Made by a program: the position numbers and the translations under genes | In this document: positions 1-64,000 of the stretch, in pieces | How the letters are laid out: each line of letters starts with the position of its first letter | How positions within the stretch are numbered: position 1 is the stretch's first letter | Assembly (NCBI GenBank): GCA_016218305.1 | Contig: JACREJ010000025.1 | Coordinates: forward strand, 243-64,242 | DNA: 64,000 nucleotides | Source: Gemmatimonadota bacterium | Lineage (GTDB): Bacteria; Gemmatimonadota; Gemmatimonadetes; Gemmatimonadales; Gemmatimonadaceae | Direction of reading: 5' to 3' | The notes under the pieces: model-generated | What the model saw: only the letters and a program-made list of their open reading frames with translations | The model's database searches: none | What the model was told of the DNA's origin: nothing

Positions 1-850
1 GTTCCTCGATGGGCCACGAGTACGACGTGGCGTACGCATAGTCGCGACCGCCGGCGCGCGGCGACCATGGGGTGTACTCGCTGAGCGGCAGGTATTGAAT
101 CGTGCCGATGGCCATGCCGAGGACCACTGCGCCGAGGGCGAGGCCCAGCCGGCGGATGGCGGTGGCGCGATCGATCCCGGCGGTGCCGAAGGCGAGCATG
201 AGCGCCCAGGCGCCCGCGACGAGCAGGTGGTACTGCAGGAGCTGCGGGTGAGGCGACAGCACCGCGAGCCCGATGACGAGGGCGAGCGCCCCCCACGCCC
301 AGTGGCGCGCGTCGCGAATGCCCCTGGTCAGCAGGAGCAGCGTGAATGGGAGCAGCGCGCTCACGAACAGCTTGCCGTCATGTCCCGGCGAGGCGTACGC
401 GGCGATGGGGCCGCCTAGCTGGTACGCGAGAGCGCCCACGAGCGACGCGGCGAAGCCAAGTCCGCTCGTCCGGAGGAACAGGAACGTCCCGAATCCGGCG
501 AGCCAGAGGTGGCTGATGAAGCCCCACGTCATGCCGGCGTCCGTGCCGATCAGCAGGCGCAGCCAGAACGTCGGGTAGAAGATGTCGCCGTGCATCGCGG
601 CGACGTATGGCATTCCGCCGAACAGGTACGGGTTCCACTGCGGGATCGCACCCGTCAGCCGCCACTGCTGCACCGCGAAATCACGGAACGCGAACCCGGC
701 GATGTACTGGTCGCTCATCGGGTTCACGAGGAACTGGCCGCCGAGTGCGGGATACCCCAGCGCGAGCGCGGCCACGGCGCAGGCCAGCGCCGCCCACAGC
801 AGGCCGGCGCGCGGCGACAGTTCGGAGGAGCCGGTGTCGGAGGAGGTCAT
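1..850 (-). CDS. Polytopic membrane protein, YfhO-like/GT-C-type glycosyltransferase candidate (5' part only; gene runs off the window start)
   Basis: Absent from the ORF track because there is no stop in the window. ATG at 850..848 directly follows the TAG (853..851) of the upstream gene. My translation MTSSDTGSSELSPRAGLLWAALACAVAALALGYPALGGQFLVNPMSDQYIAGFAFRDFAVQQWRLTGAIPQWNPYLFGGMPYVAAMHGDIFYP... stays open to position 1 (no tca/cta/tta in that frame). It is multi-TM and GC3-rich. Confidence 0.5.
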   Translation of the reverse strand, partial: MTSSDTGSSELSPRAGLLWAALACAVAALALGYPALGGQFLVNPMSDQYIAGFAFRDFAVQQWRLTGAIPQWNPYLFGGMPYVAAMHGDIFYPTFWLRLLIGTDAGMTWGFISHLWLAGFGTFLFLRTSGLGFAASLVGALAYQLGGPIAAYASPGHDGKLFVSALLPFTLLLLTRGIRDARHWAWGALALVIGLAVLSPHPQLLQYHLLVAGAWALMLAFGTAGIDRATAIRRLGLALGAVVLGMAIGTIQYLPLSEYTPWSPRAGGRDYAYATSYSWPIEE

Positions 851-1780
851 CTACGTGTCGAGTGAGGAGTCGGAGCGACGCGACGGACGGACGAGAAGGA
901 AGAGCACGCCGGGAATGATCTCGAGAATGGTAAGCCAGACGCGCGACGAGACAACGAGCAATGCCGCCACCGCCCCAACCGCGAGACCAGTTCGTTGCAG
1001 CACCTCGGCCATGGCGACTTCGCGCACGCCGATTCCGCCCGGCGCAAAGATGGCCATGAAACCTACCAGATATGGGCCAATAAAGACGGCGGTCCAATCG
1101 CCCAGCGTGCCTGTCGCAGGGGCGACCATCATGCCCGAGGCGAACAACTGAAACGCGACGCCATACAGCACCCACGCCAGCGCCGTTCCCGCCGCCGCCC
1201 ACCAGATGGCACTCGGTGGCAAGTGTGGGAGCGTCACCTGTCGTCCTGTCACCGCGTTCAGTAGTCGCACGCCCAGCGGGACGAGCCACGGCGCGCCGAA
1301 CAGCACGACGCCCAGCGCAATCACCCCGGCCATCGCGCCGGCAGGCACATCGATGACGTGCGCGCCCGCGATGAAGAAGACACCAAATCCGGTGACGAGG
1401 TTTACCAGCTGCACGACGACCGACGAACCCATGGCGGCCGCCGGCGAAATGCCCTGTTCCTGCGCGAGCGATCCCATGACGGCAATCGACCAGACCTTGA
1501 GTGGCACGTACTTGCCCAGATTGCTCACAAACCAGATTCGCATGGCGTTCGGGAACGTGAGGTGTTCGCCCCACGCGACGACCACCTGTCGCCATGTCTG
1601 GATGAGCACGGCATAGGCCACGAGCACTAGGAGCGACGACAGCGTCAGGAGGCCCCAGTCAGGTGACGATTGGGCGAACGCATGCTCGTAATCGTCCCAG
1701 TTGACGTACAGGTACCCGCCCAGGAAGAGCAGCAGGGCGAACTGCAGCACCGTTCGGACGATGCGGCGCCAGGCGATCAT
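851..1780 (-). CDS. UPF0104 / lysyl-phosphatidylglycerol-synthase-TM-region-like (flippase-like) membrane protein
   Basis: ORF 851..2029 trimmed to MIAWRRIVRTVLQFALLLF... (ATG 1780..1778), which overlaps the upstream stop as ATGA. About 8 TM segments; motifs NLGKYVPLKVW and PGGIGVREV are typical of the family. Confidence 0.7.
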   Translation of the reverse strand: MIAWRRIVRTVLQFALLLFLGGYLYVNWDDYEHAFAQSSPDWGLLTLSSLLVLVAYAVLIQTWRQVVVAWGEHLTFPNAMRIWFVSNLGKYVPLKVWSIAVMGSLAQEQGISPAAAMGSSVVVQLVNLVTGFGVFFIAGAHVIDVPAGAMAGVIALGVVLFGAPWLVPLGVRLLNAVTGRQVTLPHLPPSAIWWAAAGTALAWVLYGVAFQLFASGMMVAPATGTLGDWTAVFIGPYLVGFMAIFAPGGIGVREVAMAEVLQRTGLAVGAVAALLVVSSRVWLTILEIIPGVLFLLVRPSRRSDSSLDT

Positions 1781-2943
1781 CGCCCCTCCAGGGCTGCGTC
1801 GTACGCCGCGCGGTACCGCGTGCCCACCGCTTCGGGCGAGAAGGTGGCGAGCGCACGCACACGCGCGGCCGCACCATACGCGCGCGCCTTGGTCGGACGC
1901 TCGACGACGCCGTCGACGGCATGCGCCAGCGCGGCGACGTCGCCCGTGGGGATGAGCCAGCCGGTGGCGCCGTCGCGCACGACATCGGTGAGGCCGCCGC
2001 TCGCGTAGGCGATGACCGGGGTCTCGCACAGCGCGGCCTCGACGCCGACGAGCCCGAGCCCTTCCTCGGTGGACGGGATGATCAGCGCCGCGCTGCGCGC
2101 GTAGAGCGCCGGCAGCTCCGACTGCGGCAGGTGGCCGAGCCAGGTAATGCGATCGGCGACCCCCAAGGACTCGGCGCGCCGACGCAGCGCCTCGGCGTCG
2201 GGCCCCTCACCCACGACGTCGAGCGTCCAGGCGCGGCGGGCACGCGCCATCGCCTGAAGGAGGTCGGCGAGCCCCTTCTGCGCGTTGAGGCGGCCGACAA
2301 AGAGCATCCGGTCCTTCTCGTGCGCATCGGGCGCGGGCGGCGTGAAGAGCGCCGTGGCCGCGGGCATCGGCGCCGTCTCCACGCTGCGGCCGCCGAGCGC
2401 CTCGCGTGCCATGCGGGCGAGCCAGCCGGAGACGGCGTACATCCCGGCCGATTGCCGTGCGACGCGCTGGAAAAGCGTGCGCGCCCTCGCGCCGCGGGCG
2501 AGCCGGATGTCGGAGCCGTGGCTGGTGATGATCATCGGGACGCCGTGACCGCCGCCCATCATCCCCGACGGGAACCACCAGTGCGCGTGCACGAGGTGCG
2601 GCCGCCACGCCCGCACCGCGGCACCCACGGCGCGGCGCCCACGCCAGAGCATGAGCGCGAGCGCGAGCTTGCCGCGCAGCGAGCCGCTCACCTGCTCCGC
2701 CATCGTGCCGGTGTACGCCAACGTCTCCCACGCGCTCGGTGCGTACCGATAGCGGCGCACGCGGATGCCTTCAATGGTGTCGCTGGCGGCGAGTCCTGGC
2801 GCGGCGGGGGTGAGCACCTCCACCTCCACGCCCTCGCGCTGCACGGCGCGGGCGAGCGCGAGCACGAACGCGCCCGCCGCATCCCCGGCCTGCCGGGGGA
2901 ATGCGTGCGTCACGAAGAGGACCCGCAGCGGCGCGCGTGTCAC
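1777..2943 (-). CDS. Glycosyltransferase, group 1 (GT4)
   Basis: 388 aa. LRVLFVTHAFPRQAGDAAG N-terminus and a C-terminal EGLGLVGVEAALCETPVIA...GG motif of the GT-B EX7E type. GTG start 2943 overlaps the upstream stop (GTGA). Confidence 0.85.
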   Translation of the reverse strand: MTRAPLRVLFVTHAFPRQAGDAAGAFVLALARAVQREGVEVEVLTPAAPGLAASDTIEGIRVRRYRYAPSAWETLAYTGTMAEQVSGSLRGKLALALMLWRGRRAVGAAVRAWRPHLVHAHWWFPSGMMGGGHGVPMIITSHGSDIRLARGARARTLFQRVARQSAGMYAVSGWLARMAREALGGRSVETAPMPAATALFTPPAPDAHEKDRMLFVGRLNAQKGLADLLQAMARARRAWTLDVVGEGPDAEALRRRAESLGVADRITWLGHLPQSELPALYARSAALIIPSTEEGLGLVGVEAALCETPVIAYASGGLTDVVRDGATGWLIPTGDVAALAHAVDGVVERPTKARAYGAAARVRALATFSPEAVGTRYRAAYDAALEGR

Positions 2944-3890
2944 TCCGCGGGCGGTTGGGTGCCTTCGTCAATGCGGCGGCGCAGCTCGCGCAGTTCGGCG
3001 CGCTGCACCGCGATCTGTTCGCCCAGGAGGCCGGTGGAGAAGAAGATGCCGCCGAGGATGAGGCAGGTCTGGATGATGGTCCACACCGATCGCACGCCGA
3101 CGTTCTCCGTGAAGAGCATGTACAGCGCGACGAGTCCGGCGATGAACCCGGCGGCGAACAGCAGCGCCCCCAGCATCCCGAAGGCGAGCAGCGGCTTCTG
3201 GCCGAAGCGCAGCTCGAACCAGACCGACAGCATGTCGAGCACGCCCACCGGAATGCGCCCGATGCCGAACTTCGACTTGCCCGCGGCGCGGGGATAGAGC
3301 GGCACGGGGATCTCGGTGACCGTGAATCCCTGCTGCGCAGCAAGCACGATCATGTAGCGGTGCCAGTCGGGGCGCGACGGCTGCAGCTCCATGATCTCGC
3401 GGCGATACGCCTTGACGTTGTTGAGGTCCTTGACCTTCACGTCGAACAGGGCGCGGCTGAGCCCGTTGTAGATGCGGGAGACGAAGGCCTTCTCGTACTT
3501 CCCCTGCTTGAACCCCGTCACCATGTCGCTCTCGCCGGCGAGGATCGGCGCCACGAGCCGCGGAATGTCTTCCGGCATGAACTGGAGGTCGGCCGGATAG
3601 AAGACGAGGATGTCGCCGCGCGCCTGCAGGAAGCCGGTGCGGAGGGCGTCGGCGATGCCGCGACGGGCGCGGTGCCGCGCGGCGCGCAGGAACGGGTACA
3701 GCGAGCGGAGCTCCTGCAGCAACGCCCACGAGCCGTCAGTCGAGCCGTCGTCGATGACGATCACCTCGTACCGCTCGGGGCGGTCCGCAAAGGCCTTCGC
3801 GCACAGTTCGAGGAAGTGCGGCAGGTTCTCCGCCTCATCCTTGGCGGGCACCAGAACCGAAACGGCTACTGCAGGCGTTGGCACGGACAC
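2940..3890 (-). CDS. GT2 polyprenol-phosphate glycosyltransferase (GtrB/ArnC/DPM1-like) with two C-terminal TM helices
   Basis: 316 aa. VSVLVPAKDEAENL, VIVIDDGSTDGS and a DxD-like region, followed by two hydrophobic helices at the C-terminus. GTG start at 3890. Confidence 0.85.
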   Translation of the reverse strand: MSVPTPAVAVSVLVPAKDEAENLPHFLELCAKAFADRPERYEVIVIDDGSTDGSWALLQELRSLYPFLRAARHRARRGIADALRTGFLQARGDILVFYPADLQFMPEDIPRLVAPILAGESDMVTGFKQGKYEKAFVSRIYNGLSRALFDVKVKDLNNVKAYRREIMELQPSRPDWHRYMIVLAAQQGFTVTEIPVPLYPRAAGKSKFGIGRIPVGVLDMLSVWFELRFGQKPLLAFGMLGALLFAAGFIAGLVALYMLFTENVGVRSVWTIIQTCLILGGIFFSTGLLGEQIAVQRAELRELRRRIDEGTQPPAE

Positions 3891-3965
3891 GGTAGGGGCA
3901 CGGAAAGGGTCAGGGAACGAGGAGAAGTGGCTGGCATGGCCTCGGGCACGGGCACGGTCGGGCGC

Positions 3966-5477
3966 CTACACCCGCCTTCGCATTCTCGCGGAGAGCACGT
4001 GGAGCTGGTCCCGGTACTTGGCGACGGTGCGCCGGGCGATGCGGATGCCCTCGCGTTCGAGGATTTCCACGATCGCCTGGTCGGTGAGCGGGTCCTTCGG
4101 GTCTTCATCCTTCACCAGCTTCTCGATCTTGTCCTTGATGCCGCGGGCCGACACGTCCTCGCCGTCGGCGGTGGCGATGCCCGACGAAAAGAAGAACTTC
4201 AGCGGGAGCACGCCGCGCGGGGTCTGCACGTACTTGTCGCTCGTCACGCGGCTCACCGTGGACTCGTGCATGCCAATGACGTCGGCGACCTCGCGCAGCG
4301 TGAGCGGCTTGAGGTACTGCACGCCCTTTTCGAAATAGTCGCGCTGCCGGTCCACGATGAAGTGCATCACCTTGAGCATCGTGTGCCGGCGCTGCTCGAT
4401 GGCCTGAATGAGCCACTGCGCGGCATTGAGCTTGCTCGCGATGAACTCCTTGTGCTCCGGCGTGAACTTCTTGCGGTCGCGCGCCATCTCCTGGTAGACG
4501 CGGCTCAGCCGCAGGCGCGGGATGTTGGTGTCATTGAGGAAGACGAGGTACTGGCCGTCCACCTTCTCCACCACGAGGTCGGGGATCACGTAGCTGTCAA
4601 GCGACGCGCTCTTGGCGAAGCCCGGCTTCGGGTTGAGCCTGGCGATCTGGTCGGCGGCCTGCTGCACCTCGGCGGCGGTCGTGCCGATGCGGCGGGCGAT
4701 CTCCGCCCAGCGATGCGCGATCAGCTCGTCGAAGTGCTCGGCGAGGATGCGGCGCGCCAGCGTCGCGTCGGCCGTCGTCTCGCGCAGCTGCAACAGCAGG
4801 CACTCGCGCAGGTCGCGCGCCCCCACCCCGGCCGGATCGAGCCCCTGGATGATGGCAAGCATCTCCTCGGCCTCCGCCATCGTGAAGTAGGGCACCGACT
4901 CGGTGTCGCGCCCGGCCGCTTCGGCGCTGCGGCGCACCTCGGCGTTGATGCCGCGCAAGATCTCGTCGAGTCCGCAGGCGAGGTACCCGTCGTCGTTGAT
5001 GTCGCCGATGAACTCCTCGGCGAGCACCTGCTGCCGCGGGGTCAGCTGGAGCAGCGCGAGCTGGTCGCGGAGGTCGCTCTCGAGTCCGCCGCGCGTGATG
5101 CCGGCCGGCTCGCTGTACTCGCGCTCTTCGTAGTCCTCACGCGGACCGGAGACGTCGAAGCCATTGAGGAGGATCTCCTCCCAGTCGGTCTCCTGCTGCC
5201 GTGGGTCGTTCTCCGCGACGGGCACCGCGGCGTCCAGCGGGACCTCGAACGCCTCGCCTTCGACGGGCGTCTCTTCGTCGGTGGTGCCGGCTTCGCCAGT
5301 CTCGTCCTCATCCTCCTCCTCGACGAGGTCGAGGAAGGGATTGACGAGCAGCTCCTGCTTGAGATGCTGCTGCAGGTCGAGCAGGGGCATGGTGAGCATA
5401 TCCATCGCCTGGTACAGGCGAGGATTGATCTTCATCTCCTGCCCCAGCCGCAGGGACTGGCTCAGCCCGGTCTTCAT
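3966..5477 (-). CDS. rpoN: RNA polymerase sigma-54 factor
   Basis: 503 aa. N-terminal [31 protein letters not shown], an acidic linker, a C-terminal HTH and the RpoN box [13 protein letters not shown] overlap with lptB. Confidence 0.95.
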
Positions 5478-6868
5478 GGAGACGAACCATGCGCGCCGGG
5501 ATCCGGCGGCGCGGGGGTCTCGACCAGCTCCTCCTGCGACGCCAGACCTGTGCCGTGCGGTGCGGACGGCGCCGGCGTCGGGGGCGGGTCGTCCGTCCCG
5601 TGCTCGCGGCGGAACCGTTCACGCAGGCGGGCGGTCAGCGTCGGTCCGAGGTAGACGCGCGACACCGTGTCATCGAAGACCAGCTCGCGCACCGTTCCCG
5701 ACACCTTCACCTGCCCGTCGAACATGATGTAGGCGCGATCCACGATGTCCAGCGTCTGCTCGACGTTGTGGTCGGAGATGAGCACGCCGATGCCGCGATG
5801 GCGCAGGCTCGCGACGATGACCTGGATGTCGTGCACCGCGATGGGATCGACGCCCGCGAACGGTTCGTCGAGCATCATGAACTTGGGTTGCGTCACGAGC
5901 GCGCGCGTGATCTCGAGGCGCCTGCGCTCGCCGCCGGAGAGCTGGTACGCCTTGCTGTGCCGCAGGTGCTTCAGGCCGAGTTCGTCAAGCAGAGCCTCGA
6001 GTCGGAGTCCGCGTTCTGCCTTGCCAAGATCCAGCTCCTCGAGGATGGCGAGGATGTTCTCCTCCACCGTCAGCTTGCGGAAGATGGACGGCTCCTGCGA
6101 CAGGTAGCCGATGCCCAGTCGCGCGCGCTTGTACATGGGCATCTTGGTGATGTCCACTCCATCGAGCAGGATGCGGCCCGCCGCCGGGGGGATGAGGCCG
6201 GTGATCATGTAGAAGCTGGTGGTCTTCCCCGCCCCGTTCGGGCCGAGCAGGCCGACGATCTCTCCCTGCCGCAGTTCGAGTGCGACGTTGTTCACGACAT
6301 TGCGCCGTCGGTAGGTCTTCACCAGCCCCTCGGCCCGCAGCACACTGTGCCCCTCAACCGCCATCAGCGTTGCCGCCGACACGCGGGGGGCCGCGTGCTC
6401 GCCGGTCTCGCGCAGCGCATCGGCAAACGCCTCGCGGCCGGTGCGCACAGAATCCCAGAGTGCGGGCGTCATGGCGACGCGGCAGTCGGGGTCGTCGAGG
6501 TCGCCCACCGTGATGGACCCGCCGTCCTTGAGGCGCGGCAGGGCGACGGAGGCAAGGTGGGTGCGCACTTCGTCGAGACTGAGGCGCCCGGCCTCGCGCT
6601 CCACGTCCCGCCCCTCGGCCTGCAGCGACGCCAGGTAGTCGTTGCGGTAATGCACGGCAACGTCGTTGAAGCTCGCACCGCCCTGCTCGTCCGCCGACCC
6701 GATGATCGCAATCAGGGCCAGCGCCGCCGACCGGTCACCGCCGGCCAGGCGCTCGGCGACGCCACGCGCCGCCGCGTGCCCGTTATCAACGGCAGGGGCG
6801 CCCGTCGTCTGCGGAGCGTCGTCGCGGGGATCGCGCGCGTCGGGGGAATCGGTATGGGGCGTCGTCAC
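5474..6868 (-). CDS. lptB: LPS export ABC transporter ATP-binding protein LptB with a 168-aa N-terminal extension and a ~50-aa Pro-rich C-terminal tail
   Basis: Walker [10 protein letters not shown], signature [10 protein letters not shown] and Walker B MLDEP, from about aa 175. The frame is open and GC3-rich back to GTG 6868, which overlaps the lptA-like stop (GTGA). A conventional internal start [14 protein letters not shown] lies at 6364. Confidence 0.85.
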
Positions 6869-8289
6869 GGCTTCTTGACTGGAGTTGGGGGAGGCGCGGC
6901 GGGCGCGCCGGAAGGCGGAGTGCGCACCGGCGTGGGTGCCTTGGCCTTGTCGTCAGTGGCGCTGCCGGCCGGCCGCGCCTTGGTGGAGTCGGCCTTGAGC
7001 GAGTCATCGGGGATTCGCTCGAGATAGATGCCGGACGCCTGCTCGCGCACCGTGACGCGGCTCACCGCGCGGTCGGCGCCGAAGTTCACGGTGATGGCCT
7101 TGCCCTTGACGTAGTTCAGGTTGGGCGCCGCCTTGGCCCCCTGCGAGGAGGCCACCTGATAGAACGAGGCGGCGGCGCCCAACGCGTTGATCAGTCGGAT
7201 CACGGGCTTTGCAGCGGTATCGCCCGCGGCGCGCACGCTGTCGAACGCAGCGACGATCGTGTCACCGCGCAGCCAGTCGTCCTCGGTGGAGACGAACTTG
7301 CTGCTGTCGGTGCGGCTGCTCGCGTAGGCCCCGCGCAGGGCGCGCAGCTCGCGGAGCACCTGGCCCGGCATGTCCACGTCGATGGAATCGGCCAGGATAT
7401 GACGGTCCGTGGCTTCGGCGCGCGCACGCGAGGGTCCCCAGGCGTACGCGCGCGACAGCTTCTGGTCGGTGAGCCGCAGGTCGATGCTATCCGAAGCAAG
7501 CGTCACGTCCTCGCTGGTCGCCTTCGCGCTGTCCGCCGAAAGGACGCGCTCGAGGCGGCGGTCGCGCGACCAGATGTCGACGCGCCGGCCCACGAGCGTG
7601 AAGACCGACTCGCCGCGTCCCTCGATGCGCGGGCGGCCGTCGAGTCGCGCCCATTCCGTGCCGGCGTTCATCGTCGCGCTGTCCGACGTGGCGATGAGGT
7701 CGGGGCGCGTGATGATGACCGAGCCGCCGGCATACAACAGCGAATCGGCCACTTCCGTCACCTGGTTCGCGATCACCTCAACCGTGTCGGTGCCGTTGCC
7801 CCCGGCGTCGTCGGGGCTGAGCTTCGTGACGGGCCGCCCCGTGGCAATCAGGCGCGAGTCGCCGCGCAGCCCCGGCGCGGCGCGAAAGTACTCGGCGCGG
7901 GGCCCACGCATGGTGGTCCCCTTCTCCGTGACCGCCACGACGTTCCCTTCGGCGAGCACGCGCTCCTCCGACTGGAAGTAGTAGATGCGGTCGGCGTCGA
8001 GGCGGACGCGCTTCTCCTCGTAATGCGCGCGCCCGACGATCACGTACGACTTGGAATCGCCCATCGCCTCGAGCGAGTCGCCGGAAAGGCGCTGGTCGGT
8101 GTTGGTGCACCGCCCGCGGATGCCGCGGCCGTAGTAGCTGTTGTACTGGCCGCTCGGGAGCTTGATGGCGAGCGTGGTCGTGGTGTCGTAGTTGTACAGG
8201 TCCAGGTTGCACGAGCGCTCGCGCGCCGGCTGCTGTGCCGCAAGCAGCGTCGGGGCGAGAAGCGCTAGGGCGAACCACCTGGTCATCAT
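6865..8289 (-). CDS. lptA: Large periplasmic OstA/LptA-like protein (multiple OstA-like repeats, Pro/Ala/Lys-rich tail)
   Basis: 474 aa. Signal peptide [20 protein letters not shown] and repeated ...[23 protein letters not shown]...ATGRPV... beta-jellyroll-like segments. Positioned between lptC and lptB. Confidence 0.6.
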
Positions 8290-8933
8290 TCGGTCCCCGG
8301 CACCTTGACGCCGCGCGCCTTGGCGCGCGACCCGCGGAGAATGCGCAGGTTGTTCATGTCCGGGTCGGACACAAAGCCGACACCGCTCGCCTCGCGCCCT
8401 TCCTCGGTCAGCACGAAGGCGCTGTCCGAGGAGATCTGGTTGACGCGCGAGTCGAACTTGATTTGCTCGGTCTCGAGGCGGCGACCGTCGGCGGTGATGA
8501 TGACGACGTTCCCCCTGGCCTCGAGCACATTGTCGCGCGTCAGGTACCGTCCGGTGCGCGACGTGAGCACCGCGTCCTTGGCTCCCGCGGTGCTGTAGAA
8601 GATCGTGCGGACGACCTTCATGTCCATGCGCGTATTGTCGTCATAGAACAGCGCGGTATCGCTGAACACCTCGGCGCGGCGCAGGCCGCCTTCCGTGACC
8701 AGAGTGCGCGAGCCAAAGACCACCTGGTCGGCGTTCGGGTCCACCCCGCCCGCCCCTGCGGCGGTCTTCGGCGGCTTTGCCCGCTCGCAGGCCGCCAACG
8801 CGATGACGACGAGCACGGTCGCGACGCGAGCGAGGCGGCGAAACGTGACGGCGTGCTGCCGAGCGACTCGCGCACGGCTGTCCGCCGTCAGCCGCTCTGC
8901 CATCTGCCCTCTCCCATCTGCCATCTGCTTCAT
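8286..8933 (-). CDS. lptC: LptC-like LPS export protein (N-terminal TM anchor)
   Basis: ORF 8286..9989 trimmed to MKQMADGRGQMAERL... (ATG 8933..8931, ATGA overlap with the kdsD stop). TM helix VATVLVVIALAAC, then a LptC/OstA-like fold GNVVIITADGRRLETEQIKFD. An alternative start is at 8903. Confidence 0.65.
   Translation of the reverse strand: MKQMADGRGQMAERLTADSRARVARQHAVTFRRLARVATVLVVIALAACERAKPPKTAAGAGGVDPNADQVVFGSRTLVTEGGLRRAEVFSDTALFYDDNTRMDMKVVRTIFYSTAGAKDAVLTSRTGRYLTRDNVLEARGNVVIITADGRRLETEQIKFDSRVNQISSDSAFVLTEEGREASGVGFVSDPDMNNLRILRGSRAKARGVKVPGTE
8901..8928. repeat. Heptamer array (catctgc cctctcc catctgc catctgc) covering the first codons of lptC
   Basis: 4 x 7 nt. Here the G-rich strand (GCAGATG GCAGATG GGAGAGG GCAGATG) is the lptC sense strand and encodes KQMADGRGQM. 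Confidence 0.7.
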
Positions 8934-9898
8934 GCCGCCCCCGCGCGCATCAGGTCGTGGAGGTGGACCACCCCGATGATGGTGCCGTCCTCTGCGAGCA
9001 CCGGCATCGCCATGATGCCGTGCTGCTCCATCCGGTACACCACCGCGCTGCCCAGTTCGTCCGCCTGGGCGGTCTTGGGCGTCCGCACCATCACCCGGTC
9101 CACCGGCACGGGGAATACGTCCTGTTCGCGTTCCATCAACCGCGTGAGGTCGCCGGTGGTGAGCAGGCCCTGCAGGCGGCCCGAGCCGTCGGCCACGAGC
9201 ACGATGCCGCGGCGCTCGGCGAGCAGCACCACGGCCTCCCGCATGGTGGCGGTGGCCGGCAGGATCGGCAGTTTCTCCGTGAGCATCACGTCGCGCACCT
9301 TGGTCAGCAGCTTGCGTCCCAGCGAACCACCGGGGTGCAGGCGCGCGAAGTCTTCGCGACGGAATCCCTTCACCTCGAGCAGCGCCACCGCGAGCGCGTC
9401 GCCGAGCGCCAGGGTGACCGTGGTGCTCGTGGTCGGCGCCAGGTCGTGCGGGCACGCTTCCTCTTCCACCGACGCGTCGAGCGCGACATCCGCCGAGCGC
9501 GCCAGCGTCGAGTCCACGTCGCCCGTGATGGCGATCACGCGTACCCCGAGGCGCTTGAGCTGTTCCAGCAGCGGAAGCAGTTCGTCGGTCTCGCCGCTCT
9601 TGGAAATGAGGATCGCGACGTCGTTCGTGCCGACGATCCCGAGGTCGCCGTGCACGCTCTCCGTCGGGTGCAGGAAGGTCGCCGGGGTTCCCGTGGAGGT
9701 GAGCGTCGCCGCGATCTTGCGGCCGATGAGGCCGGACTTGCCGATGCCGGCGACGATGGTGCGCCCCTTTGCGGTGGCGATGAGGTCCACGGCCGCGGCA
9801 AAGGTCGGCCCCACGCGCTGGGCCGTGCGCTCCAGCGCCGCCTGCTCCATGCTGATGACGCGGCGTCCGCGCTCGATGATCTCCGCAGCGGTGGTCAC
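8930..9898 (-). CDS. kdsD: Arabinose-5-phosphate isomerase (SIS + tandem CBS), KdsD/KpsF
   Basis: SIS motif VAGIGKSGLIGRKIAATLTSTG followed by a CBS pair. GTG 9898 overlaps the kdsC stop (GTGA); the ORF-track start 9952 is an alternative. Confidence 0.9.
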   Translation of the reverse strand: MTTAAEIIERGRRVISMEQAALERTAQRVGPTFAAAVDLIATAKGRTIVAGIGKSGLIGRKIAATLTSTGTPATFLHPTESVHGDLGIVGTNDVAILISKSGETDELLPLLEQLKRLGVRVIAITGDVDSTLARSADVALDASVEEEACPHDLAPTTSTTVTLALGDALAVALLEVKGFRREDFARLHPGGSLGRKLLTKVRDVMLTEKLPILPATATMREAVVLLAERRGIVLVADGSGRLQGLLTTGDLTRLMEREQDVFPVPVDRVMVRTPKTAQADELGSAVVYRMEQHGIMAMPVLAEDGTIIGVVHLHDLMRAGAA

Positions 9899-10497
9899 TT
9901 GTGCGTTCCCTCCGACCGGCTCTGGACGTAGCGCTCGACCAGCGCGTCCCACTCGCCGCGGGCGCGGAGGAGCAGTTCACAGAACTCACGGATCGCGCCG
10001 GCGCCGCCCGCCCGGGTGAGGCGGACGCGGGCGGTCTTCACGGCATCGTCGGTGGCGTTGGCCACGACCACCGGCAAGCCGACCTCGCGCAGGACGCCGA
10101 TGTCGGGCAGGTCATCCCCCACGAACGCCACCTCATCGAGGCCAATGCCGTGCTTCTGGCAGAGCTTGCGCAGCGCCGGCAGCTTGCGCGCCTGCTCATC
10201 CTGCACGAGATCGTCCACCTTGAGCTCGGCGGCGCGCAGCGCGACGCTCTCCGACACGCGCCCCGTGATGATGCCCACGCGGATGCCGGCCCATCGCAGC
10301 AGCAGGATGCCGAGGCCGTCCTGGATGTCGTACTTCTTGAACTCCAGCCGCCGGCCGTCTACGTCGCCCAGGTAGACGCCGCCGTCCGTCATCACGCCGT
10401 CCACGTCGAGCACGACGTACTTGACGCGCTTCGCCGTCTCGGCGTCGAGTGCCGGGGCGTCGAGCAAGGACGTCTCGAGGAAGGGTGCGTCGCTCAT
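9895..10497 (-). CDS. kdsC: KDO 8-phosphate phosphatase (HAD-IIIA)
   Basis: 200 aa. VVLDVDGVMTDG HAD motif I and GDDLPD motif. ATGA overlap with kdsA. Confidence 0.9.
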   Translation of the reverse strand: MSDAPFLETSLLDAPALDAETAKRVKYVVLDVDGVMTDGGVYLGDVDGRRLEFKKYDIQDGLGILLLRWAGIRVGIITGRVSESVALRAAELKVDDLVQDEQARKLPALRKLCQKHGIGLDEVAFVGDDLPDIGVLREVGLPVVVANATDDAVKTARVRLTRAGGAGAIREFCELLLRARGEWDALVERYVQSRSEGTHK

Positions 10498-11327
10498 CGC
10501 CTGCCCCGAGCCGCAGCCCAGACATCGACCGCGCGGATGACCAGCTCATCGAGCGCGTGCAGCGGGATCATGTTCGGACCGTCGCTCGGTGCACGGTCGG
10601 GGTCGGGATGCGTCTCCATGAACAACCCGTTCGCACCGGCGGCGCACGCCGCCAGCGTGAGGTGCGGAATCATGGCGCGCACGCCGCCGGAGGCGCCGCC
10701 TTCGCCGCGTCCCGGCTGCTGTACGCTGTGCGTGGCGTCGAAGATCACGGGGCAGTCGCACGCCTCGCGCATGCGCGGGATGGCGCGCATGTCCACCACG
10801 AGGTCGCCGTAGCCGAAGAACGAACCGCGTTCGGTGACCGCGACGTCGGTGTCGCCCGGTCCCCGCGCGCCGGCCGGGTCGGCGGCCCGCACCTTGGCCA
10901 CCGCGCCCTTCATCCCTTCGGGGTGGAGGAACTGGCCTTTCTTGATGTTCACCGGCTTCCCCGTTGCGCCCGCCGCCTCGAGGAGGTCGGTCTGGCGGCA
11001 GAGGAAGGCGGGGATCTGCAGGGCGTCGGCGACCAGCGCCACCATCGCACACTGGTCGGGAAGATGCACGTCGGTGATGACCGGCAGCCCCGTCGCCGCC
11101 CGCACCCGGTCGAGCGCGGCGAGCCCCTCCTCGATTCCGGGCCCGCGATGCGCGCCCGCGTTGGACCGGTTGGCCTTGTCGAAGCTGGCCTTGTAGATGA
11201 TGCCGCCCGGCACACGCTCGGCGAGCCGCGCGAGGTGCTCGCCGACGCGCAGCATCACGTCGTCGGACTCCACGACGCAGGGGCCGGCAATCAGGAAGAG
11301 ATGGTCACGCGGGAAAGACGCGGGCAT
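10494..11327 (-). CDS. kdsA: 2-dehydro-3-deoxyphosphooctonate aldolase (KDO8P synthase)
   Basis: ORF 10494..11759 trimmed to MPASFPRDHLFLIAGPCVVES (ATG 11327). KASFDKANRS and DATHSVQ motifs; 277 aa. Confidence 0.95.
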   Translation of the reverse strand: MPASFPRDHLFLIAGPCVVESDDVMLRVGEHLARLAERVPGGIIYKASFDKANRSNAGAHRGPGIEEGLAALDRVRAATGLPVITDVHLPDQCAMVALVADALQIPAFLCRQTDLLEAAGATGKPVNIKKGQFLHPEGMKGAVAKVRAADPAGARGPGDTDVAVTERGSFFGYGDLVVDMRAIPRMREACDCPVIFDATHSVQQPGRGEGGASGGVRAMIPHLTLAACAAGANGLFMETHPDPDRAPSDGPNMIPLHALDELVIRAVDVWAAARGRR

Positions 11328-11329
11328 GG

Positions 11330-13746
<2,417 letters not shown>

Positions 13747-13809
13747 GGCCAGGATGCTCAGGTGGCACCCCCCGGAATAGAGTATGCGGACGCAAAAATC
13801 ACGCCACGC

Positions 13810-13838
13810 AATATACGGTTGGGGGGCCGGATGGTCAA
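13810..13838 (-). promoter_or_regulatory. Sigma-70-type promoter of the kdsB-pyrG-kds-lpt-rpoN operon
   Basis: Minus strand reads TTGACC-ATCCGGCCCCCCAACCG(17)-TATATT, about 60 nt upstream of the kdsB GTG, in an AT-richer 158-nt gap. Confidence 0.55.
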
Positions 13839-13904
13839 AAAAAGGCCATCTGGGAACGAATTCAGTGCCTTGAATCGGCCGCCGACTGTCCCCCCGCGGC
13901 CGGC

Positions 13905-15085
13905 TTACCGGCCTGGCGGCAGGTTGGCCAGCAGGAACCGGGCGGTGTTCTCCCCCATCACGGCCCGAATCTCGGCCTCGCTGAACCCCGCCTGCAGCAG
14001 CGCCTCGGTCACCTGGTTCACGTGGTCCGCCCCGAACGCCACGGTGGTGGCACCGTCCCAGTCCGAGCCAAGCGCCACGTGCGCCAGCCCCGCCACATCT
14101 ACCGCGTGCCGGATGGCCTTGGCGATCGCGTGCGGCGAGGCGTCGCAGACCGCCCCGTCCCAGAAGCCGATGCCGATGAGCCCGCCGCGCGCCGCCAGCG
14201 CGCGCAACTGGTCATCCGTCAGGTTGCGGGGTCCCGCGCAGGTGGCCTGGACGCCGGTGTGCGAGACGACCACGGGTTTCGTCGTCAGGGAGAGGACTTC
14301 CGTGAAGCCCTGCGGCGACACGTGCGCGAGGTCCACGATCATCCCGAGTTCCTGCATCCGCTCCACGACGCGGCGCCCGAGCGGCGTGAGCCCGCCCTTC
14401 GCCTCGCCGTGTGCCGATCCCGCCACGTCGTTGTCGAAGAAGTGCGAGAGCCCCGCCATCCGGAAGCCGTGCGCGAACAGCGTGTCGAGCGACGCCAGGT
14501 CGCCGTCGATGGCCTGCAGGCCTTCCGTGCTGAGCAGTCCGATGACCGGCTTGATGCCGGGCGTGCCGGCGCGGAAGTCGAGCGCCTTCTGCAACTCAGC
14601 CGCCGTGTGCACGACGACTAGCCGTCCCTCGGAGATGGCGGCGGCGTGGTCGAGCTTGTCGGCCTGGTACAGCGCCCGCTGGAGCCGGCTGTCCCACGTG
14701 CGCCGCGGCCAGCGCGACGCGATCGCCAGCAGCGTGATGTTGTCCGTCGCGGCGCTGTTGCGGTCGTAGTTCTGGTTCTTGGGCGTCTTGGTGACGGTCG
14801 AGAAGACCTGGATGGCGACATTCCCGTCCACCAGGCGGGTCACGTCCGTATGCCCCGAGACGCTGGGCGGCACCGGATTGCGGTCCCATAACAGCAGGTC
14901 GTTGTGCAGGTCGGCCACGAGCAGCGACTGGTGCAGCACCCGGGCGCGCTCGGAGACGACGATGCCCTTGCTGTCGTCCACCCGGTTCATGCGGGCGCCG
15001 ACCACCCGGGCGACCCCGAAGAAGAAGACGATCGCACCCAGCGGGATCGCGATGCCAAGACCGAGGAGGAGCCGCCGCAAGAGGG

Positions 15086-15089
<4 letters not shown>
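13905..15089 (-). CDS. Membrane-anchored dipeptidase, peptidase family M19
   Basis: ORF trimmed to MTLLRRLLLGLGIAIPLGAIVFFF (ATG 15089, ATGA overlap with the trpG stop). LVADLHNDLL metal-binding motif and a GLSHFFDND region. Confidence 0.85.
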
Positions 15090-15679
<590 letters not shown>

Positions 15680-15740
15680 CGTGTTGAATTTAGTGGCCGG
15701 CGCACTGGCGTGTTCCCTGTTCCCTGCACTTCGACATGGG

Positions 15741-16652
15741 CTACCCGCGCGGGTGGTACTGGCGGTGCACCGACCGCAGATACTCGCGGTCCACGTGCGT
15801 GTAGATCTGCGTGGTGCTGATGTCAGCGTGGCCGAGCATCTCCTGCACCGAGCGCAGGTCGGCGCCGCCTTCAAGCAGGTGCGTGGCAAACGAGTGGCGC
15901 AGCGTGTGCGGCGTGACGGCTTTCGTGATGCCCGCCAGCAGCACGTACTTGCGCAGGATCTTCCACGCCCCCATGCGGCTCAGCGGCGCGCCCCGGGCGT
16001 TCAGGAAGAGGACCCCCGCCCCCTGGCCGCGTTCCAGCCGCGGGCGCAGTTCACGCAGGTAGATGGCCACGGCCCCGGTGGCGTTCCCGCCCACGGGCAC
16101 GAGGCGCTCCTTGCCTCCCTTTCCGAAGACGCGCACCACGCCCTCGTCCAGCATCAGGTCGCTCACCTTGAGCGAGATCCACTCGCCGACGCGCAGCCCC
16201 GCGCCGTAGGCCAGTTCGAGCATGGCGCGGTCGCGAAATGCGAGCGGCTCCTCGAGGGCGATGGCGCCGAGCAGCCGCTCCACCTCCGCGGTCGTCAACA
16301 CGTCCGGCAGCGTCCGCCATTTCCTGGGCGTCTCCAATCGCTCGCTGGGATCGGCCTTCACGATCCCCTCGGCCATCAGGAACTTGAACCAGGTGCGAAT
16401 GGCAGAGACGCCGCGCCGGATGGACGCGGGGGCGAGCCCGAGGTCCTTGAGGTGATAGACGAACTCTCGCAGGTGCGCCGCCGTCAGCGCCGCAGGCGTG
16501 GCGGCGCCGTGTGCGACGGCCCACTCGGCGAGCCGCTGCAGGTCGCGCGTGTAGCTCTCATCCGTGCGCGCGGAGCTTCCCTGCTCGAGCGTCAGGAACT
16601 CGGCGAAGCGCTCGAGCAGGAACGGACGGAGGACCTCGGCGGAACCGGTCAC
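15741..16652 (-). CDS. xerD: Tyrosine site-specific recombinase XerD/XerC family
   Basis: ORF 15741..17291 trimmed to GTG 16652 (GTGA overlap with the dedA stop). ARTDESYTRDLQRL, R...HTLRHSFATHLL...GH...TQIYTHV catalytic motifs; 303 aa. Confidence 0.88.
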   Translation of the reverse strand: MTGSAEVLRPFLLERFAEFLTLEQGSSARTDESYTRDLQRLAEWAVAHGAATPAALTAAHLREFVYHLKDLGLAPASIRRGVSAIRTWFKFLMAEGIVKADPSERLETPRKWRTLPDVLTTAEVERLLGAIALEEPLAFRDRAMLELAYGAGLRVGEWISLKVSDLMLDEGVVRVFGKGGKERLVPVGGNATGAVAIYLRELRPRLERGQGAGVLFLNARGAPLSRMGAWKILRKYVLLAGITKAVTPHTLRHSFATHLLEGGADLRSVQEMLGHADISTTQIYTHVDREYLRSVHRQYHPRG

Positions 16653-17278
16653 TCCGCCTTGCGCGGGTGCTTCGCGCGGTGGCGAAGCCAGAGCCGGCGT
16701 CCCAGTACCGCCAGCGCGGTGATCAGCACGCCGGCGATAATGCCGACGCGGAGCCCGACGAAGTGAAGCGACGCCTTCACCGACTCCCAGTCGGCGCCCA
16801 CCTGGAACGCGATCCAGATGATCAGCCCGTACCAGATGGTGCACGCGAGGGCGGTCACGGCGAGGTACCGCAGCACCGGCACGCGCAGGGCGCCGGCCAT
16901 CGGCGAGACCACGGCGCGCAGGCCGGGGACGAAGCGGCTCACGAAGAGCGCGGCCAGGCCATAGTGCGCGTACAGGCCCTCCAGCTTCTCCTCGGCGTTG
17001 AGCAGGTGGAGGCGCTGCAGCCTCGCGTGCATCCAGTCCGCCCCGAACCGACGCGAGACGGCGTACACCACCAGCGAGCCGAGGACGCTCCCGACGACGA
17101 TGGCGACGACGACCGGCCAGAACTCCGCCTCGCGCCGCGCCGCGTAGAAGGCGCCGAACGCCACGACGATGTCGGCGGGCGCCGGCGGGAAGATGCTCTC
17201 CACGAACGCCACGACGCCGAGCAGGAAATACAGGGTGCCAATGTCCAGCGCGTTGACCCAGTCCAGCACAGCCGTCAC
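16649..17278 (-). CDS. DedA/SNARE-associated family membrane protein
   Basis: Trimmed to GTG 17278 (GTGA overlap with the ispF stop). FVESIFPPAPADIVV motif and 4-5 TM segments; 209 aa. Confidence 0.8.
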   Translation of the reverse strand: MTAVLDWVNALDIGTLYFLLGVVAFVESIFPPAPADIVVAFGAFYAARREAEFWPVVVAIVVGSVLGSLVVYAVSRRFGADWMHARLQRLHLLNAEEKLEGLYAHYGLAALFVSRFVPGLRAVVSPMAGALRVPVLRYLAVTALACTIWYGLIIWIAFQVGADWESVKASLHFVGLRVGIIAGVLITALAVLGRRLWLRHRAKHPRKAE

Positions 17279-18225
17279 CGGCGCTCCACATCGAACGTGG
17301 TGAGCGTGGCGACCGCGATCACCGCGATGCCCTCGCCGCGGCCGATCCACCCCATGCCCTCGTTGCTCTTGCCCTTCACCATCACATCGGCCACGCCCAC
17401 GCCGAGCGCGTGCGCGAGGCGCTCGCGCATGGACGCACGATACGGGCCGATGCGCGGATATTCGGCGATGACGGTGACGTCCACCTGCGACGGCGTCCAT
17501 CCCGACAGGCGCACCCGCTCCACCGCGATATGGAGCATCTCGATGGAGTCGCGCCCCTTGTTGGCGGCGTCGGTGTCCGCGAACATCTCGCCGATGTCGC
17601 CCACGCCGGCGCCGCCAAGGATGGCGTCGGTGACCGCATGCGCCACGGCGTCGCCGTCGCTGTGTCCCACGAGGCGCTGCTGGGCGGGGATGAGCACGCC
17701 GCCGAGCACGACGCCGTCGCCCGGACCGAGGCGGTGCGAGTCATAGCCGATGCCGGTGCGGACGCGCAGGCCCGGACGGGCGTTGGCGGCGGGCGTCGCG
17801 TCGGCGGAGATCTCCGCCGGCAGCTGGTCGAGGCGTTCGGTGCTGATGCCCGCCTCGATGAGCACGCGTCCGGCGCCGCTGAACGGACTGTGGCCCATCG
17901 CCCGCATGATGTCGCCCTCGGTGACGACGCCCCCGCCGCGGCGCTCGGCCTCCTCGCCGGCGGCGCGCAGGATGGCCTCCGCGGCGTCCTCGCTCTCGGC
18001 CATGGCGGCGGCCCCCGCGCCCGAGAGTCGCGACTCCACGGCGCGCACGAGGAGGTCAACGGGCATGCCAAGCATGGCCAGCATCTGGCTCGCGGCGCCG
18101 CGCGGGCTGCGCAGCATGCCAAGCAGCAGGTGCAGCGAGTTCGGGAGGTCAAGACCGTGACGCTCCGCCTCGACCATCGCGGCATCGATGGCCTTACGTG
18201 CTCCAGACCCGAACCGGACTCCCAT
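17275..18225 (-). CDS. ispF: Fusion protein: N-terminal Clp_N (double Clp R repeat) domain + C-terminal 2-C-methyl-D-erythritol 2,4-cyclodiphosphate synthase
   Basis: 316 aa. aa ~8-150 contain two Clp_N-like repeats (ARKAIDAAMVEAERHGLDLPNSLHLLLGML...; AEAILRAAGEEAERRGGGVVTEGDIMRAM...). aa ~155-316 are IspF (GIGYDSHRL, GHSDGDAVAHA, PRIGPY). There is no in-frame ATG/GTG/TTG near the IspF domain start. Confidence 0.85.
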   Translation of the reverse strand: MGVRFGSGARKAIDAAMVEAERHGLDLPNSLHLLLGMLRSPRGAASQMLAMLGMPVDLLVRAVESRLSGAGAAAMAESEDAAEAILRAAGEEAERRGGGVVTEGDIMRAMGHSPFSGAGRVLIEAGISTERLDQLPAEISADATPAANARPGLRVRTGIGYDSHRLGPGDGVVLGGVLIPAQQRLVGHSDGDAVAHAVTDAILGGAGVGDIGEMFADTDAANKGRDSIEMLHIAVERVRLSGWTPSQVDVTVIAEYPRIGPYRASMRERLAHALGVGVADVMVKGKSNEGMGWIGRGEGIAVIAVATLTTFDVERR

Positions 18226-18239
18226 GCGTGCCGTCGCTC

Positions 18240-19274
18240 CTATGCCGCCGCAGTGGCGATGAGTTGGTAATCCTGCCGACGCCGACGCGGCGTGAAGCCG
18301 GCATCGGTGATCAACCGCTCGATCTCTTGCGTCGTGGTCTGATACGTCGTGTTCGCCGCCGACACCACGTTCTCCTCGATCATCAGCGACCCGAAGTCAT
18401 TGCAGCCGTACGACAGCGCGATCTGCCCGATCTTCATGCCCATCGTCACCCAGCTCGCCTGGATGTTCGGGATGTTGTCGAGCACGAGCCGCGAAAAGGC
18501 CACGGTACGAAGGTACTCCACGGCGTCGGTCTTTGGCTGGTGGCTGAGCGTCGGGGTGTTCTCCGGCTGCAGCGGCCAGGTGATGAACGCGGTGAACCCG
18601 TTGGTGCGCGACTGCACGTCGCGGAGCCGCAGGAGGTGCTCCATGCGCTCCTCGAGCGTCTCGCCGATGCCGAACATCATCGTGCAGGAGGTCTTGAGCC
18701 CCTCCTCGTGCGCGATCTCCATGATCTCCAGCCAGCGGTCGGCGCCGGCCTTCTTGGGCGCCACGATGTCGCGCACCCGCTGCACCAGGATCTCGCCGCC
18801 GCCGCCCGGAATCGAGTCGAGCCCGGCCGCGATCAGCTGGCGGATGACCTCGCGCGCCTCCATGCGGTACAGCGTCGCCCAGAAATCCACCTCGCTCGGC
18901 GAGAAGCCGTGCACGTGGATGGGGTGGTGACGCTTGATGTACCGGATCAGCTCCAGGTACCACTCGAACGGGATGTACGGGTTGTGCCCGCCCTGGATGA
19001 GGATCTGGATGCCGCCCAGCGCCTTGGTCTCCTCGATCTTCGCCCCGATCTCTTCATAGGAGAGCGTGTACCCCTCACCGTGCTTCGGGCGCCGGTAGAA
19101 GGCGCAGAAGCCGCAGTCCGCCACGCAGACGTTGGTGTAGTTGATGTTGCGGTCGACGATGTACGAGACGATGCCCTCGGGGTGCAGTTCGCGACGACGC
19201 GCGTCCGCCAGCGCGCCCAGCTCGAGGAGCGGTGCGTGCTTGTAGAGGTCGAGGAGGTTGGAAAGCTCGGACAT
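18240..19274 (-). CDS. mqnC: Radical SAM futalosine-pathway enzyme, most like cyclic dehypoxanthinyl futalosine synthase MqnC
   Basis: 344 aa. DRNINYTNVCVADCGFCAFYR (CX3CX2C), ILIQGG, SIPGGGGEIL and MMFG. The assignment MqnC versus MqnE rests on motif flavour only. Confidence 0.75.
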   Translation of the reverse strand: MSELSNLLDLYKHAPLLELGALADARRRELHPEGIVSYIVDRNINYTNVCVADCGFCAFYRRPKHGEGYTLSYEEIGAKIEETKALGGIQILIQGGHNPYIPFEWYLELIRYIKRHHPIHVHGFSPSEVDFWATLYRMEAREVIRQLIAAGLDSIPGGGGEILVQRVRDIVAPKKAGADRWLEIMEIAHEEGLKTSCTMMFGIGETLEERMEHLLRLRDVQSRTNGFTAFITWPLQPENTPTLSHQPKTDAVEYLRTVAFSRLVLDNIPNIQASWVTMGMKIGQIALSYGCNDFGSLMIEENVVSAANTTYQTTTQEIERLITDAGFTPRRRRQDYQLIATAAA

Positions 19275-19303
19275 GGACGAAGCGGCGTGAGGGGGGGGGC
19301 GGA

Positions 19304-20149
19304 TCAGGCGGCGGGAAGGAAGACGAGCTTGCCCTGCGGGACCTTCCCCGCAAGCTCTAGACGACGGAAGAACTCGGAAAGTCCCTCGAGGTACTCGAGG
19401 CCGAGGCCATAATCGAGGCCGGCGAGGTACTCAAGGATGACGGGAGATGGGAGACGGGAGATGGGAGACGCCTCCTCAGCGATCGTCCCGAGGTTCGCGA
19501 GGCCCCACGCGCGGCTCTCCATCAGCGCGCCGTGCACCTGCAGGGCCTCACGCACGTTCACCTCACGGCGCGCCACCCAGACGGCGAAGACGAACGGAAG
19601 CCCCGTCCAGCGCTTCCACTCGGCGCCAAGGTCGTAGACGAACGGATAGTCGCGGCCGTGCGCGATGGCCACGGGATGTTCGCGATGCCGCAGCATCAGC
19701 GCCGCATCTCCAATGACCAGACGGGCCGCCACGGGCTCCTGGTCGCGCCGCAGGTCGTCGGCCTCCGTGTCGCCGGGCACAAAGGCGGGCTTCGCTTTCC
19801 AGACGTGCTCAAAGAGCAGCTCGAGCAGCGCCACGGACGTCATCGAGCTGCGGCTGACGAGCACGCGGGCCCCGTCCAGTTCGTGCGCGGGACGCGTCGA
19901 GAAGAGCATCACGCTGCGCACGTCGCCGTGGCATGAGATGGCCAGGTCCGGCAGCAGCAGGTACTTGCCCGCATCGCGCGCGTACTCGACCGCCGAGACG
20001 ACCGAGACGTCGATGGTGCCGTCGGCCATGCCGCGGTTCAGGACGGTCGGGACGCCGCTCACCAGCTCGGCGTCGAGCGTGACGATGCCGCGATCCACCG
20101 CGCCGTAAACCGGCGCGCAGTTGAGGTACGGGATGCGGCCGACGCGCAT
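19304..20149 (-). CDS. mqnA: Chorismate dehydratase MqnA
   Basis: ORF trimmed to MRVGRIPYLNCAPVY (ATG 20149..20147, 1-nt overlap TGATG with the upstream stop); 281 aa. Periplasmic-binding-protein-like fold signature typical of MqnA. Confidence 0.85.
   Translation of the reverse strand: MRVGRIPYLNCAPVYGAVDRGIVTLDAELVSGVPTVLNRGMADGTIDVSVVSAVEYARDAGKYLLLPDLAISCHGDVRSVMLFSTRPAHELDGARVLVSRSSMTSVALLELLFEHVWKAKPAFVPGDTEADDLRRDQEPVAARLVIGDAALMLRHREHPVAIAHGRDYPFVYDLGAEWKRWTGLPFVFAVWVARREVNVREALQVHGALMESRAWGLANLGTIAEEASPISRLPSPVILEYLAGLDYGLGLEYLEGLSEFFRRLELAGKVPQGKLVFLPAA
19443..19470. repeat. Perfect heptamer array (ggagatg ggagacg)x2 inside the mqnA coding region
   Basis: A 14-nt unit duplicated exactly, encoding ASPISRLPSPV on the minus strand. 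Four GGG tracts spaced by 4 nt. Confidence 0.85.
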
Positions 20150-21318
20150 CACGCCACCGCCGCCGCCACCGGCGCCGCGTCGAACGAGGTGCGCAGGATC
20201 CGGTAGAACGAGTCGCGCTCCGCCGGCGTCTTGCCGGCCCCACGGATGAGCGCGAGGATGGCATCGAGCGTCATCGCCTGCGGGGTATGCGCCCCCACGG
20301 CGTGGTAGATCTTCTCGCGGACCACCGTCCCCTCGAGGTCGTTCACGCCATAGTGCAGCGCCACCTGCGAGAGCGACGGCGTGACCATGATCCAGTGCGA
20401 CTTGATGTGCTGGAAGTTGTCGAGGAAGAGGCGCCCGACGGCGAGCTGGCGCAGGTCGTCCCATCCGCTCGTCGCGGTGCCCTGCCGCCCCAGCTCCCGG
20501 CCCAGCTCGTTGTCGTCGGGGTGGTACGCCAAGGGGATGTAGGCGAGGAAGCCGCCGGTCTCGTCCTGCAGGTCGCGCAGCATCTGCAGGTGCTCCAGGC
20601 GGTCGTCGAGCGTCTCCACATGGCCGTAGAGCATGGTGCAGTTGGTGCGGATGCCCAACTCGTGCGCCGTGCGATGCACGCCGATGTACTCCGCCCCCGC
20701 CAGCTTCTTGTCGGAGATGCGCTCCCGCACGGCCGCGCTGAACGTCTCGGCGCCGCCGCCCGGCATCGTGTCGAGCCCCGCGTCCTTGAGCGCCACGAGC
20801 ACGTCACGCCACGGCATCTTCTCGATGCGCGCGATGTGCGCAATCTCCACCGCGGTCAGCGCCTTGATGTGCACGTGCGGGAAGTTGGCCTTGAGCGCGC
20901 GGAACATCTCGGCGTAATAGGCGAGCCCCGCCTTCATGTCGAGCCCGCCCACGATGTGGAACTCGCGCGTCATGCCGTCGGCGGCGTGCGCCGCCTCGCC
21001 GAGCACCTGCTCGAGGGTGTAGCGGTACGCCCCCTCTTCCTTGGGCAGGCGCGCATAGCCGCAAAAGGTGCAGGTCTTTCGCAGCACGCAGATGTTCGTC
21101 GGGTTGATGTGCTGGTTCGACGCGAAGGTCACGACGTCGCCGTTCTTGGCCCGGTTCACGGCGTCGGCCAGCAGTCCCAGCCCCGCGAGGTCGCCGCTGC
21201 GGTAGAGCGCGAGGCCGTCGGTCGCGGTCAGCCGTTCACCGGCCGCTACCCGTTCACCAATGCGTCTTAAGACCGGATCGTGGATCCGGTCGAAGGGGAC
21301 CTGCGCCGTGGCGCCCAT
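20149..21318 (-). CDS. mqnE: Radical SAM futalosine-pathway enzyme, most like aminofutalosine synthase MqnE (non-canonical Cx5Cx2C cluster motif)
   Basis: 389 aa. HINPTNICVLRKTCTFCGYAR, HIVGGL, MPGGGAETF, MLYGHVET and LQDETGGFLAYIPL. Confidence 0.7.
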   Translation of the reverse strand: MGATAQVPFDRIHDPVLRRIGERVAAGERLTATDGLALYRSGDLAGLGLLADAVNRAKNGDVVTFASNQHINPTNICVLRKTCTFCGYARLPKEEGAYRYTLEQVLGEAAHAADGMTREFHIVGGLDMKAGLAYYAEMFRALKANFPHVHIKALTAVEIAHIARIEKMPWRDVLVALKDAGLDTMPGGGAETFSAAVRERISDKKLAGAEYIGVHRTAHELGIRTNCTMLYGHVETLDDRLEHLQMLRDLQDETGGFLAYIPLAYHPDDNELGRELGRQGTATSGWDDLRQLAVGRLFLDNFQHIKSHWIMVTPSLSQVALHYGVNDLEGTVVREKIYHAVGAHTPQAMTLDAILALIRGAGKTPAERDSFYRILRTSFDAAPVAAAVA

Positions 21319-21322
21319 CGCC

Positions 21323-22567
21323 TCAGGCCCGGAACCGGGTGAGCGCGAGCGAAGTGTTGTGCCCGCCGAAACCGGAGGAGTTGTTGAGCACCGCGCTCAC
21401 GGGACGCTTCACCGGCACGTTCGCCGTGCAGTCGAGGTCGCACTCGGGGTCCGGCGACTGCAGGTTGATGGTCGGCGGCACCACGCCATGATGAATGGCC
21501 AGCGTCGAGAAGATCGTCTCCACCGCCCCGGCGGCGCCCAGCATGTGCCCCGTACTCGACTTGGTGGAGCTGACGTTCACCCCCGACGCGTGCGCACCGA
21601 GCACCGCCTTGATGGCGCGGATCTCGTTGGGATCGTTCAGCGGCGTGGAGGTGCCGTGCGCGTTCACGTAATGCAGCTCGGCCGGCGAAATCCCGCCGTC
21701 CTCGAGTGCGCGGCGCATCGCCCGCTGCAGTCCCTCGTGGTTCTCCGGCTGACCCGTCAGGTGGTAGGCGTCGCCGGTCATGCCGAAACCCGCCACCTCG
21801 CCGTAGATGCGCGCCCCGCGTGCGCGCGCATGCTCCAGCTCCTCGAGTATCACCACGCCGCTCCCCTCGCCCAGCACGAACCCGTCGCGCGTGGCGTCGA
21901 ACGGACGCGAGGCCCGCGCCGGATCGTCGTTGCGGGTGGACAGCGCCTGCATGTTCGCAAACCCGGCCATCGACATGGCGGTCACCGACGCCTCGGCCCC
22001 GCCCGCGATCATGATGTCCGCGTCGCCGTACTGAATGGACCGGAACGAGATGCCAATGCCGTGCCCCGACGAGGCGCACGCCGACACCGTGCAGAAGTTC
22101 GGCCCCTTCGCCTGGTAGCGCATGGAGACGACGCCCGAGGCGATGTCACTGATGAACATCGGGATGAAGAACGGGGAGATGCGCCCCGGTCCCGACGTCA
22201 CCAGCACGGTGTGCTGCTCCTCGAACGTATTGATGCCGCCGATGCCGCTGGCGATGACCACGCCCGTACGAAGCGGGTCATACCCGGTTCCATCCCCGAG
22301 CCCGGCGTCGGTCATGGCCTGCGTGGCCGCCGCCACGGCGTACTGCGTGTACAAGTCGGACCGCTTGATCTCCTTGCGGTCCATGTACTGCGCCGGGTCA
22401 AACCCCTTCACCTCACAGGCAAACCGCACCTTGTGCTGGGTGGCATCGAAATGCGTGATGGGGGCGCCCCCCGACTTCCCGTCGAGCAACGCCTGCCACG
22501 TGCTCCCCACGTCGTTGCCGACGGGGGTGACGCATCCGAGACCAGTGACGACAACCCGGCGCTTCAT
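21323..22567 (-). CDS. fabF: 3-oxoacyl-ACP synthase II
   Basis: 414 aa. MKRRVVVTGLG, active-site ACASS, and HGTSTPLND/GHMLGAAG motifs. Confidence 0.96.
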   Translation of the reverse strand: MKRRVVVTGLGCVTPVGNDVGSTWQALLDGKSGGAPITHFDATQHKVRFACEVKGFDPAQYMDRKEIKRSDLYTQYAVAAATQAMTDAGLGDGTGYDPLRTGVVIASGIGGINTFEEQHTVLVTSGPGRISPFFIPMFISDIASGVVSMRYQAKGPNFCTVSACASSGHGIGISFRSIQYGDADIMIAGGAEASVTAMSMAGFANMQALSTRNDDPARASRPFDATRDGFVLGEGSGVVILEELEHARARGARIYGEVAGFGMTGDAYHLTGQPENHEGLQRAMRRALEDGGISPAELHYVNAHGTSTPLNDPNEIRAIKAVLGAHASGVNVSSTKSSTGHMLGAAGAVETIFSTLAIHHGVVPPTINLQSPDPECDLDCTANVPVKRPVSAVLNNSSGFGGHNTSLALTRFRA

Positions 22568-22571
22568 CGCG

Positions 22572-22808
22572 TCAGCCGATCTTCTGGTTCAGGTACGCGA
22601 TCGCATCGCCCACCGTGCGGAGCTTCTCGGCATCCTCATCGGGGATGTCGATGTTGAACTCCTTCTCGAATTCCATCACCAGTTCGACGATGTCGAGACT
22701 GTCGGCTCCGAGGTCCTCGATGAAGCTCGCTTCCGCCGTCAGCTTCTCGCGCTCGACGCCCAGTTCCTTCTCGATGATGTCCTTTACCTTGTCGCCATGG
22801 TCGGCCAT
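22572..22808 (-). CDS. acpP: Acyl carrier protein
   Basis: 78 aa. [19 protein letters not shown] phosphopantetheine site, with SD-like GAGAGGA upstream. Confidence 0.97.
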
Positions 22809-22870
22809 ACCGCGATCCTCTCGAACGTTGGAGTGGAGGGAAGACTTAATATAGTTGATGTCGCGTTCCG

Positions 22871-23602
22871 CTACATCACCATCCCGCCATCCACCACCAG
22901 GACCTGCCCGGTGATGTAGGCGGCCAGATCCGAGGCCAGGAAGGCCACCGCCCCGGCAATGTCCTTGGGCTCCCCAAGGCGCCCCAGCGGAATCTGGGAG
23001 GAGAGCGCCGTCCGGGCCTCCTCGTTCAGCTGGGCGGTCATGTCGGTCTGGATGTACCCGGGGGCCACGGCGTTCACCAGGATGTTCCGCGACGACAACT
23101 CCTTGGCCGCCGCCTTGGTGAACCCGATCAGGCCGGCCTTGGAGGCGGCGTAGTTGGCCTGCCCCTTGTTGCCGACCAGCCCCACGACGCTGGTGATGTT
23201 GATGATCCGGCCCCAGCGGCGCTTCATCATGCCGCGCTGGGCGGCGCGCGTGGCCACGAAGGCCGACCGCAGGTTGGTGGCCATTACGGCGTCCCAGTCC
23301 TCGTCCTTCATGCGCGCCATCAGGTTGTCCTTCGTGATGCCCGCATTGTTGACCAGGATATCCAGCTGGCCGAAAGCGTCCTCGACGGTCTGCACCAGCA
23401 TCGTCACCGAGGCCGGATCGCTCACGTCACAGGCGAACCCGCGCGCTTCGCCCAGCTCCTCGGCGACCTTCTCCGCAGTGGCGAGGTCACGCCCCACGAC
23501 GGCCACGCGTGCACCGCATGCAATCAGTCCCTCGGCGATGGCGCGGCCGATGCCGCGCGTGGAGCCGGTGACGAGGGCGGTTCTTCCGGTGAGAGAGATC
23601 AT
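22871..23602 (-). CDS. fabG: 3-oxoacyl-ACP reductase
   Basis: ORF trimmed to [19 protein letters not shown] (ATG 23602). NNAG and YAASK SDR motifs; 243 aa. Confidence 0.95.
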
Positions 23603-23607
23603 GTGAG

Positions 23608-23635
23608 GCAGACGGGAGACGGGAGATGGGAGATG
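23608..23635. repeat. Heptamer array (gcagacg ggagacg ggagatg ggagatg) in the fabG leader
   Basis: 4 x 7 nt, starting 6 nt upstream of the fabG ATG. The mRNA strand is CCATCTCCCATCTCCCGTCTCCCGTCTGC. Confidence 0.8.
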
Positions 23636-23664
23636 GCGGGTACGACGGGTTTCGTGGCGCGACG

Positions 23665-24597
23665 CTACAACACTCCCAGCAGCGACTCCACCTCGGCCAC
23701 CGTGCCGCACGTCCGGGCGGCGTGGTTGGGCGCAAGGCGCTTGAGCAGCCCGGTGAGCACGTTGCCGGGCCCCATCTCGACGAAGGTAGCGCCGGGGTAC
23801 GCCGCCGCCATTGCCTGAATCACGCCGACCCAGCGCACCGGCGACGTGAGCTGGCGCAGCAGCAGGTCGCGTCCCGTCGCCGCGTCGGTCACGGGGGCAG
23901 CGGTGACGTTCGAGAAGACGGGCCAGGCCGGGGCGCTCCAGGCCGCCCGCCCCAGCGCCTCGCCCAGCCCGGCCTCGGCCGGCTGCATCAGGGGCGAGTG
24001 GAAGGCCCCGCTGACCTGCAAGCGCACTGCACGCTTGGCGCCGGCTGCCTTGGCCAGTTCCATGCCGCGCTCGACCCCGGCGACCTCGCCCGAAATGACC
24101 ACCTGCTCCAGCGCATTGTAGTTGGCGGGCACCACCACGCCGGCGGCGCTCGCCTCGGCGCAGATCTCGTCGATGGGACGCTGCAGTTCGCCGAGGATCG
24201 CGGCCATCGCGCCGGGCGTCTGGACGCCCGTTTCGTACATGAGCTCGCCGCGACGGCGCACGAGGCGCAGCGCATCGGCCAGCGGCAGCGCGCCCGCGGC
24301 GTGGTAGGCGGAGAACTCACCAAGTGAATGCCCGGCGGCGGCGACCACGTGTGATGCCGCGCGGTCCTTCACCACGGCCCACACGGCGGCGCCATGCGCA
24401 AGCAACGCGGGCTGCGCGTTGTGCGTCCGCGTCAGTTCCTCGGCCGGCCCCTCAAAGCAGAGCGTCGACAGTGGCGCCCCGAGCGCAGCATCCGCCTCCG
24501 CGAAGACGGCGCGTGCCGCGGGAAACTGCTCGGCGAGGTCCTTCGCCATGCCGGGCTTCTGCGAGCCCTGGCCCGGAAAGAGGAGGAGGAGTTGCAT
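23665..24597 (-). CDS. fabD: Malonyl CoA-ACP transacylase
   Basis: 310 aa. LFPGQGSQ and GHSLGE motifs. Confidence 0.95.
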   Translation of the reverse strand: MQLLLLFPGQGSQKPGMAKDLAEQFPAARAVFAEADAALGAPLSTLCFEGPAEELTRTHNAQPALLAHGAAVWAVVKDRAASHVVAAAGHSLGEFSAYHAAGALPLADALRLVRRRGELMYETGVQTPGAMAAILGELQRPIDEICAEASAAGVVVPANYNALEQVVISGEVAGVERGMELAKAAGAKRAVRLQVSGAFHSPLMQPAEAGLGEALGRAAWSAPAWPVFSNVTAAPVTDAATGRDLLLRQLTSPVRWVGVIQAMAAAYPGATFVEMGPGNVLTGLLKRLAPNHAARTCGTVAEVESLLGVL

Positions 24598-24603
24598 GCG
24601 CGG

Positions 24604-25593
24604 TTAGAAACGCACCACCAGACTGCCCCACGTGAAGCCGGCGCCGAACGCGACGAACATCACGGTCATCCCTTCCTTGATCCGCCCCGAGCGGAGCGCC
24701 TCGTCGAGCGCAATCGGGATGGACGCGGCCGACGTGTTGCCGTACCGGTCCACGTTCACGTAGACCTTGTCCATGCTCATGCCGGCGTGCTTCGCCGTCG
24801 CCTCGATGATGCGGATGTTCGCCTGGTGCGGGATGAGCAGGTCGATGTCGCTCGCCGCCAGCTTGGCTCCGTCGAGGGCACGGTCGCACGCGTCCGCCAT
24901 CGAGCGCACGGCGTTCTTGAAGACCTCGCGTCCCGCCATGCTGATGCAGTTGCTGCCGTCGGCGATGATCTCGGGCGTCACCGGGCGGAGCGAGCCACCG
25001 GCCTCGCGCTGGAGCAGGTCGGCCAGCGTGCCGTCGCTGCGCATGTAGGCCGACAGAATGCCGCGTCCCTTGGTGGAGCGCTTGACCACCGTGGCGCCGG
25101 CGCCGTCGCCGAACAGCACGCACGTATTGCGGTCCTTCCAGTTCACGATGCGCGAGAGCGTTTCGGAGCCGATGACCAGCACCGTCTCCGCGTCCCCCAT
25201 CGCCAGCAGGCCCTCGGCCATCTTCATGCCGTACACCCAGCCGCTGCACGCAGCCGAGATGTCGAACGCGGCCGCGCGCGTGGCGCCAATGGCGGCCTGC
25301 ACTTCCACGGCGGTGGCCGGGAGAAGCCGATCGGGCGAGGCGGTGCCGAGGATGATGATGTCCAGCTCGGGGGCCGTCACGCCCGCCGCCTTCATGGCCG
25401 CGCGGGCCGCTTCAGAGGAGAGCGAGGTCAGCGACTCCCCCTCGCCCGCGATGTAGCGCTGCTTGATACCGGTGCGCTCCACGATCCACTCGTCGCTGGT
25501 CTCGATGCCGAGCGCGGCAAACTCGTGGTTGGTCAGGATGCGCTTCGGCACGGCGTGGCCCGTGCCGGCGATCATCGCGAGCGGGCGCTTCAT
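24604..25593 (-). CDS. fabH: 3-oxoacyl-ACP synthase III
   Basis: ORF 24604..25899 trimmed to MKRPLAMIAGTG (ATG 25593, ATGA overlap with the plsX stop). AACSGW, HQAN and GNTSAAS motifs; 329 aa. Confidence 0.95.
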   Translation of the reverse strand: MKRPLAMIAGTGHAVPKRILTNHEFAALGIETSDEWIVERTGIKQRYIAGEGESLTSLSSEAARAAMKAAGVTAPELDIIILGTASPDRLLPATAVEVQAAIGATRAAAFDISAACSGWVYGMKMAEGLLAMGDAETVLVIGSETLSRIVNWKDRNTCVLFGDGAGATVVKRSTKGRGILSAYMRSDGTLADLLQREAGGSLRPVTPEIIADGSNCISMAGREVFKNAVRSMADACDRALDGAKLAASDIDLLIPHQANIRIIEATAKHAGMSMDKVYVNVDRYGNTSAASIPIALDEALRSGRIKEGMTVMFVAFGAGFTWGSLVVRF

Positions 25594-26615
25594 GGGGTGC
25601 TCCCTGCAGCAGTGGACGCCAGGCGCTGGCCGATGTGGTCGCTCATGCGCGAAACTGCGGTGCGCAGCCCCACGAGGATGCCGTTCTTGATCGCCTCCGG
25701 CGATGACTTCCCGTGGCAGATGATCGAGACGCCCTTTACGCCGAGCAGCGGCGCGCCGCCGTGCGCGGCGTAGTCGAGACCCTGCAGGGCGCCGGCAAGC
25801 TGTTCGCGGCTCACACCGCTCTTGGCGAGCAGGCCGAAGATCAGCTTGGGCACGCTCTCGTAGAACTTGAGCAGCACATTGCCGACGAACCCGTCGCACA
25901 CGACCACGTCCACCGGCCCGCGGTCGCAGGCGCCCATCGGGACGTCCCGTCCCTCGACGTTGCCGATGAAGTTGATCCCCTGCGCGGCGGCGAGTTCGCG
26001 ATGCGCTTCCTTCACCGCCGCATTCCCCTTCTCCGGCTCCTCGCCAATGGACAGCAAGGCGATGGCGGGATTGGGGCGTCCAAGGACGTCTTCCGCGTAC
26101 ACGGCGCCGAGACGGGCGAACTGCACGAGTTCTGCCGCCGAGCAGTCCACGTTGGCGCCGCTGTCGAGCACCACCACGGGCACGCGCGCACTCGGGAAGA
26201 GGGTCCCGATGGCCGGGCGCGTCAGCCCCTCGTGCAGGCGGAGGATGAAGGTGGTCGCGGCCATCTGCGCCCCCGTGTTTCCCGCGCTTACGAACGCGTC
26301 GGAGAGGCCCTCGGCCTGCAGGCGCAGGCCGACGGCCATGGAGCTATTGGGCTTGCCACGGATCGCGACCGACGGCTTGTCGGTCATCTCGATCACTTCG
26401 GCGGCCTCGACGACGGTCAGGCGATGCGCCTGGTCCCGGACAGCAGGCAATGCCGCGGCCAGCTGCGCGTCAAGCTCGGCGCGGATGACCTCGGGACGTC
26501 CGACCAGCTGGATGCCGTGCTCGGGGGCGAGTTCCTGAAGGGCGAGTAGGGCGCCCGCGATCGTCGCCGCAGGGGCGTGATCGCCGCCCATGGCGTCCAA
26601 CGCGATGCGCGCCAA
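25590..26615 (-). CDS. plsX: Phosphate acyltransferase PlsX
   Basis: ARIALDAMGGDHAP N-terminus. I favour TTG 26615, 2 nt after the rpmF stop. The ORF-track start 26666 would overlap rpmF by 49 nt. Confidence 0.88.
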   Translation of the reverse strand: MARIALDAMGGDHAPAATIAGALLALQELAPEHGIQLVGRPEVIRAELDAQLAAALPAVRDQAHRLTVVEAAEVIEMTDKPSVAIRGKPNSSMAVGLRLQAEGLSDAFVSAGNTGAQMAATTFILRLHEGLTRPAIGTLFPSARVPVVVLDSGANVDCSAAELVQFARLGAVYAEDVLGRPNPAIALLSIGEEPEKGNAAVKEAHRELAAAQGINFIGNVEGRDVPMGACDRGPVDVVVCDGFVGNVLLKFYESVPKLIFGLLAKSGVSREQLAGALQGLDYAAHGGAPLLGVKGVSIICHGKSSPEAIKNGILVGLRTAVSRMSDHIGQRLASTAAGSTP

Positions 26616-26617
26616 CG

Positions 26618-26800
26618 TCAGCTGTCCTTCTTGGTGACCCGCTGCTCGCCGGCGTAGAATCCACACTCAGGGCAGACGTGGTGCGGGCGCTTCTGCGCGC
26701 CGCACTTCGGGCAAGCCTGGATGTTGATCGCCGGGGCCTTCTTGTGCGTGTTGCGGGCCCGCTTCTTCCGCTTCGACGTTTTTCTCTTCGGGACGGCCAT
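26618..26800 (-). CDS. rpmF: 50S ribosomal protein L32
   Basis: 60 aa. MAVPKRKTSKRKKRARNTH and a CPKCG...CPECG zinc ribbon. Confidence 0.95.
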   Translation of the reverse strand: MAVPKRKTSKRKKRARNTHKKAPAINIQACPKCGAQKRPHHVCPECGFYAGEQRVTKKDS

Positions 26801-26823
26801 CGTCGTCTCGTGACAGGGTCAGT

Positions 26824-27348
26824 TCATTCGGGCGCGTCGCGGAGCTTCCGCAGCGCTTCCCATCGGGGATCGGTGTCCGGGGCGCACCCGCATGCCCCAG
26901 CGTTCAGGTCGGACCCGCACTTCGGACAGAAGCCCTCGCAGTCAGGGCGGCAGACCGGGAAATGCGGCACTTCGAGCAGCCACTGCTCCCGTACGGCGGG
27001 TCGCAGGTCAAGCACGTCGCCCCAGGTGTTTCCCAGGAGGAACACATCCGGATCGTCGTCGTCTTCACCGCCGGCGACCGCGAACAGCACGTGCACATCC
27101 ACGTCCACTGTCGACTCCACCGGAACCAGGCACCGCCGGCATTCTCCCAGCGACGCACCGCTGAGGTGACCGCTGAAGTAATACCGCCCAGTCCCCGCCG
27201 CCGAGAGGCGTCCGGTCACCCGGACCCCGTCGCGCAGCGGACGAAGATTGTCCGCTTCCATCCACACGTCATCATCAGGCGGCAGCACGGCGTCTACCGT
27301 GGCCGCTTCCTGTTCGAGCGAGCGGATGTCAAACGACAGCATAGCCAT
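26824..27348 (-). CDS. yceD: DUF177 / YceD-family large-subunit rRNA accumulation protein
   Basis: 174 aa. CxRCL...CRPDCEGFCPKCG Cys motifs, in the canonical position upstream of rpmF-plsX. Confidence 0.85.
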   Translation of the reverse strand: MAMLSFDIRSLEQEAATVDAVLPPDDDVWMEADNLRPLRDGVRVTGRLSAAGTGRYYFSGHLSGASLGECRRCLVPVESTVDVDVHVLFAVAGGEDDDDPDVFLLGNTWGDVLDLRPAVREQWLLEVPHFPVCRPDCEGFCPKCGSDLNAGACGCAPDTDPRWEALRKLRDAPE

Positions 27349-27350
27349 GT

Positions 27351-27379
27351 AAAGTAACCGGGGTGCGGCCTAGGGTCAA
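27351..27379 (-). promoter_or_regulatory. Sigma-70-type promoter of the yceD-rpmF-plsX-fab operon (abuts the start codon)
   Basis: Minus strand reads TTGACC-CTAGGCCGCACCCCGGT(17)-TACTTT, followed by AC then ATG GCT ATG. Confidence 0.45.
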
Positions 27380-27407
27380 GTTCTGGAATGGCTGATACTT
27401 AGCGCTC

Positions 27408-27553
27408 CTGAACCACCACCACGAGGAGCGAAGGGCGCGAAGGGCCGCGAAGCAGGTCCTACTAATGACCCAATTCGCCGTACCTGTCGCGCCCGACCAG
27501 GCGTCTCCCCCGCCTTCGCGCCCCGTCGTGCCCTTCGACCTTCGCGGTTGAAG
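27408..27553. repeat. REP/MITE-like palindromic element, copy A (imperfect ~40-nt inverted arms around a ~60-nt core)
   Basis: Left arm ctgaaccaccaccacgaggagcgaagggcgcgaagggccgcgaag. Right arm ccttcgcgccccgtcgtgcccttcgaccttcgcggttgaag, which ends on the base before the ndk stop codon. Confidence 0.7.
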
Positions 27554-27973
27554 TCAGACCAGCGCCGCCGCCCCGAAGAAGAACATCCCTTCAATGCGGG
27601 CGTTCTCGTCGGAGTCCGACCCATGCACGGCATTCTTGCCCTTGGATTCGGCGTACAGCTTGCGCACGGTGCCCTCGGCGGCCTCGGCCGGGTCTGTGGC
27701 GCCGATGGCGGCACGATAGGCGGCCACCGCGTCGGCCTTCTGCAGCACCAGCGGCATGCACGGGCCCGAGCTCATGAACTCGACCAGTTCGCCGTAGAAC
27801 GGGCGCCCCTGGTGCACCTCGTAGAACGCGCCGGCCTCGGCCTTGGTCATGTGGATGACGCGGGCGCAGATGACTTTGAAGCCCTGCCCCTCGAGGTGCG
27901 CGATGATCTTGCCTGCCTTTCCCGCGCCAAATGCGTCGGGCTTGATGATTGCGAGCGTGCGGTTGCCGGCCAT
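27554..27973 (-). CDS. ndk: Nucleoside diphosphate kinase
   Basis: ORF trimmed to [14 protein letters not shown] (ATG 27973). NAVHGSDS active-site His motif; 139 aa. Confidence 0.95.
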
Positions 27974-28007
27974 GGTCGTTGATTGCCTGAGGTTGGGGGG
28001 GAGACTC

Positions 28008-28100
28008 CCACCACCAAGGTCGAAGGGCGCGAAGGGCCGCGAAGGCTGCCGTGCCATGCACGTCCTTCGTGTCCCTTCGCGTCCTTCGTCCTTCGCGGTA
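28008..28100. repeat. REP/MITE-like palindromic element, copy B
   Basis: cccaccaccaaggtcgaagggcgcgaagggccgcgaagg, an 18-nt loop, then ccttcgtgtcccttcgcgtccttcgtccttcgcggta. It lies between the sucD stop and the ndk start. Confidence 0.7.
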
Positions 28101-28111
28101 GACGTTACAAA

Positions 28112-28984
28112 CTAGTTGAGCTTTGCCTTGATCAGATCCACGAAGTCCATCGGGCGCACGGCCACGCCGATCCCGGCCGCCTTGAACGCCTCGATCTTCT
28201 CCGCCGCCGTGCCGGCCGACCCGGAGATGATCGCGCCCGCATGGCCCATCCGGCGGCCCGGGGGCGCCGTCTGTCCCGCAATGAAGCCCACCACCGGCTT
28301 CTTCATGTGGTGCTTCACGAAATCCGCGGCTTCCTGCTCGTCCGTGCCGCCGATCTCGCCCATCATCGCCACGGCCTTGGTCTTCGGGTCCTTCTCGAAC
28401 GCCTCGAGGCAGTCGATGAAGTTGGTGCCGTTGATCGGGTCGCCGCCGATGCCGACGCACGTGGTCTGGCCGAGGCCGGCCCGCGTGAGCTGGTAGACGA
28501 CTTCATACGTGAGCGTGCCCGAGCGGCTGACGACGCCGACGTTGCCCGGCATGCAGATGCGTCCGGGGATGATGCCGACCTTCGACTCCCCTGGGGAGAT
28601 GATGCCGGGGCAGTTGGCGCCGAGGAGGCGCGCGCCGCGTTCCTTGACGAAGGGATAGACCTTGGTCATGTCGAGCACCGGCACGCCCTCGGTGATGCAC
28701 ACCACCATCGAGCAGCCGGCGTCGACCGCTTCCATGATGGCGTCGGCCGCGCCCATCGGCGGCACGTAGATGACCGAGGTGTTGGCGCCCGTCGCCGCCA
28801 CCGCGTCGTACACGGTGTTGAAGACCGGCACCTTGTCCTCGAACTTCTGGCCGCCCTTTCCGGGCGTGACGCCGGCCACGACGTTCGTGCCGTACTCCAT
28901 CATCTGCTTGGTATGGAACGAGCCGTCGCGGCCCGTGATCCCCTGCACCACCAGCTTGGTGTCCTTGTTGATGAAGATGCTCAC
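28112..28984 (-). CDS. sucD: Succinyl-CoA synthetase alpha subunit
   Basis: 290 aa. [11 protein letters not shown]-terminal region and the active-site His in GHAGAI. Confidence 0.97.
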
Positions 28985-30126
28985 GCGGCCTGCCCTCCCT
29001 TCGCCAGCTTCACGGCCTTGATGACGGCCTCGTCCATGTCAGCCGACGCGGAGAAGCCGTTGTCGGTGAGGATCTTCATGGCGATCTCTTCGTTGGTGCC
29101 GGTGAGACGGATCACGATCGGCACCTGCAGCGGGTTCGCCTTGGTGGCCGTGACGATGCCGTTGGCCACGTCATCGGTGCGCGTGATGCCGCCGAAAATG
29201 TTGAACAGGATGCACTTCACGTTCGGGTCGGCGGTGATGATGCGCAGCGCGTTCACCACCTTCTCCGGGTTCGACGACCCGCCGATGTCGAGGAAGTTCG
29301 CGGGCTCGCCGCCGTAGTACTTGACGAGGTCCATGGTGGCCATCGCCAGCCCGGCGCCATTCACCACGCAGCCGACGTTGCCGTCGAGCTTGATGAACGT
29401 GAGGTTGTTGTTGCGCGCGTCCACTTCCGACGGCGCCTCCGACGACACGTCGCGCAGCGCCTCGACCTCGGGGCGGCGGTCGAGTTCGTTGTCGTCGATG
29501 ACCATCTTGCCGTCCACCGCGATGCACTCGCCCGTCGGCGTGGCGACCAGCGGGTTGATCTCGGCCAGCGAGCAGCCGCTCGCCATGAACGCCAGGTACA
29601 GCTGCTGCATGATCTTGGCCGCCTGCTTGGCGAGCTTCACGTCGCTGTACAGGAAGAAGCCCATGCGCATCGCTTCGTAGCTGCGCAGGCCGTAGCGCGT
29701 GTCCACCGGGAGGTAGAGGATCTTCTCCGGCGTCTCGGCCGCCACCTGCTCGATGTCGATGCCGCCCGCGGCGGACACCATGAAGACCGGCTTCTTGCGC
29801 TTGCGGTCCACGATGATGCCGACGTACGCCTCACTGCCGATGTCGGCGGCGACGGTGACGAGCACCTTCTCGACCGTCAGCCCCTTGATCTGCATGCCGA
29901 GGATTGCCGTCGCCTTCTCCTTCGCGTCGGCCGGCGTCTTGCAGAACTTCACGCCGCCCGCCTTGCCGCGGCCGCCGACGTGCACCTGCGCCTTCACCAT
30001 CACCGGCACGCCGTATTCCTTCGCGATCGCCTCGGCTTCCGCCGGCGTCGTCGCGACCTTGCCCTCAGGAACCGGCACGCCGAATCCCTTGAAGATTTGC
30101 TTTGCCTGGTACTCGTGTATGTTCAC
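28981..30126 (-). CDS. sucC: Succinyl-CoA synthetase beta subunit
   Basis: 381 aa. (M)[12 protein letters not shown]-terminus with a GTG start and an ATP-grasp fold. ATGA overlap with sucD. Confidence 0.97.
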
Positions 30127-30197
30127 GGGAACTCCGTGGGAGATGTCCGCGGCGCCGTCTGGCGCCGGTCGAAAACAACGTGCGAAATTTACCGCAG

Positions 30198-30218
30198 GGA
30201 GAGGGGCGACGGGAGTGC
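30198..30218. repeat. Degenerate G-rich heptamer array (ggagagg ggcgacg ggagtgc)
   Basis: Three 7-nt units related to the GGAGAYG family, in the sucC leader / UPF0182 3' region. Confidence 0.4.
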
Positions 30219-30234
30219 GCGCGCCCCGCGGATC

Positions 30235-32679
30235 CTAGCGTTCGATCGTCAGGTTCCGCAGTTCGGCCATCGCCCGACCGAACGCGTTCCAGTCGGAGCG
30301 GCGTAGTGCATCCTGGAGGGCGGCGTAGACGCGCGCGATGCGCAGGCGCAGGCGCGCATCCGAGTCGGCGACATGCGCCGGTGCGCCGAACGCCGCGGTG
30401 AGCGACATCGCCGTGCGCGCCTGCGGGCCCTGCAGCGCAACGACGCCGGCGAGGCTTGGCGCGCGCTCCGGCACCCACTCGTAGAACGACTGTACGAGCA
30501 ATACGCCGCTCGTCGTCGGGATAACCTGCACGCGTCCACGGCGTGGGTGACGCCGCGTGCGGCTGATGCGCGCCGAGTCGGCGACGCGCTGCAGGCGGTC
30601 GAGCAGCGACGACCAGCGTACGGAGTCTGGCTGCTCGACCAGGACCGTCCGGGGCGCGCGCCCGCCCACCGCCACGAAGACCCCGCGCATGCGGTCCAGT
30701 CCGTCCACAGCGGGGACGCCCCAGGCGAGGGGATGGCCGGCGGCGTTGCTGACGAACGGCGTCGGCGCGCCCGGCAGCAGCTCCACATCGGCGTCATCGG
30801 CCTGGAAGAGCGGGCGCGCCGACAGCGTGTCGGTGCGGAAGCCGGTGCGAGCCAGTGCGCTGCCCTGCACCACGGCCCGGTCCACGGGCGCCGGGAGGGC
30901 AGCGAGCACGTCGTCGTCCACGCCGTGGCCGGTCACGAAGGGCGCCGGCAGATGGTCGCGCCACCAGCGCGTCATCTTGTCGGGCCGGTTCGTGACCAGC
31001 ACCTGCACGCGACCGCTGTGCGCGTTGACCAGCGCGAGGCCGGCCGGCACCGCGAAGCGGCGCGACGCGCCCGCCACCATGAGCGGTTCGGTGAGCGGGT
31101 AGTCGGTGCTCGTGTTGAACAGCTCGACGCTCCACCAGAGCGAGTCGTGCGCCACAACCGCCTGCGGCGTGGGCCCGGCGGTGAAGAACGGCAGCAGGGT
31201 GTGCACCCGATCGCGCACGTCGCGATGCATCAGGAGGCGCGTGCGCGTCGAGTCGGCGTCGCCCGCGGCGAGGCGCAGGTTGCGCACGCCCCACGACAGC
31301 GCGAGCCGGCGCCAGCCGCTGCCGAAGGTTGGCGCGGCGACGCGCCCCAGCGTGTCCGGTATGAGGCGCACCCCGCTGAGGTCGAGCCCCACGGCCAGGG
31401 GCGGCAGCGTGGCATAGGCCGAGGCCCCCGACGGCCATGGGCCGCCGCGTTCGTCCGCATCGGCGGGATCCACTTCCTGCACCAGCAGCGGGCTCAGCGC
31501 CGCATCGGACTGGGAACCGCCGTACGTGAGCATGGCTCGCAGGGAGTCGCCACCAGCGACGCGCCACGATCCCGCTCCCCGCGTGGGCGCGACAGACGGC
31601 TCCGCCGCTGCGGCGAGCGCGAGTGCCGCCGGGTCCCATCCGCTGACACGCTGGGCGATCAGCGACTCGGGCAGCCGCAGGCTGTCGGCGCGAACGCCGC
31701 GCAGGATGTCATCCACGCCGAAGGCACGGCGCGTGTACAGGGTGCGGGCGTGTTCGTACGGGCGCTCGAGCGCGCTCCGTTCGCGGCCCGTGACCGCGCG
31801 CCGGTCGAGCAACGGCAGGCCCACACGCCCCAGCGGACCGGCGACCAGCACCATCAACAGTGAGCCAAGCATGGCGCGCTGATAGCCAATCCAACCCGTC
31901 CATGCCACGAGCACGCCGCAGGCCGCGGTGCAGATGCTCAGCGCGATGAGGTACGGATAGAGCACGCGATGGTCGAAGGCGGTGAACGCCTCGCGCACGC
32001 CGCTGCCGTGGACGAGCAGGTCAAACGAGTCGAGCCGCACGCCCCACGCGATGAGCAGGAGCAGGAAGGCCGAGTAGATGGCGAAGTGCCGCCGCACCCA
32101 GGTGGACACGTGGAGCTGACCGCGCTGCAGGTGCACCGACGGCGTGAGGGCATAGAGAATCATCACCGCCGCGCCAACCGCCGCGGCGAGCAGCACCGCC
32201 CAGTCGCGCAGCATGCGCTCAAACGGCAGCCAGGCCGTCCAGAAGGCGATATCCCGGCCCAGATAGGGGTCGATCTCGCCGAGCGGCGTCGCCCATCTGG
32301 CCCGGAGGAAGACCACCCAGTCGCCCTGTGGAAGCGAGACCGCTGCGGCAATGACCACGCTCAGCGCCGCCGCCGTCAACGTGAGCAGGCGTCCGGGGAC
32401 CGCCTCGCCGATCACCAGGTTCGCGAGGCGGCGCGGCAAGATCAGCGACACGATGGACCGCCGCATCGCCAGCAGGTTCACGAACGTGAAGACGAAGGCG
32501 ACCCCGAAGAGCCCGGCGCGCATCGTCGCGAGCGCCGCGAAGCGCGCGCGCCAGACTGAGGCCATGCCGAGGGCGTCGAACCACGCCCACTCCGCGTACG
32601 CACCCGCCAGCAGGCGCCCCGCAAGGAGCGCGACCGCCAGCGCCGCTCCGGCCAGCGCGAGGGCGCGTCGCAGCGTCAC
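30235..32679 (-). CDS. UPF0182 family large membrane protein
   Basis: 814 aa. N-terminal ...AYAEWAWFDALGMASVW... motif, 7 TM helices, then a large extracytoplasmic domain. GTG start 1 nt after the upstream TAG. Confidence 0.75.
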   Translation of the reverse strand: MTLRRALALAGAALAVALLAGRLLAGAYAEWAWFDALGMASVWRARFAALATMRAGLFGVAFVFTFVNLLAMRRSIVSLILPRRLANLVIGEAVPGRLLTLTAAALSVVIAAAVSLPQGDWVVFLRARWATPLGEIDPYLGRDIAFWTAWLPFERMLRDWAVLLAAAVGAAVMILYALTPSVHLQRGQLHVSTWVRRHFAIYSAFLLLLIAWGVRLDSFDLLVHGSGVREAFTAFDHRVLYPYLIALSICTAACGVLVAWTGWIGYQRAMLGSLLMVLVAGPLGRVGLPLLDRRAVTGRERSALERPYEHARTLYTRRAFGVDDILRGVRADSLRLPESLIAQRVSGWDPAALALAAAAEPSVAPTRGAGSWRVAGGDSLRAMLTYGGSQSDAALSPLLVQEVDPADADERGGPWPSGASAYATLPPLAVGLDLSGVRLIPDTLGRVAAPTFGSGWRRLALSWGVRNLRLAAGDADSTRTRLLMHRDVRDRVHTLLPFFTAGPTPQAVVAHDSLWWSVELFNTSTDYPLTEPLMVAGASRRFAVPAGLALVNAHSGRVQVLVTNRPDKMTRWWRDHLPAPFVTGHGVDDDVLAALPAPVDRAVVQGSALARTGFRTDTLSARPLFQADDADVELLPGAPTPFVSNAAGHPLAWGVPAVDGLDRMRGVFVAVGGRAPRTVLVEQPDSVRWSSLLDRLQRVADSARISRTRRHPRRGRVQVIPTTSGVLLVQSFYEWVPERAPSLAGVVALQGPQARTAMSLTAAFGAPAHVADSDARLRLRIARVYAALQDALRRSDWNAFGRAMAELRNLTIER

Positions 32680-32680
32680 G

Positions 32681-34045
32681 CTACGCGCCGATGCCCTGCG
32701 TCTTCAGCCATCCCTCCACCTCGGCGCGAATCTCGGCCAATCGCGACTCGGACATCGCCTCGAAGCGCATGACGAGGATCGGCTGGGTGTTGGAGGCGCG
32801 AATCAGCCCCCACCCGTCACCGAACAGGATGCGCGCCCCGTCCACCGCAATGACCTCTCGGCGCGAGGCAAAGTACTGCTGGGCCGCCGCCACCACCTCG
32901 AACTTGCGGTCGTCCGGGCAGTCCACGCGCAGTTCGGGCGTGCTGACGAAGCGCGGCACGTCGGCGAGCAGTTCATCCACGCGCTTGCCGCTGTCTCCGA
33001 GAATACGCAGCAGGCGCGCCGCACCGTAGATGGCGTCGTCGTGCCCGTAGAAGCCCTCGGTGAAAAACATGTGTCCCGACATTTCGCCGGCAATCGGCGC
33101 GTGCAGCTCCTTCATCTTCTCCTTGATCAGCGAGTGCCCCGTCTTCCACATCAGGGGTTCGCCCCCGGCGGTGCGGATCGCATCGGGCAGGGCCTGCGAG
33201 CACTTCACGTCGAAGATGATGGCCTGCCCCTTCCCCGTGCGCTCGAGCACGTCGCGCGCGTAGAGGATGAGCAGGTAGTCGCCCCAGATGATCGTCCCGT
33301 TGCCATCCACGATGCCGATGCGGTCGGCGTCGCCGTCGAAGCCGATGCCGAGTTCCGCCCCGGTGCGTCGCACCGCGGCGATCAGGTCCTGCAGGTTTTC
33401 GACGACGGTCGGATCGGGATGGTGGTTCGGGAAGTTGCCGTCACTGTCGGCAAAGAGCAGCTCGGCGTCCACGCCGATGGCCTGGCACACCTGCGGCGCG
33501 GTGAGCGCGCCCACACCGTTCCCGCAATCCACGACGACCTTGATCGGCCGCCTGATCTTGCCGATGCGCTGGGCGATGTCCGCCACGTACTCGGGAATCG
33601 GCTGGATCTCGCGCACGGTTCCCTTGGTCGCGGCGTTCCTGCTGCCCGCGATCAGCTGGTAGAGCCGCTGGATGCCGTCGCCGTGCAGCGAGGTGGCGCC
33701 GATGCTGAGCTTGAAGCCGTTGAATTCGGGCGGATTGTGCGAGCCGGTCACCTGAATGCCGCCAACGACCCCGGCGTGGTGCAGGCTCCAGTACAGCACC
33801 GGCGTCGGCGCAATGCCGATGTCCACGACATCGAGTCCGCAGTCCGTGAGTCCCTTGACCAGGGCATCCCGGAGCGACGCGCCGCTGTGCCGGTTGTCGC
33901 GGCCCACTGCCACCGCGCCCGTGATGCCGCGCTCGGCGAGCACGGCGGCGTATCCGCGGCCAATGCCCTCGGCCGCCTCGATGGTGAGGTCGTCACCGAC
34001 CACGCCGCGAATGTCATACTGGCGAAAGATGCCTGCGCTGATCAT
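32681..34045 (-). CDS. Phosphomannomutase/phosphoglucomutase (alpha-D-phosphohexomutase)
   Basis: 454 aa. FRQYDIRG, active site TGSHNP, metal loop FDGDADR and GEMSGH. Confidence 0.9.
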   Translation of the reverse strand: MISAGIFRQYDIRGVVGDDLTIEAAEGIGRGYAAVLAERGITGAVAVGRDNRHSGASLRDALVKGLTDCGLDVVDIGIAPTPVLYWSLHHAGVVGGIQVTGSHNPPEFNGFKLSIGATSLHGDGIQRLYQLIAGSRNAATKGTVREIQPIPEYVADIAQRIGKIRRPIKVVVDCGNGVGALTAPQVCQAIGVDAELLFADSDGNFPNHHPDPTVVENLQDLIAAVRRTGAELGIGFDGDADRIGIVDGNGTIIWGDYLLILYARDVLERTGKGQAIIFDVKCSQALPDAIRTAGGEPLMWKTGHSLIKEKMKELHAPIAGEMSGHMFFTEGFYGHDDAIYGAARLLRILGDSGKRVDELLADVPRFVSTPELRVDCPDDRKFEVVAAAQQYFASRREVIAVDGARILFGDGWGLIRASNTQPILVMRFEAMSESRLAEIRAEVEGWLKTQGIGA

Positions 34046-34092
34046 GGCTCGTTCTGAACGGGGTGAGCTGGGAACTTAACGCGCCGGAGACA

Positions 34093-34121
34093 GCAACGCC
34101 TCGCGAGTGGCGAGGCGTTGC
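34093..34121 (-). terminator. GC-rich hairpin 8 nt after the nuoN stop (candidate nuo operon terminator)
   Basis: Perfect 12-bp stem GCAACGCCTCGC / GCGAGGCGTTGC with a 5-nt loop. Only a weak U-tract (UGUCU) follows. Confidence 0.45.
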
Positions 34122-34128
34122 GCGGGTC

Positions 34129-35643
34129 TCAGCGGGGCGCGTCGGCTGACGCGGCTTGGACCTGCGGCGCTCGAGGGACTCCGGCCCGGCTCCAGCCGAT
34201 GACGCGCGTCGGGACGAGGCCGAGGACGAGGATCGCGATGGCCGTGGCAAAGACGACGCCGCGTGTGAGGGCGCCGGTGCGTTCCGGCTCCGCCGCCCCG
34301 TCCGGGCGCGCCTTCATGAACATCACGCGCACGACGTTCAGGTAGTAGCCCGCGGACACCACCGAGGTCAGGACCAGCACCACCGCCAGCGTCGTCAACG
34401 GCCGCGGCGCCTCGATGGCGGCCATCAGCAGGTACCACTTCCCGAAGAACCCGACGCCGCCGAAGATCGGGAAGCCCATGAGCGAGAGCATGAAGATCGC
34501 CATGGCGATGGCGAGCCCCGGCCGGACGTGCCAGAGCCCCTCGTAATCCGAGAGGTCATTGTTGGCGTCGCCCTCACGTCCCACGGCGATGACCACCGCA
34601 AAGGCGCCGTACGACGCCAGGGTGTACGCCACGAGATAGAAGAGGAACGCGGCCGAGCCGCCCAGCGTGCCGGCGGCCACTGCCACCAGCAGGTAGCCGG
34701 AATGGGCGATGGACGAGTACGCGAGCAGTCGCTTGAGGTTGCGCTGCGAGAGCGCCACGGTGTTGCCGACGAACATGGCGACCGCGGCCAGCCACCAGAT
34801 GGGCGTGAACCAGGCCTCGCCCATGCCGGCGAGCGCCTCGAGCCAGACGCGCAGCATCGTCGCGAACGCGGCGGCCTTGACGGCCGTGGCCATGAACGCG
34901 GTGATGGGGGTCGGGGCGCCTTCGTAGACGTCGGGCGCCCACATGTGGAACGGCGCGGCGGCGATCTTGAAGCCGAACCCGACCAGCAGGAGGCCGGTGC
35001 CGACCAGCATCATCGGGTGCGCCACGAAGTTGCCGGCCACCACGCGCTGGCCGATGTCGGTAAGGTTCGTGGTGCCCGTGGCGCCGTAGATCAGCGCGAT
35101 GCCGTACAGCAGGAACGCGGTGGCGAACGCGCCGAGCAGGAAGTACTTCAGCGACCCTTCGGCCGACTTGGCGCTGCGCCGATTGAAGCCGGCGAGCACG
35201 TAGATCGCCACCGACATCAGCTCGATGCCGAGGAAGACGATCATCAGGTCGCGCGCGGCGGCGAGGATCATCATGCCCGCGGTGGCGAAGAGCACCAGCA
35301 CGTGCGACTCGGCGGGGAGAATGCGCTCGCGCTGGTTGTACTCCATGCCGAGCGCCACGGCGCCGAACGCGCCGAGCAGGCAGATGAGGTCGGTGGCCCA
35401 GCGGAAGTTGTCCACCGCGATGACGCCGACGTTCGACGACAGGCCGCGGGTGGAGTACCAGAGCGTCATGGCGATGGTCGCCGCGATCAGGGCGAGCGCC
35501 GCCCGGCCGACCGCCTGCTGGTGCTCGGTGGACTCGGGCCGCCAGGCAGCCCAGAGCATCAGGACCATGGCCCCGACGATAAGCAGCAGGTCAGGCCCGA
35601 GAGCCTGCATGAGCTGCGACGGATTCGCGAGATCGAAGATCAT
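34129..35643 (-). CDS. nuoN: NADH-quinone oxidoreductase subunit N
   Basis: 504 aa, about 14 TM, antiporter-like. Start directly follows the nuoM TAA. Confidence 0.93.
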   Translation of the reverse strand: MIFDLANPSQLMQALGPDLLLIVGAMVLMLWAAWRPESTEHQQAVGRAALALIAATIAMTLWYSTRGLSSNVGVIAVDNFRWATDLICLLGAFGAVALGMEYNQRERILPAESHVLVLFATAGMMILAAARDLMIVFLGIELMSVAIYVLAGFNRRSAKSAEGSLKYFLLGAFATAFLLYGIALIYGATGTTNLTDIGQRVVAGNFVAHPMMLVGTGLLLVGFGFKIAAAPFHMWAPDVYEGAPTPITAFMATAVKAAAFATMLRVWLEALAGMGEAWFTPIWWLAAVAMFVGNTVALSQRNLKRLLAYSSIAHSGYLLVAVAAGTLGGSAAFLFYLVAYTLASYGAFAVVIAVGREGDANNDLSDYEGLWHVRPGLAIAMAIFMLSLMGFPIFGGVGFFGKWYLLMAAIEAPRPLTTLAVVLVLTSVVSAGYYLNVVRVMFMKARPDGAAEPERTGALTRGVVFATAIAILVLGLVPTRVIGWSRAGVPRAPQVQAASADAPR

Positions 35644-37227
35644 TTATCGCGCCGTGTTGGAGGCGGAGGCCGGCGCCGTATTCGCGCTGGCCTCGACGTA
35701 CGTGACCAGGCGCCGTGCGGCGGCCTCGGTCTTCTCGAGCACCGGCTTGGGATAGACACCCATCCAGACGATGGCGATGAGCAGCGGCACAAGCAGCCCG
35801 ATTTCCCGCCAGTTGAGATCCTTGATGGTCTCGTTCTCCGGCTTGGACAGCTTGTTGTAGATGATCCGCTGCAGCGCCCACAGCAGGTAGGCCGCGGCAA
35901 AGATGACGGCCGTGGCCGAGATGACGGCGGCCACCGGCTGGGTCTTGTACGCGCCGACGAGCACCAGGAACTCGCCGATGAAACCGTTGGTCCCCGGCAC
36001 GCCGATGCTGCTCAGCGAGACGATGGTGAGGATGGTGGCGAAGATCGGCACCACCTTGGCGATGCCGCCGTAGTCCTCGATCATGCGCGTGTGCCGCCGC
36101 TCGTAGATCATGCCGACGAGAAGGAACAGCGCGCCCGTGGAGACGCCGTGGTTGATGTTCACCATCAGCGCGCCCTGCATCGACTCGACCGTGAGCGAGA
36201 AGATGCCGAGCATCACGAAGCCGAGGTGGCTGACGGACGAATACGCCACCAGCTTCTTGAAGTCCGGCTGCACCATGGCCACGAGGGCGCCGTACACGAT
36301 GCCGATGACCGCGAGGACGATGATCAGGTTGCGCACCGCGGGATTCATGGCGGCGCTCGGGAAGAGCGGCAGCGCGAACCGGATGAAGCCGAACGTGCCC
36401 ATCTTCAGCATGATCGCGGCCAGGATCACCGAGCCGGCCGTGGGCGCCTCGACGTGCGCGTCGGGCAACCAGGTATGGAACGGGAACATCGGCACCTTGA
36501 CCGCGAACGCGAGCGCGAACGCGCCGAAGAGCCAGAGCGTCGTCGTCGGGTCGAGGTGGACGTTGTTCAGGATGAAGTCGTAGCTGAAGTTCGGCGCACC
36601 GGCCACCCGCGACGCCTCGGAGCCGAGGTACAGGATGGCGACCAGCATGAGCAGCGAGCCGATCATAGTGTAGATGAAGAACTAGATCGCCGCGTAGAGC
36701 CGCCGTTCCCCGCCCCAGACGCCGATGATCAGGTACATCGGCACCAGCATGATCTCCCACATCACGTAGAAGAGCACGAGATCGAGCGCCACGAAGACGC
36801 CGAGCATGCCAATGGTCAGGAACAGCAGCATCACGTAGTAGGCGTGCGGCTTGGTGCGGATGCTGGTCCAGCTGCCGAGCACGGCCAGCGGCATCATCAG
36901 CGTGGTGAGCAGCACGAGCATCATCGAGATGCCGTCGAGCCCCACCGAGAACCGGACGCCCCACTGCGGAATCCACGGCAGGTCCACCGCCGCCTGCCAG
37001 CCCGCGGCCGCCGGATCGATGGACCACCAGAGTCCGAGGGAGAGGATGGCCTCCGCCATGAAGAAGGCGAAGGCGAGGACGCGCACTTCACGCCAGCGCT
37101 TGTCGGCCGGGTCCTTGGCCGTCAGGAGCGCATGCGCCCACAGCCCGGCCGCGCCGAACAGCGGCAGCAGCAGCAGGACCGGAACGATCCAGGCGTTGTA
37201 ATTGATCGACGACAGGAACGCGGTCAT
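35644..37227 (-). pseudogene. nuoM: NADH-quinone oxidoreductase subunit M interrupted by one in-frame TAG (36684..36682); fragments 36682..37227 (181 aa) and 35644..36666 (340 aa)
   Basis: The minus strand reads ...CTC TAC GCG GCG ATC TAG TTC TTC ATC TAC ACT ATG ATC GGC = LYAAI*FFIYTMIG. Both fragments are in the same frame and together form a full-length NuoM/ND4. Confidence 0.85.
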
Positions 37228-37230
37228 GGG

Positions 37231-39432
37231 TTACCGAAAGGTGAAGGCGCCAAGCAGGGTGATGACACCGATCAGCAGGACCCAGGCGTACGTGCCCACC
37301 TGGCCTGTCTGCAGCTGCGAGCCCATCCAACCGAAGGCGCGGGCCAGCAGCGCGCTGCCATTGACGAAGAGCCCGTCGATGATGCCGGCGTCGAAGCCCT
37401 TCCACAGGACGGCGCGCGACACGTTGACCGTCGGCTGCACGATGGCGGCGTCGTAGCCCTCGTCCACGAAGTACTTGTTCTCGAGCACGCGGTCGAAGCC
37501 CGTCGCCGCCGGTGAGTCCTTCTTGGCCACCAGCGCTGCCGGCTTGAGCCGCAGGACGGCGAACGTGATGCCGACCACCGCGATCAGGATGGCGGTGCCC
37601 ACCAGCACGTATTCGGTGCTGTGCGACAGGTGGGGCGCCTCGCCCAGCGTCGTGCGCAGGGCATTCGCCCCGACCACCGGCTCGAGGAAGTGCTCGAGCC
37701 CGCCCACCGGGCCGATCGCATCGAGGAGCGCCGGCACGTTGAGCCAACCGCCGAACGCGGCGAGGATGGCCAGCACCACCAGCGGGCCGGTCATGATCCA
37801 CGGCGCTTCCTTCAGGTGCGGCCGCTCGGCCTCCCCGGTCCGGTTGGGGCCATGGAAGGTGTAGAGCATCATCCGCGTCATGTAGATCGCCGTCAGCAGC
37901 GCCGAGGCGAGCCCGAGCCCGTAGACGATCATCAGCAGCGTGCTGCCCGGAATGCCAAGCAGCGACGCCTCGGCCAGCGTCGAGTGGTGCGCCCGCGCGA
38001 AGACCGAGGCGAGGATCTCGTCCTTGGAGAAGAACCCCGAAAAGAGCGGGATGCCGGCGATGGCCAGCGTCGCAGTCCACATCAGGTAGAACGTGATGGG
38101 CATGTACGTCTTCATGCCGCCCATGTTGCGCATGTCCTGCGCGTCGTCATGGTTGTGCGTGGCGTGATACGCCGCGTGCATGACGTAGATCACCGAGCCC
38201 GACCCGAGGAACAGCAGCGCCTTGAAGAAGGCGTGCGTCACGAGGTGGAAGACGCCGGCCACGTAGGCCCCGACGCCGACGCCGATGAACATGTAGCCGA
38301 GCTGCGAGACCGTGGAGTACGCCAGCACCTTCTTGATGTCCCACTGCTTCAGGCCGATCGTCGCCGCGAAGAACGCCGTCGCCGCGCCAACGGCCGCCAC
38401 GGTGAGCTGGGCCACCGGCGCCATCGAGAAGATCCCCGAGGCGCGGGCCACGAGATAGACGCCCGCCGTCACCATCGTCGCCGCGTGGATCAGCGCGGAG
38501 ACCGGCGTCGGGCCGGCCATCGCATCCGGGAGCCACACGTACAGCGGGATCTGTGCGCTCTTGCCCGTGCATCCGACGAACAGGAACAGGGCGATCGCCG
38601 TGGCGATCACGCCGCCCATCGGGAGCTCGGCCGCCTTCTCCGCCACGCCGAGGATGTCGAGCGTGCCGAGGTTGGCGAACATCAGGAACATCGCGACCAG
38701 GAAGCCGAAGTCGCCGATGCGGTTGACGATGAACGCCTTCTTGCCGGCGTCGGCGTTGGCCTTCTCCGAGAACCAGAAGCCGATGAGCAAGTAGGAGCAG
38801 AGCCCCACCCCTTCCCAGCCCACGAACAGCAGCGGGTAGCTGCCGCCGAGGACGAGGATCAGCATGAAGAAGACGAACAGGTTGAGGTACGCGAAGTAGC
38901 GCGGGTACCCCGGATCGTCCTGCATGTAGCCGACGCTGAAGATGTGGATCAGCATGCCGACGCCGGTGATGACCATCACCATGACCATCGACAGCGGATC
39001 GAGCAGGATCGTCGCGTTGAGGTTCAGGTCGCCGACGGGCATCCACGAGAACAGCGTGAGGACGTAGGGATGCTCCATGTCGACGCCGCGCATCGCGGCG
39101 AAGATGGCCACCGCGAGGCCGAACGCCGCCACGAGCACGCCGGGGCCGACGAGACTGACGATCTTCGCGAACTTGTGCCGCGGCGGATGGCCGTGGTCGT
39201 CGTGGCCGTGGTCGGCGTGCGCGTGGGCGTCCCCATGCCCATGCGCCTCACCGTGCCCGTGCCCGTTGTCGGCAGAGGGATCGGCCGGGCCGATCTTGGC
39301 TGCGCCAAGCATCGCGAGGGTTCCGTTGATCAGGAACCCCAGGAGCGGCAGCAGCGGGAGCAGCCACACCAGGCGCGCGACGGTTGTCGCGAGCGGGTGC
39401 GCCCCCTCGGGAATCAAGGCCGGGTTCATCAT
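37231..39432 (-). CDS. nuoL: NADH-quinone oxidoreductase subunit L (with a His-rich insertion after TM1)
   Basis: ORF 37231..39630 trimmed to [10 protein letters not shown] (ATG 39432, ATGA overlap with the nuoK stop); 733 aa. Antiporter-like core plus a C-terminal lateral-helix region. Confidence 0.92.
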
Positions 39433-39740
39433 CCCTTGAGGAGGTTGATGTTCTGGAGGTTGACCGTCCGCTGGTGGCGGAAGATGGCAATGATGATCGC
39501 CAGCCCGACCGCGGCTTCCGCCGCGGCGACAGTCATCGTAAAGACCACGAACACCTGGCCGGCCGCGCCGTACAGCTTGCTCAGCGCCACGAAGGACAGG
39601 TTGACGGCGTTGAGCATCAGCTCCACGCACATGAAGATCATGATCGCGTTGCGGCGCGTCAGGACGCCGATGACGCCGATCGTGAACAGGAGCGCCGAAA
39701 GGGCGAGGGCCTCAACGAGCATCGGTCCTCCGCTTGCCAA
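39429..39740 (-). CDS. nuoK: NADH-quinone oxidoreductase subunit K
   Basis: 103 aa, 3 TM, with conserved Glu residues in [10 protein letters not shown] and [11 protein letters not shown]. An alternative start MLVEAL is at 39722. Confidence 0.92.
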
Positions 39741-40284
39741 GCACCACCGAGCCCACGATCGCGGCGAGCAGGAGCACGCTCGTCAGCTCGAAGGCCAGCA
39801 GGTACTCCTTGAAGAGCGGGGCGGCCACGGGGCCGATGATGCCGCCGGCCACCGGCGTCGCCGCCGCCGCGGCCGCCTTCGCGGCGAGGTCCGGCGGGAT
39901 CATCTTGTCGATCGTGCTCGACCGGTTCAGCGCCATCACCTCGGCGAGCAGCGCGAGGCCGACGAAGAGCGCGAGCACGTAGCCCCACTTGCCCCGCGCG
40001 TCGGCCAGCTCGGACGGATGCCCGAGGTTGAGGAGCATGATCACGAACAGGAAGACCACCATGATCGCGCCGGTGTAGACCAGCACCTGCATGGTGGCGA
40101 TGAACTGCGCATCGAGCATCACGTAGAGTGCCGCCAGCGCGAACATCACGTTCACCAGCCACATCGCCGCCGCCACCGTGTTCTTGCGGGTCACGAACGC
40201 GACGGCACTGGCGAGCGCGATCAGCCCGAAGAAGTAGAAGCCGAACGAATAGGCCAGCGAGTGGAATTGATTGGGTTGCATCAC
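39712..40284 (-). CDS. nuoJ: NADH-quinone oxidoreductase subunit J
   Basis: 190 aa, 5 TM. ATGA overlap with nuoI. Confidence 0.9.
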
Positions 40285-40778
40285 TCGCCCCTGGGATCAG
40301 CCGGATCCCACATCTCGCACACGGGGTGCGTCTGCGACGTCAGCCGCTTGAGATCGTAGATGAAGTCCTTGCGCTCGTACTCCGCATTCTCGTAGTGCCG
40401 GCCGAGGTGGATCGCCTCCTCCGGGCAGACTTCCTGGCAGTAGCCGCAGAAGATGCAGCGGAACTCGTCGATGTCGAAGACGAGCGGATAGCGATTCCCC
40501 TCCGCGTCCTCGCCCGGCACCAGCTTGATGCAGTTGGCCGGGCACACGGTCGGGCAGAGGCCGCACGCCACGCACTTGGCCTTGCCGTCCTCGGTGGTGA
40601 GCATGCGGTGCGTTCCGCGCCAGCGCGGCCCGATGTCCCATTTCTCCTCGGGATACTGGACGGTCACCTTGTGCGGGTCCACGAGGTGCTTGAACGACAG
40701 CGCCAACCCCTGGAACGTCGCGCGGATGTAGCTCGACTCGTCGACGGGCCGTTCGACGACCCTCGTTGTGATGGCCAT
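40281..40778 (-). CDS. nuoI: NADH-quinone oxidoreductase subunit I (2x[4Fe-4S])
   Basis: 165 aa. CVACGLCPTVCP and CIFCGYCQEVCP. Confidence 0.95.
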   Translation of the reverse strand: MAITTRVVERPVDESSYIRATFQGLALSFKHLVDPHKVTVQYPEEKWDIGPRWRGTHRMLTTEDGKAKCVACGLCPTVCPANCIKLVPGEDAEGNRYPLVFDIDEFRCIFCGYCQEVCPEEAIHLGRHYENAEYERKDFIYDLKRLTSQTHPVCEMWDPADPRGE

Positions 40779-42064
40779 CAGGCCCCCTTCCCGTTCAGGA
40801 GATCACTGCGGTCCGCGACGGCGCGCAGCTGTGCCACTTCTTCGCGCTGCAGCCGCGAGAACGCCGGGCTGATGATGCGCCCGCGGTCGAGCACCCAGAA
40901 CACCAGCACCACGAACACCAGGTTCATGCCGAGCATCGCGCCGCGGAACGCCATCCCGTCGCGCGCCAGGCCCGCGAAGTCGAGGCCCAGCACCATGCTG
41001 GCCACCGCCGTGATGTAGAGGAGCGCCATCGGCAGCAGCACCTTCCAGCCCAGCGACATCAGCTGGTCGTAGCGGAAGCGCGGCACCGTCCAGCGCAGCC
41101 AGATGAAGGCGAAGACGAAGAACATGACCTTGCCGACGTACATGCCCATCGTCAGCAGCGTCTTCGTGATCGTCCACGGCGGCAGGTTGTCCCACGTGGT
41201 GAACGGAATATCCCAGCCGCCGAAGAAGAGCGCGATCATCAGCGAACTGGACGTGATGATGTTCGCGTACTCCGCCAGCGGGAACATGGAGTACCGCATC
41301 GAGCTGTACTCGGCGTGGTAGCCCGCGATCAGCTCCGACTCGGCTTCGGGGAGGTCGAACGGCACGCGGTTCGTCTCGGCGAGGGCCGCTACCGCGAAGA
41401 TGAAGAAGGCCAGCGTCAGCAGGAGCACGTTCCACCCCTGCGTCTGCTGCTGCGAGATGACCGCGCTCAGGTTGACGTTGCCGGCGAGGAGCAGCACGCA
41501 GACGGTGCTCATGCCCATCGCGATCTCGTACGAGATCATCTGCGCCGAGGCGCGGAGGCCGCCGAGGAGCGCGTACTTGTTGTTGGACGACCAGCCCGCG
41601 ATGGTGACGCCGTACACGCCCAGCGAGCTGATGGCGAGGGTGAACAGGAAGCCCACCGGCAGGTCGGCTACGACCATGTCGATGAGGCCGACACCCGGCA
41701 CCGGAAGCGGCGACGCGAACGGAATCACCGCCCAGGTGATCATGGCGGGGACGAAGGCGATCGCCGGCGCCAGGATGAAGAGCGCCTTGTTCACGCCCCC
41801 CGGCATCGACTCTTCCTTCATGAAGTTCTTCACGCCGTCGGCGATCGGCTGGAGGAAGCCCTCCCAGCCCACGCGATTCGGACCGAGACGGTCCTGGATC
41901 CAGGCGGCGACGCGGCGCTCGGCGAGCGTCGTGTAGGCCACGCACAGCATATAGATGCCAAACGCAGCCCCCGCCTTGATGAGGCCGAACAGGATGAACA
42001 TCCCGTCGGTGGGCGGAAGCTGCGGGTTCGCGGCCTGCAGGAGGAGGGACAGCGCGTGCGTCAT
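40778..42064 (-). CDS. nuoH: NADH-quinone oxidoreductase subunit H (extended C-terminus)
   Basis: 428 aa. AERRVAAWIQDRLGPNRVG motif and an extra ~75 aa after the usual C-terminal end. Confidence 0.94.
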   Translation of the reverse strand: MTHALSLLLQAANPQLPPTDGMFILFGLIKAGAAFGIYMLCVAYTTLAERRVAAWIQDRLGPNRVGWEGFLQPIADGVKNFMKEESMPGGVNKALFILAPAIAFVPAMITWAVIPFASPLPVPGVGLIDMVVADLPVGFLFTLAISSLGVYGVTIAGWSSNNKYALLGGLRASAQMISYEIAMGMSTVCVLLLAGNVNLSAVISQQQTQGWNVLLLTLAFFIFAVAALAETNRVPFDLPEAESELIAGYHAEYSSMRYSMFPLAEYANIITSSSLMIALFFGGWDIPFTTWDNLPPWTITKTLLTMGMYVGKVMFFVFAFIWLRWTVPRFRYDQLMSLGWKVLLPMALLYITAVASMVLGLDFAGLARDGMAFRGAMLGMNLVFVVLVFWVLDRGRIISPAFSRLQREEVAQLRAVADRSDLLNGKGA

Positions 42065-43590
42065 GCGGTCACCCCCGCTCCGGCCGCCATCTGGCCCTTG
42101 AGTCCAAGCGAGTCATAGCTCATTCCGCTGAAGGCGGCCTCGGCCTTGGCCATCGCGGTAAAGACCGCCTCGGCCGAGTCGTACGCGCCGGGCTTCCCGG
42201 CTGCCGCGGCGAGACCCGCGAGCGCCATCCAGCTGGCGCGCGCCATCCCGGGCGCGGGGCGTGCCTGCAGGTAGCGCTGCGTGCGCCCGCGCAGGTTCGT
42301 GAAGGTCCCTTCCTCTTCCGCGAAATTCGCGATCGGGAGGAGGATGGCGCCGGCCGGCAGCCCCGTGGGCGCCACCGTGCCGATGAAGATCACCGCGCTG
42401 GCGCCGGACAGCGCCGACGTGTCGAGTCCGTCGCAGTCGTCGCCCGCGATCACCACCACCTTGCCCGCGCCCGCGAGCGGCTGGTCGGCGCGGCTGAAGC
42501 CGAGCATCTCCGCACCCGTCGCATTCGGGGCGCGGTCGGCGCGCAGCGCGAGGTCCTTGACGCCCGGCAGCGGCGCCTCGGCCCCCTTGGCGACGCGGAA
42601 CTTGCCCGTCCCCGCCGCCTGCTTGAGCAGCCAGAGCGCTTCATTGGACATGGATGCGCTGGCCACGACGTGCGCGCTGGCGCCCTTGAGCGCGGCGCCG
42701 GCGGCGGACAGGGCCGCCTCCCACGAAGCCAGCTTCCCTGCAACGACCGGCGTCTCGAGCCGATCATCGCGGTTGATCCACTGGTAGTTGAGGCGGCCCT
42801 CGTCGCACATGTAGTACTGGTTGACGTCGGCGTTGGACCGCGGCTTCATCCGCACCACGTTCCCGTCGCGCGTCTCCAGCGTGACGTTGCAGCCCTGCGA
42901 GCAGTTGGGGCAGACCGACGCCGTGCGGTCGAGCTCCCACGCGCGTGCCTTGTTCAGGAAGTCCTTGCTGACCAGCGCGCCCACCGGGCACAGGTCGATC
43001 ACGTTGGCCGCCCAGGGGTGCGTCAGGTCGTGGTCGGGCGCGATGCCGATGCGCGCGCGATCGCCGCGCTCCTCCACACAGAGCGCCTCGTCACCGGCGA
43101 CATCGTCCATGAAGCGAACGCAGCGCGTGCAGAGGATGCAGCGGTTGGTGACGTACATGACGTCGCCGCCGAAGTCCTCGGCCGGGTTGAAGCGCTTCGG
43201 CTCGTGATACCGCGAGTCGGCGCGCCCTTCCTGGAAGGTGTAGTCCTGCAGCTCGCACTCGCCGGCCTGGTCGCAGATCGGGCAGTCGAGCGGATGGTTG
43301 ATGAGGAGCAGCTCGAGCACGCCCTTGCGGGCGTCGAGCGCCTTCTGGCTGTAGACATGCACCACCTGTCCCTCACCGACGGTCGTCGCGCAGGACGGCG
43401 CCAGCTTCGGGAACTTCTCCACTTCCACGAGGCACATGCGGCAGACGCCCGCGATCTTGAGCCCGGGGTGGTAGCAGTAGTGCGGGATGAGCACCCCGGC
43501 GGTCTTGGCCGCCTCGAGGATGGTCGTCCCCTCGGGGACGCTGACCGCGCGTCCCTCGATGGTCAGGGTGATGAGCTTCGGGTCGGTCAT
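42061..43590 (-). CDS. nuoG: NADH-quinone oxidoreductase subunit G (short form)
   Basis: ORF trimmed to MTDPKLITLTIEGRAV (ATG 43590, 1-nt overlap with the nuoF stop). 2Fe-2S and 4Fe-4S Cys motifs (CYHPGLKIAGVCRMC; HPLDCPICDQAGEC; CILCTRCVRF; CPVGAL); 509 aa. Confidence 0.92.
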   Translation of the reverse strand: MTDPKLITLTIEGRAVSVPEGTTILEAAKTAGVLIPHYCYHPGLKIAGVCRMCLVEVEKFPKLAPSCATTVGEGQVVHVYSQKALDARKGVLELLLINHPLDCPICDQAGECELQDYTFQEGRADSRYHEPKRFNPAEDFGGDVMYVTNRCILCTRCVRFMDDVAGDEALCVEERGDRARIGIAPDHDLTHPWAANVIDLCPVGALVSKDFLNKARAWELDRTASVCPNCSQGCNVTLETRDGNVVRMKPRSNADVNQYYMCDEGRLNYQWINRDDRLETPVVAGKLASWEAALSAAGAALKGASAHVVASASMSNEALWLLKQAAGTGKFRVAKGAEAPLPGVKDLALRADRAPNATGAEMLGFSRADQPLAGAGKVVVIAGDDCDGLDTSALSGASAVIFIGTVAPTGLPAGAILLPIANFAEEEGTFTNLRGRTQRYLQARPAPGMARASWMALAGLAAAAGKPGAYDSAEAVFTAMAKAEAAFSGMSYDSLGLKGQMAAGAGVTA

Positions 43591-44900
43591 CAGGCCGTCA
43601 CCGCCACGGTGGATGAGCGCTTGCCGGAGATCAGCGCCTCGAACTCGCCGCGGAAGCGCGTAATGCCGCTGCACACGGGCGCGCCGCACGAGTCGCTGAG
43701 CACGCAGATGGTCTTGCCGGTCATGTTCTCGGTCAGCTCGAAGATCGTGTCGAGGTCCTCGTACGTCCCCTGACCCGCCACGATGCGCTCGAGGATCTTG
43801 GTCATCCACGCGGTGCCTTCGCGGCACTGCGTGCACTGCGCGCAGCTCTCGTGCGCGTAGAACCGCGCGAGCCGGGCGAGCTGCTTGGGCATGGACTGCG
43901 CGTCGTCGAAGATGATGACGCCGCCGGAGCCCAGCATCGTGCCGAACTCCATGAAGCCCTCATAGTCCATCTTGACCTGCTCGGCTTCCTCGATCGTGAT
44001 CACCGGCACCGACGACCCGCCGGGGATGATCGCCTTGAACTTCCGGCCCGGCAGCGGTCCGCCGCACAGGTCGTACAGGAATTCCTTGAACGAGAAGCCC
44101 ATCGGCACTTCGTAGTTGCCGGGGCGCGCCACGTTGCCGCAGACCGAGAAGAGCTTGCTGCCGGTGCTCTTGGGGCTGCCGAGGCACATCGCCTTGTACC
44201 ACTCGGCGCCGTTGTTGAGGATGTGCGGCACCGCGGCCAGGGTCTCGACGTTGTTGACGGTCGTCGGCATGCCGAAGACGCCCGCCACCGCCGGGAAGGG
44301 CGGCTTGATGCGCGGATTGCCGCGGCGCCCCTCGATGGAGTTCATGAGGGCGGTCTCTTCGCCGCAGATGTACGCGCCGGCGCCGCGATGCACCCACATG
44401 TTGATCGTCTTGCCCGAGCCGCAGGCGTTGGGGCCGATCATCCCGGCCGCGCGCGCCTCGTCCAGCGCCTTCTCCATGACGGCGATGGGCTCGGTGAACT
44501 CGCCGCGGATGTAGATGTAGGTCGTCTCGGCACCGATTGCGTGCGCGGCAATCGCGCATCCCTCGATGAGCTGGTGCGGCGTCCACCGCATGATCTCGCG
44601 GTCCTTGAACGTTCCCGGCTCGGACTCGTCGGCGTTGCAGCACAGGTAGTGCGGCTTGCCGTCGTTCAGCTTCATGAACGACCACTTGAGGCCGGTCGGG
44701 AAGCCGGCGCCGCCGCGACCGCGCAGCCCGGATTCCTTGACGACGTTCTGGATGGCCACCGGGTCGGTGGCCAGCGCCTGCGGCAGCGCCTTATAGCCGC
44801 CGCGCGCCTTCCACCCCTCCAGCGTGCGTGCCTCGGGGTCGCCGAAGTACTTGCTGAGGATCGGTGTTTCGCGCGGATGGCTCTTGTGTGGATAGCCCAT
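43590..44900 (-). CDS. nuoF: NADH-quinone oxidoreductase subunit F
   Basis: 436 aa. GRGGAGFPTGLKW, the FMN/NADH site and a SCAQCTQCREG cluster. Confidence 0.97.
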   Translation of the reverse strand: MGYPHKSHPRETPILSKYFGDPEARTLEGWKARGGYKALPQALATDPVAIQNVVKESGLRGRGGAGFPTGLKWSFMKLNDGKPHYLCCNADESEPGTFKDREIMRWTPHQLIEGCAIAAHAIGAETTYIYIRGEFTEPIAVMEKALDEARAAGMIGPNACGSGKTINMWVHRGAGAYICGEETALMNSIEGRRGNPRIKPPFPAVAGVFGMPTTVNNVETLAAVPHILNNGAEWYKAMCLGSPKSTGSKLFSVCGNVARPGNYEVPMGFSFKEFLYDLCGGPLPGRKFKAIIPGGSSVPVITIEEAEQVKMDYEGFMEFGTMLGSGGVIIFDDAQSMPKQLARLARFYAHESCAQCTQCREGTAWMTKILERIVAGQGTYEDLDTIFELTENMTGKTICVLSDSCGAPVCSGITRFRGEFEALISGKRSSTVAVTA

Positions 44901-44903
44901 AGT

Positions 44904-44931
44904 TCAGACGGGAGACGGGTGACGGGAGACT
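44904..44931. repeat. G-rich heptamer array (tcagacg ggagacg ggtgacg ggagact) in the nuoF leader
   Basis: 4 x 7 nt, 3 nt upstream of the nuoF ATG. The mRNA strand is C/T-rich (AGTCTCCCGTCACCCGTCTCCCGTCTGA). Confidence 0.75.
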
Positions 44932-44946
44932 TGCCCTACGAGGTAC

Positions 44947-44990
44947 TGTTGTCTCTCTGTTGTTTCTCTGTTGTCTCTCTGTTGTTTCTC
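44947..44990 (-). repeat. 11-nt tandem repeat array (GAGARACAACA x4) starting directly after the nuoE stop
   Basis: Plus strand tgttgtctctc tgttgtttctc tgttgtctctc tgttgtttctc. About 40% GC in a ~67% GC context. Confidence 0.9.
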
Positions 44991-45542
44991 TTACGCGTAC
45001 TGCTTGAGTATCTCCGGCACCTTCTCCACGCTCACGCTGTCGATGAAGTCGTTGTTGATCATGATTGGCGTCGCAAACCCGCACGCCCCTAAGCACTCGA
45101 CTTCTATCACCGTGTACTTGCCGTCAGCCGACGTCAGGCCGAGCTCACCGCAGCCGGTCTTCTCGAGGAAGGCCTTCACCACGTCCTCGGCGCCCATGCA
45201 ATTGCAGCAGGACGTCGTGCAGACCTGGATGAAGTACTTCCCCACTGGATGCTGGTGGTACATGGTGTAGAACGTCACCACGCCCTTGACGTAGGCGGCG
45301 GTGAGGCCGAGCACGTCGCCGACTTCCTTCATCGCGTGCTCGCTGACCCAGCCGCGCTCGTCCTGCACGATCCACAGCGCGGGCAGCAAGCCGGCCTGCT
45401 TGGTGGGATAGCGCGTCAGGATGTCGTCGAGCTTGGCGCGCGGCGCCGACCCGGCCGTGAAGACCGGCACATACGGTTCGTCGTGGTGCCCGTGCGCTGG
45501 CTGCGCTACTGCCCCGCCGGATGCTGATGGTCCGTGGCTCAT
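44991..45542 (-). CDS. nuoE: NADH-quinone oxidoreductase subunit E
   Basis: 183 aa. 2Fe-2S motif CTTSCCNCMG...CLGACG. Confidence 0.95.
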   Translation of the reverse strand: MSHGPSASGGAVAQPAHGHHDEPYVPVFTAGSAPRAKLDDILTRYPTKQAGLLPALWIVQDERGWVSEHAMKEVGDVLGLTAAYVKGVVTFYTMYHQHPVGKYFIQVCTTSCCNCMGAEDVVKAFLEKTGCGELGLTSADGKYTVIEVECLGACGFATPIMINNDFIDSVSVEKVPEILKQYA

Positions 45543-45559
45543 GCGTCCCCTCGCCCGTC

Positions 45560-45603
45560 TGTTGTCTCTCGGTTGCTTCTCTGTTGTCTCTCTGTTGTCT
45601 CTC
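45560..45603 (-). repeat. 11-nt tandem repeat array (GAGAGACAACA-type x4) starting directly after the nuoD stop
   Basis: Plus strand tgttgtctctc ggttgcttctc tgttgtctctc tgttgtctctc. It abuts the nuoD TGA (45606..45604) and ends 17 nt before the nuoE ATG. Confidence 0.9.
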
Positions 45604-46911
45604 TCACCGATCGATCTCTCCCATCACGATGTCGATCGACGCATTGATGGCAATCACGTCGGATAGCAGGTGCCCCTCGACCATCTTGGGAATGGCCGAG
45701 AGGTTCACGAACGACGGGGGCCGGATGCGCCAGCGCACCGGCTTGGCCGTGCCGTCCGACACCATGTAGTAGCCCTTCTCCCCCTTGGGGGCCTCGACGG
45801 CCACGTACGACTCGCCGATGGCCGGGCGCGGTCCTTCCATCACGTTCTTGAAGTGATGGATCATGCTCTCCATCTCGCTCGTCGCCTTGTGCTTGGGCGG
45901 CAGGATGACGCGCGGGTCGTCCACGTTCACCGGGCCGTCGGGAAGGCGGGCGATGGCCTGCTCAATGATGCGCACGGACTGCCGCATCTCCTCCATGCGC
46001 ACGAGGTAGCGGTCGTACACGTCGCCGTGCACGCCCACCGGCACCTCAAAGTCGTACGTCTCGTAGTCGAGATACGGGAAGTCCTTGCGGACGTCGTAGT
46101 CCACGCCCGACGCGCGCAGCATCGGGCCCGAGAGGCCGTAGTTGAGCGCCTCCTCGGGGTTCATCACGCCCAGCCCCACCGTGCGGCCCACCCAGATGCC
46201 GTTGCGCGTCAGCATGCGGTCGCACTCGCTCAGCGTCTTCGGGAACGTGCGGACGAAGGCCTTGAGCCCGTCGAGCCAGCCGTCGGGAATGTCGGCGGCC
46301 ATCCCGCCCACGCGCGAGGCGCTCGTCGTGAGGCGCGCGCCCACCCACCCCTCGAACAGGTTGTAGATGTTCTCGCGCTCCTGGAACGACCACAGGAACG
46401 GCGTGAAGGCGCCGATGTCGATGCCCGTCGTCCCCATCCAGACCAGGTGCGACGCAATGCGCGACAGCTCCATGCCGATGACGCGCAGCACGGTGCAGCG
46501 CGGCGTGATCTCGATGCCGAACAGCTTCTCGGCGCCGAGGGAGAAGGCGATGTTGTTGCCGACGCAGTTCAGGTAGTCGTCGCGGTCGGTCCAGGGAATG
46601 ATCTGGTTGTACTGGCGGTACTCGCCGATCTTCTCGAAGCCGCAATGCAGGTAGCCGATGTGCGGGATGCACCGCACCACCGTCTCGCCGTCGAGCTCGA
46701 GCACGAGGCGGAGCACGCCGTGCGTCGCCGGATGCTGCGGCCCGATGTTGATGAGCATGTGCTCGCCCTCGAGCTCCGGCTCGAGCGCGGGCGGCGCCTG
46801 CAGGGCGAGGCCGCCGGTGTCGCCGGCGACGAGCGGAATGCGCTGCGGCTTGCCGTCGGCGCCGAGGCCGGTGGTCGAGAGTTCGACTTCAATCGTGCGC
46901 TTGGTGGCCAT
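45604..46911 (-). CDS. nuoD: NADH-quinone oxidoreductase subunit D
   Basis: 435 aa. NIGPQHPATHGVLRL motif, with SD-like GGGAGAA upstream. Confidence 0.97.
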   Translation of the reverse strand: MATKRTIEVELSTTGLGADGKPQRIPLVAGDTGGLALQAPPALEPELEGEHMLINIGPQHPATHGVLRLVLELDGETVVRCIPHIGYLHCGFEKIGEYRQYNQIIPWTDRDDYLNCVGNNIAFSLGAEKLFGIEITPRCTVLRVIGMELSRIASHLVWMGTTGIDIGAFTPFLWSFQERENIYNLFEGWVGARLTTSASRVGGMAADIPDGWLDGLKAFVRTFPKTLSECDRMLTRNGIWVGRTVGLGVMNPEEALNYGLSGPMLRASGVDYDVRKDFPYLDYETYDFEVPVGVHGDVYDRYLVRMEEMRQSVRIIEQAIARLPDGPVNVDDPRVILPPKHKATSEMESMIHHFKNVMEGPRPAIGESYVAVEAPKGEKGYYMVSDGTAKPVRWRIRPPSFVNLSAIPKMVEGHLLSDVIAINASIDIVMGEIDR

Positions 46912-46914
46912 CGG

Positions 46915-47610
46915 CTATTCTCCCGTGGACTCGCCGCCCTTGATGCGGGCGCGCATGTCGAGCGGAAGCTCCTGGAAGGCGTCGGCGATGGAGAGTTCTT
47001 CCATCGAGTACCGGGCCTCGGGGTTGGCGGCGAGCGCCTGGCGCAGCTGCTCGGCGCGGCTGAGGCGCCCACGGAGCGGGAAATCCTTGCGGAGCGGGAA
47101 TCCTTCCGTGTACTGCTCCCACAGCAGGATGCGCCGCAGGTCGGGGTGCCCCTCGAAGACGATGCCGAACATGTCGTAGCACTCGCGCTCGAGCCAATCG
47201 GCGCCTTTGTAGACCGACCAGACCGACGCGATCTTGAGCGGCTGTCCCTTGGCCAGCGGCGCCTTGAGGCGCAGGAAGCGGCGGTACTTGATGGAGCGCA
47301 GGTGCCAGATCACCTCGATCGGCATGCCGCGATCACGGAACTCCACCGCCGTGACATCGGAGAGGTACTCGTAGCTCTGCGACGGGTCGTCGTGCAGCCA
47401 GCGCACGATGTCGAGGGCGCGGGCGGGGTCGATCGTGACGTTCGTCTCGCCCCACACGACGTCCACCCGCAGGATGGCGGCGCCGAACTGGGCCTTGAGC
47501 GCCTCGGCGGAGGGGTTCGCGTCGCCGCCGCGATGCGGCACGTTCTTGGGCGTCGCGGGCGTCGGCAGTCCCGGCGCCGACCCCGACTGGATCACCGTGA
47601 AGGCGCTCAC
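46915..47610 (-). CDS. nuoC: NADH-quinone oxidoreductase subunit C
   Basis: ORF trimmed to GTG 47610 (GTGA overlap with the nuoB stop). [24 protein letters not shown] motif; 231 aa. Confidence 0.9.
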
Positions 47611-48233
47611 TGTCCGCTCCGCGTCTGGGGGATGGAGTTCCCGAACTGCTCGGACAGCTTGTCGATGCGCGACGGCGGGATGTAGAGCTGGCTCGTCGGA
47701 TCCGGCTCCATCTCGACGCGGGCCGCGGTGTCGGACATCCGGTCCTTCATCACCTTCTTCTGCAGCATCATGATGGCGTGGATCAGCGCCTCGGGGCGCG
47801 GCGGGCAGCCCGGCACGTACACGTCGATGGGGATGATGGTGTCGATCCCCTGCACGACGGCGTAGTTGTCGAACATGCCGCCCGTGGAGGCGCAGGCGCC
47901 CATGGAGATGGCCCACTTGGGCTGCGGCATCTGCTGCCAGATGCGGCGCAGCACCGGAGCCAGCTTGAACGGAACGCGCCCCGCGCAGATCAGGACGTCA
48001 GCCTGGCGGGGCGAGTATCCCATGCGCTCCATGCCGAAGCGCGCGAGGTCGAACTTGGAGGCGGCGGTCGCCATGAACTCGATGGCGCAGCACGCGGTGC
48101 CGAACGGCATGGGCCACAGTGAGTTGGCGCGTCCCCAGTTGACCAGGAAGTCGAGCCGGGTGGTGATCCACCCCTCGCTGTTGACCGGGTCCACCGAGAC
48201 GACGCTGGGGGTTGGCGTTTGGATCAGTCCCAT
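47607..48233 (-). CDS. nuoB: NADH-quinone oxidoreductase subunit B
   Basis: ORF trimmed to MGLIQTPTP (ATG 48233). N2 cluster motifs [16 protein letters not shown] and GCPPRPE; 208 aa. Confidence 0.94.
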
Positions 48234-48628
48234 TGGAGGGCTCCCTTCTTCCAGACGTAGGCGAAGCCGGCGAAGAGGATGGCCATGAAGACGAGCATTT
48301 CGCCGAGCCCGAAGAACGAGATCTGGCCCGCGGGGCACGCGCCGCCGACGAGCGGCACCGCGCACGAGAGCTGGCGATAGTACGCCGCCCACGGAATCAT
48401 GAACACGGTTTCGATGTCGAACACGATGAACAGCATCGCCACCATGTAGAACTTGATCGAGAACCGCTCGCGGGCATCGCCCAGCGGGGGCATGCCCGAT
48501 TCGTAGGGCTGCTGCTTCACCGGTGTCGGCCGCGTGCGCATCACGAGCTGCGAAAGCCCGATGATGGCCACCGCCGTAAGGATGGCGATGCCGAGCAGGA
48601 AGAGGACGGGTATGTAGTTGCGATCCAT
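48224..48628 (-). CDS. nuoA: NADH-quinone oxidoreductase subunit A
   Basis: ORF 48224..49006 trimmed to [18 protein letters not shown] (ATG 48628). YESGMPP and FDIETVF motifs; 134 aa. Confidence 0.9.
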
Positions 48629-48644
48629 GCCAGTTAGTCCCACT

Positions 48645-48662
48645 TCGTGAAAGAATTCACGA
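48645..48662. promoter_or_regulatory. Palindrome TCGTGAA-AGAA-TTCACGA (CRP/FNR-type core GTGA-N6-TCAC) in the nuoA leader
   Basis: 7-bp perfect inverted arms, 17-34 nt upstream of the nuoA ATG and downstream of the predicted -10. Confidence 0.4.
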
Positions 48663-48679
48663 GCGCACATTGACTCGGA

Positions 48680-48709
48680 AAAGTAGACGTTGTGCGCGGA
48701 GAGTGTCAA
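48680..48709 (-). promoter_or_regulatory. Sigma-70-type promoter of the nuo operon
   Basis: Minus strand reads TTGACA-CTCTCCGCGCACAACGTC(18)-TACTTT, about 50 nt upstream of the nuoA ATG, in an AT-richer divergent region. Confidence 0.5.
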
Positions 48710-48911
48710 CGCATGATTATAGATGGCGGATAAGGAATTGCCCGATGAATTGTGAGGGATTGTTGCGCGCGCAGATTGCGAAATGCGGGGCCCCTCGTTC
48801 CGCAGGCCTCCGCGCCCGGAGCCTCCCCCTCCCAGGGCCCTGCACGCGCGCCCTTCCTCAGACCCCGCGCGAAGGCGTAATTTTGCCCGAACCCCTAACC
48901 CCCTGCGCGCA

Positions 48912-49466
48912 ATGACCATCCAGAACGACGCCTGGATCACCGAGATGGCCGAGAAACACGGCATGATCGAGCCCTTCGAGAACTCGCAGGTGCGCTCGGG
49001 CGTCATCTCCTACGGCGTCAGCGCCTACGGCTACGACATGCGCGTGGCGCGCGAGTTCAAGATCTTCACCAACGTCCTGAACTCCATCGTGGACCCCAAG
49101 TTCTTCGATCCCAAGAGCTTCGTGGAATGGGAGGGCGACGTGTGCATCGTGCCGCCCAACTCCTTCGCGCTGGCGCGCAGCGTGGAGTACTTCCGCATCC
49201 CGCGCGACGTCATGACCATCACCGTGGGCAAGAGCACCTACGCCCGCTGCGGGATCATCACCAACGTCACGCCCTTCGAGCCGGAGTGGGAAGGCTACGT
49301 GACGCTGGAGATCAGCAACACGACGCCGCTGCCGGCGAAGATCTACGCCAATGAGGGGATCGCGCAGGTGCTCTTCTTCAAGGGCAACGCCCCGCCGGTG
49401 ACGAGCTACAAGGACAAGAAGGGGAAGTATCAGGGTCAGGTGGGCGTGACGCTGCCGAAGATCTAG
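48912..49466 (+). CDS. dcd: dCTP deaminase
   Basis: ORF 48783..49466 trimmed to [22 protein letters not shown] (ATG 48912). [10 protein letters not shown] and the [24 protein letters not shown] region; 184 aa. Confidence 0.95.
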
Positions 49467-49476
49467 GACTTCCCTG

Positions 49477-49540
49477 CCACCACGAAGTACGAAGGGCGCG
49501 AAGGGGCGCGATGGGCTCGCTTGTGCGGCGGGCCCTTTCC
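49477..49540. repeat. REP/MITE-like element, copy C (one well-conserved arm, degenerate partner)
   Basis: ccaccacgaagtacgaagggcgcgaaggggcgcgatggg ... gggccctttcc, starting 11 nt after the dcd TAG. Confidence 0.55.
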
Positions 49541-49556
49541 ACACGGGGGAACTGCC

Positions 49557-50051
49557 ATGCAATTGAAACGCTGCTCAGCGTCTGCCGCGCTACTTGTCGC
49601 CGTGTGCGCGTGGTCCGCGAGCGCCCAGTCTCCACGCTCGCCCGACGAAGCCGCCGCCATCGCCGCCGCCGACTCTCTCCTCGCCGCACTGTCACGCGAC
49701 GACAAGGCGGCGCTGGCCCGCTTCACCACGGATTCCGCCATCCTCGGCTATTCCGCGATTCGCGGCGGTGCGGAGCGTGTACGCGTGCACTCGGTGGCAG
49801 AGGTGCTCGCGCAGCCGTCCTCCGTGCGCATCACCGAACGCGGATTCGGCGCCACCGCGCGCGTCCAGGACCGACTGGCTCAGGTCTGGATGCCGTACGA
49901 CATCTACATCGACGGCAAGTGGTCGCACTGCGGCATCGATGCCTTCACGCTGCTGAAGATCGCCGGCCACTGGCGCGTGGCCTCGCTGTTCTACACGGTC
50001 GAGCAACCGCCGGCGTGCCAGCCGCACCCCGCCGGACCGCCCGGGCGCTGA
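49557..50051 (+). CDS. Secreted NTF2-like/SnoaL-like (DUF4440 or lumazine-binding-type) protein
   Basis: ORF trimmed to MQLKRCSASAALLVAVCAWSASAQ (signal peptide). C-terminal ...VWMPYDIYIDGKWSHCGIDAFTLLKIAGHWRVASL pattern of the NTF2-like cone fold. Confidence 0.55.
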   Translation: MQLKRCSASAALLVAVCAWSASAQSPRSPDEAAAIAAADSLLAALSRDDKAALARFTTDSAILGYSAIRGGAERVRVHSVAEVLAQPSSVRITERGFGATARVQDRLAQVWMPYDIYIDGKWSHCGIDAFTLLKIAGHWRVASLFYTVEQPPACQPHPAGPPGR

Positions 50052-50066
50052 TGCTGTTCGGTTCGA

Positions 50067-50095
50067 CGCGCCGGGGCCGCACACGGCCCCGCGCC
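50067..50095. terminator. Hairpin between convergent genes (candidate bidirectional terminator)
   Basis: gcgccggggccg-cacac-ggccccgcgc (GGGGCC/GGCCCC core plus flanking GC pairs with one bulge), between stop 50051 (+) and stop 50100 (-). Confidence 0.4.
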
Positions 50096-50099
50096 TGAT

Positions 50100-51362
50100 T
50101 CACGCCGGCGGCATCCGCACGATCTTCCCCATGAACAGCACCGTCCCCGTGAGCCGCTCGCGCAGCACGAACAGGTACGGACGGTCCACGCGCATCGTCG
50201 GGTAGGACGGCATTGAGGTGACGCCGATGCCCACGGTCGTCACGGCGGCCGCCTCGGTGCCCTCTTCGTTGATGTCCACGAAGGTGTTCTGCTTCACGAA
50301 CTCGATGAAGAGCTCATGCCCCGCCGGCGCGGCCGCCATCTGCGTGAAGTCCGCACCGCCCGGGGCAAACGGCACCACCATGCCGAGCGCCTTCAGGTCG
50401 TCGTTGAGACGACGCTCGTACTTGAGCGTCAGCCGCGGCAGGTAGAAGTAGACCTTCTGCGTGCGGAACGCGGACGTCAGTGCCTGCCACGACGCCGGCG
50501 TGAGCGACGCCGCCAGTGTCTCCACGTCGGTGCCCGCCTTGGGGAGCAGCACCGTCATGGAGAAGGCGGTGTTGCCGTACGGCAGGTCGGCGGCCTGGTA
50601 CGTCGCCGTCTCGGCGTAGGACAGTGTGTCCAGTCGGTACATCAACTGCACCGCCTGCGAGCCGCCCGTCGCGGCGTAGAACGTGGCCGGCGCCGTCTGC
50701 GCCGGATCGAACTTCAGGCGCCAGCTTCCCTTGAAGTAGATGGCGTTGATCAGGAACATCACCTGCTGCGCGGTGATGTCGTCGAGCACGGTCGGAATCT
50801 TCCCCGCCGTCGCGGTGTTGACCCAGCCGTTGATGGCCGCCAGCGACGCCGCCCGGTCGTTGAAGTTCAGCCCACGCACCGTGGCGTCGAAGTACACCCT
50901 AGTGGTGTCGAAGAACGCCTGCCGGAAGGGGAATTCCTGCCGGTACCAGATGGAGTTGGCGATCCGCATCTGCACGCCCGGATCGAGCGACGTGAGCAGC
51001 GCGACGAGCGACTTGTAGCCCGCATTGATCTCGGGGACCGTCGCGTTGCCGAACTGGAGCGCCGCACGCATCTGGTCGGCGGTCTGGCCCGCCGCCCCGT
51101 TCAGCGTCATGCCGAGCGCAAACGATGCGCTCAGCGGCGATATGAAGACGTTGCTGTCCCGCTGGGCGGCGTTGACCTTGCCCCACAGGGCGAAGGCGAA
51201 CGCGTTCGCGGCATCGCGAACCTTGATCTCATTGGCGGTGAGCGCGCGCGGCAGCGCCGTCAGCGCCGCAGGCGGACCCGAGGGGTTGCCTTCGGTGGGC
51301 GTCGTGGCGCAGGCCGCCGCGGCCACCAGCACCGCGACGGCGGCAAGGGAGCGAACGAACAT
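50100..51362 (-). CDS. Serpin (serine protease inhibitor family I4), probable lipoprotein
   Basis: ORF trimmed to MFVRSLAAVAVLVAAAAC (ATG 51362). FISPLSASFALGM, NAIYFKGSWRLKFD, hinge/RCL NEEGTEAAAVTTVGIGVTSMPSYP and DRPYLFVL; 420 aa. Confidence 0.9.
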   Translation of the reverse strand: MFVRSLAAVAVLVAAAACATTPTEGNPSGPPAALTALPRALTANEIKVRDAANAFAFALWGKVNAAQRDSNVFISPLSASFALGMTLNGAAGQTADQMRAALQFGNATVPEINAGYKSLVALLTSLDPGVQMRIANSIWYRQEFPFRQAFFDTTRVYFDATVRGLNFNDRAASLAAINGWVNTATAGKIPTVLDDITAQQVMFLINAIYFKGSWRLKFDPAQTAPATFYAATGGSQAVQLMYRLDTLSYAETATYQAADLPYGNTAFSMTVLLPKAGTDVETLAASLTPASWQALTSAFRTQKVYFYLPRLTLKYERRLNDDLKALGMVVPFAPGGADFTQMAAAPAGHELFIEFVKQNTFVDINEEGTEAAAVTTVGIGVTSMPSYPTMRVDRPYLFVLRERLTGTVLFMGKIVRMPPA

Positions 51363-51409
51363 GGCGGTCTCTCTCGGATAGCACGTCATACCTGTGCTAC
51401 CCCACAGAC

Positions 51410-53533
51410 TCACTTCTTGCCACCGCCCAGCCGCCGGTCAAGGAATTCGGCCGAGGTCTTGAAGGCCTCCACCCACCGGTCCCACCGCAGGAACCCGTGG
51501 ATCTCGTCCGGGAAGACGAGTTGCTCGACCTCGACGTTCCGCTCGCGCAGCGCCTGCACGAGCGTGACCGTCTCCACGAAGCGCACGTTGCGGTCGTCGT
51601 CGCCGTGAATGACCAGCACCGGCGAACGCCAGCCGTTCACGCTCGACATCGGGGACGCGTTGAACGCCGTGCGGGTGCGCTCCGGGTTCTCGAGCGGGTT
51701 GTAGGACGGCACGAAGGTCGCGACCCCGACGTTCCAGTCGTGCACACCGTGGAAGTCCACGCCGGCCGCAAACAGGTCGGAGGCGCGCGAAAGTCCCATC
51801 GCCGTGAGGTAGCCGCCGTAGGAGCCGCCCCAGAGCGCAATGCGCTTGGGATCCACGTCGGGACGCCCGGCGAGATACAGGCCCGCGGCCATCACGTCCT
51901 GGAATTCACTGCCTCCCGACGCGCCGTAGTTGAGCGCCTCACGGAACTCCATGCCATACCCGATGCCGCTGCGGTAGTTGATGGACAGCACCACGTACCC
52001 CTTGCTCGCGAGGTGCTGGTTGAACGCGTAGGCGTTGGCGTAGTAGCTGGAGTAGTTCCAGCCGAGGAGCATCTGGCGGCGCGAGCCGCCGTGCATGAAG
52101 ATCGCCGCGGGGCGTGCATCGCCCGCCTTGGCGCCGGGCGGCAGGAAGAGCTGGGCGTGGAACTTGAGGCCGTCGGTGGACGTGATCACCACCGGCTGCG
52201 GGTCCACCATCGCCCGTTCGGGAAAGTCGGCGGGGATCGTCCCCGGCGCGAGTTCGCGCGGTGCGGCCGCCCCCACCTGGATGACGGCGTGCGCGGGGCG
52301 GCGTGTTCCGGACTTGAAGAACGCGATGTTCGCGCCGTCGCTCGTCACCGCCGGCTGCCATTCGATGTCGGCGCCCGAGGTCACCGCGCGCGGCGGCCCG
52401 CCCGCGACGCTGACGCGCCAGATGTCGCGGCGGTCGATGTCGTCCTGGTTAGAGTTGAAGATCACCTCGCGCCGGTCAGGCGTGAACGTGACGTACTCCA
52501 CCTCGAACGCGCCCGGTGTCAGCAGCACCGGCGCGCCGCCGTTGGCCGACACGGAATAGAGCGACGTCCAGCCCGTCTTCTCCCACGGGAAGACCAGCCG
52601 GTCGCCCGCCGCCCACGTCAGCTGCGCCCCGACGATGGGGCGGAAGACCGAACCCCGTCCGGTATCGGCGCGGAAGACGGTGCGCCCCTTCCCCGTATAG
52701 GCGTCGGCGACGACGATGGACCACGGTTCGGCGCGCCGCTCGGGCGTGAAGAGCATGTGCCACGACGCCGCCGGCGTGCGCAGGAATGCCACCTGCTTGC
52801 CGTCGGTGGACCAGACGGGATTTTCGTCCGTGTCCACGCTCGGCGCGATCCACTGCACGCTCTTTGCCGCGAGATCGAGGACGCCGATGAAGGCGTGCGT
52901 GCCGCGATTGCTCGCGAAGAGCAGCCGGCCGCCGTCGGGAGACCACGAGAGCGAGCCGATGCCGCCGCGCACGGTCGCCACCTGGGCGGCGGGCTTGCTC
53001 TCGTCCACGGGCGCCGTCCAGATGGCGCCACGCCGTACGAAAGCCATGGTGGCGCCGTCCGGCGACATCGCGACGCTGCCCGCGGCGCCCACCTTCGTCG
53101 GTTCACCCCCCGCCACCTTCACGCGCCAGAGCGCCATCTCCGCGCCGGCCGGGTCGCTCGTCGGATTCGGGTTCTCCCCCGCGCGGTTGGGACCCTGCCC
53201 ACGCGTGAAGAAGATCGTGGAGCCGTCCTTGGACCAGACGAGCCCACCCAACTCCTGCCCGTCGGCCTGCGCGTAGGCGGTCAGCTTGCGGCCACGATAC
53301 TCCGGCGGCGTCGCCACCCAAATGTTGCGCACCCCCCGGTCGTTCAGCACCCACGCCACCGCCCCGCCACTCGGCGCCGCGGTGAGGGAGCCCGGGTACG
53401 GCGCGGACATCAACTGCTCGATGGGGATCTCGCGCTGCTGGGCGAACAGCGGGGAGGCGAGCAGCGGGGAGGCGAACAGCACCGCGGTGACTACGGCACA
53501 CGCGACACGGGAGGGCACACGCATGGCGACCAT
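51410..53533 (-). CDS. Secreted S9 family serine peptidase (beta-propeller + prolyl oligopeptidase/acylaminoacyl-peptidase catalytic domain)
   Basis: 707 aa. Signal peptide and TolB-like propeller repeats (SPDG..., WSPDGGRLLF). Catalytic GGSYGG, HGDDDRNV and DEIHGF. An ATG at 53524 (MRVPSR) has the better-spaced GGAG. Confidence 0.9.
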   Translation of the reverse strand: MVAMRVPSRVACAVVTAVLFASPLLASPLFAQQREIPIEQLMSAPYPGSLTAAPSGGAVAWVLNDRGVRNIWVATPPEYRGRKLTAYAQADGQELGGLVWSKDGSTIFFTRGQGPNRAGENPNPTSDPAGAEMALWRVKVAGGEPTKVGAAGSVAMSPDGATMAFVRRGAIWTAPVDESKPAAQVATVRGGIGSLSWSPDGGRLLFASNRGTHAFIGVLDLAAKSVQWIAPSVDTDENPVWSTDGKQVAFLRTPAASWHMLFTPERRAEPWSIVVADAYTGKGRTVFRADTGRGSVFRPIVGAQLTWAAGDRLVFPWEKTGWTSLYSVSANGGAPVLLTPGAFEVEYVTFTPDRREVIFNSNQDDIDRRDIWRVSVAGGPPRAVTSGADIEWQPAVTSDGANIAFFKSGTRRPAHAVIQVGAAAPRELAPGTIPADFPERAMVDPQPVVITSTDGLKFHAQLFLPPGAKAGDARPAAIFMHGGSRRQMLLGWNYSSYYANAYAFNQHLASKGYVVLSINYRSGIGYGMEFREALNYGASGGSEFQDVMAAGLYLAGRPDVDPKRIALWGGSYGGYLTAMGLSRASDLFAAGVDFHGVHDWNVGVATFVPSYNPLENPERTRTAFNASPMSSVNGWRSPVLVIHGDDDRNVRFVETVTLVQALRERNVEVEQLVFPDEIHGFLRWDRWVEAFKTSAEFLDRRLGGGKK

Positions 53534-53562
53534 CTCCAGGCAGGGGGTTGGAACCGCGCCCT

Positions 53563-53591
53563 AACGTAGCACACGACTGCCGGGGCGTCAG
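53563..53591 (-). promoter_or_regulatory. Possible promoter of the S9 peptidase-serpin unit
   Basis: Minus strand reads CTGACG-CCCCGGCAGTCGTGTGC(17)-TACGTT. The -10 is identical to that of the HU/IHF gene promoter; the -35 matches 4/6. Confidence 0.3.
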
Positions 53592-53601
53592 CCACCGTCT
53601 A

Positions 53602-53699
53602 CTTCAACCACGAAGACCGAAGGGCGCGAAGGGGCGCGAAGAAGGGCTCACCTAGGCGGTGAGCCCTTCGCGCCCTTCATTCCCTTCGCGCCTTCGCGA
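53602..53699. repeat. REP/MITE-like palindromic element, copy D (most symmetric copy)
   Basis: cttcaaccacgaagaccgaagggcgcgaaggggcgcgaagaagggctcacc-taggc-ggtgagcccttcgcgcccttcattcccttcgcgccttcgcgat. The inner 9-bp stem is perfect. Confidence 0.75.
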
Positions 53700-53778
53700 T
53701 GTCTGTTGTCGTTGCGGTTCCCTGCCCCCAACCCCCGCACCACACCCTGTTCCCTGCCTCCTGAACCGGAGAGCGGCT

Positions 53779-54564
53779 CTATCCACTCCCCAGCGTGATC
53801 TTCTCCGGCCTCTCGGAGATCGCGCCCCAGATGTAATCGCCGTTCATCCGCTTGATGAAGTCGATGCTGATCCCCTTGGGGCAGGCCGCCATGCACTCGC
53901 CGAACAGCGTGCAGCCGCCAAACCCCTCGAGATCCATCTGCGCTACCATGCTGAGCGCACGGCGATAACGCTCCGGCTGGCCCTGCGGCAGCAGTCCGAG
54001 GTGGCTGATCTTGGCCGCGGTGAACAGCGACACTGAGGCGTTGGGGCAGGCCGCCACGCAGGCGCCGCACCCGATGCAGGCCGCGGCGTCCATGGCCTCG
54101 TCCGCGTCCGGCTTGGCGATGGGCAGGGCGTTGGCGTCCTGCGGCGACCCCGTGGCCACGGAGATGAACCCGCCGGCCTGGATGATGCGGTCGATCGCCG
54201 AGCGGTCCACGATGAGGTCGCGGATCACCGGGAACGCCTTGGCGCGCCACGGCTCCAGCGTGATCGAGTCGCCGTCCTTGAACGAGCGCATGTGCAGCTG
54301 GCACGTGGTGGTCAGCTTGCTCGGCCCATGCGCTACGCCGTTGATCATCATGCCGCACATGCCGCAGATCCCCTCGCGGCAATCGTGATCGAAGGCAATG
54401 GGGTCCTTGCCTTCGAGCGCGAGCTTGTCGTTGACGACGTCGAGCATCTCGAGGAACGAACTTTCCGGGCTGACGTCGGTGGCCGTGTACTCCTCGAACT
54501 TGCCGGGAGCCTTGGGGCCCGCCTGCCGCCACACCTTGAGCTTGATAGTCATGGTTCCAGACAT
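53779..54564 (-). CDS. sdhB: Succinate dehydrogenase/fumarate reductase iron-sulfur subunit
   Basis: ORF trimmed to [14 protein letters not shown] (ATG 54564; alternative ATG 54552). [22 protein letters not shown] and [12 protein letters not shown] clusters. Confidence 0.92.
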
Positions 54565-54572
54565 TCGGTCAC

Positions 54573-56486
54573 TCACTTGTAGCTGCGGGTGGCGAGATGC
54601 ACGTTCTCGAACTCGAGCGGTTCCTTGTTGAGCACCGGCGCCGACGTGTCGCCGGTATACTCCCACGCCGCCACGTAGCAGAAGGCGTCGTCGTTGCGCT
54701 TGGCCTCGCCCGCCTCCTGGTACTCCTCGCGGAAATGGCCGCCGCAGGATTCCTCACGGTGCAGCGCGTCGAGGCACATCAACTCGCCGAACTCCAGGAA
54801 GTCGGCCACGCGGCCGGCCTTCTCGAGCTGCTGGTTCAGCGTGTCGCCGCTGCCCGGCACGGTGAGATTCTGCCAGAACTCCTCGCGCACCGCGGGGATC
54901 TCACGTAGCGCCTGCTTGAGGCCGGCCTCGTTGCGGGCCATGCCGCAGTGCTCCCACATGATCTTGCCGAGCGCGCGGTGGAACGAATCGGCCGTGCGCT
55001 TGCCATTGATGCCGAGCAGGCGCGACGTGCGCTGCTGCACGGCATCCACGGCGGCGCGAAACTCGGGATGGTCCGTCGTCACCTTTTCGAACTTGTTGCT
55101 CGCCAGGTAGTGCCCGATCGTATACGGCAGGACGAAGTAGCCGTCGGCCAGCCCCTGCATCAGGGCGCTCGCGCCGAGGCGGTTGGCCCCGTGATCGCTG
55201 AAGTTCGCCTCGCCGATGACGTGCAGCCCCGGGATCGTGCTCATGAGGTTGTAGTCCACCCAGAGCCCGCCCATTGTGTAGTGCGAGGCCGGATAGATGC
55301 GCATCGGCACTTCGTAGGGATTCTCGTCCGTGATGCGCTGGTACATCTCGAACAGGTTGCCGTACCGCTCCGCAATCTCCTTGGCGCCGAGCCGCGTGAT
55401 GGAGTCGGCGAAGTCGAGGTAGACGCCCCGCCCGCCCGGGCCGACGCCGCGGCCGTCGTCGCAGGCCTCCTTGGCGGCGCGGCTCGAGATGTCGCGCGGC
55501 GCGAGGTTGCCGTAGCTCGGATACTTGCGCTCGAGGTAGTAGTCGCGGTCTTCCTCGGGGATCTCGCTCGGCTTCTTGCCGACGTCCTCGCGCTTCTTCG
55601 GCACCCAGACTCGGCCGTCGTTGCGCAGCGACTCGGACATGAGCGTCAGCTTGCTCTGGTGCTCGCCGGCCACCGGGATGCACGTCGGATGGATCTGCGT
55701 GTAGCACGGGTTGGCGAAGGCCGCTCCCTTCTTGTAGGCGCGGTAGATCGCCGTCGCGTTGCACCCCTGCGCGTTGGTGCTGAGATAGAAGACGTTGCCG
55801 TAACCGCCGGTGCCAAGCACCACGGCGTCGGCCACGTGCGCCTCCACCGCGCCGGTCACCAGGTTGCGCGTGACGATGCCGCGCGCCACGCCGTTGATGG
55901 TCACCAGCTCAAGCATTTCGTGGCGGTTGTACATCTTCACGCCGCCGCGCGCGATCTCCTTTTCCAGCGCCTGGTAGGCGCCGAGCAGGAGCTGCTGGCC
56001 GGTCTGCCCGCGGGCGTAGAAGGTGCGGCTCACCTGCGCGCCGCCGAACGACCGGTTCGCCAGCAGGCCGCCGTACTCGCGCGCGAACGGCACACCCTGC
56101 GCCACGCACTGGTCGATGATGTCCACCGAGACCTGCGCCAGCCGGAAGACGTTGGCCTCGCGCGCGCGGAAGTCGCCGCCCTTCACCGTGTCGTAGAACA
56201 GCCGCTGGATGCTGTCGCCGTCGTTGCGGTAGTTCTTGGCGCCGTTGATGCCGCCCTGCGCGGCAATCGAGTGCGCGCGGCGCGGCGAGTCCTGGAAGGC
56301 GAAGCAGCTGACGTTGTACCCCAGCTCGCTCATCGACGCGGCGGCGCTCGCGCCGGCCAGGCCGCTGCCGACCACGATGACGTGGTATTTCCGCTTGTTC
56401 GCCGGGTTCACCAGCTTCATCTCGAAGCGGTGCTTGTCCCACTTCTCGGCGATGGGGCCAGTCGGGATCTTGGAATCGAGTTTCAT
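54573..56486 (-). CDS. sdhA: Succinate dehydrogenase/fumarate reductase flavoprotein subunit
   Basis: 637 aa. [15 protein letters not shown] fold and [10 protein letters not shown] (FAD-linking His). Confidence 0.96.
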
Positions 56487-56499
56487 GTTCGTCTCCGCC

Positions 56500-57156
56500 T
56501 CAACGCACGATGCCGAGGGCGACGCCCAGCGGCACGAGGCTGAAGCCCACGGTCACGACGAGGGCAATGATGAGCGGCAGGCGCCGCTGCAGGGGCTCGG
56601 CGGCGTTCTTGGCGAGGCCCAGCGTGCGCAGCACCGCCCACGTCCCGTGGAACAGGTGCAGCAGCAGGAAGAACATCGCGACGAGGTAAAAGACCACCCA
56701 GAACGGGCGCTCGAAGGCGAGCACCACGTTGCCGTACGCGGCGCCGCGGCTGAACTCCGGCAGCAGCCACTTCCACCCGAGCGTGAACTGCCCGAGGTGC
56801 AGCACGAGGAAGATGGCCAGGAAGACGCCCCCCCAGCGCAGCGTGCGCGACGCGTACGTGCTCACCTGGGCGTCGCGCAAGGCGTAGTCCACCGGGCGCG
56901 CCGCCCGGTTGCGCATGGTCAGCTGGTAGGCCGCCAGGACGTGCAGCACCGTGGAGACGAGCAGCACGACGCGCACCGCCCACGTGATTTCGATGATGTC
57001 TTCCTGGAGGAGCTTGGCATACGCGTTGTAGCGCTCCATCCCCATGAAGATCTGCAGGTTGCCGGCCATGTGGCCGATGACGAAGCCCACGAGGATGAGC
57101 CCCGTGACGCCCATCACCACCTTCTTGCCGACCGAGGAGTCCCAGAACTTGAGCAT
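56500..57156 (-). CDS. sdhC: Succinate dehydrogenase cytochrome b558 subunit (type B, single membrane anchor)
   Basis: 218 aa, 5 TM, His ligands in the GHMAGNL/LHVL/LHL helices. No sdhD is present. Confidence 0.85.
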
Positions 57157-57237
57157 GTTCCAGAGGTTGGGAGCGAACCCGGACGGTGGGCGGCGCGTTG
57201 CCGCACCGCGACCGGTGCTCGTGGACCTAGATACGGC

Positions 57238-57264
57238 GCGGGGTCGACGCTCGGCCGACCCCGC
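57238..57264 (-). terminator. GC hairpin after the mdh stop (weak terminator candidate)
   Basis: 9-bp stem GCGGGGTCG/CGACCCCGC with a 9-nt loop, 10 nt after the mdh TAG. There is no clear U-tract. Confidence 0.3.
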
Positions 57265-57273
57265 CCCACCATC

Positions 57274-58335
<1,062 letters not shown>

Positions 58336-59310
58336 CTACCCGCCCACCTCGCTCAGGGCCTTCAACCCGCCAACGCGCAGCTTCAGCAACTCGTGCTCGC
58401 GCGGTTTCTCGGCCAGCGCCCTGGCGAAGTACGGTTCGAGCGGCTCGCCGGCGCGCAGGGGCTCGCGCAGGTTGACCTCGTGATCGCCATAGAGGCAGGT
58501 GCGCAGGCGGCCGTCGGCGGTGAGCCGCACACGGTTGCACGTGTCGCAGTACGTGTGGGAGAGGGGCGTGATCACCCCAATCGTCCCCAGCGCGCCGGCA
58601 ATGCGCAGGTAGCGCGCCGGTCCATTGCCGCGGGCCGGGCCGTCCACCGGATCGAGCGTGCCGAAGCGCGCCGCAATGCGCGCCAGCACCTCCTCGCTCG
58701 GCACGACGCGCTCGAACTCGGTCCCCGCAAGGTCGCCCACGGGCATCAGCTCGATGAACCGCACGTGCCAGGGATGGACGACGGTGAGCGCCGCGAAGTC
58801 CTCGACCTCGTCGTCATTGGCGCCGCGGATCACGACCACGTTGATCTTGATCGGATCGAGGCCCGCGTCGGACGCCGCCGTCGCCGCGACGATCGGGTCG
58901 AACGACAGGTTGCGCCGCGCGATCTCGGCGATGCGGTCGGGGCGCAGCGAATCCGAGCTCATGTTGACGCGGTCCAGACCCGCGTCGCGCAGCGCCTGCG
59001 CCATCTGCGGCAGCTTCACGCCATTGGTCGAGAGGGCGATATCCTCGATGCCCGGCACCGCGCGCAGCTCGCGGATCAGCGTCGGCAGGTCAGGGCGCAC
59101 CGTCGGCTCGCCCCCCGTGATGCGCAGCCGCCGCAGCCCAAGCGGCGCCAGCTGCCGCACGACTTCGGTGATTTCCTCGTACGTGAGGATCTGCTGCCGC
59201 GGGAGCCACGCCATGCCGCTCTCCGGCATGCAGTACACGCACCGGAAGTTGCAGCGGTCGGTGACGGAGATGCGCAGGTACTCGATGCTGCGTCCGAACT
59301 GGTCAAGCAT
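58336..59310 (-). CDS. moaA: GTP 3',8-cyclase (molybdenum cofactor biosynthesis protein A)
   Basis: 324 aa. LRISVTDRCNFRCVYCMP radical SAM motif and a C-terminal CxxCxRxRLTADG. Confidence 0.95.
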   Translation of the reverse strand: MLDQFGRSIEYLRISVTDRCNFRCVYCMPESGMAWLPRQQILTYEEITEVVRQLAPLGLRRLRITGGEPTVRPDLPTLIRELRAVPGIEDIALSTNGVKLPQMAQALRDAGLDRVNMSSDSLRPDRIAEIARRNLSFDPIVAATAASDAGLDPIKINVVVIRGANDDEVEDFAALTVVHPWHVRFIELMPVGDLAGTEFERVVPSEEVLARIAARFGTLDPVDGPARGNGPARYLRIAGALGTIGVITPLSHTYCDTCNRVRLTADGRLRTCLYGDHEVNLREPLRAGEPLEPYFARALAEKPREHELLKLRVGGLKALSEVGG

Positions 59311-59797
59311 CCGTCACCTCCCGGTCGGACGAGCCACGCCCCTCCGCACCGCGCACCACCCCCGGCCGCCCTGCCCCCTGCCCCCTGCCGTGTTCCACCC
59401 ACTGCCGCGTGCCGTCAGTGTAGTGCTCGAGCTTCCAGATCGGGACGCGCTGCTTGAGCGCCTCGATGATCCAGCGCGTTGCGTCCATGGCGTTGGCGCG
59501 GCGGGGATGCGCCACTGCGATCGCCACGCTCGCCTCGCCCAGCGCCAGGTAGCCCGTGCGGTGCTCGATGACGATGTGCGTCGTGCCGAACTGCGCCGCG
59601 GCCTCGCGCGCGATCTCGGCCAGCTCGCGCTCCGCCATCGGCGCGTACGCGTTGTACTCGATGCCGTCCACGGGCCGGCCGTCATTCGTGTCGCGCACGG
59701 TCCCGACGAAGAGCGACAGCGCACCGTTGGCCGGGGACGCGACGTCAGCCGCGATGGCGGCGATGTCGATGGGCGTGCCCACGAGTCCCGTACGCAT
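59303..59797 (-). CDS. moaE: Molybdopterin synthase catalytic subunit
   Basis: 164 aa. GALSLFVGTVRD..., EYNAYAPMAE and VPIWKLEHY motifs. Confidence 0.9.
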   Translation of the reverse strand: MRTGLVGTPIDIAAIAADVASPANGALSLFVGTVRDTNDGRPVDGIEYNAYAPMAERELAEIAREAAAQFGTTHIVIEHRTGYLALGEASVAIAVAHPRRANAMDATRWIIEALKQRVPIWKLEHYTDGTRQWVEHGRGQGAGRPGVVRGAEGRGSSDREVTDA

Positions 59798-60039
59798 CAG
59801 CCGCCTGCCACCGGGGGGATGAGCGCCACCTCGTCGGACGGCGTCACGCGAACATCGGCGCCTGCATAGCGGTGATTGACAGCCACGAGCGGCCGCGCCG
59901 GCAGGTGCACCGCCGGTGCCGCGGTCCGCACCGCCTGTACCACCTCGGAGACGCGGGCGTCGTCGGAGACCGAGACGCGGACGCTCGTGGCGCCGGCGGC
60001 GTCCGCGTAGGACGCGAAGAGGAGAACGTCGAGTTGCAT
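59797..60039 (-). CDS. moaD: Molybdopterin synthase sulfur carrier subunit (MoaD/ThiS fold, C-terminal GG)
   Basis: MQLDVLLFASYADAAG...IPPVAGG. ATG at 60039; the ORF-track TTG at 60051 is an alternative. Confidence 0.85.
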   Translation of the reverse strand: MQLDVLLFASYADAAGATSVRVSVSDDARVSEVVQAVRTAAPAVHLPARPLVAVNHRYAGADVRVTPSDEVALIPPVAGG

Positions 60040-60061
60040 CTCGCCTAGCAAGCTAATGCGA

Positions 60062-60094
60062 GGGCTCCGGGAGCGTGACGTGCCCCCGGAGCCC
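60062..60094 (-). terminator. Intrinsic-terminator-like hairpin after the HU/IHF gene
   Basis: Perfect 10-bp stem GGGCTCCGGG/CCCGGAGCCC with a 13-nt loop, 24 nt after the stop. On the mRNA it is followed by UCGCAUUAGCUUGC. Confidence 0.5.
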
Positions 60095-60117
60095 CATTCC
60101 TACACCCCTGCATCCCG

Positions 60118-60438
60118 CTAGTCGTCCGTGAGTTCCGACTCATCCACGCCGGCAACCATGGCGCGCAGTTCCTTGGACGGCTTGAAGACCGGCACGGGTC
60201 GCGCCGACACCTCCACCGGGGCGCCGGTGCGAGGGTTGCGCGCCATGCGCGTCTTCCGCTGGCGGATCTTGAAGGTGCCGAACCCGCGCACCTCGATGTT
60301 GCGCTGCTCCTTGAGCGCGTCCTTGATAGCGTCCAGGAACGCGTCCACCACGCGGGCGCAGTCCTTCTTCGAAATCATCGGGCCGGAGGTCCGCTCAATC
60401 GCCTCGGTAACACGCTCGACGAGATCAGCTTTGGTCAT
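60118..60438 (-). CDS. HU/IHF family nucleoid-associated DNA-binding protein
   Basis: ORF trimmed to MTKADLVERVTEAI (ATG 60438) with a strong SD GAGGAAGGAA. GFGTFKIRQRKTRMARNPRTGAPVEV arm motif; 106 aa. Confidence 0.9.
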   Translation of the reverse strand: MTKADLVERVTEAIERTSGPMISKKDCARVVDAFLDAIKDALKEQRNIEVRGFGTFKIRQRKTRMARNPRTGAPVEVSARPVPVFKPSKELRAMVAGVDESELTDD

Positions 60439-60480
60439 TTCCTTCCTCGGAAGGGGCTCGAGAATGCCGTAACTGACGAA

Positions 60481-60509
60481 AACGTAGGATGTTACGCCAA
60501 CCGTGTCAA
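60481..60509 (-). promoter_or_regulatory. Sigma-70-type promoter of the HU/IHF gene
   Basis: Minus strand reads TTGACA-CGGTTGGCGTAACATCC(17)-TACGTT, about 43 nt upstream of the ATG. Confidence 0.55.
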
Positions 60510-60553
60510 GCACAACAAGGCCCGGCTCCCATTTTTCGAGGGAAACCGGGCCT
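60510..60553 (-). terminator. Intrinsic terminator after carA
   Basis: The mRNA reads AGGCCCGGUUUCC-CUCGAAAAAU-GGGAGCCGGGCCU (12 pairs including 2 G-U), followed by UGUUGUGCUU. Confidence 0.55.
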
Positions 60554-60581
60554 CTCAGCTAACGCTAGCGCTGGATTTCGG

Positions 60582-61697
60582 TTACGCGCCGATGGCCTGC
60601 ATGAAGTCGTCGAAAAGCGGGCGCGCGTCGTGCGGACCTGGCGCCGCCTCGGGGTGGTACTGCACTGCGAAGATTGGCAACGACTTGTGCTTCAATCCCT
60701 CGATTGTGCCGTCGTTCAGGTTCACGTGCGTCACTTCGAGGTCCGGCGCACCGGGGATGCCGTCCACGCCGCCCTCGACGGCGAAGCCATGGTTCTGCGA
60801 GGTGATGAGCACGCGACCGGACGCAATGTCCTTCACCGGGTGATTCCCGCCGCGGTGCCCGTACGGGAGTTTCGTCGTGCGCCCACCAAAGGTGAGGCCG
60901 AGCAGCTGGTGGCCGAGGCAGATGCCGAAGATCGGTATCTTGCGCTCCGCGAGCGACTTGATGACGGCCGGCGCGTACGCGACGGCTTCGGGGTCGCCCG
61001 GCCCATTCGAGAGGAAGACGCCGTCCGGACGAAGGGCCAGTGCCTCATTCGCGCTCGTCGTCGACGGCACGACCGTCACCCGGCAGCCGCGCTCTTCGAA
61101 CAGGCGAAGGATGTTGCGCTTGATGCCGTAGTCGAAGGCGACGATATGCGGCGATCCGGCCGTCCCCGCGCACCATTCGTACGGCGCCTCGGTGGTCACC
61201 ACAGAGGCCAGGTCGAGCCCGGCCATGGGCGGACAGGCGTCCAGCACGGCGAGCGCTTCCTTGCTCACCTCCGAGCCCGCGGCGATCACCCCGCGCAGCA
61301 CCCCAACTGTCCTCAAGTGCCGTGTGAGGCGACGTGTGTCAACCTCAGTCAATATTGGAACTTGCGCGCCAGTCAAATAGTCGTACAGACTGCCAGATGC
61401 CCGCCAGTTTGAATGCGTCGCCGAGAGCTCCCGCACCACGATGCCGCTGATCTGCGGACGCGCGGACTCGGGGTCTTCGAAGTTGATGCCGTAGTTGCCG
61501 ATCATGGGGGCGGTCATCACCACGATTTGGCCGCGGAACGAGGGGTCGGTGAAGACCTCCTGGTAGCCGCTCATGTTCGTGGTGAACACCACCTCGGCCA
61601 CCGACGGCGCCCCGATGGGCGCGGCGAGGCGGCCACGAAAAAGGGGTCCATCCTCGAGGAGGAGGAACCCCGGCTTTTCGTCGAGGAGCGCGGTCAC
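60582..61697 (-). CDS. carA: Carbamoyl-phosphate synthase small (glutaminase) subunit
   Basis: ORF trimmed to GTG 61697 (VTALLDEKPGFLLLEDG), 7 nt after the secG stop. GICLGHQ and YHPEA triad; 371 aa. Confidence 0.94.
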   Translation of the reverse strand: MTALLDEKPGFLLLEDGPLFRGRLAAPIGAPSVAEVVFTTNMSGYQEVFTDPSFRGQIVVMTAPMIGNYGINFEDPESARPQISGIVVRELSATHSNWRASGSLYDYLTGAQVPILTEVDTRRLTRHLRTVGVLRGVIAAGSEVSKEALAVLDACPPMAGLDLASVVTTEAPYEWCAGTAGSPHIVAFDYGIKRNILRLFEERGCRVTVVPSTTSANEALALRPDGVFLSNGPGDPEAVAYAPAVIKSLAERKIPIFGICLGHQLLGLTFGGRTTKLPYGHRGGNHPVKDIASGRVLITSQNHGFAVEGGVDGIPGAPDLEVTHVNLNDGTIEGLKHKSLPIFAVQYHPEAAPGPHDARPLFDDFMQAIGA

Positions 61698-61704
61698 TGA
61701 GCCG

Positions 61705-62106
61705 TCAGGGCTGCTTCGCGGGAGCGGGCGTGGTGGGCGCGGGCGTCGCCGGCGCCGTCTGGAGCGGCACCACGGACTGGCCTGCGCCACCCTGCGTGGC
61801 GGGCGCGGTCGGAGCGGCGGGCGGCGGAGCCGCTACGGCCTTGTCCAGCACCGACGTCGGCGTGCGGCCGCGTGCCGACGCCACCTGCAGCACGAACGCG
61901 AGGAAGATGAAGATGCCGCCCGCCCACCAGCTGGTCTTGGTCAGCAGGTTGCCGGCCTGACGCGTGCCAAGCAGTGCGTCGGCGGAGGACGAAGCCCCGC
62001 CGAAGCTCGCAGCCAGCCCGCCGCCCTTCCCGCTCTGGAGCAGGATGGCCGCGACGAGCACAATGCTGTCAATAATCAGCAGGATGACGAGAAATCTGGT
62101 GAGCAT
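61705..62106 (-). CDS. secG: Preprotein translocase subunit SecG with a Pro/Ala/Thr-rich C-terminal tail
   Basis: 133 aa. LLQSGKGGGLAASFGG motif and 2 TM, then a ~50-aa low-complexity tail. Confidence 0.85.
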   Translation of the reverse strand: MLTRFLVILLIIDSIVLVAAILLQSGKGGGLAASFGGASSSADALLGTRQAGNLLTKTSWWAGGIFIFLAFVLQVASARGRTPTSVLDKAVAAPPPAAPTAPATQGGAGQSVVPLQTAPATPAPTTPAPAKQP

Positions 62107-62166
62107 CGAGGTCCCGGGGTGATTCCGTAGGTAAGCCTTGAATCCTAAGCAACTTACATGCCCAGA

Positions 62167-62919
62167 TCAAGTGAGGACGATCGAAGCCCATCCTTCGGCG
62201 TCCAGACTGGCCCCGCCAACGAGCAGGCCATCCACCTCCGGCGCGGCAAGCAGGTCCGCCGCGTTGCCGCGATTGACCGAACCGCCGTACAGGATCGGCA
62301 CTGCCAGGCTGCCGCTGTCGAGGATGCGACGCAACTCCTCGCCAATGGCCTGGTGCACGGAGCTCGCGTCGGCCGGAGTCGCCGTCTTGCCGGTGCCGAT
62401 CGCCCAGACCGGCTCGTACGCAATGATCGCGTTCCCCGCCTCGGCGCTCGTCACGGTGCTGAGCGCGGCGCGCAACTGGCGCAGCACGACCTGCTCCGTC
62501 TGCCCCGCTTCGCGCTGCGCCAGCGTCTCGCCGACGCACACGATGGGCGTGAGCCCCGCGCGCGTCGCGGCCGCCACCTTCTTGCCCGCCTCCTCGTCCG
62601 TCTCGCCAAAGACGTGGCGGCGCTCGGAGTGGCCGACGAGCACGTACTTGGCGCCGGACGCGCGCGCGATGGTGCCGGAATTCTCGCCGGTGTACGCGCC
62701 CTTGTCCTCCCAGTAGATGTTCTGCACGCCGAGCTGGATGTCGGGCCGGTCCTTCAGCGCGCCGACCACGGCGCCGAACGACAGCGCCGGCGGGAAGAAG
62801 ATGACGCTGCGATCCTGCCGCTTGCCGAAGTGCGCAAGGAAGGTGCGCATGAACGCCGTCGCATCCGCCGGCGCGTGGTTCATTTTCCAGTTGGCGGCAA
62901 AAATCGGTTGCTTCATCAC
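62167..62919 (-). CDS. tpiA: Triosephosphate isomerase
   Basis: (M)[20 protein letters not shown] and [10 protein letters not shown]. The start is GTG 62919 or ATG 62916; both overlap the pgk stop. Confidence 0.96.
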
Positions 62920-64000
62920 TTGTCATCCAGGGCCGCGACGCCCGGCAGCACCTTGCCCTCGAGGAATTCGAGGGAGGCGCCACCGCCCGTCGAGACGTGG
63001 CTCATCTTCGCGGCGAGTCCCGCGCCTTCCACGGCCGCGGCCGAGTCGCCGCCGCCGACCACCGTGATGCACCCCTTGGCGGTGGCGTCGGCCATGGCGC
63101 GCGCCACGATGTTCGTGCCGTTGTCGAACGGCGGCGTCTCGAACACGCCCATCGGGCCGTTCCATACCACGGTCTTCGCGCTCAGGATCGCGCGCGCATA
63201 CGACGCCGCGGTGTCGGGGCCGATGTCGAGCATCGCCTCCGTCGCCGGAATGGCATCGCGCTTCACCGCATGCGCCTTCGCCCCCTCGGCGATGGCGGGC
63301 GCCACCGTGGCGTCGTGCGGCAGGATGAGCACCGTGCCCGCGCGATCCACCAGCGCGGCGGCCATCTCCACGCGATCGGGCTCCACGAGCGACGTGCCCG
63401 TCTCGAAGCCCATCGCCTTGTAGAAGGTGCAGGCCATCGCACCGCCCACGAGCAGCGCATCCACCTTGGGGAGAAGCGCCTCGATGACGTCGATCTTCCC
63501 CGAGATCTTGGAGCCGCCGAGGATGGCCACGAACGGCCGCTTCGGATGCTCGAGCGCGCCGCCGAGGTACTCGAGTTCCTTTTCCATCAGGAGCCCCGCC
63601 ACCGCGGGGCGCAGCAGCTTCGCCACGGCCTCGGTGCTCGCGTGCGCCCGATGCGCCGAGCCGAACGCGTCGTTCACGTAGAAATCACCGAGCTTCGCCA
63701 TGGCTTCGGCGAGCGCGGCGTCGTTCTTCTCCTCGCCCTTCTCGAAGCGCGTGTTCTCGACGACGAGCACCTCGCCGTCCTTCAGCGCGCGGGACGCGGC
63801 TTCCGCCTCAGCGCCGACGACGGACGGGCAGAACGCCACCGGCTTGCCGAGCAACTCCTGCAGGCGCCTGGCCACCGGGGCGAGCGAGTACTTCGGGTCC
63901 GGGCCGCCCTTGGGACGGCCGAGGTGCGAGCAGAGGACCACGCGGGCGCCGCCCTTGATGAGCAGCTGCAGCGTGGGGAGTGCGGCGCGGATGCGGGTGT
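62916..64000 (-). CDS. pgk: Phosphoglycerate kinase (5' end, about 35 codons, lies beyond the window)
   Basis: The frame is open to 64000. ...[31 protein letters not shown]..., with a C-terminal [14 protein letters not shown]. Confidence 0.95.

Follow-up and report, generated by a model that had tools for sequence, protein, structure and literature searches.

A ClpC-like N-terminal domain fused to the IspF enzyme of some Gemmatimonadaceae

In this study, we identified a gene in which a double-repeat Clp_N domain (residues 1-133 of the fusion protein) is joined through a linker to IspF (MEcPP synthase), an enzyme of the MEP pathway. The gene lies in the window, by which we mean the whole stretch of 64,000 nucleotides that was analysed. 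IspF usually occurs as a catalytic trimer without further domains or in fusion with IspD. With moderate confidence, we interpret the product of this gene as a working IspF that carries a selected, flexibly tethered and divergent docking module of the ClpC type, the specificity of which has been altered. The features of the gene and of its surroundings are collected in Table 1.

Table 1. Features of the fusion gene and of its neighbours in the window
Feature	Coordinates	Strand	Description
Clp_N-linker-IspF gene	17275..18225	minus	ATG start, 316 codons and TGA stop (17275-17277); from ORF list and translation
AGGAG Shine-Dalgarno-like site	18237..18241	minus	11 nt before the ATG; overlaps the mqnC stop codon (18240-18242)
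Clp repeat 1 (residues 3-68)	18022..18219	minus	N-terminus M-x-V-R-F-x3-A-R-K-A-I-D ... H-L-L-L-G; Pfam Clp_N
Clp repeat 2 (residues 79-133)	17827..17991	minus	Motif [ST]-[DE]-x-D-I-[LM]-x-A; profile and fold match
Flexible linker (residues 134-154)	17764..17826	minus	Low pLDDT in the full-length model
IspF (MEcPP synthase) domain (residues 155-310)	17296..17763	minus	D162, H164 and H188 at zinc-ligand positions
mqnE-like	20149-21318	minus	Pfam Radical_SAM + CofH_C
mqnA	19304-20152	minus	Pfam VitK2_biosynth
mqnC-like	18240-19274	minus	Pfam Radical_SAM + CofH_C
dedA (VTT domain), downstream	16649..17278	minus	Pfam VTT_dom; GTG start

The fusion gene and its domains

The original prediction, made from the letters of the DNA, had given a reading frame of 316 amino acids at these positions without naming a strand. 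The frame is real and the gene is on the minus strand. When the upstream sequence was read directly, the mqnC stop was found to be separated from the ATG of the fusion gene by 14 nt. The codons CTG CGC GTC CGC, which had been reported at the start of the IspF domain with no ATG, GTG or TTG nearby, are codons 153-156 of the gene, and the sequence agrees on both points: no in-frame ATG, GTG or TTG is present in codons 122-172, and the candidates that flank this interval are GTG121 and GTG173. The latter, which is the next candidate start, is located downstream of the catalytic Asp and His. Because of this gap and the position of GTG173, the fusion gene cannot yield plain IspF.

The beginning of the frame is conserved. 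Among 31 distinct orthologues obtained in genome searches, 30 share the position of the start codon, an ATG or GTG that opens the M-x-V-R-F motif. Pairwise dN/dS of the N-domain was 0.10 in the window's genus (g1) and 0.06 in a second genus, g104; the corresponding values for the IspF domain were 0.13 and 0.05. As judged from codon comparison, the conserved start codons and the low N-domain dN/dS show that the N-domain is translated and selected, and that the purifying selection on it is as strong as that on the enzyme. Translation starting downstream, which the original prediction had named as evidence that would speak against a fusion, is contradicted by the same two observations.

It is also conceivable that the fusion is an artefact, either an assembly or frame error that merged two genes or an internal start that leaves no N-terminal product. 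High-GC genomes give rise to long spurious open frames, and several relatives with plain IspF have junk frames upstream of the gene. We nevertheless consider this explanation very improbable, since the reading frame is uninterrupted in 36 genomes of nine genera from independent assemblies, no start codon is available in codons 122-172, the N-domain dN/dS is as low as stated above, and the predicted fold of the N-domain, described next, is confident.

The N-domain was recognized at different levels of sensitivity. Pfam Clp_N (PF02861) matched residues 31-67 with 23.3 bits against a cut-off of 20.7 (26.2 bits in the genome scan); Pfam alone passes repeat 1 only and misses repeat 2. In NCBIfam, residues 9-140 aligned with positions 5-139 of ClpB. 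A profile built from 13 N-domains of relatives matched solved ClpC N-domains with E values from 1e-21 to 1e-17, followed by ClpC2, ClpA, ClpD, ClpB and ClpT. Both repeats were spanned in one such match (profile positions 4-137 against residues 7-139 of chain 3fes), repeat 2 was also covered by the matches to ClpA and ClpB, and repeat 1 aligned with both repeats of B. subtilis ClpC. The N-domain scored 80 bits for ClpC, compared with 48 for ClpA and 37 for ClpB.

The AlphaFold model of residues 1-135 (pLDDT 88, pTM 0.85) consists of the expected series of helices, and Foldseek superposed it on ClpC and ClpB N-domains with TM scores of 0.75-0.81 over 134-148 columns, that is, over the whole length. 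No AAA+ module was found by Pfam in the 316 amino acids, which contain Clp_N and YgbB only. The original prediction had placed two Clp_N repeats in about the first 150 residues and had suggested an HMM search of that region and a structure prediction as checks. Both checks were run, and the profile and fold matches bear the assignment out.

Across six genera, the invariant residues are F5, A9, R10, I13, A16, E21, L33, L34 and G36 in repeat 1 and L86, A89, D105, I106, A109, A118, L122 and G126 in repeat 2. Most of these positions belong to the core and few are polar (R10, E21 and D105). This pattern argues to some extent against a docking function: the conserved core, rather than the surface, appears to dominate the invariant positions, and any binding surface is therefore putative only.

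The C-terminal part had been predicted to be IspF, and the domain is complete. Pfam YgbB (PF02542) matched residues 156-308 with an E value of 5.9e-54 and 183 bits (cut-off 26.7), covering profile positions 2-154 of 155, and TIGR00151 matched with 175 bits (cut-off 116.45). In an alignment of 21 sequences of relatives, D162, H164 and H188 are invariant; we take the zinc-binding Asp-x-His and the His of the HSDGD motif to be the counterparts of E. coli D8, H10 and H42. Foldseek superposed the C-terminal half on many solved IspF chains with TM scores of 0.91-0.94, rmsd of 1.4-2.0 A and 40-49% identity. The prediction that this is not an IspD-IspF fusion was also correct: the NCBIfam IspDF model (NF006899) reached 198 bits, short of the 417 required, and its alignment was confined to model positions 220-384, which represent IspF.

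In the full-length model, pLDDT falls below 50 at residues 142-151, and with a pTM of 0.52 the geometry between the two domains is not fixed by the model. The linker is short and nearly neutral in the window's genus (dN/dS 0.70), whereas in genus g104 it is constrained (0.04). The g104 linker (loci L030-L056) is about 17 residues longer and reads W-G-V-F-P-E-A-R-G-V-L-R ... P-P-x-F. To judge from its length and constraint, it could be an additional functional motif of the g104 proteins.

Only one IspF match was obtained in the window's genome, and it is the fusion gene. The fusion is likewise the only IspF in four near-complete relatives from two genera, each of which possesses IspG. Since it is the sole IspF both in the window's genome and in these ispG-carrying relatives, we infer that the fusion gene encodes the working IspF of the cell, with predicted enzyme activity and a predicted homotrimeric assembly. 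IspH is present in the window's genome. No ispD had been seen adjacent to the gene, and this holds: the only IspD match (PF01128) is on the same contig, about 50 kb away and outside the window. IspG was not found in the window's assembly, which comprises 2.0 Mb in 116 contigs, while 14 genomes of the same genus measure 2.4-3.9 Mb, most of them at least 3.0 Mb. Because same-genus genomes are larger, the missing IspG is probably an assembly gap, and the completeness estimate of 91.7% for this assembly is probably too high.

Distribution, history and gene neighbourhood

A length-filtered protein search for the Clp_N plus YgbB architecture returned more than 100 protein clusters of 312-366 amino acids that share 45-95% identity. 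Where named, they come from metagenome-assembled genomes (MAGs) of Gemmatimonadaceae or Gemmatimonadota. The named records of fusion proteins are all from uncultured Gemmatimonadaceae or Gemmatimonas MAGs, the isolate names of which suggest lake and groundwater samples. In the databases, these proteins go under the name IspF only.

The genome searches gave the same picture. With the full-length profile, IspF was detected in 198 of 201 genomes sampled across the phylum and the N-domain part in the window's genus only. With the N-domain profile at E <= 1e-22, eight of 401 genomes in the phylum sample were positive, all of them in the window's family (7 of 93 sampled relatives and the window's genome itself), and no match was found in the 307 genomes of the other eleven families. 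Inside Gemmatimonadaceae, the profile matched 36 of 401 genomes and 9 of 77 genera. Genus g104 carried the fusion in all 14 genomes and the window's genus in 11 of 14; in the remaining three, which gave no match, ispF is either truncated at a contig end (one genome) or missing (two genomes). Each N-domain locus that was fetched contained IspF in the same reading frame, and at this threshold no stand-alone orthologue of the N-domain was present in the genomes searched. As sampled, the fusion is found only in one family of Gemmatimonadota, in a few uncultured genera.

Single-protein searches of plain-IspF genomes also produced alignments back to query residues 84-111. These alignments were read as compositional and rejected as remnants of the N-domain, because profile matches in those genomes start at about residue 154 and the frames upstream are out-of-frame mqnC sequence.

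In the N-domain tree, all fusion copies group in a single clade (support 100/100), which a long branch sets apart from the ClpC N-domains of the window's genome and of B. subtilis; the fusion N-domain shares only 27% identity with the ClpC N-domain of the window's genome. This tree shows that, as far as sequence phylogeny can tell, the fusion N-domains share a single origin. In the IspF-domain tree, fusion and plain sequences are interspersed and six changes are counted, at least three of which are forced by well-supported branches; one of the rows labelled plain in that tree is actually a contig-truncated copy. The simplest reading is one insertion followed by several losses. The 5' end of a clpC-like gene, the likely source, would have been copied between mqnC and ispF once, early in Gemmatimonadaceae, and the fusion would subsequently have been lost, or moved, in several lineages. 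It is also possible that the fusion was transferred within the family.

The gene is embedded in a co-directional series in the order mqnE-like, mqnA, mqnC-like, Clp_N-ispF, dedA, xerD-like and pabA/trpG-like, in which the upstream mqn genes represent the futalosine pathway. The GTG of dedA overlaps the TGA stop of ispF as GTGA, a 4-nt coupling overlap at 17275-17278 of the minus strand. In plain-IspF relatives (loci L012, L013, L025 and others), ispF also directly follows an mqnC-like radical SAM gene. No difference was seen between the neighbourhoods of fusion and plain-IspF genomes, the order mqnC-ispF-dedA being present in both. Because the plain-IspF relatives have the same arrangement, the menaquinone-ispF-dedA linkage goes back to the ancestor of the family and does not depend on the N-domain.

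This context bears on the possibility that the N-domain is a metabolic scaffold, recruiting IspD, IspE, IspG or a menaquinone enzyme to the IspF trimer in the way that the IspD domain serves assembly in IspDF. The shared operon with mqnE, mqnA and mqnC would fit such a role, as would the N-terminal position of Clp_N, which is the one that IspD occupies in IspDF. However, relatives with plain IspF have the very same operon context, about 50 kb separate the gene from ispD, and we know of no precedent for Clp_N binding to metabolic enzymes. A scaffold of this kind is therefore improbable in our view.

Ligand sites and possible functions

The N-domains of ClpC read phosphoarginine via two pockets, T7/E32 and T81/E106, and their hydrophobic groove together with K85 serves substrates, cyclic peptides and resting-state contacts (PMC12583610). 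In the fused domain, the residues at T7/E32 and T81/E106 are G6/L31 and E79/G104, and these vary between genera. The equivalent of K85 is a conserved acidic residue, and the equivalents of the groove residues F2 and F80 are not conserved. The window genome's own ClpC retains T7, E32, T81 and E106. Since the pocket residues and the equivalents of F2, F80 and K85 have been lost, the fused domain has kept the fold of a ClpC N-domain but probably differs in the ligands that it reads. A role of the fused domain as a phosphoarginine reader was rejected because the pocket residues are absent.

IspF enzymes are homotrimers. In the interpretation that we favour, a trimeric IspF would display three Clp N-domains per particle on floppy linkers of about 20 residues. 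Clp N-domains are helical and bind peptides or partner proteins, and the partner of the fused domain would most likely differ from the ligands of ClpC, because the phosphoarginine pockets and the ClpC groove residues are lost. Docking would then set the amount, location or activity of IspF and would have no part in catalysis. Points against this reading are that neither the gene neighbourhood nor the presence of the arginine kinase follows the fusion, and that most relatives do well with plain IspF, which makes the added function dispensable.

An alternative that we regard as doubtful, although it has several points in its favour, is control linked to the Clp machinery. Here the N-domain would engage ClpC/ClpP or McsA/McsB, so that IspF is conditionally degraded or the trimer acts as a decoy that competes with ClpC N-domains for adaptors. 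In both cases, the production of MEcPP would be tied to proteotoxic or oxidative stress. The fused domain is nearest to the N-domains of ClpC, as the bit scores above indicate. The window's genome also contains a complete mcsA-mcsB-clpC operon outside the window, on contig C81 at about 31180-34710 (loci L002 and L099), in which mcsA encodes a zinc-finger and UVR protein of 159 amino acids and mcsB an arginine kinase of 359 amino acids; this is the Firmicutes-type phosphoarginine degradation-tag system. In Bacillus-type operons, clpC and ispD-ispF are near neighbours. Plant ClpT, which is a Clp_N domain alone, is among the weak profile matches. By analogy, the plastid Clp protease of plants controls the MEP-pathway enzyme DXS via ClpC1 (PMC4729485), and MEcDP builds up under oxidative stress (PMC13001223).

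Several observations stand against Clp-linked control. Neither of the phosphoarginine pockets is conserved in the fused domain, nor are the equivalents of F2, F80 and K85. Searches of the window's genome, which is incomplete, detected neither ClpS nor MecA. We know of no case in which Clp N-domains bind, as free modules, to each other or to the AAA+ ring. The presence of McsB is independent of the fusion: the arginine kinase family occurs in 97 of 101 sampled genomes of the family irrespective of the fusion and, among 14 control genomes, in Bacillus subtilis only. The idea that McsB tracks the fusion was rejected for this reason. It seems unlikely to us that, through Clp_N, IspF has become a built-in client or an anchor of ClpC-ClpP/McsAB stress proteolysis, an arrangement in which proteostasis would directly set the level of MEcPP, an established metabolite of oxidative stress.

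Comparison with known systems and biological meaning

The IspF half of the protein resembles stand-alone IspF (E. coli 1gx1, P. aeruginosa 5b8f) over residues 155-310, in its zinc-ligand positions and in being the single IspF of a genome that has the MEP pathway. It differs from these enzymes in the extra N-terminal residues, about 150 in number, that make up Clp_N and the linker. With IspDF (Campylobacter jejuni 1w55, Helicobacter pylori 8xhu), it shares a second domain N-terminal to IspF; however, the added domain is not IspD, which is encoded by a separate gene. In a review of the diversity of bacterial isoprenoid pathways, IspDF is the only fusion listed (PMC13001223). The present architecture did not appear in the literature that we searched for IspF together with Clp_N and for IspF in Gemmatimonadota.

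The N-terminal half is most similar to the N-domain of ClpC (B. subtilis 5hbn/2y1q, M. tuberculosis ClpC1 3wdb), with which it shares the fold of a double four-helix repeat, the best profile match and an N-terminal R-F...A-R motif in register. Unlike ClpC, the fusion lacks the AAA+ modules as well as the ligand-site residues discussed above. In mycobacterial ClpC2, a Clp_N-like domain on a transcriptional repressor serves as a sensor of phosphoarginine and antibiotics (PMC13345244). Like the fusion, ClpC2 has a ClpC-type N-domain outside an unfoldase, and the profile matched its structures 8ad9 and 9p2p with E values of 1e-13 to 1e-14. In contrast to the fusion, ClpC2 has retained the cyclomarin site and one of the phosphoarginine sites, and the part joined to its N-domain binds DNA and is not an enzyme. 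Plant ClpT1 and ClpT2 (4y0b/4y0c) likewise contain Clp_N without an ATPase and gave weak profile matches (E 1e-7 and 4e-4), but no enzyme is attached to them and the sequence similarity is low. The ClpT proteins are free plastid proteins that bind the ClpP/R core.

Clp_N domains outside unfoldases are not restricted to these examples. When the N-domain profile was compared with a representative protein library, the matches were dominated by proteins with 4-15 tandem Clp_N repeats, and other fusion partners of the present subfamily did not emerge from them. These non-unfoldase proteins form a large population (P0122-P0270) and reach 1762 amino acids. In one of them, P0157 (1163 amino acids), five Clp_N repeats are accompanied by an AAA lid and a TIR domain, an arrangement that looks like one of the defence type.

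With the fusion described here, an enzyme joins the short list of proteins that carry Clp N-domains without being unfoldases. The fusion also provides a natural tool for learning what a Clp N-domain without phosphoarginine pockets binds. The practical impact is limited, as the lineage is small and uncultured and most of its relatives manage without the domain. If the client or anchor reading were true, gene fusion would have wired into these bacteria a counterpart of the control that Clp exerts on the MEP pathway of plastids. More generally, the fact that the only IspF of this lineage carries a selected docking domain derived from ClpC suggests that the MEP pathway of bacteria is controlled at a level not recognised so far.

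Follow-up and report, generated by a model that had tools for sequence, protein, structure and literature searches.

Polar G-rich heptamer arrays at gene boundaries of a Gemmatimonadota genome and their possible role as leaders of fabG and nuoF

Introduction

REP and BIME sequences of enterobacteria and pseudomonads are imperfect palindromes of about 35 nt and are tied to a RAYT gene. Tandem heptamers, the STRR repeats, were reportedly described in cyanobacteria by Mazel et al. in 1990. According to the summary in PMC4679880, the survey of Mrazek et al. 2007 ranked heptamers first among the long SSRs (5-11 nt) of many bacteria, and polymerase slippage was proposed as the cause of such repeats.

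Two heptamer classes with a fixed relation to genes have been reported. Rehm et al. 2015 (PLoS One, PMC4692102) described intergenically enriched G-rich heptamers, GGGAATC in Xanthomonas and GGGGA(C/T)T in Nostoc. Irrespective of gene orientation, these repeats are closest to the ORF on their 5' side and so occupy the non-coding strand before starts and the coding strand after stops (PMC4692102). About four units are preferred, inverted pairs occur occasionally, and the same loci carry repeats of varying length and sequence in relatives (PMC4692102). The repeats are not linked to mobile elements, and oligonucleotides of the Xanthomonas repeat form G-quadruplexes (G4) in vitro (PMC4692102). The second class, TAACTGA, is described by MacGregor 2015 (PMC4679880) in marine Beggiatoaceae, some cyanobacteria and Bacteroidetes. 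According to this account, the repeats lie a few nt before starts, apparently replacing the Shine-Dalgarno (SD) site, and S1 or cold-shock proteins were proposed as their readers (PMC4679880). The cold-shock protein Bs-CspB is described as binding pyrimidine-rich heptamers with the consensus GTCTTTG/T (PMC1904285), with one protein per heptamer as summarised in PMC4679880. Our literature search on repeats in Gemmatimonas or Gemmatimonadetes returned nothing relevant.

Here, we analyzed G-rich heptamer arrays in 64,000 nt of a Gemmatimonadota genome (the whole stretch of DNA, hereafter the window), in its source genome and in relatives.

Results

Heptamer arrays precede fabG and nuoF

The G-rich arrays that the initial annotation placed before fabG and nuoF are real; they occupy positions 23607-23634 and 44904-44930 and end 4 and 3 nt from the ATG, respectively. 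The two loci comprise the following features:

23607..23634, minus strand: four-unit heptamer array in the fabD-fabG gap (evidence: sequence, gap fold, array kept in 13/17 species)
22871..23602, minus strand: fabG coding sequence, ATG at 23602..23600, no SD site, N-terminus MISLTG
23665..24597, minus strand: fabD coding sequence, stop codon TAG at 23667..23665, no G-rich partner arm after the stop
44904..44930, minus strand: heptamer array with three full units and an incomplete terminal one (GUCUGA), ending 3 nt from the nuoF ATG; tract present in 12/12 species
43590..44900, minus strand: nuoF coding sequence, ATG at 44900..44898, no SD site
44946..44991, minus strand: purine-rich 11-nt array (AGAGARACAAC x4) from the nuoE stop onward; member of a second repeat family with the polarity described below
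45558..45604, minus strand: second purine-rich 11-nt array, directly after the nuoD stop

On the plus strand, the fabG array reads GGCAGAC GGGAGAC GGGAGAT GGGAGAT, and the fabG mRNA (minus strand) carries AUCUCCC AUCUCCC GUCUCCC GUCUGCC, followed by ucac and the AUG. The nuoF array reads tcagac GGGAGAC GGGTGAC GGGAGAC on the plus strand and GUCUCCC GUCACCC GUCUCCC GUCUGA in the mRNA. Both start codons are secure, since the N-termini MISLTG (fabG) and MGYPHKSHPRET (nuoF) are conserved across 17 and 12 species of the genus, respectively.

A stable hairpin or an intrinsic terminator was considered at both loci and rejected, as neither gap folds better than its shuffles. The fabD-fabG gap is unstructured (z=0.02), and the nuoE-nuoF gap folds worse than shuffled sequences (z=+2.27) because it is filled by non-complementary purine-only and pyrimidine-only arrays.

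Further copies in the window

Searching the window for three GGNNGAY units with up to one mismatch yielded 8 matches against 0.31 expected; none of 100 shuffles reached 8. Copies and other tandem repeats outside the two leaders are:

30197..30217, minus strand: degenerate three-unit array GGGAGAG GGGCGAC GGGAGTG, 17 nt after the stop of the upstream gene and 71 nt before the sucC GTG (30126)
8896..8928, minus strand: intergenic copy absent from the initial annotation, sense strand G-rich (GGCAGAU GGGAGAG GGCAGAU GGCAGAG)
19435..19469, minus strand: in-frame copy within a coding sequence, encoding ...ASPISRLPSPVIL...
27428-27452, 28021-28095, 49490-49516 and 53618-53698: 9-10-nt tandem repeats (CGAAGGGSC / GCCCTTCG)

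The degenerate array at 30197..30217 had been described as a copy in the sucC leader. The array exists, but it is not adjacent to the start, lying 71 nt upstream of it, and sucC carries its own GGAG SD site. The array at 8896..8928 begins 7 nt after a TGA stop (8932..8930) and overlaps possible starts of the next gene. This stretch (8896-8933) holds in-frame AUGs, each preceded by GGGAG, for an LptC-like gene (MKQMADGRGQMAERL...). The array itself may supply both the SD site and the start codon of this gene, whose true start is ambiguous.

Two copies match the G4 pattern: positions 23614-23640 upstream of fabG, as had been stated initially, with four GGG tracts and loops of 4, 4 and 7 nt, and positions 19442-19469 inside the coding sequence with four tracts and 4-nt loops. 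The nuoF copy has three GGG tracts only and does not conform to the pattern.

Elsewhere in the source genome (G000), further in-frame arrays occur in long coding sequences (G000:C5:20908, C56:7996, C63:16469, C115:18316 and C8:14483) and encode peptides such as SPISRLPSPV and DGRREMGDGR, and four more arrays overlap gene C-termini, where the ORF reads into the array. The 9-10-nt repeats (CGAAGGGSC, complement GCCCTTCG) are intergenic and flank ndk and other genes. Rfam covariance models gave no matches at the gathering score across the whole window.

A genome-wide family with a preference for four units

The source genome is a 2.0-Mb assembly of 116 contigs with 69% GC, in which a simple, crude codon-bias model called 1736 genes (91% coding, 9% intergenic). 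Counting strictly (at least three GGNNGAY units), we found 98 arrays, compared with 0-1 in shuffled genomes; 85 of the 98 are intergenic. After merging, about 92 arrays remain in the 2.0 Mb, 81 of them intergenic. Together with the 8 matches in the window, these counts bear out the dispersed family that had been suspected from the window alone. The fabG and nuoF arrays are two members of this genome-wide family and not a feature peculiar to the two genes.

Among intergenic tandem repeats, period 7 is dominant, with 44 perfect arrays of at least three copies versus at most 6 for any other period, and lag 7 gives the highest autocorrelation. The most frequent unit is GGGAGAT (42%), followed by GGGAGAC, GGCAGAT, GGTAGAC/T, GGTGGAC and others; 61% of units begin with GGG, and 39% have no run of three G. 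Four units are the most frequent array length (3, 4 and 5 units: 34, 40 and 9 arrays), a preference that also holds in arrays that are not composed of GGG units throughout (13, 21 and 5).

A heptamer array lies within 150 nt of 10 of the 232 contig ends (among them ends of C1, C6, C26, C39, C51, C56, C91 and C106), and two contig breaks of the relative G015 coincide with such arrays. Heptamer arrays fragment short-read assemblies, so their true copy number exceeds the one counted; they can also mislead the calling of start codons.

Arrays are oriented relative to the adjacent gene

From the 5' side of the G-rich strand, the median distance to the next gene boundary is 10 nt (within 12 nt in 48/78 cases), compared with 90 nt from the 3' side; in 60 cases the 5' boundary is the nearer one, in 9 the 3' boundary. 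The initial annotation had located the family immediately upstream of start codons. This applies to 27 intergenic arrays, where start codons rest on the crude gene caller with an orthologue check for fabG and nuoF; 33 others abut a stop codon, and one follows a tRNA gene. The G-rich strand thus runs 5' to 3' away from the adjacent gene, and the mRNA is accordingly C-rich before starts and G-rich after stops. In co-directional gaps, the G arm is near the stop in 19 cases and near the start in none, and the C arm is near the start in 18 and near the stop in none. The unit closest to the gene is typically GGCAGAY, or CWGAY/GTGAY. Downstream of the tRNA-Gln gene, a G arm of 12 units begins 3 nt after the 3' end, which shows the polarity rule to be independent of translation termination.

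The same rule extends to all repeat families: within 10 nt of a stop, 97/110 arrays have a purine-rich sense strand (47 of them are copies of the 11-mer AGAGAGACAAC), and within 10 nt of a start 33/41 arrays are pyrimidine-rich. In the mean of all genes, too, leaders show an excess of C (GC skew -0.2 to -0.3) and trailers an excess of purines. The 11-nt family (AGAGAGACAAC / AGAGAAACAAC), with its 47 purine-rich copies after stops and few pyrimidine-rich ones before starts, has the polarity of the heptamers, and its core GAGAGAC is one base off GGGAGAC.

Where a gap holds both arms, their order is G..C in 16/16 cases and the arms form hairpins, with very stable predicted folds (one gap of 105 nt reaches -87 kcal/mol). 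About 60% of the array-bearing gaps have a single arm only. Within the genome, arms of the same gap were no more alike than arms of different gaps (p=0.30), a comparison whose power is low given the prevalence of GGGAGAT.

Genes of the four-helix-bundle family TIGR02436 (23S rRNA intervening-sequence protein family; E=1.8e-20) were observed in the loops of repeat-armed modules. Five copies exist in the 2 Mb, with loci at G000:C101:26176-26760 (outside the window), G000:C19:15403-15720 and G000:C87:2437-2646. The module at C101 has heptamer G and C arms, that at C19 has purine and pyrimidine arms of the 11-mer plus a GC hairpin, and that at C87 has arms of a 13-mer, AATCCCAATCGCC.

Start-adjacent arrays coincide with the lack of a Shine-Dalgarno site

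In 27 genes, a C arm ends within 25 nt of the start, and an SD site (GGAG, GAGG or AGGA at -20..-4) was found in 0/27. This agrees with the earlier description of the mRNA strand as C/U-rich, with RUCUCCC repeats sitting at the place of the RBS. The 16S 3' end has the standard anti-SD (GGAUCACCUCCUUA), GGAG peaks at -15..-9, and only about a third (~32%) of genes have an SD site genome-wide. The predicted MFE of the region -30..+20 is -3.1 kcal/mol for array leaders versus -12.8 for SD genes and -12.2 for other genes (p about 5e-14 and 5e-17, respectively); given the G-poor composition, this lack of structure is almost automatic and hence no proof of selection for it.

The C-rich arrays before starts contain no AUG, GUG or UUG, whereas the opposite orientation (GGGAGAUG) would give each unit an AUG with an SD-like GGAG 7 nt ahead of it. 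Base pairing between the C arm and 16S rRNA was also considered, and no GGNAGAY-type tract was found in the 3' 980 nt of the 16S gene (C81; the 5' part is missing from the assembly).

Position is conserved in relatives while units turn over

Among the other genomes of the genus, 12/18 contain the motif (GGGAGAY)3, compared with 0/12 genomes from other genera of the order. Degenerate GGNNGAY x4 arrays occur in 24/151 genomes and 16/81 genera of the phylum, all of the same class, with lineage-specific units such as GGCTGAC, GGATGAT and GGTTGAC.

At nuoF, a pyrimidine-rich tract of heptamer periodicity ends 3-5 nt before the ATG in 12/12 species, with 2-5 copies of GTCTCCC, GTCTGCC, GTCTACC, ATCTGTC or GTCATCC. 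The fabG leader has a G-poor heptamer tract in 13/17 species, some with the unrelated units CCAACCA, ACTATCA or GTCCAAC; the array is absent in some species (G005, G010), and G005 has GAGG instead. The initial annotation had named leaders of relatives lacking the arrays as an outcome that would speak against it; the arrays were retained in 12/12 nuoF and 13/17 fabG leaders. A partner arm was found at neither fabD-fabG nor nuoE-nuoF in any of the 12-17 species examined, yet the lone C arm was retained.

In other genera, nuoE and nuoF overlap in most cases (TAATG or TGATG), which indicates that the repeat-built gap is derived and that arrays are not needed in principle; in G059, nuoF has an SD site. 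The nuoF array is thus one of three alternative solutions, the others being stop/start overlap and SD. Independent arrays of the same polarity also occur in a few genera outside this one, as CGCTTCC x4 before an ATG in G051 and as paired arms in G019 and G021.

Paired arms occupy the convergent tdk gap in 9/16 species; the two arms share their unit type within each species, but the type varies from species to species. Arrays are missing from this gap in some species, and five have almost no gap. Compared with G015 (90-96% DNA identity), position and polarity are kept in 7/7 mapped array-bearing gaps, and unit number or type differs in every one of these. At C74:22599 and C38:40837, both arms changed together. 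Whole-unit changes between such close relatives agree with the earlier view of the arrays as slippage-prone, and a "seeded repeat" that grew by slippage is the likely origin of the arrays.

As a separate observation, no alignment of G000 with G015 (contig C45; window 23640-23700) is possible over the last ~8 codons of fabD and the entire fabD-fabG gap. Identity is 93% in the flanks and about 98% where fabG resumes. This region is a local replacement hotspot, in which G000 and G015 each keep four heptamer units before the ATG.

Discussion

The comparisons demonstrate family membership, polarity, the lack of SD sites and of structure in the leaders, and positional conservation with sequence turnover. 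To account for them, we propose, with about even confidence, that the arrays are slippage-made polar heptamer microsatellites whose lone C-rich arm would act as a structure-free, SD-independent leader. Replication slippage would create and constantly remodel the GGNNGAY arrays, mostly as GGGAGAT. The lone C-rich arm, as at fabG and nuoF, could itself be the ribosome-loading region of the gene and could support SD-independent initiation by holding the start codon single-stranded. A single-strand-binding OB-fold protein of the S1 or cold-shock type, with a footprint of about 7 nt, may help at the C arm; by its letters, the CspB heptamer GTCTTTG/T resembles the array unit GUCUCCC. Cold-shock (CSD) genes number 2-5 per genome in five relatives of the genus, and a search of the incomplete source assembly found none. 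Paired arms would form a long hairpin, probably an extension of a terminator, or a processing (RNase III-type) or stabilising structure. We infer from sequence that translation benefits, that a protein reads the arm and that the hairpin has a role. This leader model leaves the obligatory G arms after stops and the G..C order in convergent gaps unaccounted for.

A further-reaching possibility, which we regard as doubtful, is that the arrays are a signal read unit by unit by a protein with a 7-nt footprint. They would then form a dedicated SD-independent system before starts and would mark or process transcripts after stops. Candidate readers would be an OB-fold protein of the cold-shock or S1 type, bound to the C-rich arm of the RNA, or the four-helix-bundle "intervening-sequence" proteins. 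If true, such a system would operate in Gemmatimonadota and, by extension, in Xanthomonas and cyanobacteria, and the G-then-C polarity would be part of the code.

A purely neutral origin is a serious rival to the leader model, even if we judge it rather unlikely. The arrays would then be by-products of slippage, with position and polarity reflecting what selection tolerates, for example no SD+AUG decoys (GGGAGAUG) near the true start. The rapid turnover of unit type and number between genomes of 90-96% identity argues for this, as do the presence or absence of tdk-gap arrays among species (five with almost no gap), the in-frame copies within coding sequences, and the nuoE/nuoF overlap outside the genus, which, taken as ancestral, makes the repeat gap dispensable. 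It would also fit the rank of heptamers as commonest long SSR and the slippage proposed as their cause (Mrazek 2007, via PMC4679880). However, position is kept in 12/12 cases (nuoF) and 7/7 cases (G015) while the flanking spacer diverges, and the four-unit peak (34, 40 and 9 arrays) is not predicted by simple slippage. Decoy avoidance covers the C arm before starts, but neither the 19:0 G arms after stops nor the 16/16 G..C order, convergent gaps included. The initial annotation and Rehm et al. considered a role for a G-quadruplex; in this reading, a G-quadruplex on the G-rich template strand, or an i-motif on the C-rich strand, would modulate the start of transcription or translation. The stretches 23614-23640 and 19442-19469 have the G3N1-7 x4 pattern, as do 44/92 arrays overall, and four units are the commonest length, as in Xanthomonas with its in-vitro G4 oligonucleotides (PMC4692102). 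As a conserved property, the G-quadruplex nevertheless fails: the pattern is found in 6/27 start-adjacent leaders, the nuoF copy has three GGG tracts, 39% of units have GG only, and orthologous leaders swap GGG units for GGC, GGT or G-run-free ones (ACTATCA, CCAACCA). Moreover, the four-unit preference persists in arrays that are not all GGG (13, 21 and 5), and the purine-rich 11-mer family has the same polarity without G runs. GGG tracts are thus often lost in relatives and the quadruplex is not the conserved feature, so that we hold this reading to be improbable. The genome thereby contributes an argument against G4, as polarity, placement and the four-unit preference survive the loss of G3 tracts.

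It is also improbable, in our estimate, that each array is or was one stem arm of a hairpin (an RNase III site, terminator extension or mRNA stabiliser), with lone arms as remnants. The 16 gaps with both arms and very stable folds (-87 kcal/mol for the 105-nt gap), the paired arms of matched unit type within species in the tdk gap (9/16), and the joint change of both arms at C74:22599 and C38:40837 (G000 vs G015) all point in this direction. So does the presence of genes of the 23S rRNA intervening-sequence protein family (four-helix bundle) in module loops; rRNA intervening sequences are excised by RNase III. Against it, the fabD-fabG and nuoE-nuoF gaps are unstructured and show no partner arm in 12-17 species while the lone C arm persists, and about 60% of array-bearing gaps are single-armed; the arm matching within the genome (p=0.30) had no power to decide. 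A mobile origin had also been suggested. In this reading, the arrays would be termini or relics of a REP/RAYT- or MITE-type element that targets gene boundaries; it is already largely refuted, and we assign it only a very slight chance. Species do differ in whether a whole module lies between a given pair of genes, the terminal unit next to the gene is specific and recurrent (GGCAGAY, or CWGAY/GTGAY), and GGTAGAY units contain GTAG, the conserved REP tetranucleotide. Yet the Y1 transposase (PF01797) of a REP/RAYT system is absent from all four genomes of the genus that were searched, array-rich or related (G000, G015, G001 and G002), although G015 is itself array-rich, and unit types differ between loci of one genome. 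A MITE was rejected as well: the 14 spacers between paired arms share no common sequence or core and no cross-matches, leaving only the heptamer arms common to the copies, and no target-site duplications were seen.

Several bacterial groups that are not related to each other carry polar heptamer repeats in abundance. Here, an array is the only upstream region of dozens of essential genes, nuoF and fabG among them, which makes SD-independent, structure-free ribosome loading directly testable.

With respect to known systems, the arrays share with REP/BIME elements the abundance of extragenic palindromes after stops, and REPs can stabilise the upstream mRNA. In contrast, REPs are single palindromes and not tandem heptamers, and RAYT is lacking in four genomes of the genus. 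As in the surveys of long SSRs and STRRs, as far as these are summarised, heptanucleotides are commonest, mostly non-coding and patchy among lineages; unlike the present arrays, these surveys are descriptive in the summarised form, without gene-relative polarity or a role in translation initiation. The TAACTGA repeats of MacGregor 2015 are also heptameric direct repeats before starts of housekeeping genes, apparently in place of SD. Their unit, in contrast to GGNNGAY, is AT-rich, contains stop codons and has one fixed sequence across phyla; they lie mostly upstream of starts, and the stop-abutting class and paired hairpins present here are not described in the parts of that account drawn on here. 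Membership of the TAACTGA family was therefore rejected, the units here being GGNNGAY and the resemblance functional only.

The GGNNGAY arrays belong to the already described class of polar G-rich heptamers. Like the repeats of Rehm et al., they are tandem 7-nt G-rich units with strong intergenic enrichment (85/98 arrays in 9% of the genome) and the same polarity (60 vs 9 cases; median 10 vs 90 nt). They likewise prefer four units, form occasional inverted pairs, are not linked to mobile elements, and keep the same loci in relatives with variation in length and sequence (7/7 vs G015; nuoF 12/12). They differ in that many unit variants coexist in one genome and 39% of units lack a G3 tract, so that G4 potential is not general, in that arrays end 1-12 nt from start codons and replace SD, and in that an 11-nt purine-rich family follows the same polarity rule. 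What is new to the class is the phylum, Gemmatimonadota, and the unit, GGNNGAY.

What the first reader, a model, noticed from the sequence alone, without database searches (positions are those of the whole stretch)
36682..36684. Single in-frame amber codon splits nuoM in an otherwise intact, tightly coupled 14-gene complex I operon
Read directly: the reverse complement of 36655..36720 is GTC TGG GGC GGG GAA CGG CGG CTC TAC GCG GCG ATC TAG TTC TTC ATC TAC ACT ATG ATC GGC TCG CTG, i.e. VWGGERRLYAAI*FFIYTMIGSL. The 181-aa and 340-aa ORFs are in the same frame and together make a normal-length NuoM. From my recollection of NuoM/ND4 sequences this segment is conserved as ...YAA(I/M)KF(F/L)(I/L)YT..., so the TAG sits where Lys AAG is expected, a single A-to-T change. 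There is no other decay: GC3 bias and conserved motifs continue downstream. This argues for a very recent nonsense mutation, a sequencing or assembly error, or tolerated stop read-through or suppression. Loss of NuoM would normally abolish complex I assembly.
Basis: partly seen in the sequence, partly recalled or inferred. Interest (0 to 1): 0.65.

Follow-up and report, generated by a model that had tools for sequence, protein, structure and literature searches.

The report
Premature stop codon in nuoM
One base change (AAG to TAG) cuts a respiratory complex I gene in two in this uncultured Gemmatimonadota genome; it is either a very young knockout mutation or a base error in the assembly, not an unusual genetic code or a new gene arrangement.

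Summary
On the minus strand, codon 182 of nuoM (window 36682-36684) is TAG. The 181-aa and 340-aa ORFs on either side are in the same frame. Joined, they match the NuoM profile end to end (586 bits). The other 13 nuo genes and 30 further genes in the window are intact.

All 120 closest homologues have Lys at this position. All relatives examined at DNA level read AAG or AAA, including four at 95-97.7% nucleotide identity. The change is therefore a single A-to-T substitution private to this assembly.

TAG is a normal stop here: at least 11 other window genes end in TAG at their normal C-termini. There is no tRNA in the window. No relative has the gene split. There is no excess of amino-acid changes in the window's lineage, so the lesion has essentially zero evolutionary age.

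The window comes from a public metagenome-assembled genome (locus-tag prefix HY944). Its annotation already lists the two pieces: MBI5600357.1 (181 aa, "hypothetical protein") and MBI5600356.1 (340 aa, "subunit M").

Sequence alone cannot say whether the T is in the cells or only in the consensus; that needs the reads. I lean slightly towards a real young null allele (about 0.47) over an artefact (about 0.40). Programmed read-through or a working two-piece NuoM is unlikely. Interest is low.

The parts
36682..36684 (-). In-frame TAG at codon 182 of nuoM. Relatives have AAG (Lys) here.
36685..37227 (-). nuoM N-terminal piece, 181 codons (the ORF as listed, 36682-37227, includes the TAG). Deposited as MBI5600357.1, 'hypothetical protein HY944_02195'. 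It contains the TM5 Glu (WEIM motif) but none of the later conserved charged residues.
35644..36666 (-). nuoM C-terminal piece, a 340-aa ORF starting at the first ATG (codon 188) after the TAG. Deposited as MBI5600356.1, 'NADH-quinone oxidoreductase subunit M'. There is no Shine-Dalgarno match upstream of this ATG.
35644..37227 (-). Whole nuoM reading frame, 527 codons. Collinear with TIGR01972 positions 3-484 of 486.
34129..35643 (-). nuoN, intact, 504 aa. Its ATG directly abuts the nuoM stop (TAA ATG), so its translation probably depends on ribosomes finishing nuoM (inference).
37231..39429 (-). nuoL, intact, 732 aa. Its TAA stop lies 3 nt before the nuoM ATG.
39429..48628 (-). nuoA to nuoK, all intact: nuoA 48224-48628, nuoB 47607-48233, nuoC 46915-47610, nuoD 45604-46911, nuoE 44991-45542, nuoF 43590-44900, nuoG 42061-43590, nuoH 40778-42064, nuoI 40281-40778, nuoJ 39712-40281, nuoK 39429-39722.

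Best explanation
This is an ordinary premature stop codon. A single A-to-T change turned the conserved Lys codon AAG into TAG at codon 182 of nuoM, in this genome only.

TAG is read as a stop in this organism, so translation ends after 181 residues, just after TM5. That product lacks the conserved TM7 Lys, TM8 Lys and TM12 Glu. Without NuoM, complex I should not assemble or pump protons.

Translation of the abutting nuoN (TAA ATG, no Shine-Dalgarno match) is probably also reduced. This step is inferred, not shown.

I take the most likely origin to be a real, very young loss-of-function allele that was the majority variant in the sampled population and was captured in the genome's consensus. 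The cells would then depend on other NADH-oxidising routes, which I could not look for.

Shown: the lesion, that it is private to this assembly, the ancestral codon, normal use of TAG as a stop, and the absence of any other decay. Inferred: that the T is present in the cells, and the physiological consequences.
For: - The TAG is present, and the two halves are collinear on one NuoM profile.
- The TAG is in the deposited record, whose annotation already lists two proteins, MBI5600357.1 and MBI5600356.1. It was therefore not introduced when the window was prepared.
- Lys is found in 120 of 120 homologues.
- AAG is found in L001 and L002 (95% nucleotide identity), L094 (97.7%) and L098 (97.5%).
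- All 15 metagenome contigs that match the 32-nt flanking pattern have A at the site.
- Of 80 genome loci, 56 could be scored: 48 AAG, 8 AAA, no stop.
- TAG is a genuine stop. SucD, UPF0182, GlmM-like, Mdh, MoaA, RpoN, NuoC and others end in TAG with full-length domains. The TAG-terminated SucD has the same 290 aa as its homologues.
- There is no relaxed selection in the window's lineage: nuoM has 12 synonymous and 4 non-synonymous changes (including the stop), against 12 and 2 in the sister lineage. Over four genes the counts are 121/28 against 97/20. The private missense changes lie at variable columns.
- No frameshifting indels relative to relatives between 27.5 and 47.2 kb, and 30 other genes are full length. 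The assembly therefore looks clean locally.
- E. coli membranes lacking NuoM have no complex I activity and very little NuoA or NuoL (PMC13073174).
- Mutations in nuoL, nuoM and nuoN are selected in E. coli laboratory evolution (PMC8795404). nuo variants can therefore rise to high frequency.
Against: - No reads are available, so nothing shows that the T exists in DNA molecules rather than only in the consensus.
- The allele appears in no other public contig or protein. The 181-aa product has a single source, this genome.
- No relative at 99% identity or above was found that could act as a re-sequencing of the same strain.
- nuoM is under strong purifying selection in all relatives, which makes a majority null allele in a natural population a priori uncommon.
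- Base errors fall on genes without regard to their importance.
Confidence: 0.47

Rival explanations
1. Sequencing or assembly artefact. The organism has AAG, and the T is a wrong base in the genome's consensus, for example at a dip in coverage or from an erroneous k-mer path in a mixture of strains. nuoM and complex I are then intact.
For: - The source is a metagenome-assembled genome, not an isolate.
- Several co-occurring relatives at 93-97.7% identity exist in public metagenomes, so the population was probably mixed.
- The allele is unique to this one assembly.
- The gene shows no other sign of decay and is otherwise under normal purifying selection. An error would give exactly this picture.
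- Errors hit core genes as readily as dispensable ones, whereas real null alleles in core genes are removed by selection (general reasoning).
Against: - No other broken gene was found in 64 kb.
- NuoK, NuoF, NuoI, SucD, PyrG and NuoN are each found, residue for residue, in the public protein collection; NuoK and NuoF also occur identically in an independent MAG, GCA_964416005.1. The local base accuracy is therefore high.
- The window lineage's ratio of synonymous to non-synonymous changes matches the sister lineage, so there is no detectable load of random errors.
- Mixing strains cannot by itself create a base that none of them carries.
Confidence: 0.4
2. The amber codon is translated, either by a suppressor tRNA or by near-cognate read-through. 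Full-length NuoM is made, perhaps at a reduced level, and complex I still works.
For: - The column tolerates at least one other residue: solved plant ND4 chains have Gln here (AAYQFFLYT). Gln is a typical near-cognate insertion at UAG (my recollection of work on E. coli strains lacking release factor 1; not checked here).
- The downstream 340 codons are perfectly preserved. A lesion of zero age would give the same result.
Against: - TAG ends at least 11 other genes in the window at their normal C-termini. An efficient suppressor would extend about a quarter of all proteins.
- No tRNA gene is present in the window.
- The in-frame TAG is not conserved in any relative, so nothing points to a selected recoding site.
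- No other gene in the window has an in-frame TAG.
- Basal read-through in bacteria is of the order of 1% or less (general knowledge).
Confidence: 0.04
3. A working two-piece NuoM. Ribosomes that stop at the TAG restart at the ATG 15 nt downstream (codon 188). The 181-aa and 340-aa polypeptides then assemble into complex I without the six residues KFFIYT.
For: - The native nuoM and nuoN starts also lack a Shine-Dalgarno match and sit 3 nt and 0 nt after the preceding stop. Restarting after termination therefore seems to be the normal mode in this operon.
- An in-frame ATG lies 5 codons after the TAG.
Against: - No relative has the gene in two pieces: all 120 closest homologues but one (a 428-aa fragment from a 1.75-kb contig) are uninterrupted proteins of 520-543 aa.
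- The missing residues KFFIYT are among the most conserved in the region: K, the first F and T in 120 of 120, the second F in 119, Y in 118.
- The ATG is simply the conserved Met188, present in intact relatives too (119 of 120), so it was not selected as a start.
- The predicted anti-Shine-Dalgarno pairing upstream of it is +1.0 kcal/mol, meaning none.
Confidence: 0.04
4. An old pseudogene in a decaying complex I operon.
For: Only the stop codon itself.
Against: - There is a single lesion only.
- All 13 other nuo genes are intact.
- Synonymous changes far outnumber non-synonymous ones on both sides of the stop.
- The lineage-specific counts equal those of the sister lineage.
- GC3 is 0.94-0.95.
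Confidence: 0.01

Closest known systems
'Internal stop' gene disruptions in draft and metagenome-assembled genomes
   Same: A single nonsense codon sits in an otherwise full-length, well-conserved gene and is private to one assembly.
   Different: Here the public annotation did not flag a pseudogene. It lists two proteins instead: MBI5600357.1 as 'hypothetical protein' and MBI5600356.1 as 'subunit M'.
E. coli nuoM knockout and nuo mutants selected in the laboratory
   Same: Loss or alteration of an antiporter-like membrane subunit of complex I. Membranes lacking NuoM have no complex I activity and very low NuoA and NuoL (PMC13073174). nuoL, nuoM and nuoN point mutants are selected under antibiotic-persistence regimes (PMC8795404).
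   Different: Those are engineered or laboratory-evolved alleles in a cultured organism with a known alternative NADH dehydrogenase. Here the allele is seen once in an uncultured Gemmatimonadota population, and the rest of its respiratory chain is unknown.
Programmed UAG decoding (pyrrolysine, amber suppressor tRNAs, TAG-reassigned phages)
   Same: An in-frame TAG inside a conserved coding sequence.
   Different: Those systems show conserved or recurrent in-frame TAGs and a dedicated tRNA with a CUA anticodon. Here the TAG is private, other genes use TAG as their terminator, and no such tRNA is in the window.
Naturally split complex I genes (for example, fragmented nad genes in some mitochondria; my recollection, not checked here)
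   Same: A core membrane subunit encoded as two ORFs.
   Different: Natural splits are conserved across a lineage, and each piece has its own start signals. Here all relatives have one 527-aa gene, and the second piece starts at an ordinary internal Met.

Membership tests
NuoM / ND4 (TIGR01972, PF00361 Proton_antipo_M) | Full-length collinear match to the NuoM profile above the curated cut-off | tested here: met
   The joined sequence scores 585.9 bits against a cut-off of 263.8, matching residues 17-509 to profile positions 3-484 of 486. The C-terminal piece alone scores 402 bits. The N-terminal piece alone scores 159 bits, below the cut-off.
NuoM / ND4 (TIGR01972, PF00361 Proton_antipo_M) | Position between nuoL and nuoN in a nuoA-N operon | tested here: met
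   nuoL 37231-39429, nuoM 35644-37227, nuoN 34129-35643, all on the minus strand
NuoM / ND4 (TIGR01972, PF00361 Proton_antipo_M) | Conserved charged residues of the proton path: TM5 Glu, TM7 Lys, TM8 Lys, TM12 Glu (E144, K234, K265, E407 in E. coli numbering) | tested here: met
   The motifs WEIM, FAVKVPMFPFHTWLPDAH, IMLKMG and GFIGEFLV are all present in the translation. E144 and K234 as conserved residues come from PMC13073174. K265 and E407 are from my own recollection. Only the TM5 Glu lies upstream of the stop.
NuoM / ND4 (TIGR01972, PF00361 Proton_antipo_M) | Uninterrupted reading frame | tested here: not met
   TAG at codon 182
Programmed stop-codon recoding (amber suppression, pyrrolysine, reassigned TAG) | The in-frame TAG is conserved at the same site in orthologues | tested here: not met
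   Lys in 120 of 120 homologues. All DNA-level relatives read AAG or AAA.
Programmed stop-codon recoding (amber suppression, pyrrolysine, reassigned TAG) | TAG is not used, or rarely used, as a terminator; other genes carry in-frame TAG | tested here: not met
   Sixteen of 56 ORFs with high third-position GC end in TAG. At least 11 of these are confirmed genes ending at normal C-termini. No other gene has an in-frame TAG.
Programmed stop-codon recoding (amber suppression, pyrrolysine, reassigned TAG) | A tRNA with a CUA anticodon (and pylSBCD for pyrrolysine) in the genome | not testable with these tools
   No tRNA in the 64-kb window. The rest of the genome could not be fetched.
Naturally split gene | The two-ORF arrangement is shared by close relatives | tested here: not met
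   All 120 best homologues but one (a 428-aa fragment from a 1.75-kb contig) are single proteins of 520-543 aa. The loci L001, L002, L094 and L098 are uninterrupted.
Naturally split gene | The second piece has its own translation start signal | tested here: inconclusive
   An ATG lies 15 nt after the TAG with no Shine-Dalgarno match (+1.0 kcal/mol). The native nuoM and nuoN starts also lack one.
Decaying pseudogene | Multiple lesions and relaxed selection (raised ratio of non-synonymous to synonymous changes) in the affected lineage | tested here: not met
   There is one lesion. The window lineage has 12 synonymous and 4 non-synonymous changes, the sister lineage 12 and 2. No indels.
Sequencing or assembly artefact | Reads do not support the consensus base | not testable with these tools
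   No reads are available. No independent assembly of the same strain was found; the closest is 97.7% identical in nuoM.

The most novel reading that the evidence does not exclude
The TAG is real and is partly decoded in this Gemmatimonadota population. This would be near-cognate read-through inserting Gln, Lys or Tyr, or a so-far-unseen amber suppressor. Alternatively, the gene is expressed as two polypeptides after a restart at Met188. Either way, complex I would persist at a reduced level with a naturally interrupted core subunit.
Probability: 0.05. Interest if true: 0.45.

Novelty: already known. Interest (0 to 1): 0.1.

Why it matters
It matters little beyond data quality. If the allele is real, it is one more natural knockout of complex I, in an uncultured Gemmatimonadota population. 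It would suggest that this population can do without proton-pumping NADH oxidation in its habitat.

If it is an artefact, it shows how a single wrong base in a metagenome-assembled genome spreads into public protein databases. There it appears as a spurious 181-aa "hypothetical protein" and a truncated "subunit M". Metabolic reconstructions that require complete complex I would then score this genome wrongly.

Either way, the practical outcome is a curation note: the two deposited proteins should be treated as one disrupted nuoM.

Tried and rejected
1. **Genome-wide TAG reassignment.** I checked every place where two ORFs with high third-position GC abut in the same frame across a TAG: 28112, 30235, 57274, 58336 and 3966. 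All are true gene boundaries between unrelated proteins (SucD|Ndk, UPF0182|SucC, Mdh|SdhC, MoaA|Mdh, RpoN|glycosyltransferase). Rejected.

2. **Scan of the genome collection with the NuoM protein.** The loci were still useful for the codon count at the Lys column.

3. **Exact gene-position look-ups for the 181-aa, 340-aa and NuoN products.** All returned "not on record". That index lacks this assembly. The exact-sequence cluster look-up found them instead and identified the source.

4. **Independent assembly of the same strain.** I looked for other contigs carrying the identical NuoK and NuoF and at the members of the NuoM clusters. The best are 96-97.7% identical in DNA and differ at 5 or more further residues. 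None can arbitrate the base.

5. **P0206, a 168-aa member of the same cluster.** It looked like a possible second sighting of the truncation. It ends 13 residues before the site, so it is a contig-end fragment.

6. **Literature on this specific Lys.** By my own recollection of the E. coli sequence it is about Lys173 of NuoM. The search returned nothing relevant, so the residue number remains unverified.

7. **Long-read error linked to DNA methylation.** GATC immediately precedes the changed base (GATC-T-AG). I considered this, but nothing supports it. The window has none of the indel errors typical of uncorrected long reads, and the sequencing platform is unknown to me.

8. **Apparent missing nuoH in relative L002's gene table.** The ORF is intact; the table simply omits it.

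Full report
**1. The observation**

The ORF list shows 36682..37227 (-) at 181 aa and 35644..36666 (-) at 340 aa in one frame. Translating 35644-37227 straight through gives 527 codons with a single internal stop at codon 182.

The two pieces are the two halves of one NuoM:
- The N-terminal piece matches NCBIfam TIGR01972 positions 3-160.
- The C-terminal piece matches positions 168-484.
- The joined sequence matches 3-484 of 486 in one stretch, at 585.9 bits against a cut-off of 263.8.
- Pfam PF00361 likewise runs across the junction, residues 147-438 matching profile positions 1-288 of 294.

GC3 is 0.94 before the stop and 0.95 after it.

**2. The surroundings**

The window is GC-rich (about 68%). 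Almost all of its genes are on the minus strand.

nuoA to nuoN are all present from 48628 down to 34129. The other 13 genes give strong matches to their NCBIfam families, full profile length for most (NuoG, a short form as in relatives, matches only 1-327 of 606). Their lengths equal those in relatives, and most junctions are overlapping or abutting; nuoD-E and nuoE-F are 61 and 90 nt apart.

Thirty further genes across the window give end-to-end Pfam domain matches. They include rpoN, pyrG, kds genes, fab genes, plsX, sdhAB, a serpin, an S9 peptidase, carA, tpiA and pgk.

BLASTN alignment to syntenic relatives between 27.5 and 47.2 kb shows only compensated or intergenic gaps, so there are no frameshifts. 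nuoM is the only broken gene I could find in 64 kb.

**3. Is TAG a stop in this organism?**

Yes. Of the ORFs with high third-position GC, 16 of 56 end in TAG. There are five places where two such ORFs abut in one frame across a TAG. All are boundaries between unrelated proteins: SucD|Ndk, UPF0182|SucC, MoaA|Mdh, Mdh|SdhC and RpoN|glycosyltransferase.

The TAG-terminated SucD is 290 aa, the same length as its homologues. There is no tRNA gene in the window. An efficient amber suppressor would therefore extend roughly a quarter of the proteome. I found no second in-frame TAG in any gene.

**4. What relatives have at this site**

A search of the large protein collection returned Gemmatimonadaceae NuoM proteins up to 98% identical. 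The closest relatives are all uninterrupted 527-aa proteins. In an alignment of the best 120, the column under the stop is Lys in all 120. It sits inside the highly conserved block Y-A-(A/S)-(I/L)-K-F-F-(I/L)-Y-T.

At the DNA level:

| Relative | Source | nuoM nucleotide identity | Codon 182 |
|---|---|---|---|
| L001 | GCA_030681735.1 | 95.1% | AAG |
| L002 | GCA_054605515.1 | 95.1% | AAG |
| L094 | JGI metagenome contig | 97.7% | AAG |
| L098 | GCA_964416005.1 | 97.5% | AAG |

- A scan of the metagenome collection used the 32-nt flank with N at the variable base. It found 15 contigs, all with A.
- Of 80 more distant genome loci, 56 could be scored with a strict motif: 48 AAG and 8 AAA, none with a stop.

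The lesion is therefore one A-to-T transversion (T-to-A on the plus strand, at 36684), private to this sequence.

The Lys is not universal, however. Solved plant mitochondrial ND4 chains align with Gln at this column (AAYQFFLYT in 7aqq_M and others), while Paracoccus Nqo13 has Lys.

**5. Age of the lesion**

Against L001 and L002, differences in nuoM are overwhelmingly synonymous (65 to 10 and 62 to 12). They fall at third codon positions both upstream and downstream of the stop.

I then polarised the window-versus-L094 differences using L002 and L001 as outgroups:

| Genes | Window lineage (syn / non-syn) | Sister lineage (syn / non-syn) |
|---|---|---|
| nuoM | 12 / 4 (including the stop) | 12 / 2 |
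| nuoL, nuoM, nuoN, glmM-like | 121 / 28 | 97 / 20 |

The three window-lineage missense changes (A101S, S300N, A304V) lie at columns that vary among homologues. There is no trace of relaxed constraint. The stop is either extremely young or not in the organism at all.

**6. Where the window comes from**

Exact-sequence look-ups place the window on a 91,575-bp contig of a public metagenome-assembled genome labelled 'Gemmatimonadetes bacterium'. Its proteins run from MBI5600332.1 (PyrG) to MBI5600364.1 (NuoF).

The deposited annotation already contains the two pieces:
- MBI5600357.1, 181 aa, 'hypothetical protein HY944_02195'
- MBI5600356.1, 340 aa, 'NADH-quinone oxidoreductase subunit M'

The TAG is therefore in the public record. 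The 181-aa product has no other source.

I looked for an independent assembly of the same strain, using contigs that carry identical NuoK or NuoF and the members of the NuoM clusters. The nearest are 96-97.7% identical in DNA and differ at five or more further residues. None can arbitrate the base. A 168-aa cluster member turned out to be a contig-end fragment ending 13 residues before the site.

**7. Mechanism and consequences**

What is shown: translation read with the standard code stops after residue 181. That fragment keeps the TM5 Glu (WEIM). It lacks the TM7 Lys (FAVKVPMFPFHTWLPDAH), the TM8 Lys (IMLKMG) and the TM12 Glu (GFIGEF), all of which are intact downstream. E144 and K234 of E. 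coli NuoM as conserved residues come from PMC13073174.

From the literature: in E. coli, membranes lacking NuoM show no complex I proton pumping and contain NuoA and NuoL only at very low levels (PMC13073174).

What is inferred:
- **Effect on nuoN.** The native nuoM and nuoN starts have no Shine-Dalgarno complementarity and sit 3 nt and 0 nt after the preceding stops. Early termination in nuoM would therefore probably also lower nuoN translation.
- **Possible restart.** The same logic makes a restart at the ATG 15 nt after the TAG conceivable. However, that ATG is just the conserved Met188 (119 of 120 homologues). It has no ribosome-binding signal, and the skipped residues KFFIYT are almost invariant.

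**8. Real allele or artefact?**

The sequence cannot decide this.

For a real allele:
- The region is otherwise clean.
- Several neighbouring proteins are found, residue for residue, in the public protein collection, and NuoK and NuoF also occur identically in an independent MAG.
- The window lineage carries no excess of non-synonymous changes.
- Mixing strains cannot invent a base that none of them carries.
- nuo mutations do rise to high frequency under selection in the laboratory (PMC8795404).

For an artefact:
- The source is a metagenome assembly from a population with co-occurring close relatives.
- The allele has been seen only once.
- It hits a strongly constrained core gene, where errors are not filtered by selection but real null alleles are.

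I put a real young null allele at about 0.47 and an artefact at about 0.40. Translated TAG and a working two-piece NuoM get about 0.04 each, and an old pseudogene about 0.01.

**9. Comparison with known things, and verdict**

The gene is a NuoM/ND4 by every test except an open frame. The lesion fails the tests for programmed recoding: it is not conserved, TAG is a normal terminator, and there is no tRNA in the window. It fails the test for a natural split gene, since no relative is split. It also fails the test for a decaying pseudogene, since there is a single lesion and no relaxed selection.

It is an ordinary nonsense codon of a kind routinely met in draft genomes, and its two pieces are already listed as separate proteins in the public annotation. 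Interest is low. The useful outcome is a curation note and the read-level check described under next steps.

Noticed in passing
window 39190-39300 (-), within nuoL 37231-39429: NuoL carries a roughly 35-residue insert rich in His, Asp and Gly near its N-terminus (...[33 protein letters not shown]...). It is conserved with variation in relatives L002 and L098. NuoL is 732 aa here, against about 615-630 positions in the NCBIfam profiles. It could be a metal-binding loop, but its function is unknown.
   Followed up: partly
window 42061-43590 (-): NuoG is a short form of 509 aa. It matches TIGR01973 only over profile positions 1-327 of 606 and scores below the curated cut-off (436.7 against 470). 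Relatives L002 and L108 have the same length, so this is a lineage feature and not damage.
   Followed up: partly
window 50100-53533 (-): A full-length bacterial serpin (PF00079 positions 2-369 of 370) lies immediately downstream of an S9 prolyl-oligopeptidase-family peptidase gene and overlaps it by 4 nt. The same pair is present in relative L108.
   Followed up: no
window 35641-35646 and 37225-37233 (-): The native nuoM and nuoN start codons have no Shine-Dalgarno complementarity. They sit 3 nt and 0 nt after the upstream stop codons (TAA CCC ATG and TAA ATG). This suggests that the distal nuo genes are translated by restarting after termination of the gene before.
   Followed up: partly
window 18240-21318 (-): A futalosine-type menaquinone biosynthesis cluster: two CofH/MqnC-like radical SAM genes flanking a VitK2_biosynth gene. 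This suggests that this complex I reduces menaquinone.
   Followed up: no
public record of the source genome (proteins MBI5600356.1 and MBI5600357.1): The deposited annotation treats the two nuoM halves as separate proteins and calls the 181-aa N-terminal half a 'hypothetical protein'. It does not flag a disrupted gene. These two entries now sit in 90%-identity clusters with intact NuoM proteins.
   Followed up: yes
L002 5170-6453: The gene table returned for this relative has no entry where nuoH should be, but the ORF is intact (428 aa). It is a gap in the table, not a second disrupted nuo gene.
   Followed up: yes

Follow-up and report, generated by a model that had tools for sequence, protein, structure and literature searches.

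The window, a 64-kb stretch (64,000 nucleotides) of contig JACREJ010000025.1 from a Gemmatimonadota bacterium of the family Gemmatimonadaceae, contains a nuo operon whose mRNA corresponds to the minus strand and includes nuoD (45604-46911; Pfam Complex1_49kDa), nuoE (44991-45542; 183 aa, Pfam 2Fe-2S_thioredx), and nuoF (43590-44900, with its ATG at 44900; Pfam Complex1_51K). Genes were called by codon usage, with the nuo genes as the training set; calling by GC3 only had yielded antisense shadow ORFs. The NuoE of the window is nearest to Gemmatimonadaceae proteins.

Arrays and spacers around nuoE

One 44-nt direct array of the 11-nt unit GAGARACAACA lies on each side of nuoE, both in the sense of the minus strand. 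The D-E array (45560-45603) reads, as mRNA from 45603 to 45560, GAGAGACAACA GAGAGACAACA GAGAAGCAACC GAGAGACAACA, copy 3 being degenerate, and the E-F array (44947-44990) reads GAGAAACAACA GAGAGACAACA GAGAAACAACA GAGAGACAACA from 44990 to 44947, a twofold repeat of GAGAAACAACA GAGAGACAACA. The first base of the D-E array is the base after the nuoD TGA (45604-45606), and that of the E-F array is the base after the nuoE TAA (44991-44993), an offset of 0 in both cases. This arrangement, described in the initial annotation, is borne out by the sequence and by TRF, which reports a period of 11 with 4.2 copies (score 78) and a period of 22 with 100% matches (score 92) at 44946-44991, and a period of 11 with 4.3 copies (score 59) and a period of 22 (score 73) at 45558-45604; both arrays rank among the top TRF scores of the 64-kb window. 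All seven exact occurrences of GAGARACAACA in the 64 kb lie within the two arrays, and the window holds no isolated exact copy.

The annotation had put the arrays at about 40% GC against a background of about 67%; the low GC content stands, with values of 41% for the E-F array, 48% for the D-E array, and 68.1% for the window. They were also described as purine/CA-rich with almost no U, and in fact T is absent from both, while ACAACA in each unit supplies two ACA motifs. Being U-free in the mRNA, the arrays cannot pair with themselves and contain neither a start codon (ATG, GTG, or TTG) nor a stop codon.

The D-E array is separated from the ATG of nuoE at 45542 by a 17-nt spacer, GACGGGCGAGGGGACGC (45543-45559, minus strand), which holds an SD-like GAGGGG starting 7 nt past the array. 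The distance from the E-F array to the ATG of nuoF is 46 nt (44901-44946), rather than the 43 nt first given for it, and includes, as reported, a C-rich heptamer array. From the end of the purine array it consists of a central spacer, GTACCTCGTAGGGCAA (44931-44946, minus strand), then the heptamer array (44906-44930, minus strand), GTCTCCC GTCACCC GTCTCCC GTCT in mRNA sense (AGACGGG on the plus strand), and finally 5 nt before the ATG. The central spacer has no significant structure and is kept in the relatives L003, L014, and L115 (GTACC..TAGGGC). No SD-like motif was found upstream of nuoF, where there is a C-rich leader instead. The other junctions from nuoA to nuoN range from -11 to +3 nt, save for one 15-nt stretch that comes after an in-frame TAG inside nuoM, in agreement with the view that the borders of nuoE are the only sizeable gaps of the operon.

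The heptamer array is itself a member of a second dispersed family, and its unit is also found at 23610-23637, with an ATG 7 nt further on; at 8896-8928, where it is in purine sense and a stop codon precedes it by 3 nt; and at 19438-19472. The pyrimidine array 5' of nuoF is present in more relatives than is the 11-mer, with a unit sequence that drifts; leaders rich in pyrimidines are a general feature of these genomes, and leaders are SD-poor in this lineage. The related ACAACAGAC motif that had been noted near 53701-53717 is real; a CGAAGGG-array hairpin follows closely on its 3' side, and it resembles the decayed end of an array.

Folding agrees with the earlier description of the arrays as unstructured. 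Each array alone has an MFE of 0 kcal/mol, and the sense strands of the junctions show no extra structure relative to shuffles (z from -1.1 to +1.6). Pairing of the purine array with the heptamer array into a regulatory E-F hairpin is ruled out (sense z = +0.49 and +1.61). The antisense strand is likewise without significant structure at these junctions (z = -0.14, -1.28, and +0.22), which rules out a strand-specific antisense terminator formed through G.U pairs. A long-range pairing of AGACGGGCGAGGGG, 5' of nuoE, with CCCGTCT, 5' of nuoF, which would enclose nuoE and was considered on the basis of sequence only, was dropped, since it is not conserved: relatives that lack the D-E array also lack a G-rich partner for the CCCGTCT repeats. 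No terminator-like site, sought as a GC stem-loop followed by a U-rich tract, was found at the nuo junctions, and the top Rfam match in this region of the window (E = 3) is far under the gathering score.

The nuoD-E and nuoE-F junctions in relatives

In most relatives nuoD and nuoE overlap (-4), and nuoE and nuoF either overlap (-1) or are separated by 3 nt. The comparison shows that both junctions ancestrally overlapped and had coupled translation, in an ATGA or -1 arrangement. The E-F array is limited to close relatives, being kept in six of seven close lineages, with 4 copies in the window, L115, and L014, 5 in L003, 2 in L116 and L117, and 0 in L001. The D-E array is found in the window, L115 (NuoE identity 96%), and L117 (95%) and in no other relative. 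In L115 it is placed exactly between the TGA and ACGCCGAG, the start of the array-less spacer of L005, and the 3' part of the D-E spacer is similar to the end of the 31-nt spacer in array-less relatives (GTACGCCGAGGGGACGC in L115 versus ACGCCGAGCGCGAGAACTCGAGAGTGCACGC in L005). The arrays are missing from most orthologous nuoD-E-F junctions, which have overlaps, and vary from 0 to 5 copies in close relatives, which is largely the outcome that the initial annotation had named as refuting its model. The artifact of slippage or assembly that it had entertained can be set aside, because independent assemblies carry the arrays at identical sites.

Other lineages have unrelated 7-11-nt arrays at the same two junctions. 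D-E and E-F are recurrently expanded across the family, as compared with 1 of 54 for C-D, and the F-G gaps contain no arrays; no junction of the operon other than the borders of nuoE is recurrently expanded in this way. The two borders of nuoE are the permissive junctions of the operon across the family, and their recurrent expansion could reflect selection on the translation of NuoE and NuoF as opposed to mere tolerance.

A dispersed family of stop-anchored arrays

A search of related genomes for (GAGARACAACA)n, suggested with the original description, revealed a dispersed family with positions tied to stop codons. As a lower bound, it comprises at least 172 arrays in at least 107 blocks of 8 kb each, from at least seven Gemmatimonas-type MAGs; 104 of the 107 listed blocks come from seven MAGs classified as Gemmatimonas, Gemmatimonadaceae, or Gemmatimonadota. 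Copy number ranges from 2 to 11 with a sharp mode at exactly 4 (44 nt), found in 96 of the 172 listed arrays (56%), and in 810 kb, 578 exact units lie within arrays versus 2 that are isolated. The R at position 5 of the unit varies freely across all four copies, which does not support a mobile element of fixed 44-nt sequence in which each copy position has its own variant. Seven viral contigs with the 11-mer (GC 41-47%) have the array in an ORF-like context and are unrelated, which removes a phage origin from consideration. Arrays are present at orthologous sites across species in 14 groups, and there are hairpin-less intercistronic arrays in other operons whose copy number is variable (4 in L019 versus 8 in L015; 4 in L068 versus 11 in L109). 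Several array families of these genomes have units of 9-11 bp, and the heptamer families behave like them. Neither Rfam nor the literature searched, including that on Gemmatimonas repeats and the motif itself, contains a description of the (GAGARACAACA)n family, which is apparently undescribed, as had been suspected for the nuo arrays.

Where the upstream gene is co-oriented (110 arrays), the array starts no more than 10 nt from its stop in 93 cases, from -6 to +3 nt in 65, and at an offset of 0 or -1 in 40. For 76 elements compared with uniform placement within the gap, 48 are within 3 nt of the stop versus 13.8 expected, and none of 20,000 simulations reached 48. All 32 sense singles in co-directional gaps are closer to the stop than to the next start, and sense arrays outnumber antisense arrays in such gaps (36 versus 14, p = 0.003). 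The adjoining stops are TAG or TAA in 78% of cases versus 53% (p about 1e-5). At 43 pairs and 86 singles no consistent duplicated flank indicative of target-site duplication, as a MITE would leave, was found, and TA occurs at the flanks on the stop-codon side only; solo arrays are without terminal inverted repeats, and paired elements have inverted arms. The abutment on stops, the TAG/TAA bias, the mode at four copies, and the sense bias hint at a constraint of some kind or at a particular mode of insertion, for which the spacer explanation favored below does not account.

Most members of the family are located at gene 3' ends, often with no downstream cistron, and run into a locus-specific GC-rich, terminator-like hairpin; outside short operon gaps, the 58 nt 3' of the array fold at -20 kcal/mol or below in 71% of cases versus 41% of random 58-mers, and z is -4.2 and -3.4 for solo arrays with their own hairpins. 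In 43 cases the array is mirrored by its reverse complement, (TGTTGTYTCTC)n, always (43 of 43) in the order purine arm, GC hairpin, pyrimidine arm, so that the full space between two gene ends is a 100-130-nt near-perfect hairpin. Paired elements have folding energies of -103.7 and -82.6 kcal/mol (z = -17.5 and -11.0), and four loci with canonical pairs gave no Rfam match at the gathering score. A GC stem-loop with a U-rich tract is present in the canonical paired members, and from this layout we infer that the paired form is a candidate terminator-like 3'-end structure, which may be bidirectional. Of the nine arrays whose gap does not exceed 60 nt, most lack a hairpin. The nuo arrays share with the family the four copies of its ground state, the start adjoining a stop, and the Gemmatimonas-type host, but have neither hairpin nor inverted partner; they are solo copies of its minority hairpin-less, operon-internal form.

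The nuo copies are not a dedicated device for setting the stoichiometry of NuoE and NuoF, as was initially proposed, because the identical array occurs at more than 170 other sites, mostly at gene 3' ends before hairpins. We consider it probable that they are solo copies of a lineage-restricted repeat serving as inert spacers, and that a generic element of this kind affects the output of NuoE or NuoF, if at all, as a by-product or by exaptation and does not owe its existence to such an effect. In canonical members one array would supply the A-rich arm of a 3'-end structure and its partner the U-rich arm. Colonization of the E-F junction may have preceded that of the D-E junction, which would have taken place in the sublineage of the window; each time an overlapping junction would have become a spaced one, and there the array would most likely act as an inert, single-stranded spacer and remove the coupling. 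On this explanation, nuoE would start from its own GAGGGG and nuoF from a heptamer leader, rich in C, of the type usual in this SD-poor lineage; the ACA-rich single strand 5' of the GAGGGG could be a ribosome standby site, and a standby or enhancer effect of the D-E array on nuoE is possible as a secondary role. The recurrent expansion of D-E and E-F, and the presence of the E-F array in six of seven close lineages, speak against inertness.

Somewhat doubtful, but concerned with origin and so compatible with the explanation just given, is the proposal that the arrays, with or without hairpin, are a selfish non-autonomous mobile or copy-paste element with a preference for post-stop bases, of which the nuo copies are neutral, functionless passengers. 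The occurrence of identical units, in a discrete length mode of 44 nt, at more than 170 loci that are unrelated to one another, the TAG/TAA bias, and the filled D-E site of L115 versus the empty site of L005, which points to insertion exactly between the TGA and an older spacer, are consistent with this, and the pneumococcal elements BOX, RUP, and SPRITE, equally enriched at 3' ends and between convergent genes, have been read as mobile (PMC3049150). However, no target-site duplication was seen, terminal inverted repeats are lacking in solo arrays, and the persistence of arrays at 14 groups of orthologous sites implies that turnover is not very fast.

It is unlikely that the arrays are dedicated unstructured CA/purine enhancers, standby sites, or binding platforms selected for NuoE/NuoF stoichiometry, even though the premise that CA-rich RNA enhances translation in E. 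coli is supported (PMC5934652, which also cites PMC3879156 for ACA motifs near RBSs). The strict single-strandedness of the arrays, with two ACA motifs per unit, the end of the D-E array 7 nt before the nuoE GAGGGG, the recurrent expansion by arrays of the nuoE borders and no other junction of the operon, and the SD-poor leaders of the lineage, for which structure-free landing sites could matter, would all fit such a role. They are to be weighed against the other 170 and more sites, mostly with hairpins or convergent genes and no downstream cistron; the absence of the array from most orthologous junctions and the unrelated units in other lineages; copy numbers of 0-5 among close relatives; the 46 nt, with a different array between, that separate the E-F array from the nuoF AUG; and the antisense orientation of 14 of 50 arrays in co-directional gaps.

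A broader and equally speculative idea, to which we give little credence, is that Gemmatimonadaceae run an active, so far undescribed process that writes lineage-specific 7-11-nt tandem arrays onto non-coding gene boundaries with fixed polarity, the nuo arrays being fresh products in an essential operon. The purine strand would always be written 5' to 3' away from the coding sequence, starting from the stop codon, by a stop-codon-targeted copy-paste element or by templated addition at breaks (telomerase-like or fold-back priming), and the cell would put the arrays to use both as leaders that work without an SD and as the arms of giant terminator hairpins acting in both directions.

The post-stop arrays might also be a putative platform for an RNA-binding protein or sRNA (the distal face of Hfq, S1, or a lineage-specific factor) in genome-wide control of mRNA stability or translation. 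The A-R-N triplet is the motif recognized by the distal face of Hfq, and AAC AAC AGA, read from the sequence, would give three such triplets per unit; the single-strandedness, the sense bias (36 versus 14), and the constant length (44 nt in 56%) point the same way. This is nevertheless quite improbable, since complete pairing with the complementary array in the 43 pairs would mask the sites, and antisense copies exist. Even less probable is a DNA-level element in which an 11-bp periodicity (one helical turn) serves a nucleoid or replication protein or bending and position is incidental; 9-11-bp units do recur in several array families, but heptamer families behave alike, and abutment on stops with strand polarity indicates a constraint at the level of RNA or translation, or an insertion mechanism. 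That the arrays are mutually unrelated local microsatellites produced by replication slippage in place, to which the differing copy numbers at orthologous sites and the many different 7-11-nt units at the same junctions in other lineages might have pointed, is scarcely credible and already contradicted by the presence of one 11-nt unit at 172 or more sites in at least seven genomes with only 2 isolated seed units, by a sharp mode at 4 in place of a decaying length distribution, and by fixed polarity and stop abutment.

The nuo arrays should not, then, be read as a purpose-built regulator; a generic element appears to have broken two ancestrally coupled junctions of complex I genes. The 44-bp direct repeats on either side of nuoE could in turn be substrates for deletion. 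More generally, the intergenic DNA of Gemmatimonadota, a poorly studied phylum, is made up of lineage-specific tandem arrays of strict polarity that are anchored at stops and often form perfect hairpins of 100 or more nt, a feature that seems undescribed. The family could open to testing how transcripts are ended and translation is begun in a high-GC lineage that is poor in SD motifs, and by what route repeats lacking obvious transposon features spread, and may be of practical use for landmarks in gene 3'-end annotation and VNTR-type markers for Gemmatimonas populations.

Comparison with known repeat and enhancer systems

The BOX, RUP, and SPRITE elements of pneumococcus are enriched at the 3' ends of genes and where two genes converge, and have been interpreted as mobile (PMC3049150). 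Like them, the 11-mer family is small, dispersed, intergenic, and stem-loop-forming, near the 3' ends of coding sequences or between convergent genes; the long duplex followed by a U-rich tract in SPRITE and the variable-number tandem boxB modules of BOX are further points of likeness. Unlike BOX and SPRITE, however, the arms of the 11-mer elements are themselves tandem arrays and the central hairpin is locus-specific and outside the repeat; the arrays start exactly at stops, with no terminus like boxA or boxC; and solo hairpin-less arrays exist, also inside operons, in a phylum (Gemmatimonadota) and at a GC content (68%) different from those of the pneumococcal elements.

The REP/BIME sequences of enterobacteria are dispersed and intergenic, often at gene 3' ends or within operons, and are transcribed as hairpins, single or in inverted clusters. 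The 11-mer family resembles them in being dispersed, intergenic, and single or inverted, but the REP unit is an imperfect palindrome of about 35 nt with no tandem sub-repeats, whereas the 11-mer array cannot pair with itself (MFE 0) and is not a palindrome. The MIRU of high-GC mycobacteria are variable-number tandem repeats, intercistronic and oriented with the operon, to which the nuo arrays are similar in variable number, intercistronic location, and high-GC host. The MIRU unit, however, is about 46-101 bp and carries a small ORF, overlapping with the stop codon before it and the start codon after it, by which translation stays coupled; the 11-nt unit has no start or stop codon, and most members of its family are not intercistronic.

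With respect to translational enhancers, CA-rich single-stranded tails of 16-18 nt just 5' of the RBS raise expression up to 9-fold over a reference construct in E. coli, and PMC5934652, in which this was shown, cites PMC3879156 for stimulation of initiation by ACA motifs adjoining the yifK and dppA RBSs. The nuo arrays are similarly single-stranded and C/A-rich, and the D-E array is placed as a standby tail would be, but these enhancers are defined functionally for each RBS, whereas the present element is a 44-nt repeat tied to an upstream stop and usually has a hairpin after it.

Finally, the DUS of Neisseria and the USS of Pasteurellaceae are lineage-specific words of 10-12 nt that often form inverted-pair terminators downstream of genes. 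The 11-mer is also a short lineage-specific word that is often present in inverted pairs. DUS and USS are mostly single copies genome-wide, also inside genes; in contrast, the 11-mer occurs nearly always in tandem arrays (578 units versus 2).

Arrays flanking nuoE

On the minus strand, which carries 63 of the 65 window genes in a codon-usage gene model, the D-E array (GAGAGACAACA GAGAGACAACA GAGAAGCAACC GAGAGACAACA, 45603..45560) directly follows the nuoD TGA (45604-45606) and is separated from the nuoE ATG (45542) by the 17-nt spacer GACGGGCGAGGGGACGC. The E-F array (GAGAAACAACA GAGAGACAACA GAGAAACAACA GAGAGACAACA, 44990..44947) directly follows the nuoE TAA (44991-44993), and the spacer between it and the nuoF ATG (44900), which contains GTCTCCC GTCACCC GTCTCCC GTCT, measures 46 nt rather than the 43 nt of the initial annotation. 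The identities of NuoC, D, E, F, G, H, L, and M are confirmed by Pfam. TRF assigns a period of 11, and also of 22, to both arrays, which are among its top scores in the window (at period 22, the E-F array is a 100% match), and all 7 exact occurrences of GAGARACAACA in the 64 kb lie within them. The original description of two 44-nt arrays, each starting on the base after a stop codon, is thereby confirmed. The D-E and E-F gaps are 61 and 90 nt, and the remaining nuo junctions range from -11 to +3 nt. Because both arrays are T-free, neither a start nor a stop codon can occur when they are read in sense.

The proposal that the arrays are unstructured is borne out by a minimum free energy of 0 for each alone and by folding at the nuo junctions that does not exceed that of shuffled sequences on the sense (z = +0.49, -1.10, +1.61, and -0.54) or antisense strand (z = -0.14, -1.28, and +0.22). 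No promoter-like or terminator-like sites were found across 43500-47000, and no Rfam family matches the arrays. The motif GAGGGG is retained before nuoE. Where gaps lack 11-mer arrays (n = 347; window and loci L008-L114 from related genomes and metagenomes), start codons are preceded by 30 nt rich in pyrimidines and in C (purine fraction 0.44, p about 6e-21), and the purine bump at the SD position is only weak, which suggests that translation initiation in this lineage is largely SD-independent; the heptamer leader of nuoF fits this genome-wide habit.

Several other features of the operon should be noted. nuoE and its 17-nt leader sit between direct repeats of 44 bp (44947-45603), identical at 39 of 44 positions, through which recombination could potentially delete or duplicate nuoE. 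Directly upstream of nuoF, CCCGTCTGAACT (44901-44915, minus strand) includes CCGTCTGAA, which is also the core of GCCGTCTGAA, the DNA uptake sequence of Neisseria; the related locus L003 also has ACCGTCTGAA, and the presence of this core before nuoF is probably a coincidence. nuoM has an in-frame TAG at 36682-36684 (minus strand; ...GCG ATC TAG TTC TTC ATC TAC ACT ATG...), giving two same-frame open reading frames of 181 and 340 aa where the relatives L001 and L007 have a single one of 524-527 aa; possible readings are a pseudogene, an error in sequencing or in the consensus, and read-through.

The nuoD-E-F junctions in relatives

Orthologous loci were gathered by exact-protein look-ups, a genome pattern scan, and a metagenome scan with NuoE, whose best relatives are Gemmatimonadaceae proteins. 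At the E-F junction, the 11-mer is present in four copies in the window, L115 (NuoE 96%), and L014 (92% nt), five in L003 (NuoE 94%), two in L116 (93%) and L117 (95%), and none in L001 (93%) or L005 (82%), the last having five copies of the 10-nt unit GAGTACGACA in its place; a pyrimidine array precedes nuoF in each of these loci (in L115 its beginning is visible at the contig end). At the D-E junction, among the loci compared, only the window, L115, and L117 have the 11-mer array. The corresponding junction is an ATGA overlap in L003, a unique 31-nt spacer in L001 and L005, and, in L014 and L116, a degenerate GACAGAGTRA array of the same unit family as the L005 E-F array. The L115 array is placed exactly between the TGA and ACGCCGAG, the sequence that begins the array-less L005 spacer.

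More distant relatives (66-75% identity) most commonly have an overlap of -4 at D-E and -1 or a 3-nt gap at E-F, which, judged from sequence, represents tight translational coupling. Scattered lineages carry unrelated units at these two junctions (GATGGGA x3; GGGGTAC x3 with TCTGCAT x4; GTCTTCCC x3), and some have complete inverted pairs, such as CGGGAAT x4 ... ATTCCCG x4; in these arrays the purine-rich arm adjoins the stop and the pyrimidine-rich arm the start. Gaps exceeding 12 nt are found at 35 of 79 D-E, 30 of 81 E-F, 1 of 54 C-D, and 12 of 43 F-G junctions, and no arrays were seen in the 12 F-G gaps. The ancestral D-E and E-F sites would have been coupled overlaps, with E-F colonized first and D-E later, in the sublineage of the window.

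A dispersed family anchored at stop codons

A scan for GAGARACAACAGAGARACAACA in one genome per species found at least 107 blocks (counts are lower bounds), of which 104 belong to seven MAGs assigned to Gemmatimonas, Gemmatimonadaceae, or Gemmatimonadota, each contributing 5-25 blocks; this census rests on MAGs, in which binning errors are possible. The remaining 3 blocks are in otherwise labeled bins, and two of the three share their samples with Gemmatimonadota MAGs and are probably mis-binned. Among the matches listed (810 kb), there are at least 172 arrays of 2-11 copies, with 4 copies in 96 of the 172, and exact units number 578 within arrays versus 2 in isolation. A reverse-complement partner lies 13-99 nt away from 43 of the arrays listed, invariably (43/43) in the layout 5'-purine array, GC-rich hairpin, pyrimidine array-3'. 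Folding energies of -103.7 and -82.6 kcal/mol (z = -17.5 and -11.0) were obtained for two such pairs, and z values of -4.2 and -3.4 for solo arrays with a GC hairpin after them. At 14 array sites common to several genomes, copy number is equal in 7 (always 4) and unequal in 7 (3 to 11). Viral contigs (L197-L203, IMG/VR, 41-47% GC) carry (GAGAGACAACA)n followed by the related 11-mers GAGAGACGATA and GAGAGGCAGCA, in what appears to be an open reading frame that runs on from a hydrophobic segment; these seem unrelated to the Gemmatimonas family.

With genes called at family loci by the home-made codon model used for the window, 93 of 110 arrays with a co-oriented upstream gene begin no more than 10 nt from the stop codon of that gene, 40 of them at offset 0 or -1; at offset -1, the stop is in every case TA plus the first G of the array. 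Elements within 3 nt of the stop number 48 of 76 versus 13.8 expected under uniform placement within each gap, and none of 20,000 simulated runs reached 48. All 32 sense singles in co-directional gaps are closer to the stop than to the next start (median 0 versus 123.5 nt). Sense arrays outnumber antisense arrays in these gaps (36 versus 14, p = 0.003), and where the array is antisense, its pyrimidine strand tends to finish 0-10 nt short of a start codon. TAG and TAA together make up 78% of the stops beside arrays, versus 53% in other genes of the same loci (p about 1e-5).

With short operon gaps excluded, the 58 nt 3' of arrays fold at -20 kcal/mol or below in 71% of cases, versus 41% for 58-mers drawn at random from these loci, and many fold below -30 kcal/mol. 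The hairpins are locus-specific but the arrays are common to loci, and the arrays therefore look like add-ons, which may fill the space from the stop codon to a pre-existing terminator-type hairpin. A U-rich tract would come from the pyrimidine version (UGUUGUYUCUC), and its A-rich complement, for the opposite direction, from the purine version. Sense arrays with the next start within 60 nt (n = 9) are mostly without a hairpin, and hairpin-less intercistronic arrays occur in other operons (L015/L019, L072, L068/L109, L066/L075).

The nuoE-flanking arrays are best read as two solo copies, without hairpins, of a generic post-stop repeat specific to this lineage, and would serve as inert single-stranded spacers in the nuo mRNA. 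The original structural description stands, but the proposed nuo-specific device for NuoE/NuoF stoichiometry does not. CA-rich single-stranded tails of 16-18 nt beside the ribosome-binding site strongly increase translation (PMC5934652, in which work on ACA motifs, PMC3879156, is cited as well). It is physically plausible that nuoE experiences a standby or enhancer effect, which would, however, be secondary.

Parallel repeat families and known elements

The intergenic DNA of the window genome is largely made of short-period arrays. A second family, with sites at 53590-53720, 49467-49601, 27974-28111, and 27349-27553, consists of 9-10-nt repeats of the CGCGAAGGG type, a short hairpin, and complementary CCCTTCGCG repeats, the same purine arm, hairpin, and pyrimidine arm layout as in 11-mer pairs; the 53590-53720 example folds at -78.9 kcal/mol (z = -7.5), and the unit also occurs in L008 and L012. 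Besides the nuoF leader, AGAYGGG/CCCRTCT heptamer arrays are found at 8929..8896 (purine sense, beginning 3 nt after a stop), at 23610-23637 (pyrimidine sense, ending 7 nt before an ATG), and at 19438-19472, within a called coding sequence (19304..20152, minus strand) and read as ...EEASPISRLPSPVILEYL.... Short-period intergenic repeats at 15680-15740, 53700-53778, 3852-3965, and 30127-30234 include CAGGGAA x2, GTGCCC(G) arrays, and CTCCCGTCGCCCCTCTCCC. In L070 (about 2720-2900, minus strand) and L113 (5643-5850), the 11-mer array is directly followed by arrays of a 9-nt unit, GAAACGACA / GAGACGACA, passing on into CCGTCCA heptamers in L113; one gap can therefore hold several concatenated unit families. 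AATCC/AATCG-rich periodic repeats (ATCGCCAATCGCAATCC...) 3' of 11-mer arrays reach the next start codon in L037, L047, L052, L093, and L110.

The 11-mer family belongs among the small interspersed intergenic repeats. It shares some traits with REP/BIME, MIRU, and uptake sequences but lacks at least one defining feature of each, and some with MITEs, but no target-site duplication was seen at its arrays in the family loci among the matches listed. By analogy, its closest documented counterparts appear to be two pneumococcal elements, SPRITE, a dispersed terminator-like repeat near the 3' ends of coding sequences that is enriched between convergent genes, and BOX, in which a variable tandem boxB array lies inside a folding repeat (PMC3049150). 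Unlike the elements compared, the 11-mer family has arms that are tandem arrays, a locus-specific central hairpin, exact stop-codon anchoring, and a 4-copy ground state, and it exists alongside several other unit families of equal polarity.
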